64,000 nucleotides of DNA. Source: a phage. The DNA is taken from assembly GCA_024686575.1 (NCBI GenBank), contig GCA_024686575.1_4863.1; one strand, 5' to 3'. The translations under genes were made by a program, and so were the position numbers. Under the pieces are notes generated by a model, which searched no databases, was not told where the DNA came from, and saw only the letters and a program-made list of their open reading frames with translations. Positions 1 to 64,000 of this stretch are shown piece by piece; positions within the stretch are counted from its first letter, which is position 1, and the number at the start of each line of letters is the position of its first letter.

Positions 1-258
1 CGGCAAGAACAGCTGCTCAGGGCGACCATTCACCAGAATCTTCGTTGGTTTCTTACAGAACTTGATAGACACCTTGCGAGTGAAGTCAAAGTTAATAAAG
101 ATACCGCCGTGCTCACGACATATACCAGGTTGATGGATTACAGGTGCTACGTGGTACGTTGTACCATAGTAGTTCATTAAGCCGCCACGACGAATAAACG
201 GCAGGCTCATTGGTCGTTGCACCGGGCGAGGATCACCTGGAACTCGGAACGAGGCCAT
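1..258 (-). CDS. hypothetical protein, partial (start at 258, runs off the window edge)
   Basis: Minus-strand reading frame open from an ATG at 256-258 to position 1 with no stop (translation begins MASFRVPGDPRPVQRP...); not in the ORF track because it is truncated by the window edge. Confidence 0.35.
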   Translation of the reverse strand, partial: MASFRVPGDPRPVQRPMSLPFIRRGGLMNYYGTTYHVAPVIHQPGICREHGGIFINFDFTRKVSIKFCKKPTKILVNGRPEQLFLP

Positions 259-584
259 TACCATATACGTGTCAGTGGATGAGATGTTAATAATTGACCG
301 GCCACGATTATTTCGTGAATTGTTATCCGACTTCGATAACTTAAAGATAAAAGCTTCAAACGGCGACATTTGGCGACAACCTAATACCGTTAACCCTTCT
401 GGTAATTTCGGGTTATCGATTTCATCATACGTCAACTCACGACGTAGAATGGTTGCCACACGATCATGTATCCCATCTTTAGCTTGTGTGTACCCAACTC
501 CTTCTGCAATTGCACGATTAAAAGGCACTATTTCGCCTGCCTCTTTAATCTTCCTAATCGCATCTTTAAACACACCGGCCTCCC

Positions 585-1589
585 TCAGAGAATCATCCCA
601 ACGAGTGCTACCCCTGCAGCCAAATACGCGGGAATGGATTTCAAGAACTCCGAGCTATCTTTTCGCTGATAAGCTCGGGACTCGTATTGGTCTTTACGAA
701 CATCGGAACGCAACTTAAGCTCATTCGTCTGGATTGCGTTAAGGGTGTTAATCCTCTCCTTCTCCAGCGCCAGATTATTAAGTTGCGTACGATAATCGAG
801 GTCTTGCCGATTCTTTTTCTCATCGAGATCTTGCAACTTGGCCTGATACGTGGCTTCCAGCTTCGCACGAACATCTCGCAACTCTGGAATGTTATCGAGC
901 CACCGATAACGCCTCGCTTCATCTTCAGATGCAAACGCCCGGAACGGGGACATCGGGTCATCGAAAGCGTACATTATCATCTTACCCCCTTCGACACACT
1001 CCGCACCACCGATTACCATGTAAATACCCTCGTCGTAATACTTCGATCGAATCGGTTCGACTTCCAACATCGTTGTATAGAACCTCAGCCACTTTAAAGG
1101 TGCTGGGTCTTCGTACTTCTGCACAACTACCACGCCCAAGGCAAATTCTTTACGATCCCCTCCTGGCTTACCAATAACCTCAGAATCGAGTTTTACTGGT
1201 TGAGTAGAGAAAGCCATTCCTAGCTTCTTCAACACCACCAAGTCGCCTCGCATTAACGCACCGATATCATCAACTACATACATCAGCGTTGTTTCGCCGT
1301 TCGTAGTTAATTCCTTACATATCTGCGCATACTGCTTTGGCGAATGTGCGTCGCGCAAACCAGATAGGTTAGCACCGTTCGCAAACACCGTATAGGTCAC
1401 GTAAATCACAATCCCAAATTCCGCCGCTGTGGTGGACGACGGGGCTAAAACAAAATGCCCGCCACTGAGTTCAGTGACGTAAATGGGAAACCCGGTATTA
1501 TTTTCGTACGTGATAGTCTTCGACACGGCACCACGGTGCATGGGCCGCTGGGTTAGCGTTGGCTGAACGTCTAAATCATAACGGTTCAT
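585..1589 (-). CDS. hypothetical protein
   Basis: Track ORF 585..1613 begins at a TTG; the first ATG in frame is at 1587-1589 (MNRYDLD...). The 15-mer promoter-like motif lies 40 nt upstream. No recognisable motif. Confidence 0.5.
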   Translation of the reverse strand: MNRYDLDVQPTLTQRPMHRGAVSKTITYENNTGFPIYVTELSGGHFVLAPSSTTAAEFGIVIYVTYTVFANGANLSGLRDAHSPKQYAQICKELTTNGETTLMYVVDDIGALMRGDLVVLKKLGMAFSTQPVKLDSEVIGKPGGDRKEFALGVVVVQKYEDPAPLKWLRFYTTMLEVEPIRSKYYDEGIYMVIGGAECVEGGKMIMYAFDDPMSPFRAFASEDEARRYRWLDNIPELRDVRAKLEATYQAKLQDLDEKKNRQDLDYRTQLNNLALEKERINTLNAIQTNELKLRSDVRKDQYESRAYQRKDSSEFLKSIPAYLAAGVALVGMIL

Positions 1590-1628
1590 TGAGCATCCCA
1601 GTAATAATACCAAAAGAATTATTCACGT

Positions 1629-1643
1629 AGATAATATCTATCT
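1629..1643 (-). promoter_or_regulatory. conserved 15-mer AGATAATATCTATCT (promoter-like), copy 1
   Basis: Exact 15-mer, 40 nt upstream of the ATG at 1589. Confidence 0.55.
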
Positions 1644-1694
1644 CAGATTACTTTGGGCACGGGTTCATACCCAGTGCCCGTAACGTAAAAAACT

Positions 1695-2393
1695 TTAGGG
1701 TATTAGGCGTTGGGCTATTTCGCGGAGTTGGTCGCGGGTTAAATCAGCCAACTTCTGGTCGCCGAAGCCCAACTTCAGACCCAGCTCGTACCCAGCTTGC
1801 GGATACGTGTTCGTGTTTGCTACTGAGAGGAGTGCATCGGCTATCTTTACCATCGTTAACTCGAGAGACGCATACGGGGCGGGGATCGGCTGATTCACGA
1901 TTTGGTAATTATAACGCACTGCGGCGTTATCGTAGTCAAACTCCATCCTTCTGCCGAGAACGTTAAACGACTCCGCAGAATAACTACCAAGTGGGTGATT
2001 GGCTTTTTCCCACAAATCTTTCCGTTCAGTAAACCCAGTCGCGAAGTTCTGACGTATGGTGTCGAATATTTGCGTTGCCTGGCTAGGGTGTATATTTTTC
2101 AGCTCATTGTAGTCGTAGTCGGCGATGGAATATAGAGTGAACACAACACCGTTTATATTTAACTGCGGATAATCCATCCGCAGACTGTCATCACCTTGTA
2201 AATGAAGTTCCCACATCCTTACCCACTGCAATATCGCGCTTACCGCATCGTGACTGAGATAAAAATTAGTAGGTTCTTCAGGATTTTCACGGAAGGGAAC
2301 AGAGCATTCCGATACAAAAAAGCCGGCTGCCATAAATCCTCTGCCGTCGAACATAGGCGCAACTAATCTTGATTTTTCTAAATTGATTACCAT
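1695..2393 (-). CDS. hypothetical protein
   Basis: 232-aa ORF with ATG start preceded by AAGGAG at 6-nt spacing; 15-mer motif 41 nt upstream. Confidence 0.6.
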   Translation of the reverse strand: MVINLEKSRLVAPMFDGRGFMAAGFFVSECSVPFRENPEEPTNFYLSHDAVSAILQWVRMWELHLQGDDSLRMDYPQLNINGVVFTLYSIADYDYNELKNIHPSQATQIFDTIRQNFATGFTERKDLWEKANHPLGSYSAESFNVLGRRMEFDYDNAAVRYNYQIVNQPIPAPYASLELTMVKIADALLSVANTNTYPQAGYELGLKLGFGDQKLADLTRDQLREIAQRLIP

Positions 2394-2433
2394 TACTGTC
2401 TCCTTAAGTTAAAACCGAACGACTCTCTCCCTA

Positions 2434-2448
2434 AGATAATATCTATCT
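2434..2448 (-). promoter_or_regulatory. conserved 15-mer AGATAATATCTATCT, copy 2
   Basis: Exact 15-mer, 41 nt upstream of the start at 2393, just downstream of the terminator for the 766-aa gene. Confidence 0.55.
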
Positions 2449-2460
2449 ATAAATTTTTAG

Positions 2461-2498
2461 AAAAAAAGAAAAAGCTTACTCCCCGAAGGGAGTAAGCT
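2461..2498 (-). terminator. rho-independent terminator
   Basis: Perfect hairpin AGCTTACTCCC-CGAA-GGGAGTAAGCT followed on the minus strand by a T-run (plus-strand A-run 2461-2472); directly downstream of the 766-aa gene. Confidence 0.7.
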
Positions 2499-2528
2499 AA
2501 TCTTAGGCAACGTAATCCTTACGGATTA

Positions 2529-4829
2529 TTAGCCGCCAGCGCCTTCACCGCCAGTACCTGGCTGGGTAGCACCGCCGCCAACATCACCAGCATTACCACC
2601 GTCAGTACCGCCGGTACCGTTGGAAGTAGTAGTGACGTTGAACGCCAGTTTCTCTTCCACGAACTTGGTGATACCTTTAATCCAGATCAGACCAGTGATC
2701 GGGCAGTGGCAGATGTGCGCGTTACGAGGCTGTACTGCCAGCTCTTTGCTGGTAGCGCCGTTACGCTGGATGTTGATGTTGGTTACCATGATCGGAGACC
2801 AGAAGTGGTTACCCCAGTTCAGAACACAGTAAGAACCATCATCAGCGGTTGGAACTTTCAGAACCCACTGCAGGCGGCGAGTCCAGCTGCCGTCAGCTTC
2901 GTTCTTCACACGCCAGCGGTCATCGTTGGTGGTGATAACTTCGTACTCGTAGCGATCGCCCAGCAGACGCTGGTCACCCTGAACCAGCAGCAGCATTGCA
3001 GCAGTCGGTTCGTCAGTTGCGATAACAACTTTCGGCAGTGCGTTCGGGTCCGCAGTCAGCAGGCGCAGAGCCGGCATGAAGCGAGAGTCCTGGATAGCAC
3101 GAGTTACCTGGTCACCGATACGCTGTACCAGACCCTGACGGGCGTTGATGAGCGCATCTTTGGTATCCAGAGACTGGATCACTTTGTCCACTTCGTAGTC
3201 GCTTTCGCTGTACCACGGAGCAACCCAGTGACGGCCCAGGCCGCGGATAGCAGGTTTGTCCCACGGAGTGATCATGGACGCAGCTGCGTTCTTAACCGCT
3301 TCGGTGTAAGACAGAGTCTGAGTGATAGCCAGCATTTCGTTACGGATGTTAACCGCAGAAACGAGGTCGTCCAGACGTTCGGTGTCGTCGTATTCAACGC
3401 CAACCGGAGATTTGGTCATGATCGGAGAACCGTACTGCAGTTTGTAGTTCTCTTGTTCCCAAATCGGGTCGAGCAGAAGGCCCTGGGTTCTCCGGTTCTC
3501 GTTGGTACGAGTACCGTCGAAGCGCCAGCCCAGCAGCTCCAGTTTCAGGTTGTCGATGATGACTTTGCCGGTGCCGCTTTCGATATCAACAGCAGTACCA
3601 GTTGCGTCGTACAGACCTTCGATTTCCAGAGACGGTGCAGTCACGTCAACACGACCAGAGAACTGACCATTGGTGAACAGAGACATGCTGATGTTCATGG
3701 AATAACGAATGGTGTAATCGTTCTGTGCCAGAGCGGCCAGTGCCGGGATTTCAGCACCTTTCCAGTCCAGAGACTTGGCGTTCAGGGAGAACACAGTGCG
3801 ACGGAACTGCAGGACCAGCTCACGGCCATCACCTTCAGGAGGACGCTGGAAGGTAGCGAACTGCATGTCGCGTACGTTCAGTTTGATCAGCGCACCATCT
3901 TTCGCTTCTTCGGCCGGCTTACGCACAGACAGCAGCAGGCTACCCAGCGCTGCACCCGGTGCGATTTCGTCGGTTTCATCGTAACCTTCCTGCACGATAC
4001 CCGGATGGGCAGACAGCTGGAACAGGTTCAGACGACGCTCAGAGAAGCTCAGGTAGTTGGTCGGATACGCCGGCACACGACCCAGCTGAACGTTTTCGTT
4101 TTCGATGATGTCTTCGGATACGAAGAACTTCGCGTTCTCACCGGTTTCCATCACGTAAGGTACGATACGGATAGCATCGTCCTGCAGGACTTTGTGGTTA
4201 GACAGCGCGTTATGCAGCGGCTGACGGTTGTCTTCAACCACGTCTTTGGTCAGCAGGGCGTTCAGGATACCACGAGTTACAGTAGTAACTTTGGTACGAA
4301 CGGTGATCCCGACGTCGTTGGTGTCCACAGTGATGGTCGGGAACAGGGTTTCTGCAAACTTGGATTGAGTTTCCAGAGCACGCACGTTCAGCGTCCAGGT
4401 CAGACCCAGGTTTTTGTCCAGGTCTTTGTTGGTGTAGTATTCGGTTGCGACCAGCGGAGTTTTACCGTAGTCAGCAGCCAGGGATGCTGCACCAGAAATA
4501 GCGATCGGCATATAGCTGGCGTATTCCGGCTTCGCGCTCTCAGCAGCAACACGGGTCATGAAGTCATCTTCGTGACCGGCAGCAGCCAGAATCATCGCAG
4601 AAGCAACCTGAGCAGCGTGGCTCATGGTTTTGCCAGGGTTTACAGCTTCGTAGTGCTGCTGAGCAGTGTCACGCAGGTTGGTGAAGCCGGCAGCATTTTT
4701 ACGTACAGATTCGCCAACGGCTACGGTTTGCCATACGTCATTAGCGGAAGAGCCTGCCTTGGCAGCAGCGACCAGAGCATTGCCCTGCTGAACCAGCTGG
4801 TCCAGACTAGCGATACGGGTATCTTTCAT
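2529..4829 (-). CDS. large virion structural protein candidate (possibly major capsid protein)
   Basis: 766-aa ORF with ATG start, followed by a strong rho-independent terminator; size matches the roughly 750-aa major capsid proteins of phiKZ-like phages; Gly-rich C-terminal tail. Function inferred from size and context only. Confidence 0.55.
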   Translation of the reverse strand: MKDTRIASLDQLVQQGNALVAAAKAGSSANDVWQTVAVGESVRKNAAGFTNLRDTAQQHYEAVNPGKTMSHAAQVASAMILAAAGHEDDFMTRVAAESAKPEYASYMPIAISGAASLAADYGKTPLVATEYYTNKDLDKNLGLTWTLNVRALETQSKFAETLFPTITVDTNDVGITVRTKVTTVTRGILNALLTKDVVEDNRQPLHNALSNHKVLQDDAIRIVPYVMETGENAKFFVSEDIIENENVQLGRVPAYPTNYLSFSERRLNLFQLSAHPGIVQEGYDETDEIAPGAALGSLLLSVRKPAEEAKDGALIKLNVRDMQFATFQRPPEGDGRELVLQFRRTVFSLNAKSLDWKGAEIPALAALAQNDYTIRYSMNISMSLFTNGQFSGRVDVTAPSLEIEGLYDATGTAVDIESGTGKVIIDNLKLELLGWRFDGTRTNENRRTQGLLLDPIWEQENYKLQYGSPIMTKSPVGVEYDDTERLDDLVSAVNIRNEMLAITQTLSYTEAVKNAAASMITPWDKPAIRGLGRHWVAPWYSESDYEVDKVIQSLDTKDALINARQGLVQRIGDQVTRAIQDSRFMPALRLLTADPNALPKVVIATDEPTAAMLLLVQGDQRLLGDRYEYEVITTNDDRWRVKNEADGSWTRRLQWVLKVPTADDGSYCVLNWGNHFWSPIMVTNINIQRNGATSKELAVQPRNAHICHCPITGLIWIKGITKFVEEKLAFNVTTTSNGTGGTDGGNAGDVGGGATQPGTGGEGAGG

Positions 4830-4841
4830 TTCAAGTTTACC

Positions 4842-5366
4842 TTATTTAGATAAATGACATGCGTACAACTGCGTCAGCACTTCGTGCGCAGCAAACTGCG
4901 TCGACGTACTGAACGTATCATCCACGACACGAGTCTTGGGACGCATATATTTAAAAAGTTCTGCGCAGAACATCTTTTTCGCAGCGTGGTCTTCACTTAA
5001 AGAAAAACCCGGTCCGGATTTAGCTTCTGCAAAAGACGCCACAACAACATCGCCACGTTGTGAGAACACCCAACGTAAACGACCGTCGAATGATTCCCCA
5101 TATAAATCAGCAAGGGTTTCATTCGTACCTTTCTCAACCAGGTTTAAGACCTGGTCATAATAAAGAGTCGGAAGTGCAGGTGGTGCCATAATCGATTTAT
5201 AAATCGAAATAGGGTCACTCACTGGCAGTATGATGGAACTAAAGCCCGACGAGCAGTCATATAACCAGTTAAAGAAGCTTGCTTGGAGTTCCTCCAACTT
5301 TTTAACGCCAGCCCCTTTATCTATGTTAGATTGAACTTCCCACGGTGGACTAAAACGAATTTGCAT
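4842..5366 (-). CDS. hypothetical protein
   Basis: Track ORF 4842..5420 would overlap the divergent + gene start; the internal ATG at 5364-5366 (MQIRFSPPW...) avoids this. Start uncertain. Confidence 0.4.
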   Translation of the reverse strand: MQIRFSPPWEVQSNIDKGAGVKKLEELQASFFNWLYDCSSGFSSIILPVSDPISIYKSIMAPPALPTLYYDQVLNLVEKGTNETLADLYGESFDGRLRWVFSQRGDVVVASFAEAKSGPGFSLSEDHAAKKMFCAELFKYMRPKTRVVDDTFSTSTQFAAHEVLTQLYACHLSK

Positions 5367-5380
5367 TTTAAGGATGCTCC

Positions 5381-6943
5381 ATGAATAGTAAAATGATGTT
5401 GATAACCGCCTTAGCCGCACTGTATACAGAATCTATGCTGACGGACCCTAGCAAGGATCATGATGTCATAAGAAAAGTTCTGATGCAGATCAAGCTTCCG
5501 GAATATGCGGAAGATGGCGAAGAGCGCTTTGCACTCATCGAGATCAAGGACATTATCACATCTATCATAGACGGCGGCATGGAATACGACCACGCGAGCG
5601 TTATGAAGCGCTTGAAGCTGGCCACCACTCAAGTACGTCCTCTATACGATACGATTACCAAATTCCTCGAAGACGATTTGCCCGAGGAAGAAGACAAACG
5701 TACCGAGCATCTTAATCGACAACTGTCTCAATATTATTTCCAATTACGTCAATGTTTACAGAGCGTCGAACTCAAAACAAAAATGGGTCGCGCGTTCGGA
5801 GCATTGAATGGAACTGAGACACGTGTTGATCTGAACACCGCAGTGCTCGAACTCAAAGAGGCGTTATCTACGTTCGGTGAACGCTCTCATAATAAGATTC
5901 CATCATTGGTCGGTGAGCTGGTTACAGATAATCGTGCTCCGTTTGTTAAAGTGTTCGACTCGATTAACAAGAAAGCTGCAGGTAATGGTTTGCAGACGGG
6001 CTGGAAAGCCATTAACCAAATGCTCGGTTGTAACAAAGGGATTACCGAAGAACTGTGGCTAATGCCAGCGTTACCTTTTAACTGTAAGTCTTTGTTCAGT
6101 CTCTTGCTGAGCCTATCGATTCCTATCTTCAACACGCCTGAGAAAGTAATGGCGGATGTGAAGGGCACACTGCAACCAATTATTCTTGACTTGAGTTTAG
6201 AAAACGAACTCGACGTTAACTTAGCTTACGGCTATCAAGCTCTGTACGGTCATTTTGAAGGACAAGTTCCACAGATGACCATTTCACAGGATGCAACCGC
6301 TGAAGAGAAGTTAGCACACACAACAGCAATGTCTGATTACCTCTGTGGTAAGATTCGCGCAAACGGTTGGGACTACGTTTTCCAAAAGCACACCAACTCT
6401 GATTTTAAAGTGCACTACATCAACGACCTTATTCTCGACTTACGTCGTCGCGGTTATCATGTTGTTGGCATTCGCGCAGACTACTTAGGCACAATCAGCA
6501 AAGCAGGACACGGCAACGGTATTGCCGGGAGTGATATCAAAGAAATTTATCGTATTGCTCGTAACATTCAAGTGGTGCGCAACCGTGGGTTCTTAATTGC
6601 CCCACACCAGATTTCCCCAGAAGGTAAGCGCTTAAAAGCGTTAGACCCGGTAGGCTTCTGTAAGAACTTACCTGGTCGTGGTCTTTACGATAGTTGTTCG
6701 AGCCTTGATAACGAGGCCGATGGTGAAATGTATTTTAACAAGCGTGTGGTCAACGGCCATAGCTTCTTAGAAGTTCAACGCGGTAAACACCGCACCATTA
6801 TCGATACTAAAGAATCTTATCACTACACAGTGATACCTTTCCAGGATGTAGGCATCCTGCCTTGGGATTGTGATAAAGAAGAAACCGTAACAGCGTCGTC
6901 TATCAACTTCTTCACCGGTGGAATGGGTGATGATTTGTTCTAA
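5381..6943 (+). CDS. hypothetical protein
   Basis: 520-aa ORF, ATG start with AAGGATG-like RBS region; followed by a hairpin at 6952-6969. No recognisable catalytic motif. Confidence 0.6.
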   Translation: MNSKMMLITALAALYTESMLTDPSKDHDVIRKVLMQIKLPEYAEDGEERFALIEIKDIITSIIDGGMEYDHASVMKRLKLATTQVRPLYDTITKFLEDDLPEEEDKRTEHLNRQLSQYYFQLRQCLQSVELKTKMGRAFGALNGTETRVDLNTAVLELKEALSTFGERSHNKIPSLVGELVTDNRAPFVKVFDSINKKAAGNGLQTGWKAINQMLGCNKGITEELWLMPALPFNCKSLFSLLLSLSIPIFNTPEKVMADVKGTLQPIILDLSLENELDVNLAYGYQALYGHFEGQVPQMTISQDATAEEKLAHTTAMSDYLCGKIRANGWDYVFQKHTNSDFKVHYINDLILDLRRRGYHVVGIRADYLGTISKAGHGNGIAGSDIKEIYRIARNIQVVRNRGFLIAPHQISPEGKRLKALDPVGFCKNLPGRGLYDSCSSLDNEADGEMYFNKRVVNGHSFLEVQRGKHRTIIDTKESYHYTVIPFQDVGILPWDCDKEETVTASSINFFTGGMGDDLF

Positions 6944-6951
6944 CGAACACT

Positions 6952-6969
6952 GGGGAGCTTAGGCTCCCC
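6952..6969 (+). terminator. stem-loop downstream of the + gene (weak terminator candidate)
   Basis: GGGGAGC-TTAG-GCTCCCC hairpin 9 nt after the stop at 6943; no clear U-tract. Confidence 0.3.
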
Positions 6970-7260
6970 TACGGGCAGTTTATGCGTCCTGCCGAGATCA
7001 AAAAAAATACGACGAACTATTTATATGCGTGGAATTACCCGAGTGCTAGAACACTCGGGTATAATTATTCCAGGCAAATATTCCTGTTATCTCTTGTTGA
7101 GTATTATCTCACCTCCTAGTCCTTTAATGGTACGGGTGGAAGTCTGCGGTTGGCGGGTAACCTCTTGCAGACGTTGTTGAAAAGCGACTTGTTTCAGCTG
7201 TTGCTGACGCAGTTGTTGCATAAAGGTATTCATGTTAACCTCTAGGTGGATGTGAATAAG

Positions 7261-7300
7261 CTCTCTCCTTCGGGAGAGAGCACCTTTTATTTTCTTTTCG
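7261..7300 (+). terminator. rho-independent terminator (+ strand)
   Basis: Hairpin CTCTCTCC-TTCG-GGAGAGAG followed by a T-rich tract CACCTTTTATTTTCTTTT. Confidence 0.55.
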
Positions 7301-7340
7301 GAAAATAAATATAAAGCCCTCTTACCCGAAGGTAAGAGGG
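7300..7340 (-). terminator. rho-independent terminator (- strand)
   Basis: Hairpin CCCTCTTACC-CGAA-GGTAAGAGGG with a T-rich tract on the minus strand; immediately downstream of the stop at 7347. Confidence 0.6.
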
Positions 7341-7346
7341 GTACTA

Positions 7347-8207
7347 CTACGGTTTATAATCAACTTCGTTGATCTCACCGCAAGCCGGACAAGCAATGTT
7401 CATTGTCTGCGAAGTGTAGCGATGGGTTCTCGGTACTGTAGCGACATGGTTGCGGTTACAGCCGGAACACGTCCAACCGACCACTGGTGCCTTCGATTGT
7501 TTCGGGGCAGGAGTGTCTTCTTTTAACAATGCGACTACCGCGTGAAATTTACGAAGTTCTGCGTTAACATGCGCTTCCCAGTCGGCGTCCAAACGCGCCG
7601 TGAACCAACGTTGAATCTTCTGGCCAAGGCCGTCTTGATTTTCTTCTTCATGGGACATCACAAACTTGAGATTTGCGCGACCCCACTGCACAACGTTCTC
7701 TACTTTAATCCCGTCTACGGTGTCGCTGATTGGCGTATAGTTAAAAGTTGGATAGGTGAGATAACAAGCTTCAGCTGTTGCAAAGACCGTATTGCCTTCA
7801 AACAGCGCCATGGCCTCATCGCCCTTAGCATCCTTCTGTGCGGCTTCCAATCGTGGGCAATGGAAACCTTCAAGTTGCTGGATTTTGGTCGTTAGCGCAT
7901 TGATACCCTGCAGCACAGCGATACGCTTTTTGCTGTCTGTAATGGTTGCCATTACCTTGCACAACGCGCGCGAGATAGCGCTATACATTGACGTTTTGCG
8001 GTTTTCATCGAGGAAACGCTCTTGCTGCTCCAGGTCGTAAGAAGACAGGCCGTAGCTCTGCCCTTCGACCAACACGACGTAAGTACGACGTTTGTCGCGG
8101 TCCAGCTGGACAATGGCCGCATCGGTTAACGGATCGCTAGCCAATACTTCGTGGTCGGGAGGTAGGGGGAAATCTGAACTTTTGATGAAATCAGTAATGC
8201 TGTACAT
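7347..8207 (-). CDS. hypothetical protein with C-terminal zinc-ribbon (CxxC...CxxC)
   Basis: 286 aa; C-terminus CSGCNRNH...CPACGEINE has two CxxC pairs; terminator hairpin directly downstream. Confidence 0.55.
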   Translation of the reverse strand: MYSITDFIKSSDFPLPPDHEVLASDPLTDAAIVQLDRDKRRTYVVLVEGQSYGLSSYDLEQQERFLDENRKTSMYSAISRALCKVMATITDSKKRIAVLQGINALTTKIQQLEGFHCPRLEAAQKDAKGDEAMALFEGNTVFATAEACYLTYPTFNYTPISDTVDGIKVENVVQWGRANLKFVMSHEEENQDGLGQKIQRWFTARLDADWEAHVNAELRKFHAVVALLKEDTPAPKQSKAPVVGWTCSGCNRNHVATVPRTHRYTSQTMNIACPACGEINEVDYKP

Positions 8208-8209
8208 TT

Positions 8210-8626
8210 TTAGTCCTTAAGAGAGTTAATAAAGTCATCTAAACTAATATCACGGAATGGGAAGTAAACACCTTCAAGCGGGATCGTGTAGTGTTCACTA
8301 ATGGCACGTTGCCAATCCAGAACAGTTGCGGGGTAGTTCACAACCTCAAAGTTAGGATGCGTAATTGGCGGAATTGCGTTGTAAACATAGCCGTTGATAT
8401 TTTTCGATGGGAACGCTGCACGGAACTTCGGCTCCATGTAGAACATTTCCTCTTTTACTTCCTGGCCTTCCCAGAAACGATAACCGCCCTTACCGTCAGG
8501 AATATAAATCGCCTTGTCACGGGGTATAGGGGAATCCTTGGATAGCGGAACAAATCGTCCGTACTGGTCAAGAACCATCCAGTCGGTGTCATTCTTTAAA
8601 TACTTTTGGAGCTTCTCATTAATCAT
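8210..8626 (-). CDS. hypothetical protein
   Basis: 138-aa ORF packed 2 nt downstream of the previous gene. Confidence 0.5.
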   Translation of the reverse strand: MINEKLQKYLKNDTDWMVLDQYGRFVPLSKDSPIPRDKAIYIPDGKGGYRFWEGQEVKEEMFYMEPKFRAAFPSKNINGYVYNAIPPITHPNFEVVNYPATVLDWQRAISEHYTIPLEGVYFPFRDISLDDFINSLKD

Positions 8627-8685
8627 TTTTCACGTTCCTTAGGCAAAAAATAATACCACCCGTAGGTGGTATTAAATTATCTATA

Positions 8686-8874
8686 CTACTTCTTCCCGAG
8701 TTCCCCACGGAACTTCGCCAGCTCTTCTTTCCAGTCCGGCTTCGGTAGTGCGCTTTTCGGCCCCACGATAAATGTGCGTTCTGAGGTTTGTGGATTCACC
8801 TCTACTGTTTCGTTATCTTCCACTTCACGAAGCATGATTCCGTTTTTACCATCGTAATTAACTAAAACGCCCAT
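8686..8874 (-). CDS. hypothetical small protein
   Basis: 62-aa ORF; its start overlaps the stop of the upstream small gene. Confidence 0.35.
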   Translation of the reverse strand: MGVLVNYDGKNGIMLREVEDNETVEVNPQTSERTFIVGPKSALPKPDWKEELAKFRGELGKK

Positions 8875-9056
8875 TAGTAAATCTCCTGCTGCATTGGAAA
8901 TACATTACCTGTCGGTGAGACAAGTAAAACTTGCGCGGTAACGTGAACGATTTCTTCTTCGTCCTGACGACGAACACCGTTAGTGAGATTATCCCACTCA
9001 CGTTTAAAACGCGGGTGAGATAAGAACTCGGCAAACTCCGTATCAGAAAAGTCCAT
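8874..9056 (-). CDS. hypothetical small protein
   Basis: Internal ATG at 9054-9056 overlaps the TAA of the upstream small membrane-protein gene (TAATG coupling); the track ORF 8874..9074 starts further upstream. Confidence 0.35.
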   Translation of the reverse strand: MDFSDTEFAEFLSHPRFKREWDNLTNGVRRQDEEEIVHVTAQVLLVSPTGNVFPMQQEIY

Positions 9057-9199
9057 TAGCCGCGACCTGTACACATGGCAACAGAGTTACCGTTATCGAT
9101 GCACTTGTTGTAATCTTGAGTTACAGTGATGGACAGTACCGCGAAAGCAACAACAGCAACGATGGCAAAGATGGCACGTTTATGGTTACGAGTTAACAT
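9056..9199 (-). CDS. small hydrophobic (single-pass membrane) protein, 47 aa
   Basis: Not in the track (<60 aa). ATG at 9197-9199 preceded by AAGGAG at 7-nt spacing; translation MLTRNHKRAIFAIVAVVAFAVLSITVTQDYNKCIDNGNSVAMCTGRG has a clear hydrophobic helix; 26-mer motif about 50 nt upstream. Confidence 0.45.
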   Translation of the reverse strand: MLTRNHKRAIFAIVAVVAFAVLSITVTQDYNKCIDNGNSVAMCTGRG

Positions 9200-9250
9200 G
9201 GCAATACTCCTTTAGATTAATAGTCGATTGAGTTGATAGATTGTCTTCTA

Positions 9251-9276
9251 TCACCTAGGTAATATATATCTGAAAT
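9251..9276 (-). promoter_or_regulatory. conserved 26-mer TCACCTAGGTAATATATATCTGAAAT, copy 1
   Basis: Identical 26-mer also at 17753-17778; shares the TAATAT..TATCT core with the 15-mer; upstream of the small membrane-protein gene. Confidence 0.5.
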
Positions 9277-9295
9277 TATTTTTATTCAGAGTACA

Positions 9296-9347
9296 CCCTC
9301 TATAACGCTCTCAAACGCGTTTTGAGAGCTTTTATCACTATAGAGGG
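9296..9347. repeat. nested near-perfect palindrome (operator- or origin-like)
   Basis: Outer arms CCCTCTATA / TATAGAGGG and inner arms GCTCTCAAA / TTTGAGAGC around a CGCG centre, in a roughly 240-bp noncoding region. Confidence 0.5.
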
Positions 9348-9397
9348 CGTTCTACCGTTAGAGTGGCTTTAGAAGGTTGTGAGTGCGTTTAGAGGGC
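9341..9397. repeat. short direct repeats TTAGAG(G/T)G, four copies (iteron-like)
   Basis: TATAGAGGG, GTTAGAGTGG, TTTAGAAGG, GTTTAGAGGG spaced 12-19 nt, next to the palindrome. Confidence 0.35.
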
Positions 9398-9432
9398 TAA
9401 AATAAAGAGACCTGGTCTCACAAGGAGACCAG
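9396..9432 (-). terminator. rho-independent terminator
   Basis: Hairpin CCTGGTCTC-ACAAG-GAGACCAGG followed on the minus strand by a T-rich tract; downstream of the stop at 9441. Confidence 0.55.
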
Positions 9433-9440
9433 GCACACAT

Positions 9441-10238
9441 TTACATCAAATCCAGGCTCTGTGAGACCGCAACTTCCGGTTCACTGATACCGCTGGTCAC
9501 TGACAATGTAAAGCGACGATCGTTAATCACTTCAACTGCTTCGCTCGCACGCAGTGAATACTTGTCGGCGATTGGCAGTACACTGTTATCGTTCTGCGGC
9601 GGCAGAATCTGTGCCGGGAACGGAATGTACGAGTTGAAAGTGATATACGGACCGACCTGCATCATCGGGAACACTTCGTTCACGTTATTTGACATCCCTT
9701 CATCCGAAGAGATAACGGAGTGACGCAGACAGGCACGCAGGCCAACGGTGTACTCCGGATCGCGCGATTCGCCGATCAGTGCGAAACGGAACACATTGAA
9801 ATCGTAGTCGTCTGCAGCGAAGTGTTCTGGCAGGATACGCTGTACGTATTCAGGGTAAGTGGTCACGTCACCCGGAATAACATTCACGGCGAGTTTCTGT
9901 GCCAGGAAATACGCATTCGCGAAACCATACTGACCCGCCAGCGCGGCTGAAATCGGTGCAGTGGTTACGCAGTGCAGGAACAAGTGATAACCCAGCCCGC
10001 CTTTATCTTCGATTGCCAGGTCCTTCTTACTCTGCACACCGTCAGCAGTATAAATAACTGCCACTGTCTTATCCAACGTCGACGCCATGACAAAATCCAA
10101 CTGCACCTCACCGCTCTGCGGTAGTACCTTAACCAGACGATCCCAGAGCTTGGTCGGTTTGGTGAAGTTAGCGGCTTCGTACGCATCAATGTCGAGAACA
10201 GTTTGGCCGGTCATGCGAAAGGTGTGAATCGCTTTCAT
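9441..10238 (-). CDS. hypothetical protein
   Basis: 265-aa ORF; terminator hairpin 9411-9432 just downstream. Confidence 0.55.
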   Translation of the reverse strand: MKAIHTFRMTGQTVLDIDAYEAANFTKPTKLWDRLVKVLPQSGEVQLDFVMASTLDKTVAVIYTADGVQSKKDLAIEDKGGLGYHLFLHCVTTAPISAALAGQYGFANAYFLAQKLAVNVIPGDVTTYPEYVQRILPEHFAADDYDFNVFRFALIGESRDPEYTVGLRACLRHSVISSDEGMSNNVNEVFPMMQVGPYITFNSYIPFPAQILPPQNDNSVLPIADKYSLRASEAVEVINDRRFTLSVTSGISEPEVAVSQSLDLM

Positions 10239-10281
10239 TGCAATATTTTCCTTAAGGTTACTTACGGGTCATACTAGATGA

Positions 10282-11595
10282 CTAAGCTGTAAATTTTTCA
10301 TCTTTGAGCCAAAGACTCAGTTGTGATTGGGTGTTATAGCGTCCTGATGCCATCGTTTGACCATCGACAGCGGACTGGAACACTTCACCCACCAACGTGC
10401 CGTAGCGGGTATAGACCCCATACTCGTTGGCAAAAACGTATTTTACTGGCATACCGGGATATAGGATGCCGTGCGTTGAACGGTTCCAGGTTGTTTGCAC
10501 AATCGTACCCAGACCCATCTCCAGTTTAGACCGCTGCGGTTTATCGGTATCACTAAAGTGTTTATCAGGATCGATTGGTGCGTTAACCACGCCGCCTGGA
10601 TACGCAGCAGGGTCGGCCTGCGCCACAAACTTATCAGGTGTGGTCATACTGATGTCGCCAGGCGTAAATGAACTACTACGCCCATCCAACACACGTACAG
10701 ACCCTACCCTGTAACCCGTACCGTGGTTAAGCGCGGCCTGGTCACGGTATTCCAAACTACTGGTGTCGCCGCCACAAATCAGATAGATAACATTACCCGC
10801 GATATCGGTGGTGCGGTCAATGTGAGCAGCCTGTTCACGAGGCAGATTATAGATGACCAGTTTAGGCTTCGTTGTGTTATTAAACTTCAACGAGTCCCAG
10901 GGCCGATACAGATACCAGCGCTGCAAGTATTGGAAGACCCCAATACCTTTGCTGTAAACACCGTAATGGTTCTGCAGATAATCAAACACGCTTAAGAAGT
11001 CTTCGGAGTCCGGTATAACGATATCACGATATGCCTGCTGTTCTTCCTCGTCGTATTCAATTCCTTTCAACTGCCCCTCTGCAGCCACCCCGTCCGGCAA
11101 CGTATCCGCCAGTATCGAGCGTGCCACTGTTAACCCATCGGTTTCGTGGTAGATACCGCCCACTTGACGGTTACGCAGGAACCACATCGACTCATCCATC
11201 AGCTCCAATGTTACCAAAGCGATAGATTTCTCATCAGACTGACTCAAGAACATCGTCGGTGTTTCCGCGTTGTGGTCGCGGTTATTTATCACGATGCCGC
11301 GGTAGTTAAAGACCCCCGCGATTTTCTGTCCACGACGCAATAACAGCTTTACCTTCAAATCCCCTTCTGCGGACGATGTGATCATTCGCATGTGGCTGTA
11401 GGGTATAGCCAAGGTGAGATGTGTCAATAAACAGATATCGCGCGTAAAGTGACCCGTGTGGATGATAGACAGCATCTTCAACACCGTCACTGGGGCACCG
11501 TGCACCGTGAGGAATATCCCGTAGTCGATAGCCGGTAACCCCCGAGCATTAGCGATGTGACCGTTCGCCATCTGTTGTAACCGACCAAACGACAT
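10282..11595 (-). CDS. hypothetical protein
   Basis: 437-aa ORF, overlaps the stop of the upstream gene at 11595. Confidence 0.55.
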   Translation of the reverse strand: MSFGRLQQMANGHIANARGLPAIDYGIFLTVHGAPVTVLKMLSIIHTGHFTRDICLLTHLTLAIPYSHMRMITSSAEGDLKVKLLLRRGQKIAGVFNYRGIVINNRDHNAETPTMFLSQSDEKSIALVTLELMDESMWFLRNRQVGGIYHETDGLTVARSILADTLPDGVAAEGQLKGIEYDEEEQQAYRDIVIPDSEDFLSVFDYLQNHYGVYSKGIGVFQYLQRWYLYRPWDSLKFNNTTKPKLVIYNLPREQAAHIDRTTDIAGNVIYLICGGDTSSLEYRDQAALNHGTGYRVGSVRVLDGRSSSFTPGDISMTTPDKFVAQADPAAYPGGVVNAPIDPDKHFSDTDKPQRSKLEMGLGTIVQTTWNRSTHGILYPGMPVKYVFANEYGVYTRYGTLVGEVFQSAVDGQTMASGRYNTQSQLSLWLKDEKFTA

Positions 11596-12134
11596 TAGCG
11601 ACCTCCTCGGGCTCTATAAGCGTACTCAATACGTTTCATAATCGTATCATTAAAACGGTGGAGTTTAGACTCCAGGCGGACCTGCCCAAATAACGACTGA
11701 ACACAGTCCGCCATCGTTGCCGTGGGTTTCTTGAAATACCCGTAGCGGTTAGCCACAGGAAACAGTTTCGAAGCCAGCACATTGAACTGACGCAACCCTT
11801 CGATAGGGACTTCCCGGTAAATCAGCGTCGGGTTCTCCAGATAGTTCAGCCAGTCCGCAAGGTGTTCCATAATCCACCCGTACACTTTAATCCCGTCATG
11901 CGGGTCGTGTACATCTAACGCACCACCGGTCGCTAAATACTCAGCAGCTTCTGAGGGGTGCAGATAGATAGGCTTCATGTTCAGTAACAACGCTTGTCGT
12001 TTCTTCGGGTCTTCTGGCAAGAACAATCCGTGTTCCTGACTGGCGTAGGTTGTGATGGTTGCGTATTCCGGTACCCGGAAGAACACCCACGCTTTAAACA
12101 GCATAAATGCTGCACTGCGCTTCTTCTCCGACAT
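11595..12134 (-). CDS. hypothetical protein
   Basis: 179-aa ORF in a tightly packed minus-strand run. Confidence 0.5.
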   Translation of the reverse strand: MSEKKRSAAFMLFKAWVFFRVPEYATITTYASQEHGLFLPEDPKKRQALLLNMKPIYLHPSEAAEYLATGGALDVHDPHDGIKVYGWIMEHLADWLNYLENPTLIYREVPIEGLRQFNVLASKLFPVANRYGYFKKPTATMADCVQSLFGQVRLESKLHRFNDTIMKRIEYAYRARGGR

Positions 12135-12136
12135 TA

Positions 12137-13492
12137 CTACCTCGCGTATTTCAAAATCACGTAGACCATCGGGACGTAATAGAACTGACTGTCCTTCGGT
12201 AAAGCCAGCACCAATTCTGCTAAACGCGCAGCCACTTCACTAGGTACCGGTTGTTTGTTCAGATACAGGTACAAACAATGCTCCAGAACCGAGCTGTACG
12301 AGCCGCTATAGAACGTTTCGCTTAACAGGTAGGGTTTATACGTCAACGGCAGAAAAGCCACCATATCCTCGCCTGCGTTGCCCTGATACTCAGGGAACAT
12401 AACCGGTTCGAATGCTTCGAACTCTGGCCACTCCCCATCGTACGTTGCCAACTGACGAATCTGTGATGTAAAGAAGCGCGTTGAACTGAACTGTGACCAC
12501 GCGATGGTGTTGCGGGTCTGCATCGTTCTGAAAGTGCGCGGGTTAACTGCGCTGCATTCTTTCTCGACGTACGGTAGTAGTCCTGGCTGTTGATTTAACA
12601 ACACCGTGAACAGCGTTTCGATATCTTGCACAGGTTTCGGCGGGTGTGGGTAAATACGGATATCTTTACCAACGGTTCGAAGGCCGATAGCCTTCACAAA
12701 CATCGCCAAGAAGACGTCGTAGTAGCCACCTGCCTTTAACCCGTCGAGTTTCCAGTCGCGTGGATAAGCAAGGGTTTCTAAACTGGTATCGTAGAAACGG
12801 CGAACAAACGTCGTCTCAATGTCCTTAATGCGGTCTCCCAGCTCCAGGAACGTACGATACTCGTTGGGGGTCAGTAAGGTATCACCACCGGTCCACGCGC
12901 GCTCACGGACGTAATGGAGCGTTCTCACAGTGCACAGACGAATCGTCTCTGCAATCTGCGGTGTAATCTCGTACAACATCGTGTAACGTATCTGGTACGT
13001 TGCAATTTTGTTGTTCGACATTCGGGTAACGGCAGTGATGTTAAACAGTCCGTGTCGATGGTCGCCTATCGGCGCAACAAAGAAGTCACCCTCGTTCGGT
13101 GTAATCGATGCTACCAGGGTCGACGTCCCGGTCAGTTCGAAAGTCTTACGTTGTTCGTCCTGCGTACGGTCGAGCGGTGCGTTAACACGTAATGACAGAT
13201 TAACAATCTTAAGCAGCTGTTGCGTAGGGCTGTCATTCTGAGTATCGAACATCGTCTTCGGATCGTTGCGACCCGACAACGCGTGATAAAAATCAACCGG
13301 CCATTCAGAACCTTCGTTGTATTGCAGGAGATACTGTTTCGGAATCCTGTCGAAGTCCGTTACCGTGGTGCGGGTTGGAATCGTTACCAAGTTGCTGGCT
13401 TCTTTTACCCCGTCCTGCGGTTTATTGATAATCGGAATCTCAGGTTCAACAGGAACGAATTTAGTATCACCCCTCTTGTTCGCCTTGAGCAT
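12137..13492 (-). CDS. hypothetical protein
   Basis: 451-aa ORF. Confidence 0.55.
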   Translation of the reverse strand: MLKANKRGDTKFVPVEPEIPIINKPQDGVKEASNLVTIPTRTTVTDFDRIPKQYLLQYNEGSEWPVDFYHALSGRNDPKTMFDTQNDSPTQQLLKIVNLSLRVNAPLDRTQDEQRKTFELTGTSTLVASITPNEGDFFVAPIGDHRHGLFNITAVTRMSNNKIATYQIRYTMLYEITPQIAETIRLCTVRTLHYVRERAWTGGDTLLTPNEYRTFLELGDRIKDIETTFVRRFYDTSLETLAYPRDWKLDGLKAGGYYDVFLAMFVKAIGLRTVGKDIRIYPHPPKPVQDIETLFTVLLNQQPGLLPYVEKECSAVNPRTFRTMQTRNTIAWSQFSSTRFFTSQIRQLATYDGEWPEFEAFEPVMFPEYQGNAGEDMVAFLPLTYKPYLLSETFYSGSYSSVLEHCLYLYLNKQPVPSEVAARLAELVLALPKDSQFYYVPMVYVILKYAR

Positions 13493-14969
13493 TATCGGCT
13501 CCTCTGATGGCTATAATCGTGGTATTAAATTGCGTCAACAGGACACGGCGATAGAACTTCGTGATTTCACCAATCACACTTGGTGGTAACACAGGTTTAT
13601 CCCACCACCAATCCGGGCAATCCCAATCTGGGAATAACCACTCAATAAGCACTTTTGCCGCTTTTGGATAAAGATGCAGTGGCCATAAGTCCATATTACG
13701 CCAGTCGTGTATTGCCGACTCTGTTAAGTAGTACGCTTTCTCGACATGAACTTCACGGTTACGTAGCGAGAAGACGCCGTTTTCCCAATGGTAGAAACGT
13801 GGTTCAATGATTTGACCGTTCTCGAACAATTCCATACGGATAATGCCCGTCTGACCTGTCGGGTCTATCGTGCGACAGTGCTCGATATAAGGAACCACGT
13901 CGGCATTCCAGACATACGGTAAATCATCGATACTACAAACCTCAGGGTCGATCATGTTTTCTTCACCGAAGGCTACATCGGTGCCGAACACATGCAGAAG
14001 CTTTGCTTTTAGCGGCGAGTGTGTACGTTCGAACTGTTCTGTCGGTGACAGCAGATACGGTAGGCGTAAGAACTGGCGAGATTCATTAATCCACCAAGTG
14101 CCGTCGAGGTTCTTTTGCTGTTGGTGACGTTGCACACCCTCTTCATTACTCACAAACGGTGGGTCTATCTCAGGCCACCATTCATCGGGCAACGGTGTCT
14201 GGTTGATGATGTACGGGTAGGTAATCACCACCTCTTCGGGTCGCTGATACGAGAAGCGTATAACGAAGCTGGTCTCGTAATGGTTTTCGTCGTTATCCCA
14301 GGTAGGAGAGATAACATCGTAAACCGTCTCGATACGGGTTGGTGCATAACGCACCGCTAAGACATTCTGGCCACCGGCGACATTGCCTGTGGTGAAAACG
14401 TCGGGTGTGAAATGTGCCTTTAGATAGGCTTTAAAGTCATCGTATTTCGGCACACGGGTCCCTGCGGCAATATAGCATTCGTTCAATAGCTTAAGCGCAG
14501 GCTTTGGAATCAGGTAGTACGCTTCGGATTCCGTCATGGTCGAATAGCGACCCATGTCGATAAGTGAATCCAAGCGGTTTGCCCAACGTAACAATTCGTC
14601 ACGCGATGGGCCGACACGCCGTAGCGTGATGGTCACGTTATACATTACGCGGACAGGAGCAGCGCGTACTTGGTCTTCGGGGTTATGGAAGAATGGAATC
14701 TCTGCCGCTAACCCAACTTGACGGTTAATGCGTGCACGTTCATCACGTTCTTCTTCCACTTCGACGTAGACACGGTTCGGTGCTGAATAGTCCACCGGTG
14801 TCTCATCGCCGAGCGTAGAGCCTGGCTGATGGGCGGTGTTGAAGCTATCCGTGAAAACAACACTGGCACGTTCAATACCAGATTCGTTTAGCACACGTTC
14901 TACGACGCCGTCGACCACAGCTTTGCGCATGGTCTTGTCCAACGATGGAATTTCAAAATACTGTTGCAT
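13467..14969 (-). CDS. hypothetical protein
   Basis: 500-aa ORF, ATG start with GAGGGA upstream. Confidence 0.55.
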   Translation of the reverse strand: MQQYFEIPSLDKTMRKAVVDGVVERVLNESGIERASVVFTDSFNTAHQPGSTLGDETPVDYSAPNRVYVEVEEERDERARINRQVGLAAEIPFFHNPEDQVRAAPVRVMYNVTITLRRVGPSRDELLRWANRLDSLIDMGRYSTMTESEAYYLIPKPALKLLNECYIAAGTRVPKYDDFKAYLKAHFTPDVFTTGNVAGGQNVLAVRYAPTRIETVYDVISPTWDNDENHYETSFVIRFSYQRPEEVVITYPYIINQTPLPDEWWPEIDPPFVSNEEGVQRHQQQKNLDGTWWINESRQFLRLPYLLSPTEQFERTHSPLKAKLLHVFGTDVAFGEENMIDPEVCSIDDLPYVWNADVVPYIEHCRTIDPTGQTGIIRMELFENGQIIEPRFYHWENGVFSLRNREVHVEKAYYLTESAIHDWRNMDLWPLHLYPKAAKVLIEWLFPDWDCPDWWWDKPVLPPSVIGEITKFYRRVLLTQFNTTIIAIRGADNAQGEQEG

Positions 14970-15004
14970 TAGCTGTCCCTCGTTGTAGTCATATCACTGG
15001 CCTA

Positions 15005-15040
15005 AAACGCAAAAAAAAGAAAGGGAGCCGAAACTCCCTT
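15005..15040 (-). terminator. rho-independent terminator
   Basis: Hairpin AAGGGAG-CCGAAA-CTCCCTT preceded on the plus strand by an A-run (T-run on minus). Confidence 0.7.
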
Positions 15041-15046
15041 CGTGTT

Positions 15047-15376
15047 TTAGTGGGCCAGCCAAGCCAGCTGCCACTTCTTACATTTTATTCCGCTGTGTCC
15101 AACCGGATTGCGGATAATGTCCATCGTTTGCCCGACAACGAATTCAATCATCTTGTCTGATAACCTTTTACCCATCGCGATAGAGAGGGCTGTAATTTGA
15201 TCAGGGTCATCGATGTACGCATAGACCGGCTCATTACTGCCGAAGATAAGATAGAAGGAACCCTCGCACGCCACGATTGAGGTCAGTGGCACGATACACC
15301 CGGTATACTCTCTCGCCAGTTCAGCCGCATTTGGGGTTACTTCCATTACGTAACCTTTAACAGATTTCTTTTCCAC
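15047..15376 (-). CDS. hypothetical protein
   Basis: 109-aa ORF immediately downstream of the DHFR gene; terminator follows. Confidence 0.45.
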   Translation of the reverse strand: MEKKSVKGYVMEVTPNAAELAREYTGCIVPLTSIVACEGSFYLIFGSNEPVYAYIDDPDQITALSIAMGKRLSDKMIEFVVGQTMDIIRNPVGHSGIKCKKWQLAWLAH

Positions 15377-15377
15377 T

Positions 15378-15929
15378 TTAAACTCCAGCGATACGATTTA
15401 AAATTTGATACGTCCAACGGTGCGTGTGTTTCTGGCCGTCGGGTAAATGAGTCATGGTGTAGTCGACTTGAAAAACATCTCTGTCGATTTCTGGGAAGAA
15501 TGCATCTGCACCTTCAACAGCAATGTCAATACGCGATAGATAAATACGATCCGCACGAGCGAGGGTTTGTTGATAAACTGATGCGCCGCCAATAATCATC
15601 ACCTCTTGCTCTTTTCCGGTATCTTTCTCGATACGTTCCAGAGCCTTGATGGCTAAATCAATACTCGTGTGAAACGTCACCAAACGCATGTCGGTGTGTT
15701 CTTCCCGGCCATTGATGTACCCTTCTGGGTTACGAGTAACAATTAAGTTACCGCGGTTAGGCAAAGGACGACAACCTAACGATTCCCAGGTCTTACTACC
15801 CATGATAACGTTCTTCCCTGTGGTAATTGCCTTAAAGTTAGCCAGGTCGGCAGGCAGACGCCACGGCAGTTCATTGTTTTTACCGATGGCGTTGTTGCGG
15901 TCCATCGCGACGATAATAGAGAGTTTCAC
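15378..15929 (-). CDS. folA: dihydrofolate reductase
   Basis: Translation aligns by eye with bacterial DHFR along its length: IIVAMDRNNAIGKNNELPWRLPADLANFK, TTGKNVIMGSKTWESLG, LPNRGNLIVTR, MIIGGASVYQQ, IDIAVEGADAFFPE (compare E. coli FolA [75 protein letters not shown]). Start is GTG with AGGAG at 6-nt spacing. Confidence 0.85.
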   Translation of the reverse strand: MKLSIIVAMDRNNAIGKNNELPWRLPADLANFKAITTGKNVIMGSKTWESLGCRPLPNRGNLIVTRNPEGYINGREEHTDMRLVTFHTSIDLAIKALERIEKDTGKEQEVMIIGGASVYQQTLARADRIYLSRIDIAVEGADAFFPEIDRDVFQVDYTMTHLPDGQKHTHRWTYQILNRIAGV

Positions 15930-16300
15930 GGTTTGCTCCTACGGGCTTTAGATAATTCTTTCATTGCGTGGCGTAAATGGCGACTAAATTCAAGACGGCT
16001 ATACGAGAATGTCACCGGATAGTCCAGAATCACCGACAGTGATACCGTTCTGGCATCCACTTCGACCAACAGACTGTTCGTACAGCAACCTGCAAACATC
16101 CCACTACCAACCAACGGCCTCTTAAGCCTAATAGTTAGCGTACCAAGCCATTCCCTGTCGCCGAGCAGCAACAAGGCCTCTGCCAGGTCTTCTTCAACTA
16201 CCGCTAGACAGTATTCGTCATCTCGTACACGGAGGCGAATCTGCGGTTCTACGTTTGCGATTTCTGGCGTCATCTCAAATTTAAATTTATCGGTCATCAA
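15926..16300 (-). CDS. hypothetical protein
   Basis: 124-aa ORF overlapping the DHFR start by 4 nt. Confidence 0.45.
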   Translation of the reverse strand: MMTDKFKFEMTPEIANVEPQIRLRVRDDEYCLAVVEEDLAEALLLLGDREWLGTLTIRLKRPLVGSGMFAGCCTNSLLVEVDARTVSLSVILDYPVTFSYSRLEFSRHLRHAMKELSKARRSKP

Positions 16301-16344
16301 ACAATCCCAAAAAAGAAGGTGGCATGTTAGGCCACCTTATTAAA

Positions 16345-16890
16345 TCATTGAACCATACGCTGCGCGTCGTAAGACGGTGCGAGGTTCACAACACGACCAT
16401 GTAGAGTTTGCTCTGCTTCGTCTAACAGGTCATCGCGTACGAGCGTCTGGCGAATGTAAAGCGTTGCACGTATCCCCTCAGCGCTGTAAGGCGCGGTGAC
16501 CATTTTGGTCTGGTAACCATCAATCGTCACCGGAACACGCTCACCGTTACGACGAACAAAATGCTCCAACTTACCGTAATCGTGACTACAGACTTTAGAC
16601 ATGTCGGACAATCCCGCATCGATTAAGTATTTCCAAAGACCGATGATGCTCTCCGAGCAATGTTTGTTAAGTTCACCTTCGACGACAAACTCGTACCCAC
16701 CGTACGTTAGAATGTGCGTGCCTGCTGCACGACGATCACATTCTAAAATGAATACGCCCAGACCAATCATAACTGGACGCGGGATTGTCATGACACTGGT
16801 ACTAAATTGCAGCGTAGTAACCTCATCCCAAAGGGGCGATGATTTATCGTTACTTACGCTAATAATATCTTTAAGATTGACACGTTTCAT
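16345..16890 (-). CDS. hypothetical protein
   Basis: 181-aa ORF. Confidence 0.5.
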   Translation of the reverse strand: MKRVNLKDIISVSNDKSSPLWDEVTTLQFSTSVMTIPRPVMIGLGVFILECDRRAAGTHILTYGGYEFVVEGELNKHCSESIIGLWKYLIDAGLSDMSKVCSHDYGKLEHFVRRNGERVPVTIDGYQTKMVTAPYSAEGIRATLYIRQTLVRDDLLDEAEQTLHGRVVNLAPSYDAQRMVQ

Positions 16891-16948
16891 TATAAATACT
16901 CCTTAAGATTAATGGTCGATTACATACGGTTTCAGGCTAACGTAATAT

Positions 16949-17710
16949 TTACGCTGCTGGTTCTTCAGCGGTTTTCACTTCAACTGGTTTCATCAGCGAG
17001 TTCGCACAGTCGAAGATAGCATCCAGGAAACCACGGAACGGCTTCATGGCTTCACGCTGGGCGTTCTGACGTTCTTCTTCAATTGCTTCTTCTTGCGCCT
17101 GAATTTCTTCAGCAGTCAGCTCCGGGTGTTCCGTCATGCTTTCTGCCAGGGTCATCACTTTCGGCTGCGCATTCCGAATCGGAATACGGCGGATGACCTT
17201 GGTGATATTCCCGAGCTTCATGCCACCCAGCGCGGTTTCGAACAGCGTACCGAAATCTTGCAGTGGGTCTTCGCTGATTTCCAGTACCGCCGGAGTCGCA
17301 ACCAGACCAAAGGCAATGACCAATTCAACAGCAGTGTCGGTGACGTGCACAGCGAACGGGGTGTCTTCCATCTGCAGGTAATTGTTACCATTATAGGTCA
17401 CCGGAATGAATTTGATTTCTTCCCCTTTCTTCAGGCGCAGTGTGTCGACTGCGGCTTTGTACTGAACTTCGTACAGTTCCGGTTTAACACCGTCAACGTT
17501 ATCCAGTGTAAAGAGCAGGTCGCCAACCGCCATACGGCGCGGCAGTTTGCGTTTGTTGATTTCGCGCAGCCAGACTTGTAAGCCGGTGAATTGAATTGGG
17601 GACAGTATAATTTTAAAGCCGTTGGTTGCTTGCAGGATAGCACCGTCGTCTTCGCTACGTTCGATAGAGCCATTAGCCAGAGTAAGCAGATTGATAGTTT
17701 TCATTTTCAT
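16949..17710 (-). CDS. hypothetical protein
   Basis: 253-aa ORF, ATG start with AAGGAA upstream; 26-mer motif 43 nt upstream. Confidence 0.5.
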   Translation of the reverse strand: MKMKTINLLTLANGSIERSEDDGAILQATNGFKIILSPIQFTGLQVWLREINKRKLPRRMAVGDLLFTLDNVDGVKPELYEVQYKAAVDTLRLKKGEEIKFIPVTYNGNNYLQMEDTPFAVHVTDTAVELVIAFGLVATPAVLEISEDPLQDFGTLFETALGGMKLGNITKVIRRIPIRNAQPKVMTLAESMTEHPELTAEEIQAQEEAIEEERQNAQREAMKPFRGFLDAIFDCANSLMKPVEVKTAEEPAA

Positions 17711-17752
17711 ATTCCTTAAGTGATAGTCGGTTAAAAGATTACCAATGCAATC

Positions 17753-17778
17753 TCACCTAGGTAATATATATCTGAAAT
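17753..17778 (-). promoter_or_regulatory. conserved 26-mer TCACCTAGGTAATATATATCTGAAAT, copy 2
   Basis: 43 nt upstream of the start at 17710. Confidence 0.5.
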
Positions 17779-17795
17779 CTTTTCTAATCTGAGAC

Positions 17796-17835
17796 AAAAA
17801 AAGAAAGGGTAAATCCCCCACCGAAGTGGGGGATT
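17796..17835 (-). terminator. rho-independent terminator
   Basis: Hairpin AATCCCCCAC-CGAA-GTGGGGGATT with a minus-strand T-run; downstream of paralog A. Confidence 0.7.
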
Positions 17836-17846
17836 CGCCAGTCTAA

Positions 17847-19106
17847 TTACTTAGACTTTTCGTACGCACCGATACCGGCGCTGATGTAGCCGTTAACGCC
17901 GGCGATCAGGTTTTTCTGGCCAGTTGCAACGCAACGTTCGGTCCAGGAGATGTACTGGTTCGCAACGGTGATTGCACGACGTGCAACACGGACGTTGGAA
18001 GTCAGTTCAGCGTTGTCGTCGATCTTCACGCCGTCGATACGTTTCAGCAGCGCCTCAATAGCCCGCTCGTACGATTCTTGAGCCTGGTTATTTTTGTGGT
18101 ACGCTTTCACGTTCTCTTCGACTGCTTTACCCAGCTGGTTGAAGAACGCAACCAGAGAAGACAGCGTCTGAGCAGACGGAGTAGAAACAGATTTTTCTAC
18201 GCTGCCTTCAGCATCGATAACGGTGAAGGAAGCTTCCAGGTCATCCCCGTTCACTTTCACGTCAGCTTTACCGATCTGGTTACCCAGCAGTTGAACTTCG
18301 CCCGCTTTGCCTGCAGTGGCTTTGTTAACCGCTGCTGCGAAGCCGCTGTTCAGTTTCCCGCCTTCAACTGCGCTGACCATGCTGGTTGCAGCTTTGACCA
18401 CTGCATCCTGCTCGCCGTAGATGCTGCCGATAGTAGACAGAACACCTTTCAGGACGTTGATGTCGTTACCGACGAACTTACCACCGGTGGTCAGGTTCTT
18501 AATGAACCCACCGCTAACGGTGTCTTTCTTCTGCTTGCCCAGACCACGCAGAGCCGCGTCATATTTCTTAGCGCGCGCCTGAATGGATTTACCCTGGTTG
18601 CTGAACTTGAGCCAGCGATCTTTGATTTTACGGCCTTGTTCTTTCAGCCAGTCGAAGATACGCTGCAGGAACGCTTTGATGTCGTCCCACAGTGATTCAC
18701 GAGCAACCTGACGGCGTTTACGTGCGCCGTAAGATTCCTGCGCAACGCTTACGCGGTGATCGAATGCCCAACGTTTACGGATAGATTCCTGCGCAACGTC
18801 CAGCTGCTCAGCAGCTTCGTCAGGCATATCTTCTTCCACTTCCATTGGCTCTTCGCCATCTTCGCCTTCGCCGTCAGCAGCGGCTTCAGCAGCATCAACT
18901 GCATCCAGCTGTGCATCAGTTTCGTCACCGTCTTCTGCCAGCACGTCTGCTTCTGCGTCCAGCTGGTCGATCGGTTTGGTGTCGTGCTCGATGTCAGCCA
19001 GAGTACCTTCCACGGACTCAGCCGGCAGCTCGATGCCATCTGGAACGACAGTGCCTGCGCCTTCGACAGATTCACGAGCGAGTTTACTTTTTACAAAGTT
19101 AGCCAT
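17847..19106 (-). CDS. paralog A of a tandem pair; candidate protease-processed head/internal protein
   Basis: 419 aa; N-terminus MANFVKSKLARESVE and C-terminus GYISAGIGAYEKSK shared with the adjacent gene; acidic Asp/Glu/Ala-rich N-terminal region with several A/S-x-E sites; terminator downstream. Confidence 0.6.
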   Translation of the reverse strand: MANFVKSKLARESVEGAGTVVPDGIELPAESVEGTLADIEHDTKPIDQLDAEADVLAEDGDETDAQLDAVDAAEAAADGEGEDGEEPMEVEEDMPDEAAEQLDVAQESIRKRWAFDHRVSVAQESYGARKRRQVARESLWDDIKAFLQRIFDWLKEQGRKIKDRWLKFSNQGKSIQARAKKYDAALRGLGKQKKDTVSGGFIKNLTTGGKFVGNDINVLKGVLSTIGSIYGEQDAVVKAATSMVSAVEGGKLNSGFAAAVNKATAGKAGEVQLLGNQIGKADVKVNGDDLEASFTVIDAEGSVEKSVSTPSAQTLSSLVAFFNQLGKAVEENVKAYHKNNQAQESYERAIEALLKRIDGVKIDDNAELTSNVRVARRAITVANQYISWTERCVATGQKNLIAGVNGYISAGIGAYEKSK

Positions 19107-19183
19107 CTTTTTCTATCCTCTAGGCGGTACGCCGTGTACCGCCATTAATGATTTGTCAACTGACGTTCAGTACGTAAAGCGGA

Positions 19184-20461
19184 TTATGCTTTAGACTTTT
19201 CGTACGCGCCAATACCAGCGCCGATGTAGCCGTTCAGGCCGCTGATAACAGTGTTACCAACGTGAGCCACAGCACGGTTCAGAGTCTGGTAGTTACGCAC
19301 AGCCTGGTCAGCTGCAGTGCGTGCATTACGCAGCGCTTCCCACTCGCCTTCGTCGTTGGATTTTTTCAGAGCGGCAGCAGCTTTGGCAGCAGCCTCTTCC
19401 AGTTTCTCAACGTCAGCGTCGTAGCTGCGGAAGTCTTGCAGGACTTTCTCGAAGCCTTTACCGATAACGTCCAGGGCAGACGCAGCAGATGCCAGTGCAG
19501 AAATAGCCGGAGTAGCGATTTCTTTCGTTTCAGAAACGTCACCCGTCGACAGGAAGGCCACTGCGGTGAATTCCTGACCGCCTGCCAGAGTTTTGGTGCC
19601 GGTCTGTACATAGGCGTTGCCTGGCAGTGCCAGAACTTTCTGACCGCCTTCGCCGTCTTCGAATTGCGGCAGTGCGCGCAGTTTCTTCGCAGCGGTACCA
19701 AACAGGGCAACGTCAACAGCGCCTTTAGCAGCGGTTGCGGTACCGTCTGAAGTTTTGGTGATCGCTACAGCAGAGTCAGCCGCCTGAGAGGACAGCTTGT
19801 TGATAGCATCTTTCGCTTTACCGCCGGTCAGCTCTTTCGCGATAGCGATAGAGTTGGCCACATCGAATTCACCTTCGATAGACAGTTTGCTAATAAAGCC
19901 ACCAGAAATGTTTTCTTTCTTCTGTTTGCCGAGCTTACGCAGCATCTCCTGGTAAGCTTTCGCACGTTTCTGCGCGGACTTACCAACGTTGATGTACTTC
20001 AGTTTCAGCTCTTTCGCTTTCGCGATAACTGCTTTACACAGTTCAACGAAGCGTTCGAACAGATCTTTCAGGGTTTCTTTCCAGCCTTCCTGAGCTGCTT
20101 TGGTCATGCCACGGCCACGGCGATAAGATTCGCGTGCCAGTTTGGTACGATCGATAGCCCAACGCTTACGGATAGATTCCTGCGCCACCTCGGTGTGAGC
20201 GATGGCTTCTTCAGGCATCTCTTCACCGTTTTCGATTTTTTCGTCAGCAGCGTCGATAGCAGCTTCGGTACGCTCGGTATCAGCAGCCAGAGTTTCCTGG
20301 TCACCATCGAGCTGTTCCAGCTGACCGTCGATAGACGCAACTTCTGCCAGCTGAACGTCGATGTTCTCTTCTGCCGGTTCAACGTTGCTCAGACCGTCGA
20401 TTACGTCGCCGGTAGCTTCAACGGACTCGCGGGCGAGTTTACTTTTTACAAAGTTTGCCAT
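19184..20461 (-). CDS. paralog B of a tandem pair; candidate protease-processed head/internal protein
   Basis: 425 aa; same N-terminal 15 aa and same C-terminal GYIGAGIGAYEKSK motif as paralog A; shared AQESIRKRWA motif; divergent middle. Confidence 0.6.
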   Translation of the reverse strand: MANFVKSKLARESVEATGDVIDGLSNVEPAEENIDVQLAEVASIDGQLEQLDGDQETLAADTERTEAAIDAADEKIENGEEMPEEAIAHTEVAQESIRKRWAIDRTKLARESYRRGRGMTKAAQEGWKETLKDLFERFVELCKAVIAKAKELKLKYINVGKSAQKRAKAYQEMLRKLGKQKKENISGGFISKLSIEGEFDVANSIAIAKELTGGKAKDAINKLSSQAADSAVAITKTSDGTATAAKGAVDVALFGTAAKKLRALPQFEDGEGGQKVLALPGNAYVQTGTKTLAGGQEFTAVAFLSTGDVSETKEIATPAISALASAASALDVIGKGFEKVLQDFRSYDADVEKLEEAAAKAAAALKKSNDEGEWEALRNARTAADQAVRNYQTLNRAVAHVGNTVISGLNGYIGAGIGAYEKSKA

Positions 20462-20517
20462 TTGTTTCGGTTCCTTTGGTTATAACCCAATTACACGCCC
20501 CTAGATAAGGGGCCCCC

Positions 20518-21075
20518 TTAGGGACGTGCGATTTTTAAAAACACTGCTAACGACGAGATCATATCGGATAACCCGTTCGGACGTGTCAACCAACGTGCCA
20601 GCAGTTCGTGGTCTGCATAAGATAATAGACGCCGGTCAGGCGTGTACGTCTGATGCGCAGTTCCCATTTGGCGAACTTGCCCACTACGGCCGTAAGCCGC
20701 AGCAAGAAGTCGTGAGCCCAGGGAACCGGTTCGCTCTACTTGCTTGGTAGAGTGGATATCGTTCATGTACGATACCAGAAGAACGGACCACTGTCCTGTT
20801 GACACTGTACGGCGTTTACCGTCAAGTATGAACGATGCAGTTTCGTTATAGAACGTATTAAACGTAAAACCGACCTGCGGATATTCGTCATATAATACTT
20901 GTTGGACAGAGTCAGCGCCCATCATGCGGAAATACGGCAGCACGACGGCTGCAGCTTCCAGGGTTTCATGTATCAGTTCGTCGTCATGAACCAGCACGGG
21001 GTTTTGGGTCAGTTTCGCCATGTAGTTTTTAATCAACTTCTCGGCGAGGTTAAAATTCTGGTCATTGTCAAACAT
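20518..21075 (-). CDS. hypothetical protein
   Basis: 185-aa ORF. Confidence 0.5.
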   Translation of the reverse strand: MFDNDQNFNLAEKLIKNYMAKLTQNPVLVHDDELIHETLEAAAVVLPYFRMMGADSVQQVLYDEYPQVGFTFNTFYNETASFILDGKRRTVSTGQWSVLLVSYMNDIHSTKQVERTGSLGSRLLAAAYGRSGQVRQMGTAHQTYTPDRRLLSYADHELLARWLTRPNGLSDMISSLAVFLKIARP

Positions 21076-21098
21076 GAGACTCTCCTGATAATACGGCC

Positions 21099-22031
21099 TT
21101 AAACCAGACCGTATTTTTTCTCCAGACGTTCACGTTTGTACTTGAGTTCCATCAAGCGCTTTTCGTGCGCTTCGATGAGTTTCTCAATGTGCACGTCCCC
21201 TTCACCGGCAGCCAGTTGTTTCTTGTACAACAGAATACGCAGTTCAGTCGCTTTCGCGGCTTCCACGCACTCGTCATAACGATCCATTTGCCATTCTGCA
21301 ATATTCAGACGCACGCGGTAGACGATCGACAGCGGGAACGGGACGGAGGACATGCCCAGCGGGTCAGTGGTGTTCGAACCGAACTGCTGAACCAATTGGC
21401 TATATGTCTCTTCGTCAAACACCGCTTCGGGTATCTCAGCGTAGTCTGCTTTCAGTTTGGTAATGGGGGTTGCCAGGACGCGCACCGCAATACAGAAAGA
21501 CGTCTTACGAGTTTGCAGATACTGAAGGTCTTTCGGACCGATTCCCTTCACTGCAATGTTCGAGTCTTGTACAGCGGCAATCTCTTCGGCCGTGATGTAG
21601 TTAATCAGGGTGCTAGCGTAACCGACGAAGAATTCGATCATATCCAGCAACTGCAACACGGTTTGTTTGTTGAACGTTAGAGATGATGTCACCAACGTCT
21701 TCCCGATGTCACGGTCGATACACTGCTCCAGGAAAGGTCGCAGCGCCTGTACGTTCTGCATAGACGCGATGACGTACTCCAGCATACTTGCGTTACGTAA
21801 CCCTTTAACTTCCAAACCGGAGCTATGCAGGTACTTAACGATTTCAGTAGAAAGGTCTGCAACAGGCTTCGCTTTAAATGGCTTACCCTGGATACTTCCT
21901 ACCAGTTCCTGGAGGTTCTGGAACTGTGGCTCTAACGCAGCAATCGAGTCGCAGTTAGATGACAGTTGATTTTTTAAGTTGGTGGCTTCGAAGCTCGGCA
22001 GCAACATCGCCAACATATTCGGAATCGGCAT
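21099..22031 (-). CDS. hypothetical protein
   Basis: Track ORF 21099..22076 overlaps the upstream gene; internal ATG at 22029-22031 has an AAGGGG RBS and sits just after the upstream stop. Confidence 0.5.
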   Translation of the reverse strand: MPIPNMLAMLLPSFEATNLKNQLSSNCDSIAALEPQFQNLQELVGSIQGKPFKAKPVADLSTEIVKYLHSSGLEVKGLRNASMLEYVIASMQNVQALRPFLEQCIDRDIGKTLVTSSLTFNKQTVLQLLDMIEFFVGYASTLINYITAEEIAAVQDSNIAVKGIGPKDLQYLQTRKTSFCIAVRVLATPITKLKADYAEIPEAVFDEETYSQLVQQFGSNTTDPLGMSSVPFPLSIVYRVRLNIAEWQMDRYDECVEAAKATELRILLYKKQLAAGEGDVHIEKLIEAHEKRLMELKYKRERLEKKYGLV

Positions 22032-22041
22032 TCTTTTCCCC

Positions 22042-23160
22042 TTACAGTACCGGATTCGCGCCAGCGCGATAGGCATCGATGATTTTGTTTACATCGCCGC
22101 TACCGGACTTCGCCTTGCTAAAGTCTGATTTGTCGAGTTCTTGAGACCCGGTCTGACCACGCGTATAAATGGTTACACGGTTCCAGGTCTGGTCGACAAC
22201 CACGTAGTAAACAGTCAGGGTGTCTTTGAACACACGCTGGCGGATATTGTAATCATCGAAGTCACCGCCCAGCTGAGCAGTCAGATCGTCGATAGTTTCT
22301 TGAGAAACCACCATAACCGAAGACGCGTTGTTGATGGATGGGCTCAGTGTCAGCAGGCCAGACAGCCAGTTGGCGTTTTTCTTCTCCATCATCTTGCGGT
22401 AATAACCGGACTTATCACGGAAGCGGTTCTTACGGTATTCTTCGATAAGGTCATTACACAGCGCGATATCTTTCGCGTAGCTGAGAGAACCGACCTTCGC
22501 GCGCAGCACACGTTCCCAGAAGGTTTTGGTTTGATCGCTGAACGCGATGAGCGTTTTCATTTCGTCGGTCGGCAGAGACTTCACATCAAGACGCAGACGC
22601 ATCGGCAGCTCGACTTTATTACCGTCACGTTCGAAGGTAACAGAGAACACTTTACCGTTGGACAGACCTTCTTGATCATGCAGGAGCTTCAGCGTGTTGT
22701 TCGGCAGCACAGAACCTGCGGACGATTCAGTCGCTACTTTGTTATCGGATTTCTGGCGACGGGATTCACCGACCGCAAGCCCGATTTTATCGTATGACGG
22801 CAGCGTGTGACGGGAGGACTCGCCGATTGCGAAAGACGCTAAGCGAGAACCCGAACGTGCAGCCGCGTCGAGGGCATTACGACGGGTGCTAACCTGGTCA
22901 AGCGTACCAAGGATATCAACCTCAGGAACACCTACCAGAATTGAGATGGCGGTAAGTTGGTTGCCCGCGAGCAGGATTTGGATTTTCTCCAGAATACCTG
23001 GCAGGTAATCTAAGCCCAACAGACTTTGTTCAACCAGCGTGGTGTGCTCGTTGTACAGCACAGAGTTGAATTCTTCCGTCGATTCCGCCCGCTGGCGAAG
23101 CAGCATGGGAAACTTAGAAAGAAAGGAGACGAGCGATGTCTCAAATGTTTTTTCTGCCAT
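22042..23160 (-). CDS. hypothetical protein
   Basis: 372-aa ORF; start only about 22 nt from the divergent + gene at 23183. Confidence 0.55.
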   Translation of the reverse strand: MAEKTFETSLVSFLSKFPMLLRQRAESTEEFNSVLYNEHTTLVEQSLLGLDYLPGILEKIQILLAGNQLTAISILVGVPEVDILGTLDQVSTRRNALDAAARSGSRLASFAIGESSRHTLPSYDKIGLAVGESRRQKSDNKVATESSAGSVLPNNTLKLLHDQEGLSNGKVFSVTFERDGNKVELPMRLRLDVKSLPTDEMKTLIAFSDQTKTFWERVLRAKVGSLSYAKDIALCNDLIEEYRKNRFRDKSGYYRKMMEKKNANWLSGLLTLSPSINNASSVMVVSQETIDDLTAQLGGDFDDYNIRQRVFKDTLTVYYVVVDQTWNRVTIYTRGQTGSQELDKSDFSKAKSGSGDVNKIIDAYRAGANPVL

Positions 23161-23182
23161 TTTTAACTAAACTCCGGAGTTA

Positions 23183-24445
23183 ATGATGAGTAACGAGACC
23201 GATAAGAACGATCCGGGGTATGACCCGAATACCGACTACGACAATTCGTATCAAAACCCGAATAATATCGATGCAGTACCATCGGTCGCCGACTACTTTG
23301 ACCGTCGACTGTCCGATGCGAAACCCACCACGGCGTACAACGTTAATGATGAGTTATCGGGTTGGAATGACCGTATCCGTCTTACGTTAGGTTTGGGTCT
23401 GGCTGCGCAGCGTGTGACCAACCCCTACATGGGGTTCAACCATATGATGGCGTCGAACCCGACGCCTGTTAACCGTGAGTACGGTGGTCTAACCTTTATT
23501 ACCCGCCCTGACTTCAACTTGTGCTTTGACAACATTGCCAACTCGCGCAAGATGTCGAACATGGCTTCTCAGCCGAAATCGTCACTCGACTATTCCATTC
23601 TGGCAGCGTTAGACCCAGATTTTGAATTGGGGTTCTCTGATTCACCGATGGAAGATGGGCGAAGAAAGAACCGTTTGGGCACGCCATTCATGAAGGACAT
23701 TATGTTTGACAATCTTCAGGCATTCATACCATTGCTGAGTACACAGATGCTGAGCCTCTCGGGGATGCCTGACCAGTCTGTCGATAACTGGATGTCTGAA
23801 GAAGGTTTGATGCGCGAACAGTGGGGTATGGTTGACTCCACACATGAAATCAATAACCAGTACAGCATGTCGATGTCGCTGAACAACCCATACGGCAACC
23901 CTATCATGCGAATGATGGGTGTGTGGCTGGAGTATATGTCCGGCATTAAAATGGGTAAGTTCAAACCGAAGATGCGTAACTCCATCCAACGTCGCATTGA
24001 CTACCAGTCAAGGATGTACGGGTTTAAATACGACGCACTCGGAAACATTACCCGTTTCTGGACAGCGTGTGTTTGTTGGCCGATGAACGATAACGCCGGT
24101 CAAATGGCGAACGTCGATAACACCAAGCCTCAATTAAATGACGACACCACAATTAACCTCAACTGGCAATGCATCGGGGCGCGCTTCGATGACCCATTGT
24201 ACATGGAGATGTTCAACTTGACGGTGTCTATGTTTAACCCGGATATGATGCCGCAACCAGGGAGTGTTGCAGCGGGCAACTTTATCCCGATTGCCGAAGA
24301 CCAGCTTGTGCCGATTGCACCACAGCTACTACCGCTGTTCAACTACTACGGCTATCCGCACATCGACTCCCTGCGTCGTAAGCTGACCTGGTATGTTTAT
24401 CAGGCAGATTACCAATTCATCCTTAAACGAGCGGGCTTACTGTAA
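23183..24445 (+). CDS. hypothetical protein
   Basis: 420-aa ORF, GGAG RBS; stop overlaps the next start (TAATG). Confidence 0.55.
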   Translation: MMSNETDKNDPGYDPNTDYDNSYQNPNNIDAVPSVADYFDRRLSDAKPTTAYNVNDELSGWNDRIRLTLGLGLAAQRVTNPYMGFNHMMASNPTPVNREYGGLTFITRPDFNLCFDNIANSRKMSNMASQPKSSLDYSILAALDPDFELGFSDSPMEDGRRKNRLGTPFMKDIMFDNLQAFIPLLSTQMLSLSGMPDQSVDNWMSEEGLMREQWGMVDSTHEINNQYSMSMSLNNPYGNPIMRMMGVWLEYMSGIKMGKFKPKMRNSIQRRIDYQSRMYGFKYDALGNITRFWTACVCWPMNDNAGQMANVDNTKPQLNDDTTINLNWQCIGARFDDPLYMEMFNLTVSMFNPDMMPQPGSVAAGNFIPIAEDQLVPIAPQLLPLFNYYGYPHIDSLRRKLTWYVYQADYQFILKRAGLL

Positions 24446-27405
24446 TGACTACGAAAACGTACGACGCATTATCGAAAGACTTGCTACTGATGGCACATAA
24501 CCCATCAGCAATGCAGTCGTTAATGCTGAACCAGCTCCAAGACGTGCAGGACGCCGACGGGCAAATCCTGCTACGTGACCCGACCGACCCGGTGGTCTAC
24601 ATGACCGAAGTCGGAATTACGATGGGCCACACGATTATCCAGGGCGATCGGGACACCATTCCGAAAATGTTCCCCTCTATGGCACAAACTCACGATGATC
24701 TGTTCCGCCACATGTCTGACGTGGATTATGTCGATGTTTTTGCCCAGCCATCACAAGCGACCTTACTGCTGCTTCTAGATGTCGACTCTCTATTAGCGAA
24801 GGCGATGCCGTTAAACGTGGCAGGTATTCGTAAAGTAGTGATTCCGCGGGATACCGTCTTTACTGTTTCAGGTTACAACTTTGCCATTCAGTATCCCATC
24901 GAAATTCGAGTGCTGCCGTATGGTACTGTTGATAATCCAGCCTTCCAGGTCTTGTGGATTACCGAAACCCAGTCACCGATATCGCCCGTAACCACTAACG
25001 CGTTGGACTGGGAACTGACAAGTGTTCCCAGCACACCGTCGCAGATACTGGCTATCCGTATTCCGGTGATGCAGTACAGTGTAAAGGACGAGAACGATAC
25101 GTTGTTGGGGCAGAACACGTTTGTGATGACGCGCACGTTCACCAACAAGTTCTTCTACGCACGGGTGTGGAATAAACCGTCCAATTCAAACACCTGGACA
25201 GAAATCCATCACACGCACAGTCGTGACGTTTACGATCCAAACACACCTACGGCGCTGATTCAAGTCGTTAACCAGTCCATTCGCTGTACGATACCGTCTA
25301 TCTACATGGCGAAGAACCTGGTAAGTGGTGAAATCCGCATGGACGTATATACGACCATCGGGCCACTCGACCTCGACGTTTCTGCATTTCCGGCGGACGA
25401 GTACACCTTCTCATTGCGCGACTTGAACGGTGAATACGATGCGGGATACATCAACCCGTTGAAATCATTCTCCATCAAAATGCTGGTTGCTGAAGAAGGC
25501 AGTTACGCCACCGGGGGGCGTACACAACTTTCGTTTGATGAGTTGCGTGACCGTGTGGTAAATAACGCTGTGGGGATTCGCAAACTGCCTGTAACGGAAA
25601 AGCAGTTAGAAGCCACCGTATCGGATTACGGTCTAACGTTATCGAAGCCAAACGATTACGTAACTGGGCGTACTTACTTCCTGACTGCGCCGATGCCGGA
25701 GTCCACGTTATCTAAAGTGAGTTCCCCTATCGGAACCATCACCGCCCCGCTGTACTTTAGCTGGGATGAACTGGTGAAACTGCCGACGGTCCGTATTAAC
25801 GGCAACCGTTTGACGATTGAGCCGGATACGCTGTATCGCTTTACGGATACCAGTCTGCAAATCGATGCGGAGATGACCATCCTTGCGAAGACCATGCGTA
25901 AAGAAGATTTGGTTAACGCGGGTAACACTAACCGTTACCTGTTCACACCGTTCCATTACGTGGTGGACATTAACAACAAATCTTGCGATGTTCGTATTTA
26001 CCAACTCGATAAACCGCAGTTGAACTCAAAACGTTTCGTTAGCACCAACGTGACAACGGAGCTGAGTGTTGTCACTGCAGATTATCAGATTGAGAAAACG
26101 AGCGAAGGTTATATCCTGCGCACTGTGACTAAGTCAGAACCGCCATACCAGGCGTTAAGTGATGACCAAGTCTTTGCGCAGATTTCCTTCTCGCCACGCA
26201 ACGCAGACGGTAAGTTGGCGTACATCAACGGCACCTTAGTGGGTCGTCAAGGTTCGGAGCGTGTATGGGAATTCTTGTTGAAAACCAATCTCGATGTTGA
26301 CCGTAACGATGAGCTGATTATCAACAACACCCGAATCACCACCGAAGTGGATGTGGACACACCTGCACCGTTGTTAACCGAGTATAACGTGTTCTACGGC
26401 TGTACGGGTTACTACCCCGGTAATTACGAACGCGCTGAAATGGATACAATGATTGTACCGCCTGCGCGCGATGGTATTGGGATTACTCATGAGATTTTCA
26501 AAATCGAGCTGGGTAAAGCCATGTCCTATTACTGGCGAAAAGCACGTGCAGTAACGGACAGCATCAACTACGAATACTACCAGAAGGACGTTCTGGCGTA
26601 TTGGGAAAAGGATGTTATTAAAACCAAAGAAGATGGTGTAACGCCTGAGTATACGTACGACCCTAATGCTGTTCCACCGTTGCAAATCACGTACCTGCAT
26701 CGCAAAGGCGATCCGAAAATAGACCCGGTCACCGGTGAACAAGAAATCGCACACCACGTTGGGGAGCAAATCTTCGACGGGAACGGTCAGCCTATTATTG
26801 CGAAACCGCGCAGTATTAAGTTCCGTAGTGAAATGGCTGTCTTTGATGCCCGTTATAAGTTCGCAACCTCGAAAGCGGTTAAAACGTACCTTGATAGCGT
26901 AATTGACAACATCATCAACTATGTTACGGTGGTACTGCCTAATCTGAAACCGCTGCTGTTGGAGCAAACTGAAGGCTTCTTTGTTCCTATCACCACGATG
27001 GGTTATATCGACGTACGTACCGAAGACGGGGTTGTGTCACCGTTGCCTGCTGAAAACCAGTTCACTGTCAAATATTACCTCACGGCAGCGAACCGCGCAA
27101 ACAGCGAGCTTCTGGCACAAATCCGGAAACGGACTTCGCAAGTCATTAACGATTATCTGTCAACACATCTGACCGTTTCAGCAACCGAGATTGGTAATGC
27201 GCTACGCACCACGCTTAACGATGCCATTATCGGTGTTGAACTCGACGACATGGGGCCAGATAAAGACCTGCGACTGTTCACTGTCATTACCGAAGCGGCA
27301 CGTGCCACGATTGGTAAGAAGCTCGATATCGAAGCCAATGGCGACATCGGTTTGAAAGATGACATCGTACTGTCGTACAACCGTCACGATACCGAAAAAG
27401 AATAA
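24445..27405 (+). CDS. large hypothetical protein (virion structural candidate)
   Basis: 986-aa ORF translationally coupled to the upstream gene; strong terminator directly downstream. Structural role inferred from size only. Confidence 0.6.
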   Translation: MTTKTYDALSKDLLLMAHNPSAMQSLMLNQLQDVQDADGQILLRDPTDPVVYMTEVGITMGHTIIQGDRDTIPKMFPSMAQTHDDLFRHMSDVDYVDVFAQPSQATLLLLLDVDSLLAKAMPLNVAGIRKVVIPRDTVFTVSGYNFAIQYPIEIRVLPYGTVDNPAFQVLWITETQSPISPVTTNALDWELTSVPSTPSQILAIRIPVMQYSVKDENDTLLGQNTFVMTRTFTNKFFYARVWNKPSNSNTWTEIHHTHSRDVYDPNTPTALIQVVNQSIRCTIPSIYMAKNLVSGEIRMDVYTTIGPLDLDVSAFPADEYTFSLRDLNGEYDAGYINPLKSFSIKMLVAEEGSYATGGRTQLSFDELRDRVVNNAVGIRKLPVTEKQLEATVSDYGLTLSKPNDYVTGRTYFLTAPMPESTLSKVSSPIGTITAPLYFSWDELVKLPTVRINGNRLTIEPDTLYRFTDTSLQIDAEMTILAKTMRKEDLVNAGNTNRYLFTPFHYVVDINNKSCDVRIYQLDKPQLNSKRFVSTNVTTELSVVTADYQIEKTSEGYILRTVTKSEPPYQALSDDQVFAQISFSPRNADGKLAYINGTLVGRQGSERVWEFLLKTNLDVDRNDELIINNTRITTEVDVDTPAPLLTEYNVFYGCTGYYPGNYERAEMDTMIVPPARDGIGITHEIFKIELGKAMSYYWRKARAVTDSINYEYYQKDVLAYWEKDVIKTKEDGVTPEYTYDPNAVPPLQITYLHRKGDPKIDPVTGEQEIAHHVGEQIFDGNGQPIIAKPRSIKFRSEMAVFDARYKFATSKAVKTYLDSVIDNIINYVTVVLPNLKPLLLEQTEGFFVPITTMGYIDVRTEDGVVSPLPAENQFTVKYYLTAANRANSELLAQIRKRTSQVINDYLSTHLTVSATEIGNALRTTLNDAIIGVELDDMGPDKDLRLFTVITEAARATIGKKLDIEANGDIGLKDDIVLSYNRHDTEKE

Positions 27406-27411
27406 AAAGCA

Positions 27412-27450
27412 CTACCCTCTCCCGAAGGAGAGGGTAGCCTTTTATTTTAT
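27412..27450. terminator. bidirectional rho-independent terminator
   Basis: Hairpin CTACCCTCTCC-CGAA-GGAGAGGGTAG flanked by an A-run on the 5' side and a T-run on the 3' side, between convergent genes. Confidence 0.7.
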
Positions 27451-29180
27451 TCGCCGTCAAGCATATTTTTGCGATTATTGCCTTTCACCAACGGGTTACG
27501 TTTGGCCAGGTTCAGTATCGTCTGCAGTGTAGCGGCAGCACCGCAACAACGACGCACCAAAGACAGGTTACGTCGCAAGCCGACGAAGAGGTCTTCATCC
27601 CCGTCTGGGGAGAATAACACCATCGAGAGTTCACGACCGTCGGTACGCAGGCCAGAAGGCTGATTAAGCTCATTCATGATGACTTCGCTAATCAGGTTAA
27701 CGTATTCAACGTTATCCTTGGTTGCTTTCTGGAACTGCTCCAACACTTTAATCGTGTTGTTAACCGCCTTATCCAGTGCACTGTAACGATTCAGGTTAGT
27801 CGCAGCGGTGTCGTTGGTAAAGCCTTGTTTACCTAACGTTACCACTACAGCCAGCAACTCACGTTCGTCACCAACCGATAACGTGCCTGCCTGACGCATT
27901 TGCTCTAAACACTCGCGTCCCAAGAACGCAGATGCTTGTGCGTTGACCAATACCTTACCAGGCACGAAGTCCACACCATCGTCATGACCCACCAAACCAC
28001 GAACTTTGTTTTCTGGGATAACGACCAAAGGTGCAGTAGCGTATTCGAATCCTTTGCGGGAAACGTCGCTGATGATGAAGTTCATCGTGGTGTTCAGCTG
28101 CGCTAACGCCTGACCGAAAATAAGCGCGGTGTCGTGTGCTGCTTTGTTAACTTGCTTACCGTTGTGCGTGGTGGTTGAACCTTGCTGATTCTTAAAACCT
28201 TCGGCGACGCTTGGGTCAATCATCGCTTTAAAGGCACTCTGGAGCGAGCCAAAGTAACCGATAAGTTCGCTGGCAACATTCGACATCTGATGGAAGTTCA
28301 ACAGGTTCGGAATACGCACACCGGCTTCGCGAGCAGACTTCGGTAACGCCTGCCAGGCTTTCTTACCCACTTCAATCGGGTAGATACCGTACGTCACGTT
28401 GTGTTGTAACAGGGTGTCTAACAGATCGTGAATAACCTGCTGGCTTGACTGACGTTTCTTAGTGTAGCCTTTGAACAACTCAGTGAACGGCGAACGACCC
28501 AGCGCGCTGCTCAAGTCGTTCAGATACTCTTCCGCGTTCATGTTCGTAAACACTTCGTCGGCCATCGCGATAGCCAAGTTCAGGTTTTCCAGATCACGAC
28601 CTTTCAGACCCTTAGAGGCTTCGATGTATGCATCTTTCACTGCGCTGATTTTCAACTGACCGATGATAGTGTTTTCGGTCTGGGAGAAACTCTCTGCTTT
28701 TTCGCCGACTTTCTCAGCGTAACCTTCGCCGTCGAATTCGCCATTACCAGCAAACCCGTTACCGTTGCTGATAATCCAACCGATGATTTTGATAATCGCG
28801 GTCATGATCAACACAACCAATCCCACTTTACCTGCATTTGCCCAGGATTCGAGCGCAACAATAGTCTCTTTCTGGTGCGTGCGGGTATAGTTCGAGGTCA
28901 GGATTTTGCGAACGGCTTCGGGAATTGTACCTGGGCGAGAAGATTCAACAGCGACAGCGACATCTTTCGACAGACCTGCGCGACGCACTTCGTCAAGAAT
29001 CGCGTCAATTTGCAGAATCAGTCGAGAGCCGTAGATTAAGTCAGCTTCGTTGCGTTGCATGTACAGATTGAGCTGGTTGACAGAATCAATACGCTCGGCC
29101 ATACGTGAACGCAGGACTTCACCGATCTCCCCCAAACGCCATTTGGGGTGGGTGGCGTTACCTGTCATTTCCATGCTCAT
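27447..29180 (-). CDS. hypothetical membrane-associated protein
   Basis: 577 aa with a hydrophobic segment VGLVVLIMTAIIKIIGWII. Confidence 0.55.
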   Translation of the reverse strand: MSMEMTGNATHPKWRLGEIGEVLRSRMAERIDSVNQLNLYMQRNEADLIYGSRLILQIDAILDEVRRAGLSKDVAVAVESSRPGTIPEAVRKILTSNYTRTHQKETIVALESWANAGKVGLVVLIMTAIIKIIGWIISNGNGFAGNGEFDGEGYAEKVGEKAESFSQTENTIIGQLKISAVKDAYIEASKGLKGRDLENLNLAIAMADEVFTNMNAEEYLNDLSSALGRSPFTELFKGYTKKRQSSQQVIHDLLDTLLQHNVTYGIYPIEVGKKAWQALPKSAREAGVRIPNLLNFHQMSNVASELIGYFGSLQSAFKAMIDPSVAEGFKNQQGSTTTHNGKQVNKAAHDTALIFGQALAQLNTTMNFIISDVSRKGFEYATAPLVVIPENKVRGLVGHDDGVDFVPGKVLVNAQASAFLGRECLEQMRQAGTLSVGDERELLAVVVTLGKQGFTNDTAATNLNRYSALDKAVNNTIKVLEQFQKATKDNVEYVNLISEVIMNELNQPSGLRTDGRELSMVLFSPDGDEDLFVGLRRNLSLVRRCCGAAATLQTILNLAKRNPLVKGNNRKNMLDGE

Positions 29181-29620
29181 GAAATTTGCCCTTTCAGTTC
29201 TGCCATGTAGAAACCAACCACTTCCATAAAGCGGCTAATCCACAGACCGACGGTTTCCCAGATATCTTCACCGAGCGCCTGGTTGAAGATTTCACGAACA
29301 GAGAAACTTTCCAGGGCTTTAGCGCCGCCATACACGTTGCAGTAACGATTGCAGTACAGACCCACGGTCATGTCCTCAATCACGCCCAAATCAACACAGT
29401 ACAGCTCGTTAACGTCGGAGACGATATTACGCATTACCGGACGTAAAAACGTCCCAGCGGCCTCTGCAGCGCCATATTGGCCATTATCAGCCAGTACCGC
29501 GTTATACGCCAGTGAGAAAGCAACCAGACCAGTCAAAGCACGCTGGGCGTGTACGCCTTTCCCTTCGTTGGTACGTTTGAAATCCAGTACCAGGTTATTT
29601 AAAGAAACTTTGTGCGTCAT
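29177..29620 (-). CDS. hypothetical protein
   Basis: 147-aa ORF overlapping the downstream gene by 4 nt. Confidence 0.45.
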   Translation of the reverse strand: MTHKVSLNNLVLDFKRTNEGKGVHAQRALTGLVAFSLAYNAVLADNGQYGAAEAAGTFLRPVMRNIVSDVNELYCVDLGVIEDMTVGLYCNRYCNVYGGAKALESFSVREIFNQALGEDIWETVGLWISRFMEVVGFYMAELKGQIS

Positions 29621-29635
29621 GTTAAGTACCCTTAC

Positions 29636-30988
29636 TTAGGAAGAAGTCGCCTGACTAAGCTTCGCAGAAGCCACACGCAGGTCATTAGAAAGATAGCGCT
29701 CCATCGTACGCTGATAATCCACCCCAGCACGCTCACGGCGACCGCCAGGGGTCAGCGTTTTCATGATGAAGCTAAAGACGTTGTCTTTGTCTTTCACGGT
29801 TTTCAGTAGTTCGTCGATAGACGCAATGCCCTGCAGAATACGTTTACGATGTTCGTTCGCTTCTTTCGTGGTGCTGCCTTTTAAGGTGTTCAGCTCCTCC
29901 ACTAAGTTACGGCGCATCGTCTCAAAACGTTCCTGCGGCGGATCGTAGATGGTGTTGCGTGGGTCGTTCACAATCAGGCCGAACGCGACTGAGATAGTCG
30001 TGAAGAACAGACCAACTGGATTAGTCGAAGCCACAATCAGCAGCGAAACGTTAAGCATCTCCAGCATCAGATGCACACCGTAGTTCATGTACGACGCGTT
30101 CCGGCAGAGATAGAATTGGGACGTTTCGATTTTGTACAAGGCTGACGCCAGGTACGGGGCTGCACCAAAGCGAGCTGCGAAGTCATCTGCAGCACGTTCC
30201 CAGGTACGGTTAGCGAACCCTTCCGAACCGGTAACAAACGGACGCTCAAGCAGAATGTCTGTCACCAGATGCATGTAGATGTTCTCTTTAGACATCTCTT
30301 TGCAGATAGTTTCCGGCTGATTCACTTTGGTGTTCAGCATACGTTCAACGTCTTTTACGACTTTTAAACGCACTGTCGGGTCTTCTGTTTGCATCATGCG
30401 GTTCGCTGCAGCATCCGCAATCAGGTTCGTTACCACCGTACGCATCAAGGTACGGAAATAGTAATAGACGTGACCGACTTCATGTAGAATAATCGCCGCG
30501 ACTTCTAAATCCGTTAACTCGATACCTGTCAGTAGTTTCGGGGTCAGCCAAAGTGGGGACGGCACCTTGCTGAGTTCGCCTGAAAGCTTCGCATTTTTAT
30601 CGTCGAACTCGCCGTTCAGCTCGTTCTCTTTTAAGAACTTACTGTAGACATCCAGGTCGGTGTTACCCTGCACCATCTTGCGTTGCAGGTCGGCGATGAT
30701 TGGGTTGTTCGCGTCGAGCTTCGGTGGCTCCACACCCGCAAACACAACGTCCGCCACACCTAAGTCGGACCCGTTACGAGGCAGGACTGTAATACCGTTG
30801 TTGTCAAAGACCCAGGCAGCAATACCAGAACTCTGATAACCCGCTGGCGAGAAGTCGCCCGCATCACGGAACTTACGTACCACTTCCGCCAAAGAGGCGA
30901 GTTTCTTTTTATCTTGGAATCCGATGGACTCCGAGGCCACGGCTTTCGCGTCGGCCAACGAGGTTATGTGCTTTTGCCAGTGTCCCAT
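29636..30988 (-). CDS. putative zinc metallopeptidase (HExxH) with transmembrane segments
   Basis: 450 aa; AAIILHEVGHVYYY carries an HExxH zinc-binding motif; hydrophobic stretch LLIVASTNPVGLFFTTISVAFGLIV. Confidence 0.5.
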   Translation of the reverse strand: MGHWQKHITSLADAKAVASESIGFQDKKKLASLAEVVRKFRDAGDFSPAGYQSSGIAAWVFDNNGITVLPRNGSDLGVADVVFAGVEPPKLDANNPIIADLQRKMVQGNTDLDVYSKFLKENELNGEFDDKNAKLSGELSKVPSPLWLTPKLLTGIELTDLEVAAIILHEVGHVYYYFRTLMRTVVTNLIADAAANRMMQTEDPTVRLKVVKDVERMLNTKVNQPETICKEMSKENIYMHLVTDILLERPFVTGSEGFANRTWERAADDFAARFGAAPYLASALYKIETSQFYLCRNASYMNYGVHLMLEMLNVSLLIVASTNPVGLFFTTISVAFGLIVNDPRNTIYDPPQERFETMRRNLVEELNTLKGSTTKEANEHRKRILQGIASIDELLKTVKDKDNVFSFIMKTLTPGGRRERAGVDYQRTMERYLSNDLRVASAKLSQATSS

Positions 30989-31058
30989 TTAGACGTTCCT
31001 TTTAGAAAATACGTTACCCACAAATCAGTATAGCAGACACCATATTTGAGAGTAGACC

Positions 31059-32843
31059 ATGGAAATCAATACCTATTACGCACCCGAGGATGTCATCGCT
31101 AAAGAGTGCAAGCACGTCGCTTATGCGACGGACGAAGAAAAAGAAAATGACTTTGTCCTCATCAAAGAGGTCATCCATACTAAGGATGGCAGGCTTATCC
31201 CGCGCTTGGTAATGCGTGAGAATTTAAAGCGTCCGGTGTACGTTACCCGTGAAGAATATCGTAACCACCAGGAGAAAAAGGAGTTCGAAGAAAAAGGAAA
31301 ATGTCAAGAACTCTGGACTACTGATGCGCAGATGGCGAAGACGTTGCAGATGGGTTTAGGTGCACGTTTCCCTGACCCGAAAAAGAACCTGAGGCGTGTT
31401 TGTACTAGCCCGTACGTTTATTGGGCCGACTTACCGATTACCAGCTGGATTAAACAGAAATACTTAAAGCGTTGGCCAAACAACATCAGTCCTAACCGTC
31501 TTTGTGTATACGACGTAGAGACCAACGAAATGGACGGCACGAAGGAACCGTGGATCGTGTCATTTATCTTAGACGACGAAATCCATTTCTTTGGTGCTAA
31601 GAACTACATGGACCGCATCGGTAAAAACGCGGAAGAAGTCATTCTCAAAAAAGCGCAGGAACTCTTAAGCAAAATCGAATTCGATGAGAAAGACAAAAAG
31701 ACTGGCGAAAAGGTGACAAAGACCAAAGACATTATCAGTGGTTATAAAATCTTCACCTATACCTGCGCTACAGCAGGGCAGTGCATCGTCAGGATGTTCG
31801 AAGAAATTCATCCGCGTCTTCCTGATTTGCTGGTCGCATGGAACCACCAGTTCGATATTTCACGCATGTTAGAAACCTTGCAGAAAGAAGGCATCGATCC
31901 ACTGGGCGTCTTTAACCATCCGGATGTGCCGGAGAAATACCGTCGTCTGTGGTTTAAAGAAGACCAGGCGAACAAAAAGACAGAATCCAAGTCACTCACC
32001 AAAGCACCGTCACAACAGTGGCACGTACTCTACTGTACTGCGTCTTTCTACTGTGTGGATGCCATGGTGTTATTCCGTTCGTTGCGTGTCCACGAAGGCC
32101 AACGTCCTTCGTACAAGTTATCTGCCATACTGTACACCGAACTCGGTTTACACAAACTCGACATTCCTGGCCTGCCGTATGAAGATAACCTGCAATGGCA
32201 CATAAAAGCACAACGGGACTACCCTGCCGAATACGCCGTATACAACATGATGGATAACTTGTTAATTGTGTTGTTGGATAAGAAGACGAACGACTTGTCT
32301 TCAGCAATATCCATTCTGGCAGGTTTCTCGATGTACGATATCTTCCCGTCGCTACCAAAACGTATCTGTGTGGCCTTTACCTATTATCTGTATGACAAAG
32401 GATACGTCATCGGCTCCGTAGGATCTGCAATGCGTAACGATTACGATGAAGAGGTTATCGGTACAGACGGTTGGATTGTTACCCTGACAGCATGTATGAA
32501 TGCTGAGAACGGTCTGAATAACATTCTGGAGGAGATTGACGAATATTACTCTGCGTTCCGTGGTCAAACTGCGGATGCGGACTTAACCCAGGCCTACCCT
32601 TCGGCCACAAACATGATGAACCAGTCTCGTGAGACCACACTCATTGAACTGCTGTCCATCAATGGGGTTAGTGAAGAGATTCGACGTCGCACGGGCGTCA
32701 ACTTAACTGCTGGGCGAGTTAATGCCATGGAAATAGCGACAGACTTCTTCTGCTTACCGGACAAAGACACTGTCCTGTCTACGTTCTTACGTAAGCAAGG
32801 GGAAGTAGTGACAGAGCCTATGGAGTACATCTGCGGGTTCTAA
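31059..32843 (+). CDS. DNA polymerase (family B-like), N-terminal part with 3'-5' exonuclease domain
   Basis: 594 aa; DEDDy exonuclease motifs in canonical order: Exo I LCVYDVETNE, Exo II VAWNHQFDISRML, Exo III YAVYNMMDNL; a possible motif A-like SMYDIFPSLP near the C-terminus; terminator downstream. Confidence 0.6.
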   Translation: MEINTYYAPEDVIAKECKHVAYATDEEKENDFVLIKEVIHTKDGRLIPRLVMRENLKRPVYVTREEYRNHQEKKEFEEKGKCQELWTTDAQMAKTLQMGLGARFPDPKKNLRRVCTSPYVYWADLPITSWIKQKYLKRWPNNISPNRLCVYDVETNEMDGTKEPWIVSFILDDEIHFFGAKNYMDRIGKNAEEVILKKAQELLSKIEFDEKDKKTGEKVTKTKDIISGYKIFTYTCATAGQCIVRMFEEIHPRLPDLLVAWNHQFDISRMLETLQKEGIDPLGVFNHPDVPEKYRRLWFKEDQANKKTESKSLTKAPSQQWHVLYCTASFYCVDAMVLFRSLRVHEGQRPSYKLSAILYTELGLHKLDIPGLPYEDNLQWHIKAQRDYPAEYAVYNMMDNLLIVLLDKKTNDLSSAISILAGFSMYDIFPSLPKRICVAFTYYLYDKGYVIGSVGSAMRNDYDEEVIGTDGWIVTLTACMNAENGLNNILEEIDEYYSAFRGQTADADLTQAYPSATNMMNQSRETTLIELLSINGVSEEIRRRTGVNLTAGRVNAMEIATDFFCLPDKDTVLSTFLRKQGEVVTEPMEYICGF

Positions 32844-32844
32844 A

Positions 32845-32893
32845 ACAAAAAAAGAAAGGCCTCTCTACCCTAGGGTAGAGAGGTACTTTTATT
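32845..32893. terminator. bidirectional rho-independent terminator
   Basis: Inverted repeat CCTCTCTACCC / GGGTAGAGAGG flanked by an A-run and a T-run, between convergent genes. Confidence 0.65.
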
Positions 32894-33393
32894 TAGCCGC
32901 CAAAGGCGTGCATAACCAGCGAACGGAGGTCCGGGTCGTTCAAGCGACGGGCCAGACGGTCAACATCGTTGGTATCACGGAAACGACCTTTATCGGCGCA
33001 GCGTGCGTAACGAATCAGCATGTTAATAAAGATAACGAAGACTTCACGCTCGTCACGATTCGGGAAGTTCTCACTGATACGGTTATTAGCAGCCGGTGCG
33101 TAGAAAATACCGTTACGGTGCTTATTAGCCGCTTCTACAAAGGCGTAGAAACCATCCAGGAAGGCCTGACCGCGCAGTTTAAACAGCTCACGGAAAGAGT
33201 GATGCAGCTTATTATACGCATCTTTCTCAGCCTGGGTACCAGATGCTTTACGTGGGCCGGCGTTGTTACCTGCTTCATCGAGCATCGTGGTGATCAGTTT
33301 AACACGATATTGGTCGTCGTTGCTGTAAGAAGCGCTATCACGGACCACGCCTTCTGTACGCGGGTCAAGGGTAGTAGTGTCTTTCTTAGTCAT
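32893..33393 (-). CDS. hypothetical protein
   Basis: Track ORF 32893..33468 overlaps the upstream gene; internal ATG at 33391-33393 (MTKKDTTTLD...) with AAGGA upstream sits after the upstream stop. Confidence 0.45.
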   Translation of the reverse strand: MTKKDTTTLDPRTEGVVRDSASYSNDDQYRVKLITTMLDEAGNNAGPRKASGTQAEKDAYNKLHHSFRELFKLRGQAFLDGFYAFVEAANKHRNGIFYAPAANNRISENFPNRDEREVFVIFINMLIRYARCADKGRFRDTNDVDRLARRLNDPDLRSLVMHAFGG

Positions 33394-33406
33394 GAGGAAA
33401 CAATCC

Positions 33407-34705
33407 TTAGGTGATGTGGAATTTAGGGATGTACTCTTTAACCACGGTTTCACGACCGTGCATCGCACCCATTGCAGTGGTCATAACGTTCGAGAAGCCG
33501 GATGAGATATCCGCAGCGATTGCCCGTGGCTCTTCTGCTTTGTGTGCAGAGGCGCACGCCGCACAACAGTCTACGTGACCTTGCTGACATAAGATGGGTC
33601 GGCGGAGTCGAACAACTTTACCGAATTGCGTTTTCAAATACTCTTCGGTGAGTTGGGTAACTTTACCGTTAATCATCGCGTTCATGCCAACATAACGCTT
33701 GTAGTTATACTGGTTAATTACAAGTGCATGAGTCAGTTTTGTCCCGCAATCTCCAGGCACGATTTTGTGGTTCTGGAAGATCATCTGGATGATACGTACC
33801 TGCTCACCACCCTTAGCGGTTTCTGCACCACGCATGAAGGAACCTTCACGAGTGTCATTGAACTTCTCTACCAGGTACTTCATCCCGGTCTGATCAACTT
33901 CCATCAGACTCGTTGGGATTAAGGTAAAATCTGCACCTTCTTTAAAAGCGGTCTGAATACCATACATCAGCATCAGCTTACGGCGACGCATACGCGCTTT
34001 AGGCGAGCTGTAGAACTCAACGGACTGGTCGCCACTCAACCACTCTTTATCAAGTTCGTCGAGAGCTTTTTCAATCATAACGATAACCGCAGGGTTATCC
34101 AGTTCGTCTTTGTGCTTCAACAGCAACGCATCACGTACCTTATACGCGTCAGGATGCGTTGTAAGGCTTCTAATTGTTCCTGTTGGGGCAATCCCACGAC
34201 ACAACGGAGCAAGCTCGTGTAGACCCCCTACAAAGCGTCCTATCATGTATGGCCGAATCGCGTCTTCGTTGTCTGGATCGGTGTCATCGTATTCCACACA
34301 TCGTTCGTACATCTCCTTACGGTAGGCTAGCGGGTCACGGGACTCTGCCAGATACGGGAGACGGGTACCGAATGCGTAATAGATAGCAATCCAGTTAAAG
34401 ACATAGCGACCCACGGTAGTCGGAATGGGACCAGCTAGACCTGGGTACATCTCAGGACGCAATTCAAACTGCTCTTCCGGCACGAACAGCTCTTCATCTT
34501 TTTTGCACCCTTCAATCGGCACCCATTTAATTTCTTCGTTTTCCCAGTAGTGGGGCAAGCCGTCAATGTAGTTCAGGTCGTATTGCTCAGGTGGCTCACC
34601 TTTTTCATTAAAGATTGCCACGTTGAAAACCGCAATACGCCACACCAGTCTACGCCAAGCTTCTGCTTTACACGCAGCGACCAGATAATCAATCTTGTTC
34701 ATCAT
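33407..34705 (-). CDS. hypothetical protein
   Basis: 432-aa ORF. Confidence 0.5.
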   Translation of the reverse strand: MMNKIDYLVAACKAEAWRRLVWRIAVFNVAIFNEKGEPPEQYDLNYIDGLPHYWENEEIKWVPIEGCKKDEELFVPEEQFELRPEMYPGLAGPIPTTVGRYVFNWIAIYYAFGTRLPYLAESRDPLAYRKEMYERCVEYDDTDPDNEDAIRPYMIGRFVGGLHELAPLCRGIAPTGTIRSLTTHPDAYKVRDALLLKHKDELDNPAVIVMIEKALDELDKEWLSGDQSVEFYSSPKARMRRRKLMLMYGIQTAFKEGADFTLIPTSLMEVDQTGMKYLVEKFNDTREGSFMRGAETAKGGEQVRIIQMIFQNHKIVPGDCGTKLTHALVINQYNYKRYVGMNAMINGKVTQLTEEYLKTQFGKVVRLRRPILCQQGHVDCCAACASAHKAEEPRAIAADISSGFSNVMTTAMGAMHGRETVVKEYIPKFHIT

Positions 34706-35573
34706 CTACCTCCGCGTCCCCACTAGCGTATATGACTTTCAACGCTTCCAATCCTTTCCGCAAGATTTCTCCAGGCGGGACGTTGTCGACGTTCAACAGG
34801 GCAAGGTTCTTTTCTAAGTCACCGTAAGCCCCATCAAACTCCGCATGAGGAATAATCGATAAGCCCACCGCATACATCGTCAGCAAATCAATTTCGCTAA
34901 CATCTTCTACGCGAAACTCTAACGACTGCTGCACCACCGTTAAGTCTGGCTCAGCAGGCAGATTCATAAAGACAAACGCTGACGGGTTCTCAGGGAACAA
35001 CCGCAAGTAAGCGACGATACGCTCTTGGCGCTCATCGTCGCTGTTTCGTTTCTGGCTTTCCAACGACTCTGCTGCTAAGAAGTTTTCCATCACGGTAAGC
35101 ACGCGTGGGCTGACAACAGTAATCAGGTCTTCGAAGTGCAGGTTTTCGTCACCGTAAACATAACGACACATGTTCTCCAGGATATACTCTGGTGTCTCAC
35201 CAGAGGAGACAATCCCGTAAAGGGCATCACTGTCTTCGAACTCCTCGAAGGCTTCCAACACACCGTGAAGGATACGTACGGTTTCTTTCGGTTTCTGGAA
35301 GACGATTTGTGGATTAAGTCCGATACCGAGGCGGTTGCCTAATCCAACCGCTACCTTCACGATAATGGATTCCAGACGGACAGTTTCGTCCGCGTGGTCA
35401 GACAACGGGTTGCTATAAACATCGGATAACGCCACATCGTAACCGTAATCCATACCGAGCGTCACTAAATCTAGCATCGGTGCTGCACGACCTTCGTGAC
35501 GGTTGACTGTCAATACAGCCGCATAGTCGGTATAAATATCAATCATGGCTCTGTTCCATAGTGAAAAGGGCAT
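34689..35573 (-). CDS. hypothetical protein
   Basis: 294-aa ORF. Confidence 0.5.
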   Translation of the reverse strand: MPFSLWNRAMIDIYTDYAAVLTVNRHEGRAAPMLDLVTLGMDYGYDVALSDVYSNPLSDHADETVRLESIIVKVAVGLGNRLGIGLNPQIVFQKPKETVRILHGVLEAFEEFEDSDALYGIVSSGETPEYILENMCRYVYGDENLHFEDLITVVSPRVLTVMENFLAAESLESQKRNSDDERQERIVAYLRLFPENPSAFVFMNLPAEPDLTVVQQSLEFRVEDVSEIDLLTMYAVGLSIIPHAEFDGAYGDLEKNLALLNVDNVPPGEILRKGLEALKVIYASGDAEVDDEQD

Positions 35574-35587
35574 TCATACCAAGGCGA

Positions 35588-35618
35588 ATAAAAAAAAGAA
35601 AACGGGGCCGAAGCCCCG
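35588..35618 (-). terminator. rho-independent terminator
   Basis: Hairpin CGGGGC-CGAA-GCCCCG with a minus-strand T-run. Confidence 0.65.
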
Positions 35619-35626
35619 AATTTCTA

Positions 35627-35998
35627 TTAATGTCCCGTCAGATCTTTCTCCAGCTCCTTTAACGCACGTTCACCTGCCACCTGCTCGCCGGCTTTGGCGA
35701 TAATCGCTTTGCGACGACGGATATTGTCGAGCATCAGCAGTATCTGCCAGCGGGGGCGGTCGAGGAACTCGTCTATCGACATCCGGTAGTTTTCACCGAC
35801 CTCTTCACGTAAGTAAGTGGCGTACCAGATATCGTAAAGACTACCGTATACCGGGTTTTCAAAATCCGACAATCCTACCTGATGGTCGCCGGTATTAAGA
35901 GCCAGTGTACGGTCATACGCTTCCAGAAGCTCGTTATGGGCTTCCTGATACGTAATAGGACGTGTGCTACGCTGCTTGAAGAGAGAGGTGGTATCCAT
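35627..35998 (-). CDS. hypothetical protein
   Basis: 123-aa ORF; terminator downstream. Confidence 0.45.
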   Translation of the reverse strand: MDTTSLFKQRSTRPITYQEAHNELLEAYDRTLALNTGDHQVGLSDFENPVYGSLYDIWYATYLREEVGENYRMSIDEFLDRPRWQILLMLDNIRRRKAIIAKAGEQVAGERALKELEKDLTGH

Positions 35999-36042
35999 CT
36001 TGAGCGTTGTAATGATTTGCTCGGACGGAACGTCTTCCTGGT

Positions 36043-38013
36043 CTAGCCAATATCGGCGTATTGATCCAGCAAGAATTTCTGAATCTCGGACACCACTCGA
36101 GAGAGCACGAAAAAAACCCTGTCCGGACTGATGGTAACAATACCGCGATACAGACCGTCTTTCTCGCCGTGTGTTTTACCACACGCCGGGCAGCGTTTAC
36201 CCATGTAACCGAATACCGCTAAACGTGTACGTTCGTTGTATTCAGCAATCGCGTTTTCAAACTGACCAACGTAGATACGGTCGGAAGACAGCTCTTCCAG
36301 CATCTCAACGATTTTCGCTGTGTCGGTTTCAGTTTGTGGGATAACCTGCATTTCACCGTTTACTTCACGTTGCTCATTAACGGTGATAGATTTCACCATG
36401 TGAGCGTAACGCGTTAAGCGACGGGCTTCTGCAGTTAAACGCATATGGGATTCACGTTCACGCTCGGTAGCAAATTCAGACAGCGCTGCCGTAGTTGACG
36501 CGTTAACGTCTTCAATCCACTTCTCGGTGGAGTCAAAGAAGCTACCCAGGGTAGAACGGCCAAATTCAACACGCACGTCGTGGTATTCAAATACCGAAGA
36601 TGGGTCAACCTGATGCGCTGCGATATATTCGCGCTGTTCTGCAATAGAAATCACTGGACGCTCAGTACCGCGTTGACGTGCCCACAGTTGTTTCTGCAGG
36701 TCGCTAAACAGACCGGAACCGAAACGGATACAGCGTGCGATATTCAGCTTCACATCTTCCTGCTGGTTGCAGCCGTCTTCGCCACACATCAGCGTCCATG
36801 GAATACCAGACGGCCACTTCGCCTGCAACGGACCCAGAATAACCAGCCAGTAGTCAGCCAGATCAATGGTATCCAACAGCACCGTACGCAGATCGTTACC
36901 CGCACAATCGATGGTTGCTTCGGTAACAAACTGAAGTGCGAATTCAACCATGTGGCGCATGTACACGCCAGAAGACGACGACAGCATCAAACCATAGGTC
37001 TGCATACCGATGGTCGCAGTTTCCAGCGTTAGACGCATGTCGAAGTCACAAAGGTCGCGTTCATGCGGTGCGCGGAAGCCCACGTAGATACCTGTGGCCG
37101 GCAACCAAACCATGTTCGGAATACCCGACTTACGTACACGACGCAAAGCAGCCAGCGCGCCAGTGTGCATATTGTCACGCGGTGCAATAGCACCAGATGC
37201 CTTGCCGTCCGGCAACATCACGCGCTGTTCCCAAGCGGTATCACCACGATCCAGTGCACCAGCAAATGCCGGTACGCCGTCCTGTAGACGTGGCGGGGTC
37301 ATGTTCAAAGCACGATAGATGTCGTCGTAAACCTGTTGCTGTTCAGGGCTTTCGAATAGCAGCCGACCGTCTTTCGGTGAACGTTTAATGTTACCGAGGA
37401 ACTTTTGCAGGGAGTCTGCAATGATGTTAGGGTCTTGTTTCAGACCAATCAACATCTTCGACTGTGTCAGAATACGATCGGCTTCATCCTCACCCATTTC
37501 GGCGGTTTCAGCTAAATGGGTATTACCGAAGTCAATCTCACGCATCTGTTGTTGTTCCGGAACCTTCGGTGCAGCATCTTCCATTTCTTTTACAGCCGGC
37601 TGTGCCGGTGCAACCGCTTCCGGAGCTTTTGGCTGCGGAGCAGGTTCTACCACAGGCGCTTTCTCTACTACCGGTTCCGGGGCACGATGTAGGTGCTCCT
37701 GCACCTGTTCAGAGAAAGTCTGAGCTGCCGGTGGTACAGGCGCAGCAGGTTCAGGCAACGCCTCTTCTACAAACGTCGGACGCTCAAGCTTAGGCTCCGG
37801 ACGATGATAGTGTTGGTGATAAACTTCTTCTGCACGGGCAAAAGAAAAATCGGGATTGGCTTGTTTAATAGCCATGATGATTGCATCCGAGGTCGCGTCA
37901 TCAGGCACGGTCGGAAGAATCATCTCTTGTTGGGTAGCAGCCGCCACAGGGGCTGGCTGGTCGGGATTAGGGCGACGGGCATTACCCGGACGCTGATCTT
38001 GGATCTCAGACAT
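36043..38013 (-). CDS. hypothetical protein with Pro/Ala-rich N-terminal region and C-terminal CxxC
   Basis: 656 aa; N-terminal low-complexity PAPVAAATQQ...PEPAAPVPPAAQ; CPACGKTHGE near the C-terminus. Confidence 0.55.
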   Translation of the reverse strand: MSEIQDQRPGNARRPNPDQPAPVAAATQQEMILPTVPDDATSDAIIMAIKQANPDFSFARAEEVYHQHYHRPEPKLERPTFVEEALPEPAAPVPPAAQTFSEQVQEHLHRAPEPVVEKAPVVEPAPQPKAPEAVAPAQPAVKEMEDAAPKVPEQQQMREIDFGNTHLAETAEMGEDEADRILTQSKMLIGLKQDPNIIADSLQKFLGNIKRSPKDGRLLFESPEQQQVYDDIYRALNMTPPRLQDGVPAFAGALDRGDTAWEQRVMLPDGKASGAIAPRDNMHTGALAALRRVRKSGIPNMVWLPATGIYVGFRAPHERDLCDFDMRLTLETATIGMQTYGLMLSSSSGVYMRHMVEFALQFVTEATIDCAGNDLRTVLLDTIDLADYWLVILGPLQAKWPSGIPWTLMCGEDGCNQQEDVKLNIARCIRFGSGLFSDLQKQLWARQRGTERPVISIAEQREYIAAHQVDPSSVFEYHDVRVEFGRSTLGSFFDSTEKWIEDVNASTTAALSEFATERERESHMRLTAEARRLTRYAHMVKSITVNEQREVNGEMQVIPQTETDTAKIVEMLEELSSDRIYVGQFENAIAEYNERTRLAVFGYMGKRCPACGKTHGEKDGLYRGIVTISPDRVFFVLSRVVSEIQKFLLDQYADIG

Positions 38014-38668
38014 TAGCCGCTTCCTCGGTTTCTACTACAACGTCATTGTGATCGACGATGGCGTTTTTAGGGAGTTCCTTCGAATTATTAGCCAGAGCTT
38101 CAGCCAACAGAACTTCGGCTTGTTCCACGGTATGACCGTTATTCAGCGCCTGCTTCACGAACTTCACTTTCGCGTTATACGTGGAGAAGATTTCGATACT
38201 GGTGCCCTGAATATCCATCGCAAGCATGTTTGCCCGCTGGTCAATCAGGGACAGTTCGGTGTGGTCGACGTGGAACTGGTCTTTGATTTCTTTCCACGTT
38301 TTGCTGTTATCGTTCAGCATGTCAAACACCGGCACAGCCTTAGCATCTGCCTCAACAATCAGTTTACCGAACAGCTCTTTGCCTTGCTGACACATGCCAA
38401 GGAAAGCCGCCTGTGCTTCATCCAGCGCTTTCAACGTAAAGGCTTTCAGCTCTTCGTGCGTAATGGCTTCAGTTACTTCACGCTCCCGATCAATTTTGCC
38501 TGACAGGAATTCGGTACTTTCGATAAACACAGCTTGTTTTTTCAACACAGACTGCATCATCGCCTTGACGAAATCGCGGGCGTCTTTACGTGGGTTATAA
38601 GCGGGTTTCTTTTTGCGACGACTCATCGTAATAATCCTTTTGAAATTAGGGGTTGGGTGTATACACAA
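38006..38668 (-). CDS. hypothetical protein
   Basis: 220-aa ORF with a Lys/Arg-rich N-terminus. Confidence 0.5.
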   Translation of the reverse strand: MCIHPTPNFKRIITMSRRKKKPAYNPRKDARDFVKAMMQSVLKKQAVFIESTEFLSGKIDREREVTEAITHEELKAFTLKALDEAQAAFLGMCQQGKELFGKLIVEADAKAVPVFDMLNDNSKTWKEIKDQFHVDHTELSLIDQRANMLAMDIQGTSIEIFSTYNAKVKFVKQALNNGHTVEQAEVLLAEALANNSKELPKNAIVDHNDVVVETEEAANV

Positions 38669-38686
38669 TATACACCCAAAACGTGA

Positions 38687-39022
38687 TTAACTTGCATCGT
38701 GTGGAACAGTCACCCAATCGTGCCATTTTTCAGAGTAAAGACGATAAGCCATCTTTGGATTCTGATCGACACTACCGGCCGGGTTCTCATTCCACAACAC
38801 GTACGTATATAACTCGTACGACGAAGTGTTACGGATACTTGACGTGCGGGTGACGTAGTACGTCAACCCGCGTTGGTTAAGGAACAGGCCGCTGTAATGT
38901 TCAGTGACCATGTAGTAGTGAAACGCCTGGTTGATAGTGGCGTCGGTACAGAGTTTCTTAGCGACGTCTTCTACGCCGGGATACGCCTTTAGAATGTTTT
39001 CGAGAAAACTTGCTAAAGTCAT
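38687..39022 (-). CDS. hypothetical protein
   Basis: Track ORF 38687..39070 overlaps the 3' end of the helicase gene; internal ATG (MTLASFLENIL...) reduces the overlap. Start and reality uncertain. Confidence 0.35.
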   Translation of the reverse strand: MTLASFLENILKAYPGVEDVAKKLCTDATINQAFHYYMVTEHYSGLFLNQRGLTYYVTRTSSIRNTSSYELYTYVLWNENPAGSVDQNPKMAYRLYSEKWHDWVTVPHDAS

Positions 39023-41702
39023 TCCGATGTAGGGTGGCAGCGGCTCTGCTGGACGCGGCGGAGTGAGCATGTGATTTCCTTACAACGTAGGGGGATGTCG
39101 CAATACGGAACGACAATACGACATCCTTGAGTGATTTCTGACGGGCATTCAGGTAATTGCAATGCTTCGGTACGTTATACGCATGGAATAACCACACCGT
39201 TGGGTCTATTTCACCCCATTCGTTGTGGAGAATCTTACGTGGACGACCGGCCATCTGTTCGTTCAGTTGCTGGTCTTCTACCGGGGTTGAGATGTACATG
39301 TGTACCAACCCAGGTTTATCGACCGCAGTCCCCGCTTTCCCCGGTGTGGAGATAGAGAAGTCTGCTTGGATAAAGTCGTCATACGAATCGCCTGCATTAT
39401 ATTTCGCCACCATCAGTGGATGGAATACAGGGTCACGCGATAACTTATCTTTCACATACTCGGTAAAGAACTCACACATCGCTACCGTAGCAAAGAGTAT
39501 CAAACATTTTTGGCCAGGCTGATACCGTTTAAGAAACGATTTCTCAACCACATCCCAGATCATGTTTGCGTATTCTAAATGCAAGTTCTCTTTAATCAGC
39601 TTCCCTTCGAAGAGCTTGTGGTTATACGGCGTCATCTTCGACGCCCACCACGCAAACTTCTTATCATCCAGTCGATAGTACAACGCCTTCACGTCAACCA
39701 CCGGAATGATTGGAATACTGATTCGGTACTCCATTGGGAAACGTTCTAAATACCGCTCCGCGATAAAGGCTTTACTGCTACCCGGCTTAAGAGTTGCAGA
39801 CATCTCTATCGATGCCGGCGGATTCAACATTATACCAGCCATGTAAACGAGGTGAAAATGCTCGTGCACCTCATCCATCGCCACCAGACCCACACCCAGA
39901 ACATCATAAAACGTATCCAGGTCCACAGGGTTAGTCGCAGCAGTGTTAATGTACTCCTTCAGGAAACGCTGTAGAGAGACCGTGGGGAGGATTATTACCT
40001 TAATACCACGACTATCTAGCTCTCCCGACTTACCCATCTCCAGTGCGTCGTAAATCGCCTGTACGCCTGTACAAACTAACACCTCGTCACGAAGTATACG
40101 AAGTCCTGTTTCATCATCACAGACGTCAAACAGCCATTTGGGAACGTACGACGGACGGTGAATCAATGCGGTACGGGTTCCCCGTTTAACCATCGACTTC
40201 ATACAGGTCTTGGTGTTGTGCGTAACAATCCACTGTCCCAGAACGTACAGATGTTCATCGTTGTCGACAGTAATGCACGAACCATGACTCTTCCCAACAT
40301 ACACGATAGACTTAACACGGAGTTTCAGTGTATCGTTGTATTGACCGTTGTCGCGACACAGCGCTTTCTTACGCGGGAGGTTGAACAGCATTGAAGGTGT
40401 CTTGTGCCTAATGAACACCATATAAGCCAATTTACCTTCTCTACGTTCTCCTTTGTAAGTAAAGAACGGACGTTTTGTGGATATAGTTGCAATACCACCT
40501 AACGATCTCACCAACTCCTGGACGCCCAACGCCAGCGACTCGCTGGTGCTACAATACGACGGCTGCCCTCCATCTTTATTCACGGTTCCGTCCGTGTCCA
40601 TTAAACCGCGCAGCAGCTCCCAGCGTTGCTCAATCGAGCCTTCAAAATATTCATCCGGAATATATTTTCTATCAGACCCTTTCCCTAGAAGACCGTGGTC
40701 CTGCAAATAGAGCGGCCAGGACATCGGCACTTCACGTCTGCGACGACGCATTCTATACTGATAACGATCGGCGGGAACCATCTCGGTATCGTCAGGTAAA
40801 TACTTCCTCACCAGCTCGACAGTTTCTGGATCGGCTGATGTGAAGCCTACCGCGCCATTTTCACAGGCGTGGCCGTTTCCCAAGAATGCCCCCATGAGAT
40901 ACGGATGTATTTTAAAGCACTTTTCACTTGTCTCTTCCGGTTCAGGTAACGGAATGTAGACTCGCGGGTTCGGCATTGCAATCAGTCGCTGAATTTCTTC
41001 CGTACTTCTTACCTGCCACCGAGTGTTTGGTGTGGTATTGACGTAGTAGGATTGCCAGAGATGCTCTTTACCGACCACAGTCTTACGTCCGTCAGCAAAA
41101 GTTATCTCGTAAAAATCCCAATCTTCATGCGGGTACACCGCCGTCACATTCGTCGGCTTCCCATCCCTACCGATTACCACATCCCCGACTTCTAGCTCTC
41201 CATGTAATTTCCACCCACCAGGAATCCTTACACGCTGATCCCATCTACAGACCTTTCCTCTTCCTGTTTGTATCGCGAAAACCGTTTGTGAACGCGATGG
41301 ATCTGTTGCGGCGGCTACGACTTCATTCTGATAATAGAAACGCGACTCTGGGTCTGTTTCTTCCATCTTGAATCCGTAATTATCAAACGTGCACTTATAA
41401 GGTTCTGCACGTTCAGGATGGTGCTCTGTTAGCTTGTACTGAAAAGCGTATTCAATTGCTGCTCGTTGGAGGATATGTTTAATCTTCTCAGCGAACACTT
41501 TATGGAAAATGAACGTCCTTAAAGACGGAATGTGAGCGTAGTACGCGTCACCGCGTTCCGTAGTTATTCGTCCATGTTGCTTGCCCATCTTTGGGGCGTG
41601 CATATTCTCTTCGGCCCACGCGAGTATGGCCCTTTCAGCCTGGCGGATAGGGACTTCAACCCGTACCCCCATACTCGTGTAAGTCATTTGAATTTCTACC
41701 AT
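38958..41702 (-). CDS. SF2 DExH-box helicase interrupted by an intein
   Basis: Extein motifs: P-loop-like QTGRGKV | TKT split by the intein, motif II LVAMDEVHEHF, motif III MSATLKPG, motif VI QMAGRPRKI. Likely start is M20 (MVEIQ..., ATG 41700-41702) because a terminator hairpin for the upstream gene lies at 41727-41745. Confidence 0.75.
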   Translation of the reverse strand: MVEIQMTYTSMGVRVEVPIRQAERAILAWAEENMHAPKMGKQHGRITTERGDAYYAHIPSLRTFIFHKVFAEKIKHILQRAAIEYAFQYKLTEHHPERAEPYKCTFDNYGFKMEETDPESRFYYQNEVVAAATDPSRSQTVFAIQTGRGKVCRWDQRVRIPGGWKLHGELEVGDVVIGRDGKPTNVTAVYPHEDWDFYEITFADGRKTVVGKEHLWQSYYVNTTPNTRWQVRSTEEIQRLIAMPNPRVYIPLPEPEETSEKCFKIHPYLMGAFLGNGHACENGAVGFTSADPETVELVRKYLPDDTEMVPADRYQYRMRRRRREVPMSWPLYLQDHGLLGKGSDRKYIPDEYFEGSIEQRWELLRGLMDTDGTVNKDGGQPSYCSTSESLALGVQELVRSLGGIATISTKRPFFTYKGERREGKLAYMVFIRHKTPSMLFNLPRKKALCRDNGQYNDTLKLRVKSIVYVGKSHGSCITVDNDEHLYVLGQWIVTHNTKTCMKSMVKRGTRTALIHRPSYVPKWLFDVCDDETGLRILRDEVLVCTGVQAIYDALEMGKSGELDSRGIKVIILPTVSLQRFLKEYINTAATNPVDLDTFYDVLGVGLVAMDEVHEHFHLVYMAGIMLNPPASIEMSATLKPGSSKAFIAERYLERFPMEYRISIPIIPVVDVKALYYRLDDKKFAWWASKMTPYNHKLFEGKLIKENLHLEYANMIWDVVEKSFLKRYQPGQKCLILFATVAMCEFFTEYVKDKLSRDPVFHPLMVAKYNAGDSYDDFIQADFSISTPGKAGTAVDKPGLVHMYISTPVEDQQLNEQMAGRPRKILHNEWGEIDPTVWLFHAYNVPKHCNYLNARQKSLKDVVLSFRIATSPYVVRKSHAHSAASSRAAATLHRNDFSKFSRKHSKGVSRRRRRR
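40215..41249 (-). mobile_element. intein (Hint domain) with a two-motif LAGLIDADG homing endonuclease
   Basis: 345 aa (residues 171-515 of the track ORF). N-terminal block CRWDQRVRIP...GELEVGDVVIGRDG and TxxH-like block; LAGLIDADG-like motifs PYLMGAFLGNGHA and LLRGLMDTDGTV; C-terminal blocks CITVDNDEHLYVL and GQWIVTHN followed by +1 Thr. Boundary codons checked on the nucleotide sequence. Confidence 0.8.
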
Positions 41703-41716
41703 GCTGCCCCTCTTCG

Positions 41717-41745
41717 CACAAAAAAAGAGGGGCGCAAGGCCCCTC
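41717..41745 (-). terminator. rho-independent terminator
   Basis: Hairpin GAGGGGC-GCAAG-GCCCCTC with a minus-strand T-run, directly after the beta'-like gene stop (41749). Confidence 0.65.
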
Positions 41746-41748
41746 GGT

Positions 41749-43854
41749 TTACAACTCAATTACCACAGCGGCTCCTAGGTCATCGTACAACGATGCCGGG
41801 ATTTTGTACTCGGTATAAAAACCAACGCGATCGATATTCCCCTGCTGTCCTTCAAACAACAACATCGGAATTGCCGAGCGCAAACTAATGAGCGTGTTGT
41901 GATCGACAAACCGTTTCCCTGTAGCGTTAGTAGAATCCTCACTGTCAAATCCTACTGCCGGGAACGGATTGGTTGGCGACTCTACACGAGATATCGCCAA
42001 CATAATCGCAATGTGCGTCATCGGTATACCACTCAGCTTACGCTGGATATACTTAAACGTGTCCATCAACGCATAAGTACACTGTTTCTCTGTAGCACCA
42101 CCCATTTCAACCAACGTCACCGGTTTCACACGACCTTGTTTCTTGTTCAGCTTCACAGTCGAGGCTGTGTTGATGATTTCCACAATGTCTTCGTTCTTAT
42201 CGGCAGCAATCGAACGGAGCTTGGTTTCTAAGCCGGCTACGAACTCCGCCATCGATTCAGAACGGTTGGTGTAGACCAGGACCGGGTGTTTCGGGTTCCA
42301 TCCTTTTAAGGGGATTTCTACCGTCTTCTTCTCGATACGAATGTTCGCTCGTTGTTTCAAGAAGTAGTGCAGGAACGGTTTAGAGAAGTTCCCACAAACA
42401 CCCATTCGCACATCGATAGAATCCGCAGCGATTATCTGCCCATCTTCTAAACGACGTTGGAAAGTTAAGTCGGTGATTTCTGGTAATGCCGTTTCATCAA
42501 TTGCATCGAGATCTTCATGATACGCAATCTGGCTCAGCTCCGAATAAACTTTGTCGGTAACAACCAACTCGTATTCTGACCAATTCCCACGCTGTGGTTT
42601 TGGCAGCAAGCACAACCCTTTCAGAGAGTTATGTTTGTATTCGGTCATATACTCACGCATACGTGGGGTGAGTACCAGGTTGAGCAGATAACGCAAGAAG
42701 TCAAGGTGCTTGGTAGAGAGAATTCCCTGTGTACCCTTTTCCGAGATGGACGTGGATGCCAGGTGACCTGGTGACGTACCTTCAGAGAGGTTATAAATCA
42801 AATCCCCCATACAGGTCGCACAGATGGACTGATTCGCCATCTCTTTACAGGTCATGGCACTACGGAAGACCAGCGGTTTGCCAACCAGGTCTGCGTATCC
42901 GCCTTTCTCAAATCGCAACCACGGACCATTATCGCCTTCTAAACGATAACGCATCCCCACCATCGCTTTATAGGCACGCTCATCCAGCTGCGTATCCTTA
43001 AACGTGTAGCGGTGTGCGTGTGTTGTACCGCAGTCGTCGTACGTGAAATACATCAGTACGTTTGCTGCCAGCTGCAGTTTACGTGAGGCGTATTCTGCTT
43101 CGGCAATCTTGTCAGTGTTGTACAGGTGGGAACGTGAAGTTGCACCAGATTCTTTCAAACGCGAAATAACCGAATGCATTCCGGTAAAGAAGCCTTCCCA
43201 CACCTGATTGGTGTATACACGTGAGTCAATTTCTGACGTTTTGCCGCGCACGAACGCTTGCAGTACCTGGTTCATCTTCACGGTACCGTCCAGTACCGAC
43301 ATTACGACTGGGTTATACCGCAGCGCAGGGTCTTTGAAGATTTTCTCGATAAGCTTATACGCTTCTTCAACCATATCCTGACCATCTTCATCGTAGCCAG
43401 TAGGATACTGCACTTCCCACTGACGGATGAGTTCGAAGTTCGGGTGGTCGTAGATCTCCATCATCGTATCAAAGTCGATTGTCGTACAATAGGACAGCAA
43501 GTTCTTCACTGTCATGTTGAACGCATCGGCGTAGACATGTTGACTCAGGATATAACGCGTTTCAGCAAGGTCGACACCTGCTTTACGGGCCAGTACCGCT
43601 GCTTCCGACATAAAGTCCAGATGCAGGTCATCTGTTGCTACCTGACCTGGACGATACGCCATGGTCGATGGAGTGGGCACCTGCGGATACAGACGCGACA
43701 CACCCCAATACGGCCAGCTGAGTTTGATGTGGCGACTAGACATTTCCAACGACTTACCATCGTCGAAAGTCACGTAATAACGCCCGCGTAGTTTCCACAC
43801 CTGATCAGAGTTAAGCATACGCAAATCACGTACGTGTACAGAACGACCCGCCAT
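41749..43854 (-). CDS. multisubunit RNA polymerase beta'-like subunit, C-terminal part
   Basis: 701 aa; STSISEKGTQGILSTKH resembles the beta' trigger loop (SIGEPGTQLTMRTFH); ATG overlaps the TAA of the upstream beta-like gene (TAATG). Confidence 0.6.
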   Translation of the reverse strand: MAGRSVHVRDLRMLNSDQVWKLRGRYYVTFDDGKSLEMSSRHIKLSWPYWGVSRLYPQVPTPSTMAYRPGQVATDDLHLDFMSEAAVLARKAGVDLAETRYILSQHVYADAFNMTVKNLLSYCTTIDFDTMMEIYDHPNFELIRQWEVQYPTGYDEDGQDMVEEAYKLIEKIFKDPALRYNPVVMSVLDGTVKMNQVLQAFVRGKTSEIDSRVYTNQVWEGFFTGMHSVISRLKESGATSRSHLYNTDKIAEAEYASRKLQLAANVLMYFTYDDCGTTHAHRYTFKDTQLDERAYKAMVGMRYRLEGDNGPWLRFEKGGYADLVGKPLVFRSAMTCKEMANQSICATCMGDLIYNLSEGTSPGHLASTSISEKGTQGILSTKHLDFLRYLLNLVLTPRMREYMTEYKHNSLKGLCLLPKPQRGNWSEYELVVTDKVYSELSQIAYHEDLDAIDETALPEITDLTFQRRLEDGQIIAADSIDVRMGVCGNFSKPFLHYFLKQRANIRIEKKTVEIPLKGWNPKHPVLVYTNRSESMAEFVAGLETKLRSIAADKNEDIVEIINTASTVKLNKKQGRVKPVTLVEMGGATEKQCTYALMDTFKYIQRKLSGIPMTHIAIMLAISRVESPTNPFPAVGFDSEDSTNATGKRFVDHNTLISLRSAIPMLLFEGQQGNIDRVGFYTEYKIPASLYDDLGAAVVIEL

Positions 43855-46091
43855 TATTTATCCTCCCGAATTGGACGCACTAATTCAAAACCTTCACAGC
43901 GATGGATGTTACGTATCATCCTGTCAATCTGCGAATCACCCATTGGCAGTTTCTTACGATCGACCAGCACCCCTGGATTGGTTGGTGTTGGCGAGTTATA
44001 CAGCCCCGTTACGATCGCACGGTGTACCGCAGGGTTATTAGCGCGGTCATGAGTTTCGGGGAAGTTGCCCGGACCAAAGCCGTCGGTAAGACGCTGCTCG
44101 GAAGGACCACCCCACTTCAACCCTTTCAGGTTAATCGGATATGAACCACGTCCTTGGTTGGATGCATCAATACAACCCAAATAGTTCGTGTACATCGACG
44201 AGATACTGGAGAACTCACGACCGGTTTTATCCAGGCGCAGAGTCTCTACCATGCCGACGTAAAACTGGTTCTTCGTCCACTCTTTCTCACCCTGATAGTT
44301 AGTAATCAGTAGCTTAGACTTGCGTGGTGCATACTCGCCTAGAGCACGGCAGATTTCTACCTGGGTAGCATTCAATTCGTGGGGAAGCCAGATACGAATC
44401 GTGAAGTCGTAAATCTCTTTAAAGAGTTCCAGACGTGACCCAGTATCCGGGTGACTGGCATTGAGATAGAATGTCCAGCGTGGGTTATAGCGATCGATAT
44501 AGTCCATCAGGATTTCCCAGGCTTCATCAACCTGGTTGGCGGCAAGTAAAGGTTTCAACCGCATCTTCAACTGCTCGGATGCAGCAGACCAATACATGTG
44601 GAACAGCGCAGCATAAGTCGAACGACGAATTACGGCGTTCATGGAACGAATGACATGCACACGTTCTCCGAACTCGTTAATCGGCATTTCTTCATCAGGC
44701 CGCACTGCGCCCACGATACCTTTTGTACCTGAACGGTCGGTGATTTTCGATGAGACGGTAACTGGGATTGGATAACGTACCACGATGCGTATCGTGTAAC
44801 TACCAATTGGGTCCCAGAGACCACGCTGAACCGGCTGCGCCAGTTTGTTTAACACGTTCTTATCAGCAGAACGGTTATACTCGCCTTTACGCATGGCTTC
44901 ATCGTATTCACGACCAATCTCTTCACGGAAGTCGTTATAGACTTCATACGTCTCAGAACAGAACGCCTTGTCAAGAATCTCAAACGCTTTCGGTGACCAG
45001 ACGATATTCTTGTCCTTGGACATCGCAAAATAGAACCGTACGATATCATTGTAAAAACGTTTCAAAGCGTTCGCGTAGTGATCTAACTCGCGTTTGTTCT
45101 CTTCGGTACATGCGATATTGTTAACACCACGATCGCATTTGGTTTCGTCCCGCCATACCTGAATATCAACGACACGAGAACCGGTACGTTCCATCTTTTC
45201 AAAGTCGCCAGCCAGTCGCGCTTTGTAATGCTCAGGGTCGGCATCAACATACTCACAACGGTCGAAGTGCGGAGAGACATGTTGTGTTTCACCTACGTGC
45301 GAGTCAATGGCTGCCCATAGCTTATCGAAACGGCGCGCGGCAATAACCAACCCATCATCACGAATTGCCTGTCCTTTATTGGGCAGGTACTGTGGTCGAC
45401 GAACGCCATCAATACCCGTTGTCCCATACGTATCAAGCAGGTACTCGTCGTCGCGCAAGGTAAAGTCGATTGCACGCAAACCATAAGCGTGCATCGCTTT
45501 CGCTGCAGTTTCGGAGATGGTGTACGAGTCCTCGATAATGTCCGGGTGCGACATCGTCACGGTGTGCAGGTTGACCCCATCGACAAACTCACCGTCTTTC
45601 TGTGCCGGCAGCACGGTAAGCATTTCATCTTTTTCCAGGTGCTGCGTCTGCCCGCGCAGCAACGCCTGAAGTTTCCCAGTAGCCTCTTTCTTAGACGAGA
45701 AAATGTTATCGTGGTTGGTGTAATACTTAATATCGATTACATCAATCATCACTTTGCGCTGGTTGGTTAAATCTGCGCGCGTGAAGAAGATAACATGTTG
45801 GAGCGGTTCGTGATCCCCTTCACGACCATAGCGTGCAAAAACAGCTGCACGAGTAACACCTTCTTTGGTTGTGTAACTGCACACGGTACCACTGTCTTCC
45901 ACGATATCGTTAAAACAATAATCGTGGTAGTTCACATCAGCGCCGGTAAAATGGATAGTCGGATCTGGATTGTCCAGTGGTACCGCCGACTTCATATGTC
46001 CACCCACCATTGAGGCACGTGCCCCAGATACGCCAGTGATATTCACCTCACGGTCAGCAACGCTTGACATGAGTTCGACTGGTGTTTTCAT
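43854..46091 (-). CDS. multisubunit RNA polymerase beta-like subunit, C-terminal part
   Basis: 745 aa; DRSGTKGIVGAVRPDEEMP resembles the beta GRHGNKGVVSKI..EDMP segment, with a downstream YVGMVETLRLDK (compare YMYMLKLNHLVDDK); AAAGGAG RBS; 15-mer motif 31 nt upstream. Confidence 0.7.
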   Translation of the reverse strand: MKTPVELMSSVADREVNITGVSGARASMVGGHMKSAVPLDNPDPTIHFTGADVNYHDYCFNDIVEDSGTVCSYTTKEGVTRAAVFARYGREGDHEPLQHVIFFTRADLTNQRKVMIDVIDIKYYTNHDNIFSSKKEATGKLQALLRGQTQHLEKDEMLTVLPAQKDGEFVDGVNLHTVTMSHPDIIEDSYTISETAAKAMHAYGLRAIDFTLRDDEYLLDTYGTTGIDGVRRPQYLPNKGQAIRDDGLVIAARRFDKLWAAIDSHVGETQHVSPHFDRCEYVDADPEHYKARLAGDFEKMERTGSRVVDIQVWRDETKCDRGVNNIACTEENKRELDHYANALKRFYNDIVRFYFAMSKDKNIVWSPKAFEILDKAFCSETYEVYNDFREEIGREYDEAMRKGEYNRSADKNVLNKLAQPVQRGLWDPIGSYTIRIVVRYPIPVTVSSKITDRSGTKGIVGAVRPDEEMPINEFGERVHVIRSMNAVIRRSTYAALFHMYWSAASEQLKMRLKPLLAANQVDEAWEILMDYIDRYNPRWTFYLNASHPDTGSRLELFKEIYDFTIRIWLPHELNATQVEICRALGEYAPRKSKLLITNYQGEKEWTKNQFYVGMVETLRLDKTGREFSSISSMYTNYLGCIDASNQGRGSYPINLKGLKWGGPSEQRLTDGFGPGNFPETHDRANNPAVHRAIVTGLYNSPTPTNPGVLVDRKKLPMGDSQIDRMIRNIHRCEGFELVRPIREDK

Positions 46092-46121
46092 TCGTAAATG
46101 CTCCTTTTGGTTACCTCGGTA

Positions 46122-46136
46122 AGATAATATCTATCT
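46122..46136 (-). promoter_or_regulatory. conserved 15-mer AGATAATATCTATCT, copy 3
   Basis: Exact 15-mer 31 nt upstream of the RNAP beta-like gene start (46091), in the divergent region shared with the + gene at 46158. Confidence 0.55.
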
Positions 46137-46157
46137 GTTTTATTTTAAGGAGAGACG

Positions 46158-46481
46158 ATGCTAGATAAATTTGCTACCTTATCCGAAATAATACCTTCGC
46201 CTGATTCGACCAAGTATAAGGTGTTGCATGACTATACAGACTTCCTTCGCAAACACCCAGATACTACAGAAGAAGTTGTTGACCCAAAATATGCCTACCC
46301 AGAGGTACACAGTTTCTACGCGTACTGTCGTCTCAAACAGTACGATAATAGTATTATTTATCCGATGATGTTAATGAACGGAATTTCTACTCCGTTCGAT
46401 TTCACGCCAGAGATAAGAACCTTATTGGTTCCTAGTGTCGGTGTGGTAAGTAACATCTTATCGACTATCGTAGAATCTTGA
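46158..46481 (+). CDS. hypothetical protein
   Basis: 107-aa ORF, ATG with AAGGAG RBS; bidirectional terminator downstream. Confidence 0.5.
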   Translation: MLDKFATLSEIIPSPDSTKYKVLHDYTDFLRKHPDTTEEVVDPKYAYPEVHSFYAYCRLKQYDNSIIYPMMLMNGISTPFDFTPEIRTLLVPSVGVVSNILSTIVES

Positions 46482-46512
46482 AAAAAAGAAGGGACGCCCA
46501 GTCCCTTCTTTC
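46479..46512. terminator. bidirectional rho-independent terminator
   Basis: Hairpin GAAGGGAC-GCCCA-GTCCCTTC flanked by an A-run and a T-rich tract, between convergent genes. Confidence 0.65.
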
Positions 46513-46518
46513 TAACGC

Positions 46519-47886
46519 TTAACGTAAATTAGCTGATGAGAATGGTAGGTTGCCTAAACTGCTGCTACTTCCGCCACCTAAACCACCCAGACCACCTAAC
46601 ACGTCACTACTCCCTCCTAAGAGGTTGGTGCTACCGCCGCCCAACTGCGTGCTACCCCCCAAGAGATTATTACTACTTCCCAGCAAACCAGAACCCAGAC
46701 CACTTTCTTTCGTCACCGCATTACCACGCAGCGCTTCACCGAGAGACAGTTCTTTAATTGTCCCTTTCGGTAAATGGCCGTTGTTCTCACGCAGCGCTTC
46801 CTGAATCTTCGGTGCTAACGCATTGAAGCTATTAGCCGAAGACGCCTGTTGCGCTTTCTTCGCACGGAAATAGTTTACCGGATCATTGAGATCAAGATTT
46901 TCCTGCGGAGCTTGTTGAGAAGCTAAAGCAACGACCGGCTTTGTGCCGGCAGGTGTACGCCCGATACGGAAATCTGTTGCGGTGGTGTCTGTTGCCTGAT
47001 CGTTACGTGGGCCGGTATTATACGGCAGAGTTTGGATAACGTTATCATAAACGCTCATGTTATCCAGTTGGCCAATCCATTCTTCTTCTAACGGACGCAG
47101 TGGAGTGTGGTCACGCAGACCACGAACCACTTGATTGTAGTTGGTCACGTATTGTGCCCAACCGCGTGCCAAAGAACCGAAGTACGGACGCGGATCGTTA
47201 GAACCAGTAACCGAAGGATACCAACCAAACACTGCAGTTAGCAGGTTAAAGATAATGACCTTATCCTGCTTACGCTGGAGCTTGGCACCGAAGAATGTTG
47301 CCGTACCATCCAGTGACTCTTCTTCAAACATGTGTTTGTAGTTCGCCACGCGGATATATTTGATACCCTCAATGGTCATATCGCTGGAGATGAAGATACT
47401 GGTGATCTTTGTCTTTTTATCTTCTTCCAGCAAACCGTAAACATAGTTCTTCACCGCTTGCCAGCTCTGAACCAGTTTCTTATCCATCGTCGGATCTTTC
47501 AGGTCAGCACAAACCACATCGCTTAAAAACTTCTTGTAAGCTGCCAGACGGATATTCTTTCCTTCGGCTGCTGTTTCCAAAATAGCATCGATTAGCTCGA
47601 AGCTTTTCAGGAAGAGGTTCGCGTTGATGGCTTTCTTCAGGAAGCGAATCGTTCCAGATTCGCCAGCCAGTACCGATTCACACAGTGGGTGGAACGCATG
47701 ACACTCACTACCTTCATCGTCTTCCAACCCACGCTTAATCATCGCTGCAGTTGGAAGCACCAAGCGGCGCTTCACTTTGTTGTAGGTGAACATTGCTGGA
47801 TGACCATCATCGATAGTCAGCATGTCACCTTCGAATCCGTATCCGAGAGAGGTCAGAAACGAACGGTAGAATTCAATCAATTTCAT
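46519..47886 (-). CDS. hypothetical protein with Gly/Ser/Leu-rich C-terminal tail
   Basis: 455 aa; C-terminal 60 aa is a low-complexity repeat LLGGSTQLGGGSTNLLGGSSDVLGGLGGLGGGSSSS. Confidence 0.55.
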   Translation of the reverse strand: MKLIEFYRSFLTSLGYGFEGDMLTIDDGHPAMFTYNKVKRRLVLPTAAMIKRGLEDDEGSECHAFHPLCESVLAGESGTIRFLKKAINANLFLKSFELIDAILETAAEGKNIRLAAYKKFLSDVVCADLKDPTMDKKLVQSWQAVKNYVYGLLEEDKKTKITSIFISSDMTIEGIKYIRVANYKHMFEEESLDGTATFFGAKLQRKQDKVIIFNLLTAVFGWYPSVTGSNDPRPYFGSLARGWAQYVTNYNQVVRGLRDHTPLRPLEEEWIGQLDNMSVYDNVIQTLPYNTGPRNDQATDTTATDFRIGRTPAGTKPVVALASQQAPQENLDLNDPVNYFRAKKAQQASSANSFNALAPKIQEALRENNGHLPKGTIKELSLGEALRGNAVTKESGLGSGLLGSSNNLLGGSTQLGGGSTNLLGGSSDVLGGLGGLGGGSSSSLGNLPFSSANLR

Positions 47887-47898
47887 GGTTAATAATCC

Positions 47899-49599
47899 TT
47901 AATCAATGAGACCGTTGCCGAGTCCGTTTCCGCCTATACCGCCTAAGCCACCACCCAGGTCAAGACCTCCAAGAGGATCTAAGCCACCTGTGTTAGTTGG
48001 AATGTTAGATAGCATTCGACCCCGGCCTTGGCCTTTCTCGAATTCTGTATAACCTTCTTCCACGGCTTTCAGCAGCGTTGCAGTGTTCTGTGCCAGCTCA
48101 CCAACGTATTTGAGATCGGTGGTGTTGCCGGTATGGAGACGGAATTGCATAAACGACGCGTAGGTGTAATATTCCAGCGGTTCGTCGTCGACACGGATTT
48201 CAATACGAGTAACGGTCCCCAACAATGCGGTGACCAGCATGTGACAGCGAATATGGTTATGTTTAGTAACCTGAACCATCGCTTCTTTCATGTTCTGCAA
48301 GAAACGACGACCTAATGCAGCAGGTAACTGATGATGTGTGATGCTGCTGACTGAGTTAGGAATAACTTCCAACGTAGGCTCTATCATGATATCCGTGTTA
48401 CGGTTATCAAAGACAAAGCTCACTTCGCCAATCAGGTTACGTGACATAATCGGCCCGATAGACATAGCCAGATCATACGCAACTAGACTACCCTGAGTAG
48501 AAAAGCCGTTACGTCCAATCCAGTGGTCGGTTTGGTTAACCAGCCCTGCACCCAACCCACGGCGACTTGCCAGCGCCAGCGATTCACGGATACATTCATC
48601 CAACCGCATTGGGTTGACAATCGCATTACGCAAATCAGCCAAACGGAACGTCGCCTTACTGGTTGCTTTCCAACCGCCAGATACATCAGACATCCCGTTC
48701 TGGAGTGCTTGACGCATCGCAGCAATCAGTTCGTGGTTGCTGTAGTTACGGATAACACCACGCTGCTTCAATTCAGATTCAACGCCGATGGAGTTATTAC
48801 CTGCAAAGAAGCTTTCCACGCTACCGAGTTCGGTATCTACCCCAGAGCTTGCCAGATACGCATTACTGATTGCAGATACGTAGTTTTCCGGACGCTGGAG
48901 TTGGGATACCATCAACTGTGGTGCAGAGCTACTGGTTGCGGATAGCACAGAGTCGCTCGTTGGAACGAACTTCTCACCGCTATTCATTTCAATACGTTTT
49001 ACCATATCCGCTGCTTTCGCGATCGAAATGATATCTACCGTACTTTCTGTTTGACCTTCAACAGACAGCGCTTTCGATAAAACGTAGTTATCCAGTAGAC
49101 GGAATGAGTCTGGGTTCAATGTTTTGCCGCCCAGGGCATCGTGTGTATACGTTGCCTGTAAGCCGTAGATGTCGTTAATGTACAACACCATATCGTCCGG
49201 CAGCAGGCTACCCAGGCTGGTTTCTGCCTGACTGGTATAACCGGAGACGATGTATTGCGTTTCCTGAGTGCGTGTTGCATTCAGAGGTTTAGCAATAAAC
49301 ACCGCCACGAAGTTAAAGATACCGGTATCACGTGATTCCCATTGGAACTGTACAGGACGATTGTCATCATCGGACACGTTGATGAATGGACGCTCAAAAC
49401 CGTTCTGGGTGCCATCGAAGCCCACGATGGCAGATAATGCTTCTTGATACTGCTGTGTTCCCACAGCTTTTTCCCCGCCCAGTTCAACCGCTGCTGCTAA
49501 GTCATCCAGTGCACCCGTCGATGCGTTAAAGCCGATGCGGCGACGAACTTGCTCTGGAACATCGTAGACCGGATACATCAGTAGATTTACAAGCTGCAT
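47899..49599 (-). CDS. hypothetical protein with Gly/Leu-rich C-terminal tail
   Basis: 566 aa; C-terminus GGLDPLGGLDLGGGLGGIGGNGLGNGLID. Confidence 0.55.
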   Translation of the reverse strand: MQLVNLLMYPVYDVPEQVRRRIGFNASTGALDDLAAAVELGGEKAVGTQQYQEALSAIVGFDGTQNGFERPFINVSDDDNRPVQFQWESRDTGIFNFVAVFIAKPLNATRTQETQYIVSGYTSQAETSLGSLLPDDMVLYINDIYGLQATYTHDALGGKTLNPDSFRLLDNYVLSKALSVEGQTESTVDIISIAKAADMVKRIEMNSGEKFVPTSDSVLSATSSSAPQLMVSQLQRPENYVSAISNAYLASSGVDTELGSVESFFAGNNSIGVESELKQRGVIRNYSNHELIAAMRQALQNGMSDVSGGWKATSKATFRLADLRNAIVNPMRLDECIRESLALASRRGLGAGLVNQTDHWIGRNGFSTQGSLVAYDLAMSIGPIMSRNLIGEVSFVFDNRNTDIMIEPTLEVIPNSVSSITHHQLPAALGRRFLQNMKEAMVQVTKHNHIRCHMLVTALLGTVTRIEIRVDDEPLEYYTYASFMQFRLHTGNTTDLKYVGELAQNTATLLKAVEEGYTEFEKGQGRGRMLSNIPTNTGGLDPLGGLDLGGGLGGIGGNGLGNGLID

Positions 49600-49611
49600 T
49601 TTAAATACTCC

Positions 49612-51246
49612 TTAAGAATTAAACCATTCAACTTCTTCTAACTTGCGACGTGCATTCAACACCATAAACTCCGCCAGGCTATTGTGCAGTGACAAGTGAG
49701 GTATATAGTTTGGCTGATCCGTCTCACACTTCAGCAGCGCAGCTGCTTCTGGTGTAGCCCTGAGATGGAACAGATACGGGTTGATGTGATCCTTGTGTAA
49801 CAAGGTCAGTGATTCCCGTGGTGTAGATTGCGGTTCGAGATTACGCGGGTTGCGATACTCCTGAAGATAATATCTATCTAAATCTGCTTTGAGTTCAGAT
49901 CGAATTGGGTCGGCTGCATAACCGGCAGACATCTCAGAACGCACCATATTGCAACTTAACAGTTGCGCAACGTCATACATTCCATAATTGAGATAAGTTG
50001 CCTGTGCTAACGCCATGCCGTAGCGAAACGCTTCTGGTCCACATTCGGTATACGTCTTATAATGCGCGCTACGATGGAGTGCTAATGCGACTAACCATTC
50101 GTGGAGCGTATAGACAGGACCGTCGTGTGTTGCCAGTTGCGAATCAATCAATAACTTAACATCTGCTGGAGCGGCATTATCCAGGCGCATTGTTTTCAAG
50201 AAAGAGCGGTATTCTTTAAATACGTACTCGGTACGGACGTATTCTTTCATCTGGGCAGGAGAACGTGCCTGCACCAAATCCATGGCGTTTATCTTACCCT
50301 TTTCGCCATTGAATATCACACTTTCTGGATGCGCTTTTAACAGCACCGGCTGGTTAGAGATTTTGTTTGCAAAACCTGTTTCAATCTCTTGTTTAACCAG
50401 AAAATACATGCCGGTGACGATATTGTTGTTAACCATGATTTCAACCGGTAATTCACCACCGACTTCACGGACAGCCAACAATTTAATAATAGCATACGCC
50501 AGGATATAATCTTCCATCATATCCGTGCCATAGCCCCGCACAGTAGCCAGTACCGACAAACTGGTGCTGTTCGTACCTTTGTTTGCCAGTTCTTTTTCTA
50601 CCTTTTCCATCACTGTCTGTAGGAACCCACGCAGTTTCGGAATAGCAGGTAAAGACATGACTTCTGTGTCTTGAAGCATCTCCAGACAGTATGTCAGATT
50701 GTACACCATTTTCCGATGTGTTTCGATTGGCAAGTTCTTACCTATCGGGAACGTCCCCATGGTGAGGAACACCGGAATATACGGTTTAATCATCAGGACC
50801 AGTATCAACAACTCGTAATAGTCCGGACGAATGTACGTCATCGCTTCCGGATAATTACTGTTCATTTCATCGTGCGTATCTTCCATGTTCTGCGGAATCC
50901 ACAGCTTATCGATGGGATACAGCTTACGATACACTTCGGCCTTGTGGAACTTCGCAATCGTCTGCACAATCTTCGGCATGTGCTTACGCTGCGTTTCCGT
51001 CGATTCGTTTGCCAGCTCGTCCAGCATCAGATACGCCATGAACAGTTCATCTTGTTCGTCTGGCGTTAAATAATCCCACACGCGTTGTAATTCCATGAAG
51101 AGAATGTTGTCGCGTGCAATCTGTTTACCTTTAACAGTGATGTAGTCGGGTGCGTTGTTATCCTTCCGATAACGTAAGCCAATAAATGAGACCTCTTGAC
51201 CATGATGCTCGATTGTCATCCGGTCTTTAATCTTCGTAATTTTCAT
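49612..51246 (-). CDS. hypothetical protein
   Basis: 544 aa, ATG with GGAG RBS; 15-mer motif 35 nt upstream; a second copy of the motif lies inside the 3' part of this ORF. Confidence 0.55.
   Translation of the reverse strand: MKITKIKDRMTIEHHGQEVSFIGLRYRKDNNAPDYITVKGKQIARDNILFMELQRVWDYLTPDEQDELFMAYLMLDELANESTETQRKHMPKIVQTIAKFHKAEVYRKLYPIDKLWIPQNMEDTHDEMNSNYPEAMTYIRPDYYELLILVLMIKPYIPVFLTMGTFPIGKNLPIETHRKMVYNLTYCLEMLQDTEVMSLPAIPKLRGFLQTVMEKVEKELANKGTNSTSLSVLATVRGYGTDMMEDYILAYAIIKLLAVREVGGELPVEIMVNNNIVTGMYFLVKQEIETGFANKISNQPVLLKAHPESVIFNGEKGKINAMDLVQARSPAQMKEYVRTEYVFKEYRSFLKTMRLDNAAPADVKLLIDSQLATHDGPVYTLHEWLVALALHRSAHYKTYTECGPEAFRYGMALAQATYLNYGMYDVAQLLSCNMVRSEMSAGYAADPIRSELKADLDRYYLQEYRNPRNLEPQSTPRESLTLLHKDHINPYLFHLRATPEAAALLKCETDQPNYIPHLSLHNSLAEFMVLNARRKLEEVEWFNS
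49865..49879 (-). promoter_or_regulatory. conserved 15-mer AGATAATATCTATCT, copy 4 (inside a coding region)
   Basis: Exact 15-mer embedded in the 3' part of CDS 49612..51246, 266 nt upstream of the next gene start (49599). Confidence 0.4.
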
Positions 51247-51280
51247 TATAGTTGAACTCCGCGAATAGTCGATTGCACTG

Positions 51281-51295
51281 AGATAATATCTATCT
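51281..51295 (-). promoter_or_regulatory. conserved 15-mer AGATAATATCTATCT, copy 5
   Basis: Exact 15-mer 35 nt upstream of the start at 51246. Confidence 0.55.
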
Positions 51296-51381
51296 CAATC
51301 TTCTTACAGTGTGTGTTGCAGGACCACGCATAAGCGTTAATAGCCCAAGGTCTCCCTTGGGCGTATTTTTTATTTTGTTTC

Positions 51382-52038
51382 TTAGAGGAATTCGTCGTAA
51401 GAATCAGTGGTTGCTGGAGGTGCAGATTGTTGCTGTTGATAACCGCCGCCGCTGCGCTGACCACCACCCTGGCCACCGCCGTATCCGCCACGACCGAAGC
51501 TACCACCACCTTGCTGGAATTCACGCGGCTTATATTTCTCTTCCAGGTTCTGTAAGAACTTCTCGAAGTTAGTGATAAACGCACGTGCACAGCGCTCAGC
51601 AAGTTCTAAATCAGAAACCTGCTGGCCATCGCGGAAAATACGGAATCCTTTCGGGTAGGAGAAGTAGAACTTCTTCTGGCGGGCACCAACGCCCTGGATT
51701 TCACCGGCAATAGCGATGAACGGTACCAGGTTGTCTTCACGGCCAACAATCAGACTAACGGGCGGTTTGTTGCCGTTTTCGTTAGTAAACTTCAGCATAC
51801 TCTTTTCGCTCTTACGCAGACAATCCTGCAGAGCTTCGATAATGGTACGGCAAACCGTAATCGGTGCAGAGAAATAGAGACCTTCGCCCTTACCAAAAGA
51901 GTAGCTAAACTTCATAGTTTCAACATCACCGTTGAAATCATTCGGTTCAATGTTGAGTTTACGCGTACGGTTTTGCTGATCCGGTTCGGTCTGCGGGTAA
52001 AGCCATTTGTCTTTGAAAATTTCTTGGTTAATCATCAT
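51382..52038 (-). CDS. SSB-like protein (Gly/Gln-rich linker plus acidic C-terminal tip)
   Basis: Internal start MMINQ with AAGGA RBS. C-terminus GGGSFGRGGYGGGQGGGQRSGGGYQQQQSAPPATTDSYDEFL resembles the bacterial SSB Gly/Gln linker and acidic tip (…DFDDDIPF); the N-terminal domain was not recognised. Confidence 0.4.
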   Translation of the reverse strand: MMINQEIFKDKWLYPQTEPDQQNRTRKLNIEPNDFNGDVETMKFSYSFGKGEGLYFSAPITVCRTIIEALQDCLRKSEKSMLKFTNENGNKPPVSLIVGREDNLVPFIAIAGEIQGVGARQKKFYFSYPKGFRIFRDGQQVSDLELAERCARAFITNFEKFLQNLEEKYKPREFQQGGGSFGRGGYGGGQGGGQRSGGGYQQQQSAPPATTDSYDEFL

Positions 52039-52103
52039 TTCATCCTTTTCGGAAAAGCGGTCTAGTGGTTCACACATGATGTCCCACTAACGTAAATTTT
52101 AAC

Positions 52104-52940
52104 TTACTTCATAAGCCTGCGGAGCAGTTCAATTACAAATGGCTCATTCACCAGTTTTAGACAGTTATAAATACGGTCCATTGTGGTATCCTGTTTCCAG
52201 CTGTACTTCTCTGCGGTTTTTAACACCACCCCACGCGTTTTGCGATCGAGGGGTGAAAACATTATCCCGTCGCCAAACAACGTCAGGAACGCTTTGTTAA
52301 ACGGAATATGTTGGGGTTTCCCGTTAAGTTTGGTGTACCACTCCAGTTGCGTTTTCACTTTACCGGTATGTGATTCCAACAAACCCAGTTTAGGGAAATC
52401 TTTACGTGCCAGGAGATCAGCTGGCATGTGGGTCAGTAACAGTGTGTCGCGGCTACCCTCTGGGAAAACATCGAATTGACGGAAGTCATTTTCGTGTTTC
52501 TCACCGTACATCTTTAAAGTGTCGTGTTCCAGTGCATTATAGTGCAGCTGGTTTGGCGTCATCTTATCCTGACCGCCTGCAATGTTTTTGAACGAGGCTT
52601 CGGGAAACACTTTGTTAGCGCTACGATAGCTACAAAGGTACGGAACGCATAACACCGAAGGGGCTACCGCTCTCGCGGTAGCCGTAAGATTATTAATATC
52701 TTCTTCAATCGATGTTAGCATCACGTCGGGTGTTAACCGTTCTCTATTCTCTTCAAACGCATAGAAGGCGTTACGGAACAATGTCCGGAGATTCAGGTAT
52801 ATTTCCTGATAGGAATGGATAGGCAATTCGCCTTTCCAGTCGGCGTATTCGCCGGTATGCAGCAGACCTTCAAACGCCAGCGAACTGGCGATTGACACTG
52901 AATAGAACCCGAAAGTGCGATCAACACTGATTGGATTCAT
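52104..52940 (-). CDS. hypothetical protein
   Basis: 278-aa ORF overlapping the upstream gene by 4 nt. Confidence 0.5.
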   Translation of the reverse strand: MNPISVDRTFGFYSVSIASSLAFEGLLHTGEYADWKGELPIHSYQEIYLNLRTLFRNAFYAFEENRERLTPDVMLTSIEEDINNLTATARAVAPSVLCVPYLCSYRSANKVFPEASFKNIAGGQDKMTPNQLHYNALEHDTLKMYGEKHENDFRQFDVFPEGSRDTLLLTHMPADLLARKDFPKLGLLESHTGKVKTQLEWYTKLNGKPQHIPFNKAFLTLFGDGIMFSPLDRKTRGVVLKTAEKYSWKQDTTMDRIYNCLKLVNEPFVIELLRRLMK

Positions 52941-54088
52941 TCTATTTTCCTAATGATTGCAGTAACAACATCAGGGTCGTACTTCACTGATGTTAGCTCT
53001 TCGAGAACTAATCGTTCAAAGTTCTCAGGAGTAGGTTTTTCGTACACTGGGGCTTCGTTCGAAAAACTCTTCACTAACAACTCCTCTTCTTCAGAGGAGC
53101 GCACACGTTCTCCAGAAATGTGGAACGTGTATTCTTTTTTCCACCGACTAACATATTCGGCCATCGGTGAACCTGCGTAATACTCGACTTCAAATCGTCC
53201 AATAGCGGACGAAGGATGATTGTCGATGTATTCTAATGCAGAAAGACAAGCTGCTAACTGCGCATCAAAGTCTTCCTGTGCCCGAATCTTTTTCTGCGGG
53301 CACGCGCGTGGGTTAACCAGGAAATAGTCCCTGGCAACCGTATCGGTGAAATCGACAAGAGCTACGCCTTTGTCCTCCTCTTCACCTTGAGATAGTCGCT
53401 CAGGACTACCTACAACTCTTATCTTGTCTAATTCTTTAGGTCGATGGTCATGCCCGATAAATATCAGGTGCTTGACTCTCGGCAACCAGAACTCCTCGTG
53501 GAAAGAACGAGGGGACTCGACAGGGAGTTGAAACTGGAAGCAGCCGTGCATGAAGATAAAGTCTAACTTCTCCAAGCCTCGTGTCGCCATCAGTTCTGCC
53601 ATTTCTGCCTCAGTGGCAGCAGCATTAATTTCATCGACGCCAGCAGCTTTATATTCGTCCTGCACCCAACCTACCGTCGCATCGAGAGCCGGATCGTAAA
53701 ATATCCCGATCCCTGCCAAATACAAACAGTCTGCGCCTATACTGATGTTCAGCGACTCAACTATTTTGGACTGGCCGTGGTCATGGGACGGTGTTCCCTC
53801 AACGATGCGAACTGCGGTATTGGTGGCCTTAGACCACTGGAGCAACCACGTCAAGAAGCCCACAGCTTCTTGAGAATCTTCCTGGCGAAGATGTCGGGAA
53901 TCATCAAATAAATCTCCCGCTATATAAAAGGCATCAAGCGTATTTTCGCAGCTAATGAGTACCTCACGTATCACATCCACGATGTGCCAAGTAGGCACAC
54001 GCTTATGCAACAAATGGATATCATTAGTGTTCAAAAGGCGCTTAACGCCTTCTGGTTTCTTGGGAGGTTTAGTAATCTTCTCCATCAC
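52937..54088 (-). CDS. calcineurin-like metallophosphoesterase, Mre11/SbcD-type nuclease candidate
   Basis: 383 aa; phosphoesterase motifs in order and spacing: TNDIHL (D-x-H), IAGDLFDD (GDxxD), VEGTPSHDHG (GNHD-like), FIFMHGCF and IFIGHDHRP (GH/GHxH). Confidence 0.65.
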   Translation of the reverse strand: MMEKITKPPKKPEGVKRLLNTNDIHLLHKRVPTWHIVDVIREVLISCENTLDAFYIAGDLFDDSRHLRQEDSQEAVGFLTWLLQWSKATNTAVRIVEGTPSHDHGQSKIVESLNISIGADCLYLAGIGIFYDPALDATVGWVQDEYKAAGVDEINAAATEAEMAELMATRGLEKLDFIFMHGCFQFQLPVESPRSFHEEFWLPRVKHLIFIGHDHRPKELDKIRVVGSPERLSQGEEEDKGVALVDFTDTVARDYFLVNPRACPQKKIRAQEDFDAQLAACLSALEYIDNHPSSAIGRFEVEYYAGSPMAEYVSRWKKEYTFHISGERVRSSEEEELLVKSFSNEAPVYEKPTPENFERLVLEELTSVKYDPDVVTAIIRKIE

Positions 54089-54743
54089 CGATCCCTACGA
54101 TTGGCTGCGTTTGAGCTGGGGCTTGCACCGAAGTCTCTGCAGCTGTCGCCGTGTTTTTACCGCCGGTAATTTTATCGACGTATTCAACCAACCCTTCCGG
54201 ATATGGCAATTGACCACCCACACCGTAGCGTCGGAAAATCCAGTTCAGCAAGTCAATAATGTACTTCGCACGAACTGAATTTTCAGCCAGAGACATATTT
54301 TCGATCCCAGTTAGGGTGTAATCGATCATCTTGTACATCTGGGTTTCACCGACGGTTGCAATCACATCAACCTGACGACGGATGTACTCAGTCTCATCAG
54401 AGAGGGAAGGTTCGCCGTCAACGGTGATTAACGAGCGGCCGGTGTTCAGCAGAGCGGGGATGGTAAATAGCAGTTTGCTATTATCAGCATCGTCCACAAT
54501 CTGTAGGGGTACAAATGGACTTCCTACGTAAGCCGTCCAGGTCTCTTCGTTAAAAGTACCATCAAGCATCCCGGACAACAGTGGTAAGCCCTGACGTCGG
54601 AACTGTGCTTCGGTGAAGACGCTACAGACGTTCTGGCTTTCCGCCAAATCCTTTTCAATCTCTTTGAGTTTGTTATACTCAAAGCGCATCTGCTCATTCA
54701 TCTGGCTTAACGGTACACCGTTAAATGTAGGTTCCTGGCTCAT
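54069..54743 (-). CDS. hypothetical protein
   Basis: 224-aa ORF; start overlaps the upstream stop. Confidence 0.5.
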   Translation of the reverse strand: MSQEPTFNGVPLSQMNEQMRFEYNKLKEIEKDLAESQNVCSVFTEAQFRRQGLPLLSGMLDGTFNEETWTAYVGSPFVPLQIVDDADNSKLLFTIPALLNTGRSLITVDGEPSLSDETEYIRRQVDVIATVGETQMYKMIDYTLTGIENMSLAENSVRAKYIIDLLNWIFRRYGVGGQLPYPEGLVEYVDKITGGKNTATAAETSVQAPAQTQPIVGIGDGEDY

Positions 54744-55129
54744 TACATATCCTCAATCGCACTCGACTCGGTATCCACGTACCGCTCAACATCGTACCAT
54801 TCACCGTCTGCAACTTCTTGCACACGGACACTAATGAAGATGCGGTAGCGCACATCTGAATCTTTTAAAAACTCCCAGCTGGTTTCAACTTCAACGCCAG
54901 CAGGAAATACGTTCCCGTAGAGGTTCTCCAAATCCATTTTAATCTGGGCAACCATCCCGTCGGGATCTTGTGCAAACACAGCTTGCGTATACGCAAGTGA
55001 TTTAATGTTCCCACGATAAACTACCGATTGGCTATAGCCTGATTCGGTATAATGGTTCATCAGCTCACGCGCCTTTTCCTGGGGTGTACGTGCCCAGCCA
55101 CGTGTGGATAAAGTTCCTACCGCAATCAT
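54743..55129 (-). CDS. hypothetical protein
   Basis: Track ORF 54743..55189; internal ATG at 55127-55129 has AGGAG at 6-nt spacing and follows the upstream stop. Confidence 0.45.
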   Translation of the reverse strand: MIAVGTLSTRGWARTPQEKARELMNHYTESGYSQSVVYRGNIKSLAYTQAVFAQDPDGMVAQIKMDLENLYGNVFPAGVEVETSWEFLKDSDVRYRIFISVRVQEVADGEWYDVERYVDTESSAIEDM

Positions 55130-55130
55130 G

Positions 55131-55556
55131 TTAGCTCCTGTCAAATTCAAGGACGGAAATGTAATATTTGCCTGGTCGATAGTCCGCATACTTAACGGTG
55201 TCGACTTGATGGTAAACTTTTACACCCCGAAATGTTAACCAATGATATTTGATACTCAGCTTACGGCTAGCGACGAACTCCTCGTCTAACCGCCAGGCTT
55301 GTTCAGGAGGCACATCTAATCCAACGAGCAGATCCTTCTCATCTATCTCGAGATACGCACCATAATCACCAACCACCACACGGTTCCAACGTAGGCATAC
55401 AGATACACCGCCTATTGTGGCAGCCCTTACCTTATCGAACCCGTTTAAGTGTTGCTGATAAACTGACAAAGCTTCTTCACGCACTTTCTTGGGCAATGGT
55501 CGGTATCGATACCGTGCTGCCAAGCCCTCGATATACGCCAATATAGGATGCTGCAT
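55131..55556 (-). CDS. hypothetical protein
   Basis: 141-aa ORF; terminator upstream of its start region. Confidence 0.45.
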   Translation of the reverse strand: MQHPILAYIEGLAARYRYRPLPKKVREEALSVYQQHLNGFDKVRAATIGGVSVCLRWNRVVVGDYGAYLEIDEKDLLVGLDVPPEQAWRLDEEFVASRKLSIKYHWLTFRGVKVYHQVDTVKYADYRPGKYYISVLEFDRS

Positions 55557-55570
55557 ACAGCCCCCAGTGA

Positions 55571-55604
55571 AGAAAAAAAGAGGGGCCGAAGCCCCGTCTT
55601 TTTA
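55571..55604. terminator. rho-independent terminator (possibly bidirectional)
   Basis: Hairpin GGGGC-CGAA-GCCCC flanked by an A-run and CTTTTT. Confidence 0.6.
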
Positions 55605-56183
55605 ACACGTCGCGCCAAGTTCCGAACAGGGATCACCATCTTCCCAGTCGAAAGCTGACATACGTGCCCAGTTAAGTTGAATATCCACTTTATCGATTCG
55701 ACTCAGTCGTACTGCGCGATCTTCATTGGTAGCCCATTGCCAAATCTTATCTTCATCGTACTTCGTCGAAATGCCCGATGTTGCTTCGCGGAAGTGGTCA
55801 TCGGTACGCATATACGCATTCCCTTTGAACACATCCAACCGCGAAAAGCCATTCTCATAACCAGTCGCCATACCGTCATTATACAACTTACGATATTCCG
55901 GCATGGCAACGAGGAATGGCTGTAAAGCAGCATTGGCGAACTGGAATTCACCCAACTCTTCGATCTGTCTTACCATCTCTACCGCGTCGCTATAACGTAA
56001 CTTACGTGCGGTACTGAATGTTTCACGGAAACGCTCCAGTGAGATTAAGTCCTGACAATGTTCTTTTACACGGTCAACGAGATCGGGTGCCAGGCTAGAC
56101 AGCGAAAACGATTCTTTGAATACGCTGAGTGCCCCGCTACCTTCGGTCTGTTTCGTCCACACCGTGCTACCTTGTAGCCACAT
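55602..56183 (-). CDS. hypothetical protein
   Basis: 193-aa ORF. Confidence 0.5.
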   Translation of the reverse strand: MWLQGSTVWTKQTEGSGALSVFKESFSLSSLAPDLVDRVKEHCQDLISLERFRETFSTARKLRYSDAVEMVRQIEELGEFQFANAALQPFLVAMPEYRKLYNDGMATGYENGFSRLDVFKGNAYMRTDDHFREATSGISTKYDEDKIWQWATNEDRAVRLSRIDKVDIQLNWARMSAFDWEDGDPCSELGATC

Positions 56184-56196
56184 TACAATACTCCTA

Positions 56197-57792
56197 TTAG
56201 CCCATCACCGCTTCCAACGGAATGCCTTCTTCATCGTCCTCATCTGTCTCAATAAGGAACTGGTTCTGCATACTGATTAGCTCGTTATGTAAAACCATGC
56301 CGTGTTCTACGCGGTCCACATCAGTAGAAGACATAAAGCCGTTATCTGGACGGAATTGGAGCGCCAACTTCATCTCAGTTTCATCGACTGGCAAACGTAC
56401 CTGGAACTGGTCACCATCGAAATCTCCATTTGCCATCTTTATCACACGGTCAGAGATACGCAGCGAACACTGGTTAACATCGGTAACAACTTCGTCGATG
56501 AACAGCGTCTGAATAGACAACTGTACCAGCGTCGGGTTACGCAGCGGTATGACCATGATCCCAAGACCACCTGGGGATTCGCGAATCAGTTCTTTAAAGA
56601 TTTCGTCTACAAGCGGGTCATACTGCATTGCCGCTTTTGCAACGATACGTTCACATTGCCGTGACGAATAACCCCGTCGTAGCAATTTATTCTCGATGTG
56701 GGTCGACATCAACCCAACCATCCAACGCCATGGTGCTTTTAACTTCCAGGCATCGTGTGGTTCTGAGATAGGTGAGATGGTTGCGCGACCACCGAACGGA
56801 ATATGGGTGGAACCCAATTTCGCGCGATAGTCACCCGGTTTACCTTCCATAGACTCACGACGGAAGTCCATGTGGAAGTACGTTAACTGACGGTTCGCTT
56901 TCAAAGCGCGACTAATCAGAAAACGCGGTTCGATCGCTTTACGCCGCGTATAAAGTAACGCGATATTTTTCACCGCATCAATAGCACCCGTGAACACTGG
57001 GTCTACCATGACACCACGACGACCTTCCTCAGTAACGATAAGTTTAGAGGAGATTAGCGGTAAGTGTCTTGGGAAGAATGCATGGCGTTGCGTTTCGAAT
57101 AGCTCCTTCCATTGTAAACGTAAGCGTTCGCCTTCAGCGGCGTTATGCCGATTAGGTGCGAAGATTTCCTTCCAGGCTTCTGGCGTGGTAAGGATGTTAA
57201 AGATACTAACGTGGTTATCAACCAGATTGCGCAAGCCACGAACGAAACCATGTTCTTCCAATACACGTTTCACAGCATGTGCGCGTTTACCGTCTGGTTC
57301 TTCTATAAGGTAATACGGGTCAATCATCCACATCATCAAGTCATTACCGCGTTCGATAGTGACCTTGTTACGTTCAAACTTCTTCAACTTGCTATTAAAG
57401 AAAGCATTGAACATTGCCCAGAATCGTGGGTTGACGAAGTTACCCATTTCATCAGGTGCACGTAACCATACATCGGATTCAATTCGATGTTCAGTTACAA
57501 CATAGCCACACGTCGGACACTTACAACCGAGATTGTAACGATGCGCGATCGGTGCCGGACAATCCAAACTACAAATCGGTGCAGAGTTCAGTTCTTCGTC
57601 AACGATTCTGTTCTGTACCATGCGATCGATAAGTTCAGCAACCTCGATCGCATCCCCGTTAACAGCGACATCGTTAATAATAGTGGGTGGTTTAATACCT
57701 TTGGCAGCAGCTTCTATTTGCAAATCGGACAAATAGTTATCCTGACTAACCAATCGGCCGGATATTCCGTAGAATTTTGGTACCTTTCTCAC
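56197..57792 (-). CDS. multisubunit RNA polymerase beta'-like subunit, N-terminal part
   Basis: 531 aa; zinc-finger-like CSLDCPAPIAHRYNLGCKCPTCGYV and catalytic-motif-like NGDFDGDQ (canonical NADFDGD); GTG start with GAGG RBS. Confidence 0.8.
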   Translation of the reverse strand: MRKVPKFYGISGRLVSQDNYLSDLQIEAAAKGIKPPTIINDVAVNGDAIEVAELIDRMVQNRIVDEELNSAPICSLDCPAPIAHRYNLGCKCPTCGYVVTEHRIESDVWLRAPDEMGNFVNPRFWAMFNAFFNSKLKKFERNKVTIERGNDLMMWMIDPYYLIEEPDGKRAHAVKRVLEEHGFVRGLRNLVDNHVSIFNILTTPEAWKEIFAPNRHNAAEGERLRLQWKELFETQRHAFFPRHLPLISSKLIVTEEGRRGVMVDPVFTGAIDAVKNIALLYTRRKAIEPRFLISRALKANRQLTYFHMDFRRESMEGKPGDYRAKLGSTHIPFGGRATISPISEPHDAWKLKAPWRWMVGLMSTHIENKLLRRGYSSRQCERIVAKAAMQYDPLVDEIFKELIRESPGGLGIMVIPLRNPTLVQLSIQTLFIDEVVTDVNQCSLRISDRVIKMANGDFDGDQFQVRLPVDETEMKLALQFRPDNGFMSSTDVDRVEHGMVLHNELISMQNQFLIETDEDDEEGIPLEAVMG

Positions 57793-57805
57793 TCTGTCAA
57801 CCTCA

Positions 57806-57845
57806 ACAAAAAAAGAGGGAAGGACGGAGGCGTTAGCCCCCGTCC
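57806..57845 (-). terminator. terminator-like stem-loop
   Basis: Imperfect hairpin GGACGGAGG...CCCCCGTCC preceded on the plus strand by an A-run; downstream of the 617-aa gene. Confidence 0.45.
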
Positions 57846-57874
57846 GTTTCCTAACTACTCAGTAACCGATTCGA

Positions 57875-59728
57875 TTACAGTTTGAAGTTGCTCAGAGACA
57901 CGCCCAGACCGAAATCGGAACCGCTTGCAGACAGGCCGTTGCCAGACAGCGTGAAGTCTTCCCCACCGTTGTTGAAGAACAGGGAGGTCGCCATCGTGTT
58001 GTAGGCATTTACACCAGTCATAGACCAGGTGCAGTTGTTACGGACGAAGTCCAGCAGGCATTTACCGAAGATCGGGTTGATAGCCATATCCAGAGATTCA
58101 CCGGTAGCTTGCGGTGCTTTGGATGCGAACAGAGAAGCGGCCAGTTTCAGCATGTAGATACGCTGCTGACGCTCGTTCAGTTCACGGTGGCTGTAGGACT
58201 GTGCGTTCAGGTAGCTATAGACGTCGTTCGCGTTATCACCCAGTTTGGTAACAACGGAAATCAGGTCCATATCCTGGAAGCTGCGTTTCTGTGCAGTACC
58301 GGTGTAAACACCGGAAACAGTCGGTACGGCTGCTTTCACGATGTGGCTGCAATGGATGGTACCATTGAAGGCATCGCCCAGCTGTGCTTTCAGTGCAGAA
58401 GCAAATACTGCAGTGAAGCTGGTCGCTGCAACAACTTCGCCGTTCTGATCACGCGGGGACATGGAATTCAGAATAGCGAGCAGCTGTTTCAGAGAGTTGT
58501 CGTAACCGACCGCAATTTCAGACAGCATAGTAGACAGACCACCCAGGCCGTTACCGGCACGATGGCTAACTACCAGTGCTGCTTCACGCGGTGCGAACAT
58601 ATCCAGGCAACCTTCGATAGCTTCACGGCTACCGTCGATTTTGGATACATCAGGACGAGCGTCAGCACCCCAGGACAGGTATTCTGCCACACGGGAGAAC
58701 TTGCGATCTTGTTTGTTCAGGCGTTTCACAAACAGGTCACGCCAGCCACCGATTGCCGCGATTTCTGCAAATGCAGCCAGCAGCAGCAGTTGACGTTCAT
58801 ACGGTGCCATTGCACCTTCAGTTTGAGAATCGACCAGACTTACTACGATTTCAGCCTGCAGCTGTTTCAGGTCGTAGACGCCGTTAACGACAGGCTTCTG
58901 ACCGGTGAAACGCATATTGACGAAACCGGTACCGGATACACGCGGATACACCTGTACCTGATTGGTGTCCAGCAGAGTCGGAGTGGCATCGGTTACGTTG
59001 CTTGGGCTGTGCTCAACGGTGATTGCGAAATCAGCACGTTGTGCGTGGCCGTTAGCATCCACAACCGCGCCATCTTCCAGCGGCATTACTGAGGCCTGAT
59101 AACGGTCATGCTTACGCAGGTTCAGTGTACCCAGGTAGCCTGCGATACGACCGAAGATTCCCATCATCATCTGACCCATCAGGGTACGTGCCCACTCAGC
59201 ATCCAGAACTTTACCCAAGTCTGGTACGGAGTTGATGATCATGAAGTTCGCATTGGTCAGACCATGCGCTTCCATGATGTTTTTCTGTACTACTGCCAGC
59301 ACGTCTTTGTTGAACAGTTCAGTGATGGTGTAGTAGTCTTCCTGGCCGTTGTTGGTGGTTTCTTTCAGACGCAGAGACTGACCGCGTTCAAAGAAGATAA
59401 TACCGTACAGCCAGTGGCCCTGCCATTGGCCTGCGACGTACGCCGCGGAACCCATTTCGTTACCCACGCCGACGATGGTGCCCCAGCGGAATGCGTTGAG
59501 GTATTCGTTGCTTTTCTTCAGCTCATCCAGGAGGTTGGTGAAGTGCATTGCATAAGTGCTGATGTTGCGGATGCCAAATGCGTTATCGAATTGGCTGACA
59601 GTAGAAGTACCCGGCACAGCAGTTTGCACTTTTACAGTCTCGTTGCCCAGACCGCCCAGTGGTGCGGTGTCTTGAGTCTGAGTGTTGTTCTGCTGAGCGT
59701 TGTTGTTAGAGTCAACGATTTTTACCAT
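57875..59728 (-). CDS. abundant-protein candidate (nuclear-shell-like or major structural protein); function unassigned
   Basis: 617 aa; ATG with AAGGA RBS; two copies of the 15-mer motif upstream (59774-59788, 59868-59882) and a terminator-like hairpin downstream; Gly/Ser-rich C-terminus. Confidence 0.6.
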   Translation of the reverse strand: MVKIVDSNNNAQQNNTQTQDTAPLGGLGNETVKVQTAVPGTSTVSQFDNAFGIRNISTYAMHFTNLLDELKKSNEYLNAFRWGTIVGVGNEMGSAAYVAGQWQGHWLYGIIFFERGQSLRLKETTNNGQEDYYTITELFNKDVLAVVQKNIMEAHGLTNANFMIINSVPDLGKVLDAEWARTLMGQMMMGIFGRIAGYLGTLNLRKHDRYQASVMPLEDGAVVDANGHAQRADFAITVEHSPSNVTDATPTLLDTNQVQVYPRVSGTGFVNMRFTGQKPVVNGVYDLKQLQAEIVVSLVDSQTEGAMAPYERQLLLLAAFAEIAAIGGWRDLFVKRLNKQDRKFSRVAEYLSWGADARPDVSKIDGSREAIEGCLDMFAPREAALVVSHRAGNGLGGLSTMLSEIAVGYDNSLKQLLAILNSMSPRDQNGEVVAATSFTAVFASALKAQLGDAFNGTIHCSHIVKAAVPTVSGVYTGTAQKRSFQDMDLISVVTKLGDNANDVYSYLNAQSYSHRELNERQQRIYMLKLAASLFASKAPQATGESLDMAINPIFGKCLLDFVRNNCTWSMTGVNAYNTMATSLFFNNGGEDFTLSGNGLSASGSDFGLGVSLSNFKL

Positions 59729-59773
59729 TTTAAATATTCCTTAATAGTGATTGCAATCATAGTTCGGTTCGCA

Positions 59774-59788
59774 GAGATAATATCTGCC
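59774..59788 (-). promoter_or_regulatory. 15-mer variant AGATAATATCTGCCT, copy 6
   Basis: Two mismatches; 46 nt upstream of the 617-aa gene start (59728). Confidence 0.45.
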
Positions 59789-59867
59789 TGTAATTTCATG
59801 GAATGCAAGTATGCCGTCGCTTACTTACAAGGCACATAGTCCAGACATTTCTCAGGAACTGTCACAT

Positions 59868-59882
59868 AGATAATATCAATCT
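59868..59882 (-). promoter_or_regulatory. 15-mer variant AGATAATATCAATCT, copy 7
   Basis: Two mismatches; second copy in the same intergenic region, also about 50 nt upstream of the + gene start at 59935. Confidence 0.4.
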
Positions 59883-59934
59883 GAGATATTTTTGACTGTG
59901 ACTGACTTCCTATGTGGAATCTAAGGAGTCTGCC

Positions 59935-61002
59935 ATGTTCAGCCAAGCCGAGTTAAACCAAGTGGCCATAAAGGGTCACAGCACGGACCCCTCCGCTATA
60001 ACATTAGCGGCTCACGTAAAAAACAACAGCCAGCGTATACGCAACTACTTCGAACAGCTTAATCGCAGTGCTGGTAATGGCCATTTGTTGCAACAGGTGT
60101 TGTCTGCCATCGGCTATGCCGGTGAACCAGAGTACGAAGACATCGAATGGGCTTGCCGTCGCAAGCTTGTTCAGATCGGTAACGCCTTACGCTTAACGTC
60201 TGTTGGTGAGTACGGTCAAATCTTTAATAGCAAGTTTATCCAGGGCCAAGATGAGGTAATCTCTCTCGTAGCCCGCCCAGTAAATCCAGACCTTTCGTTC
60301 CGCGACTACACCCCCGCCCGTTACCTCTACCATGAGTATACCAACCTCAATTGGAAGTTCGGTGACGGACGGCCCCGAGGTGTTACGGTGATCGAAATCA
60401 ACCTGGTTGCTTTGCTTTGGCAATATGTCAAAGGTCAGCAGCACTACAGTCGCGGCACCGAACCTATTGCCACACCTGTGTATCTCCAACGACATGTGAT
60501 CTCTCGCATGTTGCCGAGCTACATGGATATCGCCTTTGTAAATATACATCGTGCGATAGCCTTCGGGAAAGAGATTGAACCGGATGAAACGTTACGTGTC
60601 ATTCCTGTTCCGCCGCTTCAAGCTTTAGCTGTGAAGCACGCAAAAGGCATCCGTAGTAAACTACTGGCTGCCAACCCGTTACCGGGACAAGTCTTAAACA
60701 ACATCCCATTGTTCTTCCAACATCCTGGTGAAGAAGGCCATACAGCACTGGAACTGATTGTCTTTCGAGAACCAGGTCAAACACTGCAGAACACCTGGCA
60801 CCAGAACATGGTGAACTGGTACTGGGCACTGTTTTGTCTTCAATACAACCAGGGGAATATGGAGAAACACAAACGTACGATGTTGGTTGATTTGGCGCGT
60901 TATGTGGACTCTAAAGTCCTCACACGTTTGACCAAATCCTTCTATAACTTTATCCAACGCGATTTGATTATCCCGTTGACGACAGAGCTAGAAGAAAAAT
61001 AA
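59935..61002 (+). CDS. hypothetical protein
   Basis: Track ORF starts at 59914; the ATG at 59935 (MFSQAELNQ...) is preceded by AAGGAG; strong terminator at 61055-61088. Confidence 0.5.
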   Translation: MFSQAELNQVAIKGHSTDPSAITLAAHVKNNSQRIRNYFEQLNRSAGNGHLLQQVLSAIGYAGEPEYEDIEWACRRKLVQIGNALRLTSVGEYGQIFNSKFIQGQDEVISLVARPVNPDLSFRDYTPARYLYHEYTNLNWKFGDGRPRGVTVIEINLVALLWQYVKGQQHYSRGTEPIATPVYLQRHVISRMLPSYMDIAFVNIHRAIAFGKEIEPDETLRVIPVPPLQALAVKHAKGIRSKLLAANPLPGQVLNNIPLFFQHPGEEGHTALELIVFREPGQTLQNTWHQNMVNWYWALFCLQYNQGNMEKHKRTMLVDLARYVDSKVLTRLTKSFYNFIQRDLIIPLTTELEEK

Positions 61003-61054
61003 GACTTACTCTCTCCTCGCGAACACTCTTTCGAGTATTCATACTATATACAAA

Positions 61055-61088
61055 AACTACACACTTCGGTGTGTAGTTCTTTTTTTGT
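61055..61088 (+). terminator. rho-independent terminator
   Basis: Hairpin AACTACACAC-TTCG-GTGTGTAGTT followed by TCTTTTTTTG; downstream of the + gene ending at 61002. Confidence 0.65.
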
Positions 61089-61665
61089 CTGTCTATTATT
61101 TTATCGTCTCCGTGAGATCACTTGCGTACGGTTTACCCCACACAGTGATTTTACGTTTCCGTTTGGCATCCAATGCCGTGATATGCACCGTTTCGCCTGC
61201 CTGATGCAACTCAATATCCACACAACCTCGTTCTTCGAGGTCGCGACGGATTGCGGTTATCATCTCTGTGGACTTCCCACTATTTCGATACATACCCTTC
61301 CACCCGTACGTTTAAACCGCCTATTGCTGCAAACCAACCGTCGAGAGGATTGTCAAATTGCTTGTCAATAGACACAACCGGTTTCACGGTTTTCCAACGA
61401 TCATCGCGTGGCGATACTGAACCTTCACACGATGCCATTGTTTGAAACTGCGTTGGCAAAGACAACACATGCTGCCGTACCAGGTTAGGCTGGCTGTGCA
61501 AATAGAGCTGTCGCCAGCCCCAGTTATTTGCTTTACTGTTTCGTTTCGACACAATGTTCATCCTTTAGATAAGATAACCAAAGATTGAGTAGCGCCGTCG
61601 GTACCGGTGCTGGGTCCACCCACGTAACGGTTATTGTTTGTGGTACACACGATCGTGACTTATTC

Positions 61666-63945
61666 TTACTCCTCCGCTTCTTCCCCATCTTCTTCCTCTC
61701 CATCACGTTCAGATTTCTTAACGTACTCACCACTACCTAATTCTTCCTTGACGGAATCTACAGACTCACCGTAGTAATCCGAAAGCAGACGAGTTCTGTT
61801 CTTGTCCATCATGAACACACCCAGACATTCCAGAATGTGATAGTAAGGTTCTACTGTGGAGAATGCGCTTCGACGTGTGTCTGCAGCATCAATCAGCTCC
61901 GGCGGAATGCCGAAGTTTTCCACCAGGAACTCTGGCAGTATCAGAGTGCGATAGGTACGATAGTTGTTTTCTTCGAACCACCGTGTTGCGGTGGTCTTAA
62001 TCATCGGGTCTTTAATGTTTTCCAGCCACTCTTTAACGGCTGTTTTGTTCTCCAGGTTTACCGGAAGTTTCACGGCGTCATAAGGCGGTTCGTCCAGGTA
62101 GCCGTACTTCGGTCCAAAGATAGCGTTGTACATGCGGTGGTAATGGTAACTCTTTTCATCATCTTCAGAGTACGCACTACGGTCTTTGACGTTGGTTGTT
62201 TTCAGGTAGCCTGCTTTACCAGCGCGAATAGAATCCACCACAACGTGCTCAATTGCAGCAACCTTTTCCAGCAGAGGCAGAATCTTAATCTTGTCACCTC
62301 GTGCCACGATCTCACAGAGTTCTTTAATCGTGCGTTTGAACTCTTTCATGACCACCGGAGGAATGTTCGACGTACGTAAAGACACGCCCTTAACTTCTAA
62401 CTCAGGGTCAGACTTCAACTGCCCTTCCTGGCCAGTGATGATGGAGAAATAGTGTTTTGCTTTCGTGGTTAACGCAAAGGAGTCGAACTTAAATTCGTTC
62501 TTCATTGCGTACAAAAACAGACGCTCTTTCGCCACACCGATATTCGCCGACATACTCGCCATCAGATGACGTAAGTGCTGGGTTGCGATATAAATCATCG
62601 CATCCGATACGCGCGTAGCTTCACGACCGTAATGTTGACCGGTATACCACTGCGCCCACCACTGTGCAGTCATCATCGTGGAGTCGGTATCAGATACCAC
62701 GCCAACACGACGAACCACGTCAGGCATCCTGGCAATGTTGATTGGCAGGTTTTTGGTGGTCAGGATATTACGAATCAAGCACGCGTACTTACCGATGGTT
62801 TTCTGCAGATACACAGCTGAGCGAATCAGCTCTTTGTATTTTTCCTGCTTATCCCACGGTTCCGCTTTGTTCGTGTTTTCGTCTTTGAGTTTAACGTCAG
62901 AGAACGACTTACCTAACGGCACGATATCAGTACGGAACTGCGAGATAATGATCTGCATGTCACCGTCGATAGAGCGCTCAGCAGCATCCCAATCGGTGAT
63001 CTCGTCTTCCGTCTCCTCGGCAATCAGCGCACCGATAAATCCGCGCATGAATTCATCGTTATATTTCGCCAGGTGGTAGAAGTCACCCATGTAGACAAAC
63101 GCTGCACGTACCAGCGGGCTACAATTACCGACGTAGTGACGAATGAACTCTAGCCCTTCGTCGTTACGGAAGTAAAACTCTGCAGAATACATAACCACTT
63201 CCATAACCTCGTCCACTGTTGGGTAGTGGAGGTTATAGAGTTCCATACACTTCTTGAACTCAGCAAAGTTAGTCAGTGTACCGATAGAGAGTAGGTGGTC
63301 GATGACACGAGACGGCGTGTCGTAGTGACGATTACCGCCCAGTAGTCGTTCGTTGCCCGCATTACCGAATGATGTAGCTGTACGGCAGGTTGACGTCAAT
63401 ACAGAGTGCGAAGACTGGTTAAAGATTACCGTGTACGGTGATGAGAATGCACCCGACATCCCGTTGTTCAACGTCTTAACAGCGTTCTGTTCGTTCTTTT
63501 TGTTAATACGTAAAACTTCGTTTCCTGCAGCACCGGCTGCATACATCTCTTTCTTAACCACCGCACGCTTACGCACGTTCTCTGCCGTAAATTCAGCAAG
63601 CTTAGAACGCTTTACGTGTTCCGGCAAATAGAAGGTCAACGACGGTGCAGAAATGATCTGCTTATCAATCACTGTACGGAACAGTTTATCTACCGTGGTG
63701 TATTTTTCTTCGCGATCGCCGGTCTTTTGATTGCGCACCCACATCTTACACACGGGGAATTCGTGTACTAACTCACCACCAGGTTGGAACATTTCTTCGA
63801 CCTGCTGTCGACAGAACTCCAAAGAATATTTCCCGTTGGTGACGGTATGAATGTAGAGCGCCAGTTGTTCGTAGTACGCATCGATAACGTCAATGTCGCG
63901 ATGATACTCGTCTTGACTAAGACGAAATGGTGAATTGTAGTCCAC
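61666..63945 (-). CDS. DNA polymerase (family B-like), C-terminal polymerase part (putative)
   Basis: 759 aa; KTLNNGMSGAF (motif B-like K-x3-N-x3-G-x-F) and GVVSDTDST (motif C DTDS); GTG start with AAGGGG RBS. Motif-level evidence only. Confidence 0.45.
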   Translation of the reverse strand: MDYNSPFRLSQDEYHRDIDVIDAYYEQLALYIHTVTNGKYSLEFCRQQVEEMFQPGGELVHEFPVCKMWVRNQKTGDREEKYTTVDKLFRTVIDKQIISAPSLTFYLPEHVKRSKLAEFTAENVRKRAVVKKEMYAAGAAGNEVLRINKKNEQNAVKTLNNGMSGAFSSPYTVIFNQSSHSVLTSTCRTATSFGNAGNERLLGGNRHYDTPSRVIDHLLSIGTLTNFAEFKKCMELYNLHYPTVDEVMEVVMYSAEFYFRNDEGLEFIRHYVGNCSPLVRAAFVYMGDFYHLAKYNDEFMRGFIGALIAEETEDEITDWDAAERSIDGDMQIIISQFRTDIVPLGKSFSDVKLKDENTNKAEPWDKQEKYKELIRSAVYLQKTIGKYACLIRNILTTKNLPINIARMPDVVRRVGVVSDTDSTMMTAQWWAQWYTGQHYGREATRVSDAMIYIATQHLRHLMASMSANIGVAKERLFLYAMKNEFKFDSFALTTKAKHYFSIITGQEGQLKSDPELEVKGVSLRTSNIPPVVMKEFKRTIKELCEIVARGDKIKILPLLEKVAAIEHVVVDSIRAGKAGYLKTTNVKDRSAYSEDDEKSYHYHRMYNAIFGPKYGYLDEPPYDAVKLPVNLENKTAVKEWLENIKDPMIKTTATRWFEENNYRTYRTLILPEFLVENFGIPPELIDAADTRRSAFSTVEPYYHILECLGVFMMDKNRTRLLSDYYGESVDSVKEELGSGEYVKKSERDGEEEDGEEAEE

Positions 63946-64000
63946 GTCTGGCCCCTTGGTTTTTACTCAGCTATAAGACTTGCGGGATACGTGAAAAAAG

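Follow-up and report, generated by a model that had tools for sequence, protein, structure and literature searches.

The two open reading frames (ORFs) at positions 31059..32843 (+) and 61666..63945 (-) of the window, the whole 64,000-nucleotide stretch of phage DNA analyzed here (contig GCA_024686575.1_4863.1), are the two halves of one family B DNA polymerase (PolB). Such a split is not a new observation, having already been published as a hallmark of the phiKZ-like, nucleus-forming jumbo phages. It is highly probable that they are obligatory subunits of a single replicative PolB, with a palm split between the chains and a composite active site. The initial annotation had proposed one PolB made as two polypeptides, the first with the exonuclease and motif A and the second with motifs B and C, and profile searches, fold searches, and equal record counts of the two chains across phages agree with this proposal. 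All that this analysis adds is the assignment of motif A to the N-terminal chain (N chain), and the 2026 structure of the PhiKZ enzyme very likely shows the same. The two genes are as follows.

31059..32843 (+): N-terminal polymerase chain (DNAP-N type), spanning the PolB N-terminal domain, the 3'-5' exonuclease, and the opening stretch of the palm, which bears motif A (phrog_3011, hhalign, AF2/Foldseek)
61666..63945 (-): C-terminal polymerase chain (DNAP-C type; C chain), with the remaining palm, fingers, helical insert, and thumb (PF20286, phrog_2927, AF2)

The ORFs encode 594 and 759 aa, respectively, and both were recovered where they had originally been annotated, about 29 kb apart on opposite strands, with a gap of 28,822 bp between them. 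All of the peptide strings quoted for them (YDVET, NHQFD, YNMMD, DIFPSL, KTLNNGMSGA, and DTDS) were found at the checked codons. The intervening genes encode RNA polymerase subunits, a DnaB-like helicase, SbcD, and virion proteins; the helicase gene in the window carries an intein that is missing from the SPN3US reference. The whole window shared ~99% nucleotide identity with Salmonella jumbo phage SPN3US, a 240-kb phiKZ-related phage of the genus Seoulvirus. At the gene level, the N-chain DNA was 99.1-99.2% identical to that of Salmonella phages SaP7, SEGD1, JN03, and SPN3US, and the C-chain DNA was 99.3% identical to that of SPN3US. The SPN3US orthologs are YP_009153338 (N chain) and YP_009153312 (C chain), both labeled "DNA polymerase" in RefSeq.

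The divergent PolB of phiKZ-like phages was described by Kazlauskas and Venclovas (2011), with the exonuclease and the polymerase on separate polypeptides (PMC3201878). In their SPN3US study, Thomas et al. (2016) use the term "split subunit DNA polymerase" for phiKZ and credit Cornelissen et al. 2012 (PMC5105663). Iyer et al. (2021) gave YP_009153312.1, the SPN3US C-chain ortholog, as an example of the group 1 jumbo-phage polymerase and recorded both its long helical insert and the separate encoding of its exonuclease (PMC7824862). According to Basu et al. (bioRxiv, 1 Oct 2026; PMC13648687), PhiKZ DNAP-N and DNAP-C assemble into a stable 1:1 complex with a B-family fold, as seen by cryo-EM at 2.1 Å, and primer extension is boosted by a third subunit, Rhc, composed of an RNase H and a clamp-like domain. 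Pfam and/or PHROGs scans of 16 distinct ORFs identified no RNase H/Rhc gene; this search was confined to the window, beyond which the genome continues for another ~176 kb.

Comparison with the split polymerases of phiKZ-related phages, which had been suggested as a check, identified an orthologous pair and a shared two-gene layout. The PhiKZ orthologs found by tblastn were 33.9% (N chain, PHIKZ082 region) and 34.2% (C chain) identical to the window proteins over ~95-97% of the length of each, at positions 78008-79888 and 40599-42815 of PhiKZ, respectively. In both phages, the two genes lie tens of kb apart and the PF20286 family is represented, and only sequence divergence and host (Salmonella, Seoulvirus) set the pair in the window phage apart from that of PhiKZ.

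The N chain matched phrog_3011, "DNA polymerase," with E=4e-251, and a Pfam search of this chain returned zero matches. When its profile, built from 41 homologs with identity down to 21%, was compared with that of T4-like gp43, hhalign returned a single continuous block with 98.95% probability (E=9e-18), pairing N-chain residues 129-543 with gp43 residues 91-445, so that the alignment passes through the exonuclease domain and enters the palm. HMMER comparison with RB69 gave three collinear blocks, motif A among them. The Exo I, II, and III motifs called in the initial annotation were genuine, being invariant or nearly so in the 41 homologs and aligned with those of RB69/T4-like gp43.

31509..31523 (+): Exo I, YDVET (D152, E154), in invariant columns of the 41 homologs and aligned with gp43 FDIEV (D114/E116)
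31842..31856 (+): Exo II, NHQFD (D266), with D266 invariant and N262 almost so, aligned with gp43 N217..F221-D222
32241..32255 (+): Exo III, YNMMD (Y395, D399), invariant and aligned with gp43 Y323/D327

In the AF2 model of the N chain, residues 1-460 had mostly pLDDT values of 90 or above. Foldseek comparison of this model with PDB entries identified RB69 gp43 (E=2e-12, ~480 columns, TMq 0.43-0.49), and the model resembles the N-terminal half of full-length PolBs, including RB69 as well as Pol epsilon and archaeal PolB. All of the top Foldseek matches were full-length PolBs, with no stand-alone exonucleases among them. A stand-alone DnaQ-type exonuclease was therefore disfavored as the identity of this ORF, given structural matches of this kind and a gp43 alignment (91-445) that reaches the palm.

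The N chain runs for ~195 residues past Exo III, and this region holds the following elements.

32337..32354 (+): DIFPSL, counterpart of the gp43 "SPxKTWD" element that follows Exo III (gp43 357-366 aligned)
32454..32729 (+): palm fragment of the N chain (aa 466-557), conserved in sequence and unfolded in the monomer AF2 model
32574..32639 (+): true motif A and its flank, DADLTQAYPSATNMMNQSRETT, with invariant residues and aligned to gp43 FDLTSLYPSIIRQVNISPET

DIFPSL had been proposed as motif A. This call was wrong: D427 occurs only in close relatives, S431 and P433 are the conserved positions, and the stretch aligns with "SPxKTWD." The true motif A lies 75 residues onward, and because it is in the same ORF, the conclusion on the split PolB is unaffected by the error; the other five of the six motif calls were genuine, well above chance. 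The core of motif A, DADLTQAYPS, corresponds to aa 506-515 (window positions 32574-32603), and hhalign pairs N-chain ADLTQAYPSATNMMNQSRETT with gp43 FDLTSLYPSIIRQVNISPETI. In this alignment, D508 matches RB69 D411, a metal ligand, and Y513 matches Y416, the steric gate. Five residues of the segment (D506, D508, Y513, P514, and N521) were invariant in 41/41 N-chain sequences. Taken alone, the motif-A block scores weakly, with 5 bits in HMMER vs RB69 and 49% probability when the C-terminal fragment of the N chain is compared in isolation, but this fragment does recover gp43 404-429 (E=1.7e-4).

The C chain matched the Pfam family PF20286, "Divergent Family B DNA polymerase" (divDNApol), over profile positions 3-705 of 705 with E=2.9e-284 and a score of 945.1 bits, relative to a curated gathering cut-off of 25.7. 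This is a polymerase palm/thumb profile, as had been anticipated for this ORF. The chain also matched phrog_2927, and residues 94-189 matched PF00136 below the cut-off (E=0.0014). Conservation was assessed in an alignment of 41 homologs with identity down to 34%, in which motif B (KTLNNGMSGA) and motif C (DTDS), both annotated on this ORF from the outset, had invariant residues. Its features, in the order of the protein, are listed below.

63610..63660 (-): beta-hairpin that follows motif A, QIISAPSLTFYLPEHVK, leading into finger helix 1; aligned with Pol zeta 1019-1060 and formed of short strands in AF2
63448..63477 (-): motif B, KTLNNGMSGA, with invariant columns, on the second finger helix; aligned with Pol zeta KLLANVTYG and with gp43
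62731..63333 (-): family-specific helical insert of ~200 aa between the fingers/palm and motif C; all-helical with high pLDDT in AF2
62677..62697 (-): motif C, VSDTDST (D419, D421), with S418-T423 invariant; aligned with gp43 YGDTDS (D621-T-D623-S), with phage EL D396/D398 mapping here
62446..62460 (-): KKRY-type motif, AKHYF (K497, H498, Y499), invariant and aligned with RB69 KKRY 705-708
61669..61800 (-): C-terminal motif NRTRLLSDYYG and a disordered acidic tail, with S722/D723 invariant and tail pLDDT <35

Residues 85-165 of the C chain align with yeast Pol zeta 1019-1098, covering the hairpin and finger helices that come after motif A and continuing into motif B. Within motif B, K157, N161, and G165 match RB69 K560, N564, and G568, and the invariant positions are K157, N160, N161, S164, and G165, with the RB69 residue Y567 replaced by the invariant S164. 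The insert (residues 205-405) holds an invariant aspartate, D288, as well as N226, the counterpart of EL D229, and showed no detectable similarity to gp43 (E=0.41). The C-terminal motif is the same as "TRLISDFY," which Kazlauskas and Venclovas listed as a possible clamp-binding variant (PMC3201878). The AF2 model of the C chain (pLDDT 84.6) contains the finger helices (115-139 and 143-166), the helical insert, and the thumb. The best Foldseek matches in the PDB were RB69/T4 gp43 (E=3e-5, probability 1.00, TM ~0.23, identity ~10%), and no close structure was found among PDB entries in an April 2026 copy. At the profile level, the comparison with gp43 reached 18.9% probability, and alignments to canonical PolB were weak outside the motifs.

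Exo I, II, III, and A thus occur in this order on the N chain, and the C chain continues the series with motif B, the insert, motif C, the KKRY-type motif, and the thumb. Because of this motif order across the two chains, the break would lie inside the palm, past the motif-A strand and helix and ahead of the hairpin and fingers. Under the preferred reading, the N chain would supply the PolB N-terminal domain, an intact proofreading exonuclease, and the palm strand-helix with D508 and Y513. The C chain would begin right past motif A and would contribute the palm hairpin, the fingers with motif B, the insert, D419/D421, the KKRY-type motif, and the thumb. The active site of the window phage enzyme is predicted, from motif order and monomer models, to be composite, combining one metal-binding aspartate from the N chain with the DTD pair from the C chain, and neither chain would polymerize by itself. 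The interface probably involves the conserved segments that have no gp43 counterpart, namely N chain ~530-594 and C chain 1-95.

The monomer models are in line with this arrangement. Three stretches of the N chain (466-485, 498-533, and 546-557) were modeled by AF2 with pLDDT <50 and devoid of secondary structure, and we infer that the N-chain palm fragment may fold against the C chain. In the C-chain monomer, the DTDS region was modeled without its hairpin and the confidence dipped there. A motif-A segment that is disordered and a DTDS hairpin that is unformed in the separate monomers fit a palm sheet that would be complete only when the two chains come together.

An N-chain location for motif A contradicts the residue assignment of 2011, in which Kazlauskas and Venclovas put both catalytic aspartates on the EL polymerase chain, as D229 and D398 (PMC3201878). 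When these residues were mapped onto the window proteins, D398 corresponded to the second Asp of DTD (D421 here) and D229 to N226. The EL D229 position was rejected as motif A, being the non-conserved N226 at a helix junction within the insert. D288 was also considered and rejected, as it lies within the helical insert, C-terminal to motif B and off any beta-strand. Upstream of motif B, the C chain had no invariant acidic residue in the 41 homologs.

These positions bear on an alternative in which the first ORF would be a stand-alone proofreading exonuclease loosely bound to a self-sufficient polymerase chain. Such an enzyme is what the published model implies by placing EL D229 and D398 together on the polymerase chain (PMC3201878); Iyer et al. 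(2021) term the exonuclease "a standalone protein" (PMC7824862), and the invariant D288 upstream of motif C could be read in the same way. However, D229 corresponds to a residue that is not conserved, D288 sits in the insert and off a beta-strand, and the N-terminus of the C chain aligns with the Pol zeta segment that comes after motif A. Moreover, the N chain keeps the invariant pattern DxDxxxxYP...N.S..TT, aligned with gp43 motif A, and the N chain of phage EL itself (gp051) has it as DIDVEGAYP...N...TT. A pure exonuclease would have no reason to keep a motif-A block, which counts against this alternative, and we regard it as improbable. The preferred reading, in which the two chains are subunits that share one split palm, can be stated in its most specific form as a joint proposition, namely that the break lies in the palm and not at the exonuclease/polymerase boundary, that motif A (D508, Y513) comes from the N chain, and that EL D229 is not a conserved catalytic residue; in this combined form, it is put forward tentatively, as a possibility open to doubt.

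Could the two products instead be joined into a single PolB by trans-splicing of a split intein, as in Nanoarchaeum PolB or the jumbo-phage polymerases that bear inteins? Genomes of this kind often harbor inteins and homing endonucleases, with one in the helicase gene of the window, and the PolB of phage MIJ3 is reported to be intein-split. Nevertheless, neither chain had a Hint/intein Pfam match at E<=1, with PF20286 and PF00136 the only families matched by the C chain. The N chain ends with "...PMEYICGF" and the C chain starts with "MDYNSPF...," without intein-like blocks at either point, and the PhiKZ enzyme is described as a 1:1 complex of two subunits (PMC13648687). Trans-splicing is accordingly considered very improbable, and two separate chains in one enzyme remain the preferred reading.

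Using tblastn, we identified each chain in 291 phage records, with genus counts that were identical between the chains (Pseudomonas 81, Erwinia 62, Salmonella 24, Vibrio 23, Serratia 21, Aeromonas 20, and others). Where both positions were listed (SPN3US, phiKZ, PS119XW, Noxifer, EL, RSL2, RP12, Aeromonas D3, and PS2), the genes were ~30-48 kb apart. No fused homolog was present among 94 N-chain clusters (all 430-640 aa), among 120 listed C-chain clusters (<=807 aa), or in the best 150 of 751 strong representatives from a profile search (E<1e-30). The lone long protein, P0335 (894 aa), was examined as a candidate and is not a fusion; the extra sequence bears no relation to the C chain and matches no Pfam family. 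The split appears to be ancestral to the lineage, and the separation of the two genes is probably ancestral as well.

That a recent rearrangement broke an intact polymerase gene into dead fragments might be suggested by the heavy rearrangement of phiKZ-like genomes, but both chains are full-length, strongly constrained, and present together here and in related genomes. The 291 records of each chain extend over hosts from Pseudomonas to Vibrio and Bacillus, the distant ones with 26-34% identity, and no other replicative polymerase is annotated in the examined part of SPN3US. The probability of such breakage is negligible, and the two genes are best read as encoding working halves of one polymerase.

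Natural splits of PolB are known from several other systems, and they differ in where the chain is broken. The gp43A/gp43B pairs of T4-related phages (25, 44RR, 31, 65, 133, and Ac42) are alike in forming a two-chain PolB with a composite site, to which gp43A brings motif A and gp43B motifs B and C. As relayed in PMC2988022 and PMC3061061, these chains co-purify and are active (Petrov et al. 2006, 2010). The gp43A clusters, at ~502 aa, correspond to the first 56% of gp43. In the T4-type enzymes, the break is at the fingertip, within the fingers, and the cistrons are neighbors separated by 2 bp to 3 kb, whereas in the window phage the break comes before the first finger helix and both finger helices (115-139, 143-166) are on the C chain. 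Further, the window phage polymerase has extra conserved segments on both sides of the break, 29 kb separate its two oppositely oriented genes, and its split is fixed across a whole viral lineage.

Methanothermobacter thermautotrophicus PolB is likewise split naturally within the palm, and 85 kb separate its two genes (Kelman et al. 1999, cited in PMC3061061). It differs in being an archaeal cellular enzyme and in having its break ~83 residues C-terminal to the fingertip, after the fingers. Another phage PolB resembles that of the window in having an exonuclease-bearing chain apart from the polymerase chain; in that case a clean boundary between the exonuclease/N-terminal domain and the palm has been described, whereas in the window phage motif A is on the exonuclease chain. 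Phage RM378 is also among the natural cases of a split PolB. The YerA41 polymerase was dropped as a comparator, being a PolA-type enzyme.

The split polymerase is a core, lineage-defining trait of nucleus-forming jumbo phages, and it forms part of an unusual replisome with no recognized primase or classical clamp and with a clamp-derived Rhc subunit. For annotation, both genes belong to one enzyme, and neither is a complete "DNA polymerase" or a mere "exonuclease." A palm-internal split, if true and not already described in the 2026 report on the PhiKZ structure, would call for corrected annotation throughout the family. A composite catalytic center, if true, would also account for the co-occurrence of both genes and the absence of a fused form. 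Placing motif A on the N chain predicts an obligatory heterodimer, for which D508 and Y513 would be the mutational targets, and SPN3US has an amber-mutant genetic system.

The C chain carries a family-specific helical insert of approximately 200 amino acids (residues 205-405), for which no counterpart was detectable in gp43, the PolB of T4/RB69 phages. An invariant aspartate, D288, sits within this insert in the following segment:

63070-63099, (-) strand: FVYMGDFYHL, residues 283-292 of the C chain, holding D288

Ordinary full-length T4-like gp43 clusters (P0257 and P0311) had a precomputed hit to PF20286, the divergent family B DNA polymerase family, besides those to PF00136 and PF03104. These hits hint modestly, and independently of the other evidence, that T4-type polymerases are the nearest relatives of the divergent family.

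Among the homologs of the N chain, the match in phiKZ-type Pseudomonas phages was recovered as two tblastn pieces (hit H48 in phiKZ, AF399011 78008-79888, and relatives), suggesting that the gene contains an insertion, an intron, or a region of divergent sequence. Only 1 of the top 150 representatives was markedly long, a metagenomic homolog (P0335) of 894 amino acids with a C-terminal extension of approximately 330 amino acids, and this extension matched no Pfam family and did not resemble the C chain. Several Salmonella phage SPFM records (P0039-P0053, P0186, and P0212) harbored versions of both chains, 523-679 amino acids in length, that scored high against the HMM, yet their BLASTP alignments covered only 3-11% of the query. 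These low-coverage versions probably stem from frameshifted or error-containing assemblies and not from biology.

Differences between the window and the SPN3US reference include the following:

40215-41249, (-) strand: in-frame insert of 345 amino acids in the DnaB-like helicase gene (helicase residues 171-515)
55153-55543: 391-nt stretch missing at the matching position of SPN3US

The helicase insert accounts for the difference in length of the protein encoded by ORF 38958-41759 (-), which has 933 amino acids in the window and 568 in SPN3US. It begins with Cys (..TGRGKV/CRWDQ), ends with ..IVTHN followed by Thr, and includes a LAGLIDADG domain (PF14528, E=1e-9), and it resembles a homing-endonuclease intein, sited at the helicase P-loop. 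Examination of all frames of the 391-nt stretch revealed no long ORF.

Finally, the C chain ends in a strongly conserved motif, in which S722 and D723 are invariant:

61669-61800, (-) strand: NRTRLLSDYYG motif, then a disordered acidic tail (..ERDGEEEDGEEAEE), at the end of the C chain

This motif has been proposed to be a clamp-binding variant (Kazlauskas & Venclovas), and it could serve as a contact for Rhc, the third subunit of the PhiKZ polymerase, or for another partner.

Follow-up and report, generated by a model that had tools for sequence, protein, structure and literature searches.

A probable full-length class 3 intein containing a LAGLIDADG domain in the helicase P-loop of an SPN3US-like jumbo phage

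Class 3 inteins are defined by a WCT triplet at positions B:12, F:4 and G:5 (PMC2807308), and their presence in the P-loops of phage helicases and terminases has been known since 2009 (PMC2807308, PMC5050341). In this class, an internal Cys in block F acts as the first nucleophile, and N-terminal cleavage depends on it. The prototype is the DnaB intein of mycobacteriophage Bethlehem, and solved structures are available for MchDnaB1 (6RIX) and MsmDnaB1 (6BS8). Here we describe an insertion on the minus strand of a 64,000-nucleotide stretch of phage DNA (the window), which resembles these inteins in its non-nucleophilic first residue, its WCT triplet, its block B His, its THN C-terminus and the Thr at position +1, and which also lies in the ATPase P-loop of a helicase-type phage protein. 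The solved class 3 inteins are its best sequence matches in the PDB and its splicing domain matches them well in structure, but the identity over the splicing blocks is only about 25%. It differs from them in three respects: the first residue is Val instead of the usual Ala, the host protein is an XPB-like SF2 helicase and not a DnaB or a terminase, and a full LAGLIDADG domain is present whereas the solved examples are mini-inteins.

Two other groups of inteins are close to the window element. In PI-SceI of yeast VMA1 and in the archaeal PI-PfuI and TliVMA, a Hint domain is likewise split by a LAGLIDADG endonuclease with two motifs, and these three head the list of structural matches (E=4e-17, TM 0.74). 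However, they belong to class 1, with Cys1 and Cys+1, they contain extra DNA-recognition regions and the catalytic Asp in both motifs, and they share about 15% identity with the window intein. Much closer are the helicase inteins of other jumbo phages, namely Erwinia phages Kwan (gp48) and Rebecca (gp251), Salmonella phages JN03 and SPLA3, and Escherichia phage Lh1B. All of them share with the window the GRGK/T site, a length of 342-346 aa, the WCT triplet, the host gene and its position beside an RNA polymerase subunit gene. The window intein is 70% identical to that of Kwan, 59% to the JN03 type and 50% to that of Rebecca; the JN03-type alleles retain the Asp in the first LAGLIDADG motif, whereas the window has Asn126. 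Very probably, the window element is a class 3 intein of full length that includes a LAGLIDADG endonuclease. Its site, between the invariant Lys and the Thr of Walker A (GRGK/T), is a classic one for P-loop inteins, and its host protein is the XPB-like SF2 helicase of a jumbo phage of the SPN3US type.

The host helicase and the extent of the insertion

The source of the window is a Salmonella jumbo phage of the SPN3US type (Seoulvirus). The initial annotation took as the gene a mechanical minus-strand ORF of 933 aa (38958..41759) with a TTG start at 41759. The ORF exists, but its 19 initial codons share sequence with the end of the upstream gene and pass through a terminator-like hairpin with a T-run (41727..41745, minus strand). 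This hairpin separates the upstream RNA polymerase subunit gene from the start of the helicase and lies outside the intein. Because of this upstream hairpin and an RBS-like AGAGGGG, the TTG start was excluded. Judged from these signals, the helicase starts at the ATG at 41702, in agreement with the annotated orthologues of JN03, Lh1B and Kwan, and the precursor CDS (38958..41702, minus strand) encodes 914 aa plus the stop. The helicase gene always adjoins the RNA polymerase subunit gene.

In the alignment to the 98%-identical intein-free helicases of SEGD1 and SPN3US, the window protein contains one in-frame indel of 346 aa. The intein-free proteins read QTGRGK/TKSCMKS and the window protein reads QTGRGK/VCRWDQ...IVTHN/TKTCMKS; the SEGD1-type empty site is ACAGGTCGTGGGAAG/ACGAAGTCGTGT. 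Since SEGD1 and SPN3US read GRGK/TKS without the insert, the inserted segment extends from Val1 to Asn346 (40215..41252, minus strand). The large in-frame P-loop insertion that had been suggested is indeed absent from intein-free orthologues, and the clean-indel alignment that had been proposed as a check was passed, at 346 aa. The earlier figures of 345 aa and 40215-41249 were right at the end of the element and one codon off at its start. Excision of 346 aa gives back GRGKT, as in SEGD1 and SPN3US, while excision of 345 aa would give GRGKV-TKT with a destroyed Walker A motif. The N-extein (residues 1-150; 41253..41702, minus strand), aligned to the same two proteins, has the Walker A stretch QTGRGK at its end. 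The C-extein (418 aa plus the stop; 38958..40214, minus strand) starts with Thr+1 (40212..40214), the Walker A Thr, so the C-terminal ...IVTHN followed by Thr was read correctly in the initial annotation. The intein accounts for the extra 346 aa of this helicase relative to sister phages, and also for the names terminase, DarB-like antirestriction protein, gyrase and RNA polymerase subunit that public pipelines assign to orthologues with an intein.

The helicase motifs listed at first reading are all present, with GRGK in the N-extein and DEVH (39864..39875), SAT (39792..39800) and QMAGRPRK (39234..39257) on the minus strand in the C-extein. The window helicase matched the DNA helicase family PHROG_16 at 6e-58. 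Sequence-only searches of the extein against Pfam and NCBIfam and by phmmer and profile against the PDB gave no above-threshold match (for example, ResIII scored 15.8 bits against a cut-off of 22.5, and DEAD 13.6 against 26), and therefore structure prediction and Foldseek were needed to determine its class. The model of an intein-free orthologue (pLDDT 84.6) matched XPB/Ssl2, Rad54, HsdR, Hef and RecQ with E values from 1e-8 to 1e-11. According to this model, the extein is an XPB-like SF2 helicase with two RecA-like domains and motifs I, II (DExH), III and VI. The label of an essential replication or recombination enzyme, given in the initial annotation, goes further than this evidence.

In several jumbo phage genera, many orthologous helicases contain a homologue of the segment in the equivalent place, as would be expected if the segment were a normal conserved domain of the helicase family and not a selfish insert. 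We give this reading practically no credence. Most Seoulvirus genomes, and many orthologues with identities as low as 36%, have a seamless P-loop with no trace of the segment. Homologous segments are also found in hosts that are unrelated (PhoH, AAA_30 and SecA-like proteins, terminases and DnaB), and in the model the segment folds as an independent Hint and LAGLIDADG unit. The reading is refuted, since genomes of 98-99% identity differ in the presence of the segment. The insertion is a real intein.

Fold and splicing class of the intein

The AF2 model of the intein was obtained with a pLDDT of 95.3 and a pTM of 0.92. Its Foldseek matches included PI-SceI (4e-17, TM 0.74), TliVMA and PI-PfuI, as well as class 3 mini-inteins with a target TM of ~0.8, and the Hint fold was matched by the PI-SceI, DnaB, GyrA and Prp8 inteins and by the hedgehog Hint domain. 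Intein-bearing PHROG families were matched at 1e-33, and the matches to inteins are far beyond chance. In the profile search proposed with the initial annotation, the endonuclease profile LAGLIDADG_3 was matched and Hom_end was above its cut-off, but the generic intein profiles Hom_end_hint (15 bits against 32) and TIGR intein_Cterm (12.7 against 15.6) were below it. Such weak scores are expected because the class 3 blocks are divergent.

The splicing domain consists of an N-terminal Hint subdomain with block B, GKEHLW (intein residues 1-105; 40938..41252, minus strand), and a C-terminal subdomain with blocks F and G (residues 300-346; 40215..40355, minus strand). In the phmmer alignment to the solved class 3 inteins 6rix and 6bs8 (E=2.4e-9), His64 (41061..41063) and Trp66 (41055..41057) aligned with His65 and Trp67 of MchDnaB1, and Cys326 (40275..40277), Thr344 (40221..40223), His345 and Asn346 (40215..40217) aligned with Cys124, Thr143, His144 and Asn145, respectively. 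The roles of these MchDnaB1 residues have been described (PMC7664689). The WCT triplet Trp66/Cys326/Thr344 is intact, the first residue is the non-nucleophilic Val1 and not Cys, Ser or Thr, and the +1 residue is Thr. A TxxH-like block had been reported; block B has His at B:10 and Trp at B:12, but no Thr at B:7. By these signature residues, the window element is a class 3 intein.

This assignment replaces the N-terminal Cys of the initial annotation and the class 1 chemistry which it implied. In a class 1 intein of 345 aa starting at window position 41249, the Cys would perform the N-S acyl shift and the Val would stay in the helicase. The Cys does adjoin the junction (VCRWDQ), and the related allele of Lh1B begins with Cys right after GRGK. 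Nevertheless, the indel relative to the GRGK/TKS orthologues takes in the Val, and a leftover Val would result in GRGKVTKT with the Walker A Thr displaced. In all family members residue 1 directly follows the P-loop Lys, so the Cys of the window is residue 2, and the first residue, Val, lacks the Cys, Ser or Thr nucleophile of class 1. Cys2 is dispensable, because the orthologous intein of Kwan, the closest GenBank allele (70% identical), begins with VARHD and has no Cys there; JN03 begins with ALAQGT. Together with the intact WCT triplet, these observations make class 1 chemistry highly improbable.

Homologues of the intein were found in 831 phage records, mostly at P-loop sites between K and T or S. 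In a family survey of about 110 homologues the WCT triplet was nearly invariant. Among the 60 homologues on which residue invariance was judged, His64, Cys326, His345 and Asn346 were invariant and Thr344 nearly so. The first residue varied (A41, S8, Q7, M5, V3, C2...), the +1 residue was T80, S12 or C2, and the inteins directly followed GxGK.

The splicing of the window protein and the order of its steps are modelled on characterised class 3 inteins. In the precursor the P-loop is split, and the protein is presumably inactive. Cys326 of block F would attack the bond between Lys150 and Val1, helped by His64, Trp66 and Thr344, to form a thioester branched intermediate, and the N-extein would then be transferred to the hydroxyl of Thr+1. 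Cyclisation of Asn346, aided by His345, would release the intein, and an O-to-N shift would restore GRGKT in a helicase of 568 aa, with the predicted junction peptide ...QTGRGKTKTCMK.

The endonuclease domain and Asn126

The LAGLIDADG domain comprises intein residues 106-299 (40356..40937, minus strand). It was matched by the Pfam profiles LAGLIDADG_3 (1.7e-10) and Hom_end (2.7e-4, 21.4 bits against a cut-off of 21.1), and by PI-SceI, I-DmoI and I-Tsp061I in Foldseek. In the AF2 model, the two LAGLIDADG helices are found at residues 117-126 and 207-221 within a pseudo-dimeric alpha-beta-beta-alpha-beta-beta-alpha fold. The core of the original proposal, that the P-loop of an SF2 helicase is interrupted by an intein carrying a LAGLIDADG homing endonuclease, is supported by profile, structural and comparative evidence. 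Both motifs that had been pointed out are present on the minus strand, PYLMGAFLGNG at 40872..40904 and LLRGLMDTDGTV at 40581..40616. However, the first reads GNG for GDG, with Asn126 (40875..40877) in place of the catalytic Asp, and only the second is closed by the acidic metal-binding residue, Asp221 (40590..40592). The Asp at position 126 is at least 90% conserved in the family alignment, to which the window is an exception.

In characterised enzymes, an Asp-to-Asn change at the metal-binding position of a LAGLIDADG motif is expected to cripple one active site, and therefore a loss of double-strand cleavage is possible. Since motif 1 carries Asn126 for the catalytic Asp, the activity of the endonuclease is uncertain; its architecture resembles that of the family, but the data do not warrant a claim of full catalytic competence. 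There is some chance, though not a large one, that splicing has been kept while the endonuclease is inactive, i.e., that this is an intein "stuck" at a late point of the homing cycle, which persists only because imprecise loss would kill the helicase and which moves, if at all, by general recombination. Besides Asn126 itself, the same-site mini-inteins of 260-264 aa in the orthologues P0205 and P0214 fit this reading by indicating that endonuclease loss occurs in the lineage, and recombination would not require a break between phages whose flanks share 98-100% identity.

The conservation of the domain argues in the other direction. Asn126 is common to 11 diverged alleles with identity down to about 50%, and their endonuclease domains are otherwise conserved, with Asp221, Lys196 and Lys295 retained. 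The ratio of endonuclease to splicing domain conservation was 0.90 in the Asn126 clade and 0.82 in the Asp126 group, hence the domain is not less conserved with Asn126. The values of dN (0.15-0.35) are far under dS, whose saturation in all available intein pairs allows only a qualitative statement on selection. The Asn126 variant is conserved throughout a clade and shows no sign of decay. A near-identical intein in exteins that differ by 1.9% also speaks against an inactive endonuclease, as does the example of I-AniI K227M (PMC3017599), which shows that disabling one site of a LAGLIDADG enzyme can leave a nickase that remains able to drive gene conversion. A more speculative idea, which we consider rather improbable, is that the Asn126 endonuclease is a selected nickase or otherwise altered enzyme, used perhaps both for gene conversion and as an interference weapon between co-infecting nucleus-forming jumbo phages. 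Interference competition has reportedly been observed for an intron-borne endonuclease in PhiPA3/PhiKZ.

Polymorphism, mobility and meaning

In the preferred reading of a class 3 intein with an embedded endonuclease, the endonuclease of the freed intein would recognise the uninterrupted GRGK-TK coding site in an intein-less co-infecting phage, and repair from the intein-bearing allele would copy the intein in, along with some flanking sequence. The insertion site in Seoulvirus is empty in most genomes and occupied by a JN03-type intein (59% identical) in five, and genomes that are 98-99% identical show three states, the empty site and two intein alleles. The window intein differed from that of ENA/Logan contigs at 1 of 1038 nt, compared with 32 of 1707 nt (1.9%) in the exteins (Fisher p=5e-6). 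Directly upstream of the insertion site three divergent haplotypes were present, and the flanks are hypervariable. The Seoulvirus polymorphism in these sequences points to recent mobility of the intein, but its low diversity relative to the flanks could reflect ordinary homologous recombination between co-infecting phages and not endonuclease-driven homing. A mosaic origin, with a Kwan-like N half and a JN03-like C half, was also considered and rejected: sliding nucleotide identity to either allele was only 50-80% throughout, and hence the intein contains no recent recombinant segment.

An exact-sequence look-up found no record of the window helicase. It belongs to a 90%-identity cluster of 56 sequences, represented by P0144, from ENA/Logan assemblies only. 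The intein of P0144 is identical to that of the window, and the GenBank phage collection does not contain this allele. The literature search found no earlier description of a helicase intein in Seoulvirus or SPN3US, which does not prove that there is none. A search of the window for more inteins of this family found none.

The window intein is an ordinary member of a widespread and already described class of phage inteins, and it leaves the existing knowledge of inteins unchanged. Its assignment to the internal-Cys chemistry of class 3, and not to that of Cys1, matters for expression of the helicase or reuse of the intein. If the Asn126 enzyme were a selected nickase and interference weapon, the three Seoulvirus site states and the co-conversion-like flanks would record an ongoing contest. 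The three-state polymorphism, together with these flanks, makes Seoulvirus a convenient group in which to study how inteins home in jumbo phages.

The helicase gene and the site of the insertion

Megablast assigned the window to the SPN3US-group jumbo phages of Salmonella (genus Seoulvirus), with an 18-kb flank 99% identical to SEGD1 and SPN3US; in the phage collection the helicase gene had no match covering 80% or more of it. The helicase has 568 aa in most Seoulviruses (SPN3US, SEGD1, the SPFM series and others) and 914 aa in the window and in five other phages (JN03, SPLA3, SPLA5c, Lh1B and EC001). The ORF in the window (38958..41759, minus strand) was listed with a TTG start, which would give 933 aa. 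We rejected this start as an artefact of mechanical extension in the ORF listing, because the upstream gene for an RNA polymerase beta/beta' subunit (41749..43854, so annotated in relatives) ends at 41749, the 46-nt gap from there to the helicase start contains a strong terminator-like hairpin (GAGGGGC-cttgc-GCCCCTC plus a T-run; 41727..41745, minus strand), an RBS-like AGAGGGG stands ahead of the ATG at 41702, and annotated orthologues use the same start. The true product is therefore the 914-aa precursor encoded at 38958..41702 on the minus strand. The last 113 nt of this CDS (38958..39070) are overlapped in another frame by a 127-aa ORF (38687..39070), called a hypothetical protein in JN03 and SPN3US; for the helicase tail in the overlap, about 36 aa with RRRRRR at the end, the model predicts disorder (pLDDT below 50).

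In an unambiguous protein alignment, intein-free proteins read QTGRGK/TKSCMKS and the window reads QTGRGK/VCRWDQ...WIVTHN/TKTCMKS, which places the intein exactly between the invariant Lys and Thr of Walker A. Since intein-free orthologues join GRGK to TKS, the insert starts with Val, ends with Asn, and its 346 aa are encoded by 40215..41252 on the minus strand. The helicase P-loop intein described in the initial annotation is real and is a clean indel against intein-free helicases, but its boundaries need correction: 345 aa (40215..41249) is one codon short, and a 345-aa excision from Cys would leave GRGKV-TKT and break Walker A.

The extein itself reached only E=0.014 for ResIII and E=0.056 for DEAD in Pfam, both under their cut-offs, and gave no match in PDB sequence and profile searches; it matched PHROG_16 "DNA helicase" at 6e-58. 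Its fold was judged from a model of a 98%-identical intein-free orthologue (pLDDT 84.6), whose top matches were XPB/Ssl2 of TFIIH and archaeal XPB, followed by Rad54, HsdR, Hef, RecQ and DEAD-box proteins. Because the model matches SF2 enzymes and the motifs GRGKT, DEVH, SAT and QMAGRPRK are present, the earlier assignment of the host protein to the SF2 helicases is supported. In Seoulvirus, Wellingtonvirus and Agricanvirus alike, its immediate upstream neighbour is the RNA polymerase subunit gene, so that a transcription-linked role is just as plausible as the essential replication or recombination role put forward in the initial annotation. The structurally closest protein to the spliced helicase, XPB/Ssl2, is the TFIIH translocase, and this likeness and the RNA polymerase gene neighbour (loci L004 and L007) are hints of a transcription-related rather than a replicative role.

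Splicing class

Class 3 inteins are defined by a non-nucleophilic residue 1, a co-varying Trp-Cys-Thr triplet at B:12, F:4 and G:5, Thr or Ser at +1, and a typical location in the P-loops of helicase-type proteins (PMC2807308, PMC5050341). The closest solved structures to the insert by sequence were the class 3 mini-inteins MchDnaB1 (6RIX, E=2.4e-9) and MsmDnaB1 (6BS8). In the HMMER alignment, His64, Trp66, Cys326 and Thr344 of the window fall on the MchDnaB1 catalytic residues His65, Trp67, Cys124 and Thr143 (PMC7664689), and Thr344 is followed by His345-Asn346/Thr+1. PHROG families with intein-bearing terminases, primases and helicase loaders also matched the insert, at up to 5e-32.

The triplet was almost invariant when about 110 homologues were aligned by HMM. 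Residue 1 was Ala in 41, Ser in 8, Gln in 7, Met in 5, Val in 3, and Cys and Gly in 2 each, among others, and the +1 residue was Thr in 80, Ser in 12 and Cys in 2. Nearly all immediately follow a GxGK P-loop, and their hosts are PhoH-like, AAA_30, SecA-like, terminase, DnaB and other ATPases. Every class 3 feature that can be read from sequence was found in the insert; its signature is that of a class 3 intein. A class 1 intein needs a nucleophile at residue 1, which here is Val; the previous interpretation was right in outline but took the wrong splicing chemistry. The Cys it regarded as N-terminal is position 2. Orthologous inteins begin ALAQGT (JN03), ALAHGT (SPLA3), CCAHGT (Lh1B), VARHDV (Kwan) and ATTLDT (Rebecca), so residue 1 is variable and Cys2 of the window is incidental. 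In Lh1B, EC001 and the sequence P0001 (locus L005), a JN03-type intein (98% identical) starts with Cys-Cys instead of Ala-Leu and retains the triplet, so that a nucleophilic and a non-nucleophilic residue 1 can replace each other in a single allele lineage.

By the steps of characterised class 3 inteins, Cys326, aided by His64, Trp66 and Thr344, would attack the Lys150-Val1 bond, the thioester-linked N-extein would pass to Thr+1, Asn346 would cyclise, and an O-to-N shift would rebuild GRGKT. The P-loop would stay split until splicing is done.

Structure and the endonuclease domain

An AlphaFold2 model of the intein from a 60-sequence alignment was very confident (pLDDT 95.3, pTM 0.92). Foldseek against the PDB matched the whole chain to PI-SceI (E=4e-17, TM 0.74), TliVMA, PhoVMA, PI-PfuI and intein homing endonuclease II (2CW7), the splicing domain to the class 3 mini-inteins 6RIY, 6BS8 and 6RIX (target TM about 0.8), and the endonuclease domain to I-DmoI and I-Tsp061I. 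In the model, residues 1-105 and 300-346 make up a Hint domain, and a double-motif LAGLIDADG domain (about 106-299) is inserted between its two parts. Together with the Pfam hits (LAGLIDADG_3, E=1.7e-10; Hom_end narrowly over its cut-off) and the class 3 sequence matches, these results support the proposed intein with a LAGLIDADG endonuclease.

Motif 2, LLRGLMDTDGTV, retains the catalytic Asp221. In motif 1, PYLMGAFLGNG, Asn126 takes the place of the Asp found in at least 90% of the family, and this Asn is common to 11 diverged helicase-site alleles, Kwan among them. The Asn126 domain does not look like a decaying one, because Asp221, Lys196 and Lys295 are invariant across these alleles, the endonuclease/splicing domain identity ratio is 0.90 in the Asn126 group versus 0.82 in the Asp126 group, and nonsynonymous divergence is 0.15-0.35 with synonymous sites saturated. 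Even so, the substitution could impair catalysis at one of the two sites. With one site disabled, a LAGLIDADG enzyme may turn into a nickase and nevertheless induce gene conversion, as in I-AniI K227M (PMC3017599). Endonuclease loss does occur in this lineage, since the orthologous helicases P0205 and P0214 have, in the same P-loop position, shortened inteins (260-264 aa) that are apparently mini-inteins with the endonuclease deleted.

Polymorphism and mobility

[quoted passage not shown] The predicted DNA target of the free intein is the uninterrupted site of intein-less phages. No copy of the window allele was found in the GenBank phage collection; Kwan came closest, at 69.7%. Its protein is 100% identical to the intein of P0144, the representative of a 90%-identity cluster with 56 member sequences, all in ENA/Logan. 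Compared with P0144 on two contigs, the intein differs at 1 of 1038 positions and the extein at 32 of 1707 (Fisher p=5e-6; 3e-4 excluding clustered differences).

Just ahead of the site, a 220-nt stretch (N-extein codons 77-150; window 41253..41474) occurs as three haplotypes of only 76-80% nucleotide identity in genomes otherwise 98-99% identical (loci L001-L003, L005, L006, L008 and L009), and SPN3US is also divergent over about 160 codons downstream. Haplotype boundaries are unlike in the window and the P0144 contigs, though the intein is the same. Repeated homing with co-conversion would leave such a pattern, to which ordinary recombination between co-infecting phages could also contribute.

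Homologues of this intein were found in 831 phage records. The definition of class 3 inteins at the P-loops of phage helicases and terminases dates from 2009, and a survey of them from 2016 (PMC2807308, PMC5050341); our literature search found no paper describing this Seoulvirus helicase intein, and public annotations of these genes do not flag it. Several records instead mislabel intein-bearing host genes, both helicases and others, as "terminase large subunit", "DarB-like antirestriction", "gyrA" or "RNA polymerase beta subunit" (SPLA3, SPLA5c, PhiPA3, EL, ZPAH34 and others); the names have apparently been carried over by way of the intein these genes share, not the extein. Experiments might be worthwhile on two points only, the conserved Asn126 variant of the endonuclease and the three-state polymorphism.

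Follow-up and report, generated by a model that had tools for sequence, protein, structure and literature searches.

Split multisubunit RNA polymerase (RNAP) genes are a recognised hallmark of phiKZ-like jumbo phages, and SPN3US serves as a genetic model for its phage group. In phiKZ, the non-virion RNAP (nvRNAP) has split beta-like and beta'-like subunits, whose C-terminal halves, gp71-73 and gp74, are chains of an active enzyme solved by cryo-EM (PMC8287921; PDB 7OGP/7OGR/8QUE/9RJS). By published account, nvRNAP contains neither alpha nor omega, a gp68-like protein taking the place of sigma and of the assembly functions. In SPN3US (JN641803), gp34 and gp35 (SPN3US_0034/0035) were annotated in 2011 as a putative RNAP beta subunit 2 and beta' subunit, and were assigned to nvRNAP by Thomas et al. 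2016 (PMC5105663), who named gp35 the nvRNAP beta'. Given the 2011 annotation, the 2016 assignment and the phiKZ structures, the essentials of the two genes described here are already known.

The window analysed is a 64,000-nt stretch of phage DNA. Two adjacent ORFs on its minus strand encode proteins of 745 aa (beta-C, 43854..46091; orthologue of SPN3US gp34 and phiKZ gp71-73) and 701 aa (beta'-C, 41749..43854; orthologue of SPN3US gp35 and phiKZ gp74). The initial annotation had placed both ORFs correctly, leaving the strand unstated, and had read them as C-terminal parts of fragmented beta-like and beta'-like genes from a phiKZ-like jumbo phage. Pfam, family profiles and predicted folds agree with that reading, and the comparison it had proposed, with phiKZ RNAP and bacterial RpoB/RpoC by profile and structure, gave significant matches to both, the bacterial ones being weaker. 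Full-length PHROG matches (E=3.6e-268 for beta-C and 5.8e-241, to phrog_3015, for beta'-C), together with the synonymous nature of 62 of the 65 codon differences from SPN3US, demonstrate that the ORFs are not chance occurrences. On the basis of orthology, conserved catalytic and structural residues and gene layout, we identify the pair with high confidence as the nvRNAP beta-C and beta'-C genes of an SPN3US-like Seoulvirus jumbo phage, whose products belong to a five-subunit enzyme; a two-gene operon organisation and translational coupling are proposed for them. Nothing was found that contradicts the identity of the two ORFs.

The junction GGGAGGATAAATAATGG has the TAATG stop/start overlap described earlier (43852-43856), in which the beta-C stop TAA (43856-43854) and the beta'-C start ATG (43854-43852) share base 43854. 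The overlap follows a Shine-Dalgarno element, GGGAGGA (43861..43867, minus strand), located within the 3' end of beta-C, 6 nt upstream of the beta'-C start and retained in Erwinia phages Machina and Asesino. The Shine-Dalgarno sequence of beta-C itself, AAGGAG (46101..46106, minus strand), lies 9 nt 5' of the ATG and is invariant across a four-phage alignment. Comparison with SPN3US revealed equal gene lengths, the same TAATG and the same neighbours, with 743 of 745 (gp34) and 700 of 701 (gp35) residues identical and a nucleotide identity of 98.5%; the gene pairs differ at 66 nucleotides, three of which alter an amino acid.

beta-C has the features of the C-terminal half of a beta subunit, including a double-psi beta-barrel/Rpb2 domain 6 with the two conserved lysines of the GxKG segment, and both profile and fold similarity. 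The Pfam domain RNA_pol_Rpb2_6 (PF00562) scored above its gathering cutoff (24.3 against 23.4 bits). A single-sequence phmmer search of the PDB retrieved the phiKZ nvRNAP chain 7ogp_C at 2.4e-29, while similarity to cellular beta was weak at this level (E ~0.01). The family profile matched 7ogp_C at 4.2e-95, the AR9 nvRNAP chain at 1.1e-51 and E. coli beta at 6.5e-20, the alignment spanning E. coli beta residues ~655 to ~1240. Foldseek analysis of the AlphaFold model (pLDDT 81.9) gave the same order, with the phiKZ nvRNAP chain (7.7e-42) followed by AR9 and bacterial beta, E. coli beta being matched at 1e-24. The GNKG-like segment reported previously, DRSGTKGIVGAVRPDEEMP, was confirmed residue by residue at positions 452-470 (nt 44682-44738). 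The barrel-domain lysines K449 and K457, located in SSKITDRSGTKG, are invariant in 35 homologues and align with phiKZ K386/K394 (PMC8287921) and with the E. coli DKMAGRHGNKG segment. Two further regions of the cellular beta C-terminal half were found, RA.M...AVP at aa 22-38 and IEDS at aa 186-189, the latter corresponding to the (F/I)EDS region.

beta'-C contains a bridge helix (around aa 239-266), a trigger-loop histidine and a second four-cysteine zinc site, as expected of a beta' subunit. The single-sequence PDB search retrieved 7ogp_D at 8.8e-39 and no match to cellular beta', and the Pfam family RNA_pol_Rpb1_5 reached 17.0 bits on the single sequence, below its gathering score of 28.5; the link to beta' therefore rests on the family profile, the fold and the solved phiKZ orthologue. 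The family profile matched 7ogp_D at 8.5e-110, the AR9 nvRNAP chain at 1.6e-17 and bacterial beta' at 1e-12 to 1e-7, with the bacterial matches covering the bridge helix and trigger loop and beta'-C aligning with E. coli beta' 715-937. In the alignment with bacterial beta' (E=1.2e-12), AEYgSRKlQL corresponds to SGYLTRRLVDV and SISEKGsQGILSTKH to SIGEPGTQLTMRTFH. Foldseek ranking of the AlphaFold model (pLDDT 74.2) placed the phiKZ nvRNAP chain (1.2e-29) first, followed by AR9 and bacterial beta'. The trigger-loop-like segment noted before, SISEKGTQGILSTKH, is indeed present at residues 369-383 (nt 42706-42750), and H383 in the trigger arm is invariant among the homologues aligned, while E. coli beta' trigger-loop residues M932/R933 are replaced by L/S at the equivalent positions. 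The zinc-site cysteines C275/C336/C345/C348 are invariant and align with C288/C341/C350/C353 of phiKZ gp74 (PMC8287921). The catalytic NADFDGD motif lies outside beta'-C, as expected for a C-terminal fragment; the partner ORF 56197-57792 carries it as MANGDFDGDQ.

Likeness to phiKZ nvRNAP extends over the full length of both proteins and includes the fold, the lysines, the cysteines, and the bridge and trigger helices, at an identity of about 20-26%. The local gene order gp68-gp69-gp70-gp71/73-gp74-gp75 helicase...gp80 is also shared, as are all five subunit types. The ORF at the gp70 position, gp32-like, matches phiKZ gp70 at 4e-13; BLASTP of the gp31-like ORF at the gp69 position detected no similarity to phiKZ gp69 (E=2.3), and PDB sequence searches with the gp42-like, gp31-like and gp32-like ORFs returned no matches. 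In contrast to the single uninterrupted ORF found here, phiKZ has an interrupted beta-C gene (annotated as gp71, gp72 and gp73), and a 30-nt spacer separates its beta-C and beta'-C genes, which do not overlap. The nvRNAP of Bacillus phage AR9 (PDB 7S00/7S01/7UM0) likewise has split beta-C and beta'-C chains, detected by profile (1.1e-51 and 1.6e-17) and fold, but is far more distant and has a different, uracil-specific promoter-recognition subunit (review, PMC7598289). Bacterial RpoB/RpoC share the same catalytic architecture; unlike in bacteria, both large subunits are split here. The division of beta' resembles the gamma and beta' split of cyanobacteria and plastids, and the N-terminal half of beta' encoded in the window matches cyanobacterial gamma.

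This N-terminal half, beta'-N (56197..57792, minus strand, 531 aa), is a homologue of phiKZ gp55 and SPN3US gp23, with matches to 7ogp_A (E=2.1e-38), phrog_2987 (8e-179), and bacterial beta' and cyanobacterial gamma (~1e-5). The fifth subunit, a 544-aa homologue of phiKZ gp68 and SPN3US gp30 (49612..51246, minus strand), matched 7ogp_B over residues 47-435 in a PDB phmmer search (E=2.2e-6), in agreement with synteny. The initial annotation held that the location of the beta N-terminal part could not be decided from the window; its first 191 codons are in fact present at 573-1 on the minus strand (1..573), beginning with a GTG at 573, and the gene continues past the left window edge. The fragment is identical to the first 191 aa of SPN3US gp77, whose gene encodes the N-terminal fragment of nvRNAP beta (Thomas 2016, PMC5105663), and it matches phrog_2943 at 4.9e-54; full-length gp77 matches 7ogp_E at E=3e-20, the phiKZ homologue being gp123. 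Orthologues of all five phiKZ nvRNAP subunits (gp55, gp68, gp71-73, gp74 and gp123) are thus encoded, beta-N being partly inside the window, which contains four nvRNAP genes in full and the beginning of the fifth, along with one gene of the virion RNAP (vRNAP). By analogy with phiKZ, the five subunits would form an RNAP that is independent of host alpha and omega and responsible for late phage transcription. In such an enzyme, beta-C would contribute the flap, part of the clamp and one double-psi beta-barrel with its two conserved lysines, and beta'-C the bridge helix, trigger loop and zinc site, with the catalytic DFDGD supplied by beta'-N.

Which of the two phage enzymes the pair belongs to had been left undecided in the initial annotation. 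Both vRNAP and nvRNAP are assembled from split beta/beta' fragments, and since the PDB holds no vRNAP structure, top matches to nvRNAP chains do not discriminate between them on their own, so the two ORFs could in principle be subunits of a vRNAP packaged in the virion, injected with the DNA and transcribing early genes. This reading is close to refuted, and we regard it as very improbable. The window encodes a vRNAP beta'-M paralogue as a separate gene (33407-34705; phrog_2962 at 4.4e-175), to which beta'-C is related only at E=4.5e-6 in a profile comparison. PHROG assignments divide reciprocally, beta'-C matching phrog_3015 at 5.8e-241 and phrog_2962 at 1.7e-6, with the reverse for vRNAP beta'-M. 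The pair matches nvRNAP gp71-73/gp74 over the full length, the gene order is concordant, and tblastn of beta'-C against phiKZ hits a single place, gp74. In the published virion proteome of SPN3US, whose proteins are 99.7-99.9% identical to those here, the 86 proteins include gp42, 218, 240, 241 and 244, which make up the published vRNAP, but not gp23, 30, 34, 35 or 77. Full-length orthology to phiKZ gp71-73/gp74 and the absence of gp34/gp35 from the SPN3US virion proteome thus assign the pair to nvRNAP. A still more improbable alternative is that the ORFs derive from captured rpoB/rpoC fragments that have decayed and lost their function, in line with the faint single-sequence resemblance to cellular beta and its absence for beta'. 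It is refuted by the pattern of conservation: differences from SPN3US are overwhelmingly synonymous, catalytic and structural residues are invariant over 33-35 homologues down to 21-24% identity, homologues are present in 282 phage records, and the phiKZ orthologues belong to an active, solved enzyme (PMC8287921).

The function of the TAATG overlap is less certain. Together with the ribosome-binding site within the beta-C 3' end, the overlap may couple translation of the two genes, so that the halves of the active site would be made together, and such coupling is plausible from the sequence arrangement. The same nvRNAP genes could instead overlap through mere genome compaction, with beta'-C translated independently from GGGAGGA, an account we consider less likely than not but deserving of weight. 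The strong ribosome-binding site 6 nt upstream makes independent initiation possible, and genes in this compact genome often overlap slightly, as at 11595, 24445 and 54743. RNA folding of the junction (-21.5 kcal/mol, z=+0.85) showed it to be no more structured than shuffled sequence, leaving the beta'-C ribosome-binding site without a significant masking structure; coupling by the unmasking of a hidden site is therefore unsupported. The 30-nt gap between phiKZ gp73 and gp74 also indicates that the overlap is unnecessary for enzyme function. Against compaction alone, a stop/start overlap of 1 nt (Machina and Asesino) or 4 nt (pEa_SNUABM_38) is retained across four genera, down to ~55% protein identity, and the enzyme requires both products in a 1:1 ratio.

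According to a review (PMC7598289), early genes of jumbo phages bear a conserved AT-rich motif of ~10 nt at -10. Upstream of beta-C, the core AGATATTATCT of a conserved motif aGATAGATATTATCT is located at 46122..46132 (minus strand), 30 nt from the ATG, where it may represent an early promoter for the virion RNAP. The window contains six exact copies and one copy with one mismatch, all in the same orientation, and counting over both strands gave 13 occurrences against 0.68 expected. The motif is kept upstream of beta-C in Erwinia phages Machina, Asesino and pEa_SNUABM_38. Copies also precede the gp68-like gene (51281-51291) and the unit containing beta-N, and one copy falls within the gp68-like ORF. 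A sigma-70 promoter scan of 41400-46600 yielded 5 sites against 6.6 expected, and this lack of signal fits transcription independent of host RNAP. The literature searched yielded no relevant SPN3US transcriptome or mapped early promoter, and no transcription start site mapped to the motif in any SPN3US-like phage.

At the other end of the pair, a terminator-like hairpin (GAGGGGC-CTTGC-GCCCCTC followed by T7; 41720..41745, minus strand) begins 4 nt past the beta'-C stop, with a folding energy of -14.6 kcal/mol (z = -2.3), and is kept in the same three Erwinia phages. The conserved AT-rich motif upstream and the conserved hairpin downstream together suggest a two-gene early operon, which would start at the motif and end at the hairpin and T-run, the injected virion RNAP probably using the motif as its early promoter. 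The occurrence of the motif upstream of beta-C, the gp68-like gene and the beta-N unit, considered with published work on phiKZ and AR9 (PMC7598289), lends indirect support to a putative early expression of the nvRNAP genes by the virion RNAP and late-gene transcription by nvRNAP. The fullest version of this proposal, to which we give slightly less than an even chance, is a dedicated early operon with a vRNAP promoter of palindromic core AGATA-T-TATCT, closed by the hairpin, in which the overlap would enforce 1:1 co-synthesis of the active-site halves. If correct, it would identify a promoter used by a so far unpurified virion RNAP, and would give SPN3US-like phages a defined, experimentally accessible early regulon; the candidate motif and terminator could in any case guide transcript mapping in these phages.

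Downstream of the hairpin lies the gp36-homologue helicase gene, which contains an intein, unlike its counterpart in SPN3US. A TTG start at 41759, giving an 11-nt overlap with beta'-C, was considered for this gene and rejected; the ATG at 41705 corresponds to the SPN3US gp36 start and lies past the terminator.

A six-frame ORF list contained two long ORFs exactly where the initial annotation had placed split, translationally coupled RNA polymerase genes: beta-C, the beta-like part, at 43854-46091 (745 aa), and beta'-C, the beta'-like part, at 41749-43854 (701 aa). Both lie on the minus strand, which had been left unstated. The junction reads ...TTCGGGAGGATAAATAATGGCG..., and the overlap of stop and start was confirmed, with one base common to the beta-C TAA (43856-43854) and the beta'-C ATG (43854-43852). 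A ribosome-binding site, GGGAGGA, is located 6 nt 5' of the beta'-C ATG. The segment DRSGTKGIVGAVRPDEEMP spans beta-C residues 452-470, and SISEKGTQGILSTKH spans beta'-C residues 369-383.

Similarity to RpoB/RpoC, on which the assignment to beta and beta' had been made to depend, was returned by both profile and structure searches. Pfam RNA_pol_Rpb2_6 scored slightly over its gathering score in beta-C, and RNA_pol_Rpb1_5 scored under it in beta'-C. In PHROGs, both proteins matched families of phage RNA polymerases over their full length (3.6e-268 for beta-C and 5.8e-241 for beta'-C), and comparison with PDB sequences matched beta-C to phiKZ gp71-73 (7ogp_C, 2.4e-29) and beta'-C to phiKZ gp74 (7ogp_D, 8.8e-39). 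Family profiles were built from alignments of diverse homologues (n=35 for beta-C, n=33 for beta'-C). The beta-C profile matched 7ogp_C at 4.2e-95, a chain of the AR9 non-virion RNA polymerase (nvRNAP) at 1.1e-51, and E. coli beta at 6.5e-20 over a span from ~655 to ~1240. The beta'-C profile matched 7ogp_D at 8.5e-110 and AR9 at 1.6e-17. Its matches to bacterial beta' ranged from 1e-12 to 1e-7 and covered E. coli 715-937, a stretch that takes in the bridge helix and reaches the first arm of the trigger loop. AlphaFold2 models constructed from the homologue alignments (mean pLDDT 81.9 for beta-C and 74.2 for beta'-C) were compared with the PDB using Foldseek, which ranked phiKZ nvRNAP chains top (7.7e-42 and 1.2e-29, respectively), followed by AR9 nvRNAP and then bacterial beta (~1e-24) and beta' (~1e-9).

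Residue alignments bore out the GNKG-like reading in beta-C and the trigger-loop-like reading in beta'-C, since landmark residues align to those of phiKZ and of E. coli beta and beta'. The barrel-domain lysines K386 and K394 of phiKZ gp71-73 (PMC8287921) align with beta-C K449 and K457 (SSKITDRSGTKG), which are invariant in the 35-member set. In phiKZ gp74, a bridge helix, a trigger helix and a zinc site (C288/C341/C350/C353) have been described (PMC8287921); the zinc ligands align with C275/C336/C345/C348 of beta'-C, invariant in the 33-member set. Profile alignment places the trigger arm SISEKGTQGILSTKH against SIGEPGTQLTMRTFH; its histidine H383 is invariant, and L/S stand in place of E. 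coli M932/R933. For beta-C, the profile aligns the N-terminus with the E. coli beta region RALMGANMQRQAVP and IEDS with FEDS.

The initial annotation held that the pair could not be assigned to either of the two phage enzymes. Orthology, separation from the paralogue, gene order and published proteomics together decide the matter: the beta-C and beta'-C genes encode nvRNAP subunits. The matches of both proteins to phiKZ nvRNAP chains are full length, and a tblastn search of phiKZ with beta'-C hit one place only, gp74. The gene for beta'-M of the virion RNA polymerase (vRNAP), an SPN3US gp42 homologue, is located at 33407-34705 on the minus strand (phrog_2962, 4.4e-175). PHROGs separates it reciprocally from beta'-C (phrog_3015), and a profile comparison of the two gave only E=4.5e-6. 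The local gene order parallels phiKZ gp68-gp69-gp70-gp71/73-gp74-gp75(helicase)...gp79-gp80; the gp32-like ORF matches phiKZ gp70 at 4e-13, and the ORF in the gp69 position had no detectable similarity to phiKZ gp69. Purified SPN3US virions contain 86 proteins, among them the five vRNAP subunits gp42, 218, 240, 241 and 244, while gp23, 30, 34, 35 and 77 are absent from the list (PMC5694885, Supplementary Table 1). Thomas et al. 2016 (PMC5105663) identified gp35 as nvRNAP beta' and gene 77 as the N-terminal fragment of nvRNAP beta. The vRNAP beta'-M is a distant paralogue of beta'-C, so genes for subunits of both polymerases lie within 9 kb of each other, an arrangement paralleled by phiKZ gp74 and gp80.

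All other nvRNAP parts lie within the window or at its edge. The beta'-N gene, an SPN3US gp23 homologue (56197-57792, minus strand), matches phiKZ gp55 at 2.1e-38 and contains the catalytic aspartate motif MANGDFDGDQ; it also matches cyanobacterial gamma subunits because the split point is similar. The homologue of phiKZ gp68, the sigma-like fifth subunit, is the gp30-homologous ORF at 49612-51246 (minus strand), the match (2.2e-6) covering most of the ORF. The N-terminal part of beta, whose location had been considered undecidable, was found to start at 573-1 on the minus strand, where 191 residues are identical to the N-terminus of SPN3US gp77; full-length gp77 matches phiKZ gp123 at 3e-20. 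The beta-N gene therefore has the same orientation as the pair, begins ~41 kb further downstream and is cut off by the edge of the window.

Megablast with the 4.3-kb segment retrieved 31 jumbo-phage records with at least 80% coverage, headed by Salmonella phages SaP7, SEGD1, JN03 and SPN3US (98.5-98.7% identity). The counterparts in SPN3US (JN641803) are SPN3US_0034 and SPN3US_0035, which carry the names putative RNAP beta subunit 2 and beta' subunit; the pair is thus gp34/gp35 in an isolate closely related to SPN3US, with 743/745 and 700/701 identical residues. Across both ORFs, 62 of the 65 codons that differ are synonymous, which indicates that the pair is under strong purifying selection. 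The initial finding is thus correct and already known. On every feature testable here the pair belongs to the phiKZ-type nvRNAP family, with two differences, neither of them new: beta-C is annotated in phiKZ as gp71, gp72 and gp73 but is a single uninterrupted ORF in the window, and the phiKZ genes are separated by a 30-nt spacer whereas those in the window overlap. Homologues from records of Salmonella phages SPFM1, 5, 7, 9, 10, 12 and 15 either align to the query over only a few percent of their sequence or do so in numerous disconnected segments, suggesting frameshift-ridden assemblies rather than biology.

The overlap is kept in three Erwinia phages of three other genera (protein identity 82-57%), at 1 nt in Machina and Asesino and 4 nt in pEa_SNUABM_38. 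Given this conservation, the spacer in phiKZ and a junction RNA that was unstructured when folded, coupling of the two genes by termination-reinitiation is plausible but unproven, and independent initiation of beta'-C from its own strong ribosome-binding site is a live alternative.

Analysis of the regions upstream of minus-strand genes revealed a common motif, aGATAGATATTATCT, with copies at 1629-1639, 2434-2444, 46122-46132, 49865-49875, 51281-51291, 59775-59785 and 59868-59878, all on the minus strand. Its palindromic core (AGATA-T-TATCT), AGATATTATCT, occurs in six exact copies and one with a single mismatch, all pointing the same way; with both strands counted, there were 13 hits against 0.68 expected, and 0/100 shuffles reached 13. 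Six of the seven copies are intergenic, five of them 30-50 nt 5' of a minus-strand gene start, and the copy at 59868 lies further up in the intergenic region that also holds 59775. The remaining copy falls within the gp68-like ORF, at a distance of 266 nt from the following gene. Upstream of beta-C the motif ends 30 nt short of the ATG, and upstream of the gp68-like gene the distance to the ATG is 35 nt; a third copy precedes the gp76-like gene, which beta-N directly follows. Motif, ribosome-binding site and spacing 5' of beta-C are kept in Machina, Asesino and pEa_SNUABM_38. A review of jumbo-phage RNAPs describes in each such phage a conserved AT-rich motif of ~10 nt, situated around -10 of early genes and recognised by the vRNAP, and counts the nvRNAP subunits of phiKZ and AR9 among the early gene products (PMC7598289); because of this, we consider aGATAGATATTATCT a candidate early promoter for the vRNAP. 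A GC-rich hairpin followed by T7 begins 4 nt past the beta'-C stop (-14.6 kcal/mol, z=-2.3) and is also kept in the three Erwinia phages. Judged from the sequence, the putative promoter and the hairpin would delimit a beta-C/beta'-C two-gene unit.

A divergent small ORF at 46158-46481 (plus strand; SPN3US gp33 homologue, phrog_3455) shares with beta-C the 66-nt intergenic region 46092-46157, which has the palindromic core in its middle. An extra 232-aa ORF at 1695-2393 (minus strand; phrog_15414, function unknown), preceded by a motif copy of its own, sits between the major capsid and gp76-like genes, which are 915 nt apart here but only 332 nt apart in the SPN3US annotation. Directly 5' of the beta'-N gene, in 57793-57874 (minus strand), lies a hairpin followed by a T-run (GGACGGGGGCTAACGCCTCCGTCC...TTTTTTT), with no copy of aGATAGATATTATCT between it and the gene; beta'-N may therefore be transcribed by read-through or from a different promoter.

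The helicase gene immediately 3' of beta'-C has its true start at ATG 41705, past the terminator-like hairpin. Its ORF (38958-41705) carries a 346-aa insert at 40215-41252 (minus strand) in helicase motif I (QTGRGK|...|TKT) that is not found in SPN3US, SaP7, Machina or Asesino. The insert contains LAGLIDADG homing-endonuclease domains, begins with Val, not Cys or Ser, has a tryptophan at position 12 of block B (EHLW) and a cysteine at position 4 of block F (GSCITV), and ends in Thr-His-Asn (VTHN) followed by Thr+1. These are the defining signatures of class 3 inteins, a class typically located in the P-loops of phage helicases and terminases (PMC2807308), and this predicted intein shows the class 3 W/C/T signature. 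It is present in Erwinia phage Kwan, and its nearest relatives in the phage database share only ~71% DNA identity.

Follow-up and report, generated by a model that had tools for sequence, protein, structure and literature searches.

Four proteins encoded in this stretch of phage DNA end in glycine-rich tails: do the tails serve one common role? A preliminary description of the 64,000-nucleotide stretch analyzed (the window) held that a tail type recurs on unrelated proteins and took this to suggest a shared interaction or targeting role. The window belongs to a jumbo phage like Salmonella phage SPN3US, with DNA 99% identical to that of SPN3US, and this phage is a chimallivirus that builds a phage nucleus.

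Glycine-rich tails of three classes

The four open reading frames were confirmed on the minus strand at 46519..47886, 47899..49599, 2529..4829 and 51382..52077, each ending in the sequence first reported. Their highest glycine counts per 30 residues were 14, 14, 15 and 15, respectively, all in C-terminal segments. Shuffling each protein 20,000 times never gave its maximum, and no other ORF of the window exceeded 8 (53 non-overlapping ORFs compared), so the glycine-rich C-termini are borne out. No simple tandem repeat was found in the tail-coding DNA, just marginal 9-nt x 2.6 arrays.

The bearers had been called unrelated, which holds for their sequences; however, three of the four genes adjoin in one conserved block. 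The window shares the order ChmC, non-virion RNA polymerase (nvRNAP) subunit, Imp1, gp70 and nvRNAP beta with phiKZ and some 20 further phages. The SPN3US proteins gp29, gp30, gp31 and gp32 each share a PHROG with phiKZ gp67, gp68, gp69 and gp70, respectively, and synteny is kept. Lying between the tailed genes, gp30 (49612..51246, minus strand) is the homologue of the phiKZ gp68 nvRNAP subunit (phrog_3209 in common); it has no low-complexity tail and served as the internal control for tail comparisons. In PhiPA3, gp61, gp63 and gp64 all localize to the nuclear shell (PMC10643120). Three of the four glycine-rich tails are carried by phage-nucleus proteins, namely ChmC, PicA/Imp1 and its gp70-family neighbour.

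The gp70-family protein, gp32 (455 aa; 46519..47886, minus strand), is a homologue of phiKZ gp70 and PhiPA3 gp64, a nuclear-shell-associated family. It matched phrog_3520 with an E value of 3.7e-135 (phiKZ gp70, 4.1e-122), and blastp gave 3e-12; a scan of the representative library at E <= 1e-3 gave 481 relatives. Residues 1-287 form a globular domain, behind which comes a long disordered C-terminal region. Its tail, residues 387-455 (46522..46728, minus strand), reads RGNAVTKESGLGSGLLGSSNNLLGGSTQLGGGSTNLLGGSSDVLGGLGGLGGGSSSSLGNLPFSSANLR and contains 20 G, 14 S, 14 L and 5 charged residues of 69, that is, Leu-Gly 'stickers' within a nearly uncharged G/S/N/T spacer. AlphaFold2, run on family alignments, predicted the body with confidence and gave residues 387-455 a pLDDT <50, low pLDDT being a proxy for disorder. 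A low-complexity tail of 60-80 aa was found on every gp70-family member inspected (20 phages). Among 144 family representatives (50%-identity clusters), entropy had a median of 3.27 bits over the C-terminal 60 residues and of 3.86 bits over a body window, and 76 tails but no body window fell below 3.3 bits. We propose the long low-complexity C-terminal tail as a feature of the gp70 family (20 loci, 144 representatives). Its chemistry varies by lineage among LG, FG, NPF, Met/Gln, Trp-Gly, RGG and Arg/Asp types, with clear FG/LFG/MFG/NPF/WG repeats in members P0117, P0120-P0123 and P0134.

The neighbouring gp31 (566 aa; 47899..49599, minus strand) is the PicA/Imp1 homologue (phiKZ gp69, PhiPA3 gp63). 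It matched phrog_3141 (E 6.6e-157), to which phiKZ gp69 also belongs (2.7e-179); a PDB search with gp31 gave no relative. [quoted passage not shown] Imp1 puncta are seen at the periphery of the nucleus, and Imp6 is a binding partner of Imp1 (bioRxiv 10.1101/2024.03.27.586873); no disruptive transposon insertions were recovered in imp1 or imp6 (PMC12676376). In the AlphaFold2 model, residues 1-531 of gp31 are folded. The tail, residues 532-566 (47902..48006, minus strand), NIPTNTGGLDPLGGLDLGGGLGGIGGNGLGNGLID, follows an 'SNIPT' motif conserved in the clade and contains 14 G, 7 L and 3 charged residues of 35. It too had a pLDDT <50 (family alignments; the same proxy for disorder), and the prediction for both tails is consistent with their earlier description as flexible. 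The Imp1 tail is short or missing in Ea35-70, BONAISHI, Eowyn and pEa_SNUABM_54, so the core function of Imp1 cannot depend on it.

The tail of gp29 is of another design. This protein (51382..52077, minus strand) is the ChmC/Imp6 homologue (phiKZ gp67, PhiPA3 gp61), matching phrog_3284 at E 6.4e-66 (phiKZ gp67 in the same PHROG, 6.1e-80), and its gene lies directly upstream of that for the gp68-like nvRNAP subunit, in conserved synteny. ChmC/Imp6 is a nucleus-associated RNA/ssDNA binder that binds Imp1 (PMC11077065; bioRxiv 10.1101/2024.03.27.586873). The gp29 tail, residues 188-231 (51385..51516, minus strand), QQGGGSFGRGGYGGGQGGGQRSGGGYQQQQSAPPATTDSYDEFL, contains 15 G and 8 Q and ends in DSYDEFL: a G/Q-rich linker is followed by an acidic tip with a hydrophobic end. 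Such a tip was found in 20/20 ChmC orthologues versus 54/412 background ORFs, and the ChmC tail is invariantly G/N/Q-rich across phages.

The fourth protein is the major capsid protein of phiKZ gp120 type (MCP; 2529..4829, minus strand), whose residues 72-725 matched PF25620 at E 7.6e-226. Its C-terminal 36 residues, 731-766 (nt 2532-2639, minus strand), NVTTTSNGTGGTDGGNAGDVGGGATQPGTGGEGAGG, lie outside that model; they include 15 G and 7 T and are G/T/A-rich without hydrophobic residues. Orthologue tails are G/T/A/P/S-rich and hypervariable, and the tail is absent from the capsid proteins of PhiPA3, Goslar and LucasX. Variable terminal extensions occur in phage major capsid proteins, and the MCP tail resembles them in lying outside the conserved fold, in its simple composition and in its hypervariability among close relatives. 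The capsid tail is a clade-specific hypervariable extension unrelated to the other tails. The four tails thus form three classes: gp31 with gp32, gp29, and the capsid protein.

Whether the tails are conserved in orthologues received a mixed answer. A low-complexity tail is a constant of the gp70 family and of ChmC, and most Imp1 lineages, though not every one, have it too, whereas the glycine-richness of the gp31 and gp32 tails is limited to one clade.

Tails that change in step with chimallin

The genome that encodes this locus was confirmed to encode chimallin as well (ChmA; 57875..59728, minus strand), the major nuclear-shell protein, in a divergent SPN3US-clade form. The SPN3US chimallin has been described as diverged (Laughlin 2022, PMC9365700), and that of the window had no direct match to Pfam PF25677 or phrog_4795. 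Homology to phiKZ gp54 and 201phi2-1 gp105 was assessed by hhalign against phiKZ-type chimallins: the probability was 98.8% and the E value 8.7e-17 over 463 columns, residues 62-571 corresponding to phiKZ 64-576. After this aligned globular domain comes a C-terminal tail of 44 residues, 574-617 (nt 57878-58009, minus strand), NAYNTMATSLFFNNGGEDFTLSGNGLSASGSDFGLGVSLSNFKL. Its place corresponds, in position only, to the 201phi2-1 segments CTS1 and CTS2, through which chimallin makes lattice contacts by tails exchanged between protomers (PMC9365700).

Tail composition was then compared within and between 16-17 representative phages. Tails from the same phage were more similar than tails from different phages for ChmA-Imp1, ChmA-gp70 and Imp1-gp70 (each p <= 5e-5), in permutation tests that ignore phylogeny, the independent changes being few (roughly 4-6). 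Shared 3-mers agreed (ChmA-gp70, p = 5e-5; Imp1-gp70, p = 2e-4). The ChmC tail showed no co-variation with the ChmA, Imp1 or gp70 tails (p 0.56-0.78), and no excess same-phage similarity was found with the control C-termini of gp68 and gp66 together with ChmC (p 0.05-0.78 overall). Co-variation persisted when either the Arg/Asp lineages or all members of the SPN3US clade were left out. With both left out (8 phages), ChmA-Imp1 gave p = 0.003, and ChmA-gp70 (p = 0.08) and Imp1-gp70 (p = 0.31) were not significant.

Single contrasts point the same way. Four separate lineages have tails of the Arg/Asp type beside a differently tailed sister, and the charge fraction moves together in ChmA, Imp1 and gp70 in all four Arg/Asp-sister contrasts. 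Tail type is not tracked by GC content, which spans 0.445-0.579 among Arg/Asp-type phages. In a 56%-identical metagenomic relative, Phe takes the place of the Leu stickers jointly in Imp1 (SFGSFGSFG..GVFGAFGE), in gp70, where it forms FG repeats, and to some extent in ChmA. Across 11 clade lineages, the Phe fraction of the hydrophobic residues was correlated between ChmA and Imp1 (rho 0.71, p = 0.015) and between Imp1 and gp70 (rho 0.65, p = 0.03), and showed no correlation with ChmC. That the tails of gp31, gp32 and chimallin change in step suggests, from sequence comparison, that they work together at the shell. No mention of co-evolving shell tails was found in the literature searched.

Candidate roles at the shell and alternatives

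We propose that gp31 and gp32 cohere or dock through their tails, modules whose chemistry is swapped jointly with that of chimallin, the ChmC and capsid tails being separate classes; we put the chance that this reading is correct at about even. Through contacts with the flexible C-terminal tail of chimallin or its binding sites, the 'sticker-and-spacer' tails would keep both factors within the chimallin lattice or on it; many weak hydrophobic interactions like those of cohesive FG-type domains would bring this about. The contact chemistry would have been replaced repeatedly (Leu-Gly, Phe-Gly, NPF, Met/Gln, Trp-Gly, RGG and Arg/Asp mixed charge), always in all three partners. Under this proposal, glycine-richness would be lineage-specific while tail presence is conserved because the chemistry changes in concert in the three partners. 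We infer from the co-varying sequences a physical tail-tail or tail-lattice contact and a role in shell association or transport. Imp1 and gp70 co-expressed in E. coli did not co-precipitate (bioRxiv 10.1101/2024.03.27.586873), and therefore any tail-tail contact would be weak or chimallin-dependent. The shared interaction or targeting role put forward earlier thus fits gp31 and gp32, given their co-variation and the localization to the shell in PhiPA3, and extends to chimallin, which had not been listed; it does not fit ChmC or the capsid protein. A further-reaching form, which we regard as decidedly unlikely, is a selective 'sticky' plug at import sites, in which the Imp1 and gp70 tails would be meshed with chimallin tails as a convergent analogue of the nucleoporin FG barrier; licensed cargo would cross the plug, and its chemistry would be replaced in concert in each lineage.

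It is rather unlikely that the tails act passively, as spacers or solubility 'bristles' without a specific partner, drifting in composition under a mutational or compositional bias particular to each lineage and co-varying as a by-product of a shared genome background. Such bristles would be consistent with very fast tail evolution (the tails are unalignable between genera), with the loss of the Imp1 tail in some lineages and with the weakening of co-variation once the two dominant groups are left out. Against this, the ChmC tail, likewise of low complexity and encoded some 2 kb from them in these genomes, does not co-vary, nor do the control C-termini. The range of GC content among Arg/Asp-type phages, the opposite chemistries of sister lineages, the tail-coding DNA free of slippage-prone repeats and the retention of a tail in 144/144 gp70-family representatives also argue against drift.

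Strict mimicry would demand more of the last residues: the Imp1 and gp70 tails would end in a CTS2-like copy and fill the chimallin pocket meant for a neighbour's tail, acting as minor lattice subunits. In some lineages the endings are nearly alike and invite this reading, in the order ChmA, Imp1 and gp70: ..SSFNF, ..DSFNF and ..GGFSF in L039, and ..HFTF, ..PFSF and ..NFTF in L044. ChmA ..SFTL and Imp1 ..NFTL are found in L041, and Imp1 ..DLGLL and gp70 ..GLGLL in PhiPA3; moreover, exchanged tails hold chimallin lattices together (PMC9365700). Over the last 4-6 residues, however, permutation gave p values of 0.13-0.6, not significant in 17 phages or in 11 clade lineages, and the endings in the window differ (ChmA ..SNFKL, Imp1 ..GNGLID, gp70 ..SSANLR), which leaves mimicry quite unlikely. 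The original idea of one tail type with one common partner or targeting route is highly improbable. In its favour, the four tails share glycine-richness, a C-terminal location and predicted flexibility, three of the genes lie side by side, and the nuclear shell is also where capsids dock (PMC10643120). Nevertheless, a single type does not hold, since the ChmC and capsid tails differ in design, composition and evolution: the former is Gly/Gln-rich with an acidic tip, invariant and not co-varying, the latter has no hydrophobic stickers and does not occur in PhiPA3, Goslar or LucasX, and the glycine-richness of gp31 and gp32 belongs to one clade only.

The docking or cohesion reading bears on the main question for nucleus-forming phages, namely how proteins pass a closed chimallin shell, for which PicA/Imp1 is the known cargo selector. 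Imp1, the gp70/gp64 family and chimallin carry short, deletable and swappable modules that apparently co-evolve and offer an experimental handle, and the gp70-family protein becomes a candidate component of the shell or of the transport apparatus. Annotations such as 'glycine-rich protein' and 'Med15-like' in these phages appear to be artefacts of functional low-complexity tails.

Comparison with known systems

The gp29 protein and PhiPA3 ChmC (Enustun et al. 2024, PMC11077065) share a PHROG, a locus and a two-part tail, the published design, Gly/Asn-rich at first and Ser/Asp/Glu-rich at the end, being found in gp29 as well, although the SPN3US tail is Gly/Gln-rich and not Asn-rich. In PhiPA3, removal of the N/G-rich C-terminal region of ChmC abolished RNA-protein condensates (PMC11077065). 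The same report makes no mention of a likeness between the ChmC tail and bacterial SSB tails. The window ChmC ends in ..GYQQQQSAPPATTDSYDEFL and E. coli SSB in ..RPQQSAPAAPSNEPPMDFDDDIPF, both with an acidic tip that has a hydrophobic or aromatic end and comes after a Gly/Gln/Pro-rich linker. In the ChmC tail a Gly/Gln-rich linker and then QQSAPP precede the tip; in the SSB C-terminus the tip, ..DFDDDIPF, comes after an intrinsically disordered linker. Orthologue tips include DFADDLPF, GDDDIPM, FDNDIPW and FDTDIPF. ChmC and SSB are both oligomers that bind single-stranded nucleic acid; unlike SSB, ChmC has, according to the literature, a Whirly fold and not an OB fold, and it prefers RNA over ssDNA. 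Given this fold, and given that gp29 had no Pfam SSB or OB-fold match at E <= 0.01, gp29 was not filed as an SSB member; it also had no PDB sequence match. By analogy with SSB, the tip may be a peptide handle for a partner, either Imp1, which binds Imp6, or host SSB-client proteins, and the SSB-like tail of ChmC/Imp6 would suggest a route of partner recruitment for an abundant RNA/ssDNA-binding protein.

The gp31 and gp32 tails, in their predicted flexibility, resemble the terminal segments of chimallin (PMC9365700); those segments mediate shell assembly, and the window ChmA tail co-varies with the two tails. They differ in belonging to other proteins, in being more repetitive and in sharing identical terminal motifs in some lineages only.

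There is also a parallel in chemistry with nucleoporins. The gp31 and gp32 tails are like the Nup98 GLFG-type and 'GLLG//L' repeats (Ng et al. 2023, PMC9918544) in combining a hydrophobic motif and Gly with uncharged G/S/N/Q/T spacers, and like FG nucleoporins they are disordered, by prediction, and would lie on the boundary of a selectively importing DNA compartment. They have no homology to nucleoporin FG domains and span 35-70 aa instead of hundreds of residues, and the tails of other lineages are Arg/Asp or Gln/Pro/Met in type. Predicted disorder combined with charge depletion is found in the window tails (pLDDT <50; 5/69 and 3/35 charged) and breaks down in the Arg/Asp-type lineages. Repeated Phe-Gly is not found in the window tails, which carry Leu-Gly motifs and a single Phe; the orthologues L024, P0040, P0117 and P0120-P0123 do have true FG, LFG, MFG and NPF repeats. 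Plain GLLG repeats do not phase-separate without extra spacer Leu, and in vitro, selective FG-like phases can be obtained with Leu-only 'GLLG//L' repeats (PMC9918544). If the phage tails are cohesive, they would present a striking functional parallel to eukaryotic nuclear pores.

Glycine-rich tails in the gp29-gp32 gene block

Positions 46000-52200 of the window shared 99% DNA identity with Salmonella phage SPN3US and its relatives; SPN3US, a jumbo phage, belongs to the phiKZ-like phages that form a nucleus. The four ORFs for which the preliminary description had reported glycine-rich C-terminal tails are SPN3US gp29 (51382-52077), gp31 (47899-49599), gp32 (46519-47886) and the major capsid protein (MCP, 2529-4829), all on the minus strand, which carries nearly all genes of the window. 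A further ORF, gp30 (49612-51246, minus strand), lies inside the same gp29-gp32 run. The proteins gp29 (phrog_3284), gp30 (phrog_3209), gp31 (phrog_3141) and gp32 (phrog_3520) share these families with phiKZ gp67, gp68, gp69 and gp70, respectively, and the gene order SbcD, gp66-like, gp67, gp68, gp69, gp70 and non-virion RNA polymerase (nvRNAP) beta is the same in the window, phiKZ and about 20 other phages. In phiKZ, gp67 is ChmC/Imp6, gp68 is an nvRNAP subunit, gp69 is PicA/Imp1 and gp70 is uncharacterised. In PhiPA3, three conserved proteins localise to the nuclear shell: gp61, gp63 and gp64, the homologues of phiKZ gp67, gp69 and gp70, respectively (PMC10643120). The phiKZ genes imp1 and imp6 had no disruptive transposon insertions (PMC12676376). 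Pfam gave no match for gp29, gp31 or gp32, Foldseek returned no PDB hit with E < 0.6 for the gp31 fold, and profile searches of PDB sequences found nothing; neither gp31 nor gp32 has a solved relative of its globular domain.

The C-terminal ends of the four ORFs matched the sequences quoted earlier exactly. The best 30-residue window contained 14-15 Gly in each protein, a content that 20,000 shuffles per protein never reached, and all four enriched windows sit C-terminally; in the other 49 of the 53 non-overlapping ORFs, no 30-residue stretch had more than 8 Gly. AlphaFold2 with family alignments folded gp32 residues 1-287 and gp31 residues 1-531 confidently and gave pLDDT values below 50 for gp32 387-455 and gp31 532-566, in line with flexible tails. 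Recent DNA slippage was rejected as the origin of the tails, because the DNA that encodes them has no significant tandem repeats.

Between the globular domain and the Gly-rich tail of gp32 lie about 100 residues (288-386) of mostly low confidence, in which residues 336-367 are modelled as helical with moderate confidence and a conserved 'SL..A.GG' motif immediately precedes the tail. A small opposite-strand ORF, SPN3US gp33 (107 aa, 46158-46481, plus strand), lies in the gap separating the gp70-like gene from nvRNAP beta, and its position is the same in most loci examined. In phage Moabite and Proteus phage 7 it bears the label 'baseplate wedge protein', on weak evidence.

Tail conservation and chemistry among relatives

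Orthologous tails were compared in the locus of 19 further named phages, 1 Logan metagenomic contig and 19 IMG/VR contigs, with additional homologues drawn from large protein collections. Conservation was partial: a low-complexity tail was present in all ChmC and gp70-family members inspected, but in some lineages the Imp1 tail was short or absent and the MCP tail missing. The gp68 and gp66 homologues, taken as controls, have ordinary C-termini.

Every gp70-family member inspected has a long low-complexity tail, and the chemistry of this tail differs by lineage. It is Leu-Gly set in G/S/N in SPN3US, Erskinevirus, Machinavirus and Wellingtonvirus; NPF repeats in Derbicus and Phobos; Phe-Gly repeats in metagenomic relatives; Met/Gln/Pro in phiKZ, PhiPA3 and Ea35-70; Gln/Pro/Tyr in BONAISHI, pEa_SNUABM_54 and 201phi2-1; Trp-Gly in FLC9; RGG in LucasX; and Arg/Asp mixed charge in Moabite, RSL2, Xoo-sp14 and pVa-21. 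Across 144 family representatives, the median entropy of the last 60 residues was 3.27 bits versus 3.86 bits for a body window, and 76 tails versus none of the 144 body windows fell below 3.3 bits. By composition, 67 of these tails are Gln/Pro/Asn/Met-rich and 27 are of mixed charge; clear arrays of LFG, MFG, NPF and WG repeats are seen as well. Imp1 has a tail of 30-45 residues in the SPN3US/Erwinia clade, where it follows a conserved SNIPT motif, in the phiKZ group, where it is of Gln/Asn/Pro type, and in Xoo-sp14 and pVa-21, where it is of Arg/Asp type. In Ea35-70, BONAISHI, Eowyn and pEa_SNUABM_54 this tail is short or missing.

The 2529-4829 ORF encodes a phiKZ-type MCP in which PF25620 spans residues 72-725, and the tail therefore lies outside the domain. 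Since the low-complexity filter of tblastn masks the tail, MCP tails were judged by direct reading of orthologue C-termini. They were found throughout the SPN3US/Erwinia clade in hypervariable form (G-rich, GT repeats, TAPATGS repeats, PT-rich or acidic) and were absent in PhiPA3, Goslar and LucasX. We class the MCP tail apart from the others, as an extension specific to this clade.

Low-complexity tails account for some labels in public annotations. The ChmC homologues of 201phi2-1 (L017) and PhiPA3 (L016) are labelled 'glycine rich protein'. In Churi (H93), where two features lie under the match to phiKZ gp69, one of them bears the name 'Med15 subunit of mediator complex protein'; this feature is probably the adjacent gp70 homologue. 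In several Salmonella phage SPFM records, the deposited proteins (P0029-P0034, P0063, P0064, P0067, P0075, P0076 and P0112-P0115) look scrambled, with blocks of the true proteins in permuted order, as in a gp32-like protein with the Imp1 tail IGGNGLGNGLID at its end. These are probably assembly or annotation artefacts.

Co-variation with the chimallin tail

The ORF at 57875-59728 (minus strand, 617 aa) was identified as chimallin (ChmA) by profile-profile comparison with phiKZ-type chimallins (98.8% probability, E 8.7e-17, 463 columns), in agreement with the previous report that SPN3US chimallin is diverged (PMC9365700). This SPN3US-clade chimallin is so diverged that it gave no match to the Pfam chimallin model, and its PHROG is annotated 'unknown function' and stands apart from the phiKZ family. 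The aligned globular part ends at about residue 573 and is followed by a 44-residue tail rich in G/S/N/L/F, which is positioned as are the lattice-forming segments CTS1/CTS2 of 201phi2-1 chimallin.

Amino-acid composition over the C-terminal 40-60 residues was compared for protein pairs from one phage against pairs from different phages; each lineage was represented by a single phage, and phage labels were permuted 20,000 times. Tail similarity was higher within a phage than between phages for ChmA-Imp1 (0.64 versus 0.55), ChmA-gp70 (0.61 versus 0.47) and Imp1-gp70 (0.56 versus 0.43), each with p <= 5e-5. The nominal p-values of this and the following tests overstate the evidence, because the tests are uncorrected for phylogeny and the independent changes are few. 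No same-phage excess was found for ChmC with any partner (p 0.56-0.78) or for the control gp68 and gp66 C-termini (p 0.05-0.28). Shared 3-mers gave the same picture. The co-variation persisted with 17 lineages, and also when the four Arg/Asp phages or, alternatively, all of the SPN3US clade were removed; with both groups removed (8 phages), only ChmA-Imp1 was still significant (p = 0.003).

A rough tree of gp68 and gp66 places Arg/Asp tails in four separate lineages, each adjoining a lineage of another type, and in all four contrasts the charged fraction rose jointly in ChmA, Imp1 and gp70. In a relative of 56% identity, Leu gives way to Phe as the sticker, the hydrophobic residue set in polar spacer, jointly in Imp1 and gp70, with a partial change in ChmA. 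Among 11 clade lineages, the Phe share of hydrophobic residues was correlated for the pairs ChmA-Imp1 (rho 0.71, p = 0.015) and Imp1-gp70 (rho 0.65, p = 0.03), and ChmC was uncorrelated. GC or mutational bias as the cause of tail chemistry is unsupported: GC content does not explain the tail types, and co-variation is lacking in the ChmC and control C-termini.

Three tail classes and their likeness to known systems

The preliminary description had suggested that a tail type recurring across unrelated proteins serves a common interaction or targeting role. One tail type common to all four proteins was rejected because the ChmC and MCP tails behave differently; the four tails form three classes, namely gp31 with gp32, ChmC, and the capsid protein. 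The suggestion is partly supported: for gp31 and gp32, tail co-variation favours the shared role and extends it to chimallin, whereas ChmC and the capsid protein do not fit it. Their tails are predicted to be disordered, are nearly uncharged and have a sticker-and-spacer layout; both families are shell-associated, and their tails appear to co-evolve with the lattice-building chimallin tail. The most economical reading is therefore that these tails would make many weak contacts with the network of chimallin tails and so anchor Imp1 and the gp70-family protein in it; the nature of the contacts would have been switched in concert in different lineages. We infer this mechanism from the sequence statistics together with localisation and interaction data in the literature. 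Imp1 and gp70 did not co-precipitate in E. coli, which counts against a strong direct contact between the two. A minor rival is strict mimicry, in which the Imp1 and gp70 tails copy the terminal peptide of chimallin. The extreme C-termini of ChmA, Imp1 and gp70 are near-identical in some IMG/VR relatives (L039, L041 and L044; SSFNF/DSFNF/GGFSF, HFTF/PFSF/NFTF and SFTL/NFTL), and in PhiPA3 (L016) Imp1 ends in DLGLL and gp70 in GLGLL, which suggests a shared C-terminal docking motif in these phages; over all lineages, however, such mimicry was not significant.

The ChmC tail was known already as a condensate-forming region (PMC11077065). We found no discussion of the low-complexity tails on two further phage-nucleus proteins, Imp1/PicA and gp70, nor any mention of FG-like repeats or co-varying tails, in the PicA paper, the Imp preprint, recent reviews or full-text literature searches, and a prior mention in the final journal version (Nature) of the Imp paper is possible. 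Searches linking the phage nucleus with nucleoporin gave unrelated papers only, and those linking chimallin with FG-repeat or low-complexity listed no paper that named chimallin. Leu-only repeats of this kind can form selective FG-like phases in vitro (PMC9918544), and thus a cohesive function of the Leu-Gly tails is physically plausible by analogy, although plain GLLG repeats in that study needed an extra Leu for phase separation. An analogue of the FG barrier in the phage nucleus would be a speculative extension and is improbable.

All ChmC orthologues carry a Gly/Asn/Gln-rich stretch of 40-60 residues and then an acidic tip with a hydrophobic or aromatic end (DSYDEFL, DEDMPSF, DFADDLPF, GDDDIPM, FDNDIPW or FDTDIPF), a tip pattern present in 20 of 20 orthologues versus 54 of 412 background ORFs. 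A reading of gp29 as a T7 gp2.5-like or OB-fold single-stranded DNA-binding protein (SSB) was dropped because the literature assigns a Whirly fold, and the SSB likeness concerns the tail only; the ChmC paper (PMC11077065) makes no mention of SSB. The ChmC tail (51385-51516, minus strand) resembles the C-terminus of bacterial SSB in its Gly/Gln linker, 'QQSAPP' and acidic tip ending in hydrophobic residues, and on this likeness the tip may be a partner-binding peptide or a mimic of host SSB: ChmC of the window ends in GYQQQQSAPPATTDSYDEFL and E. coli SSB, whose end was checked against PDB sequences, in RPQQSAPAAPSNEPPMDFDDDIPF.
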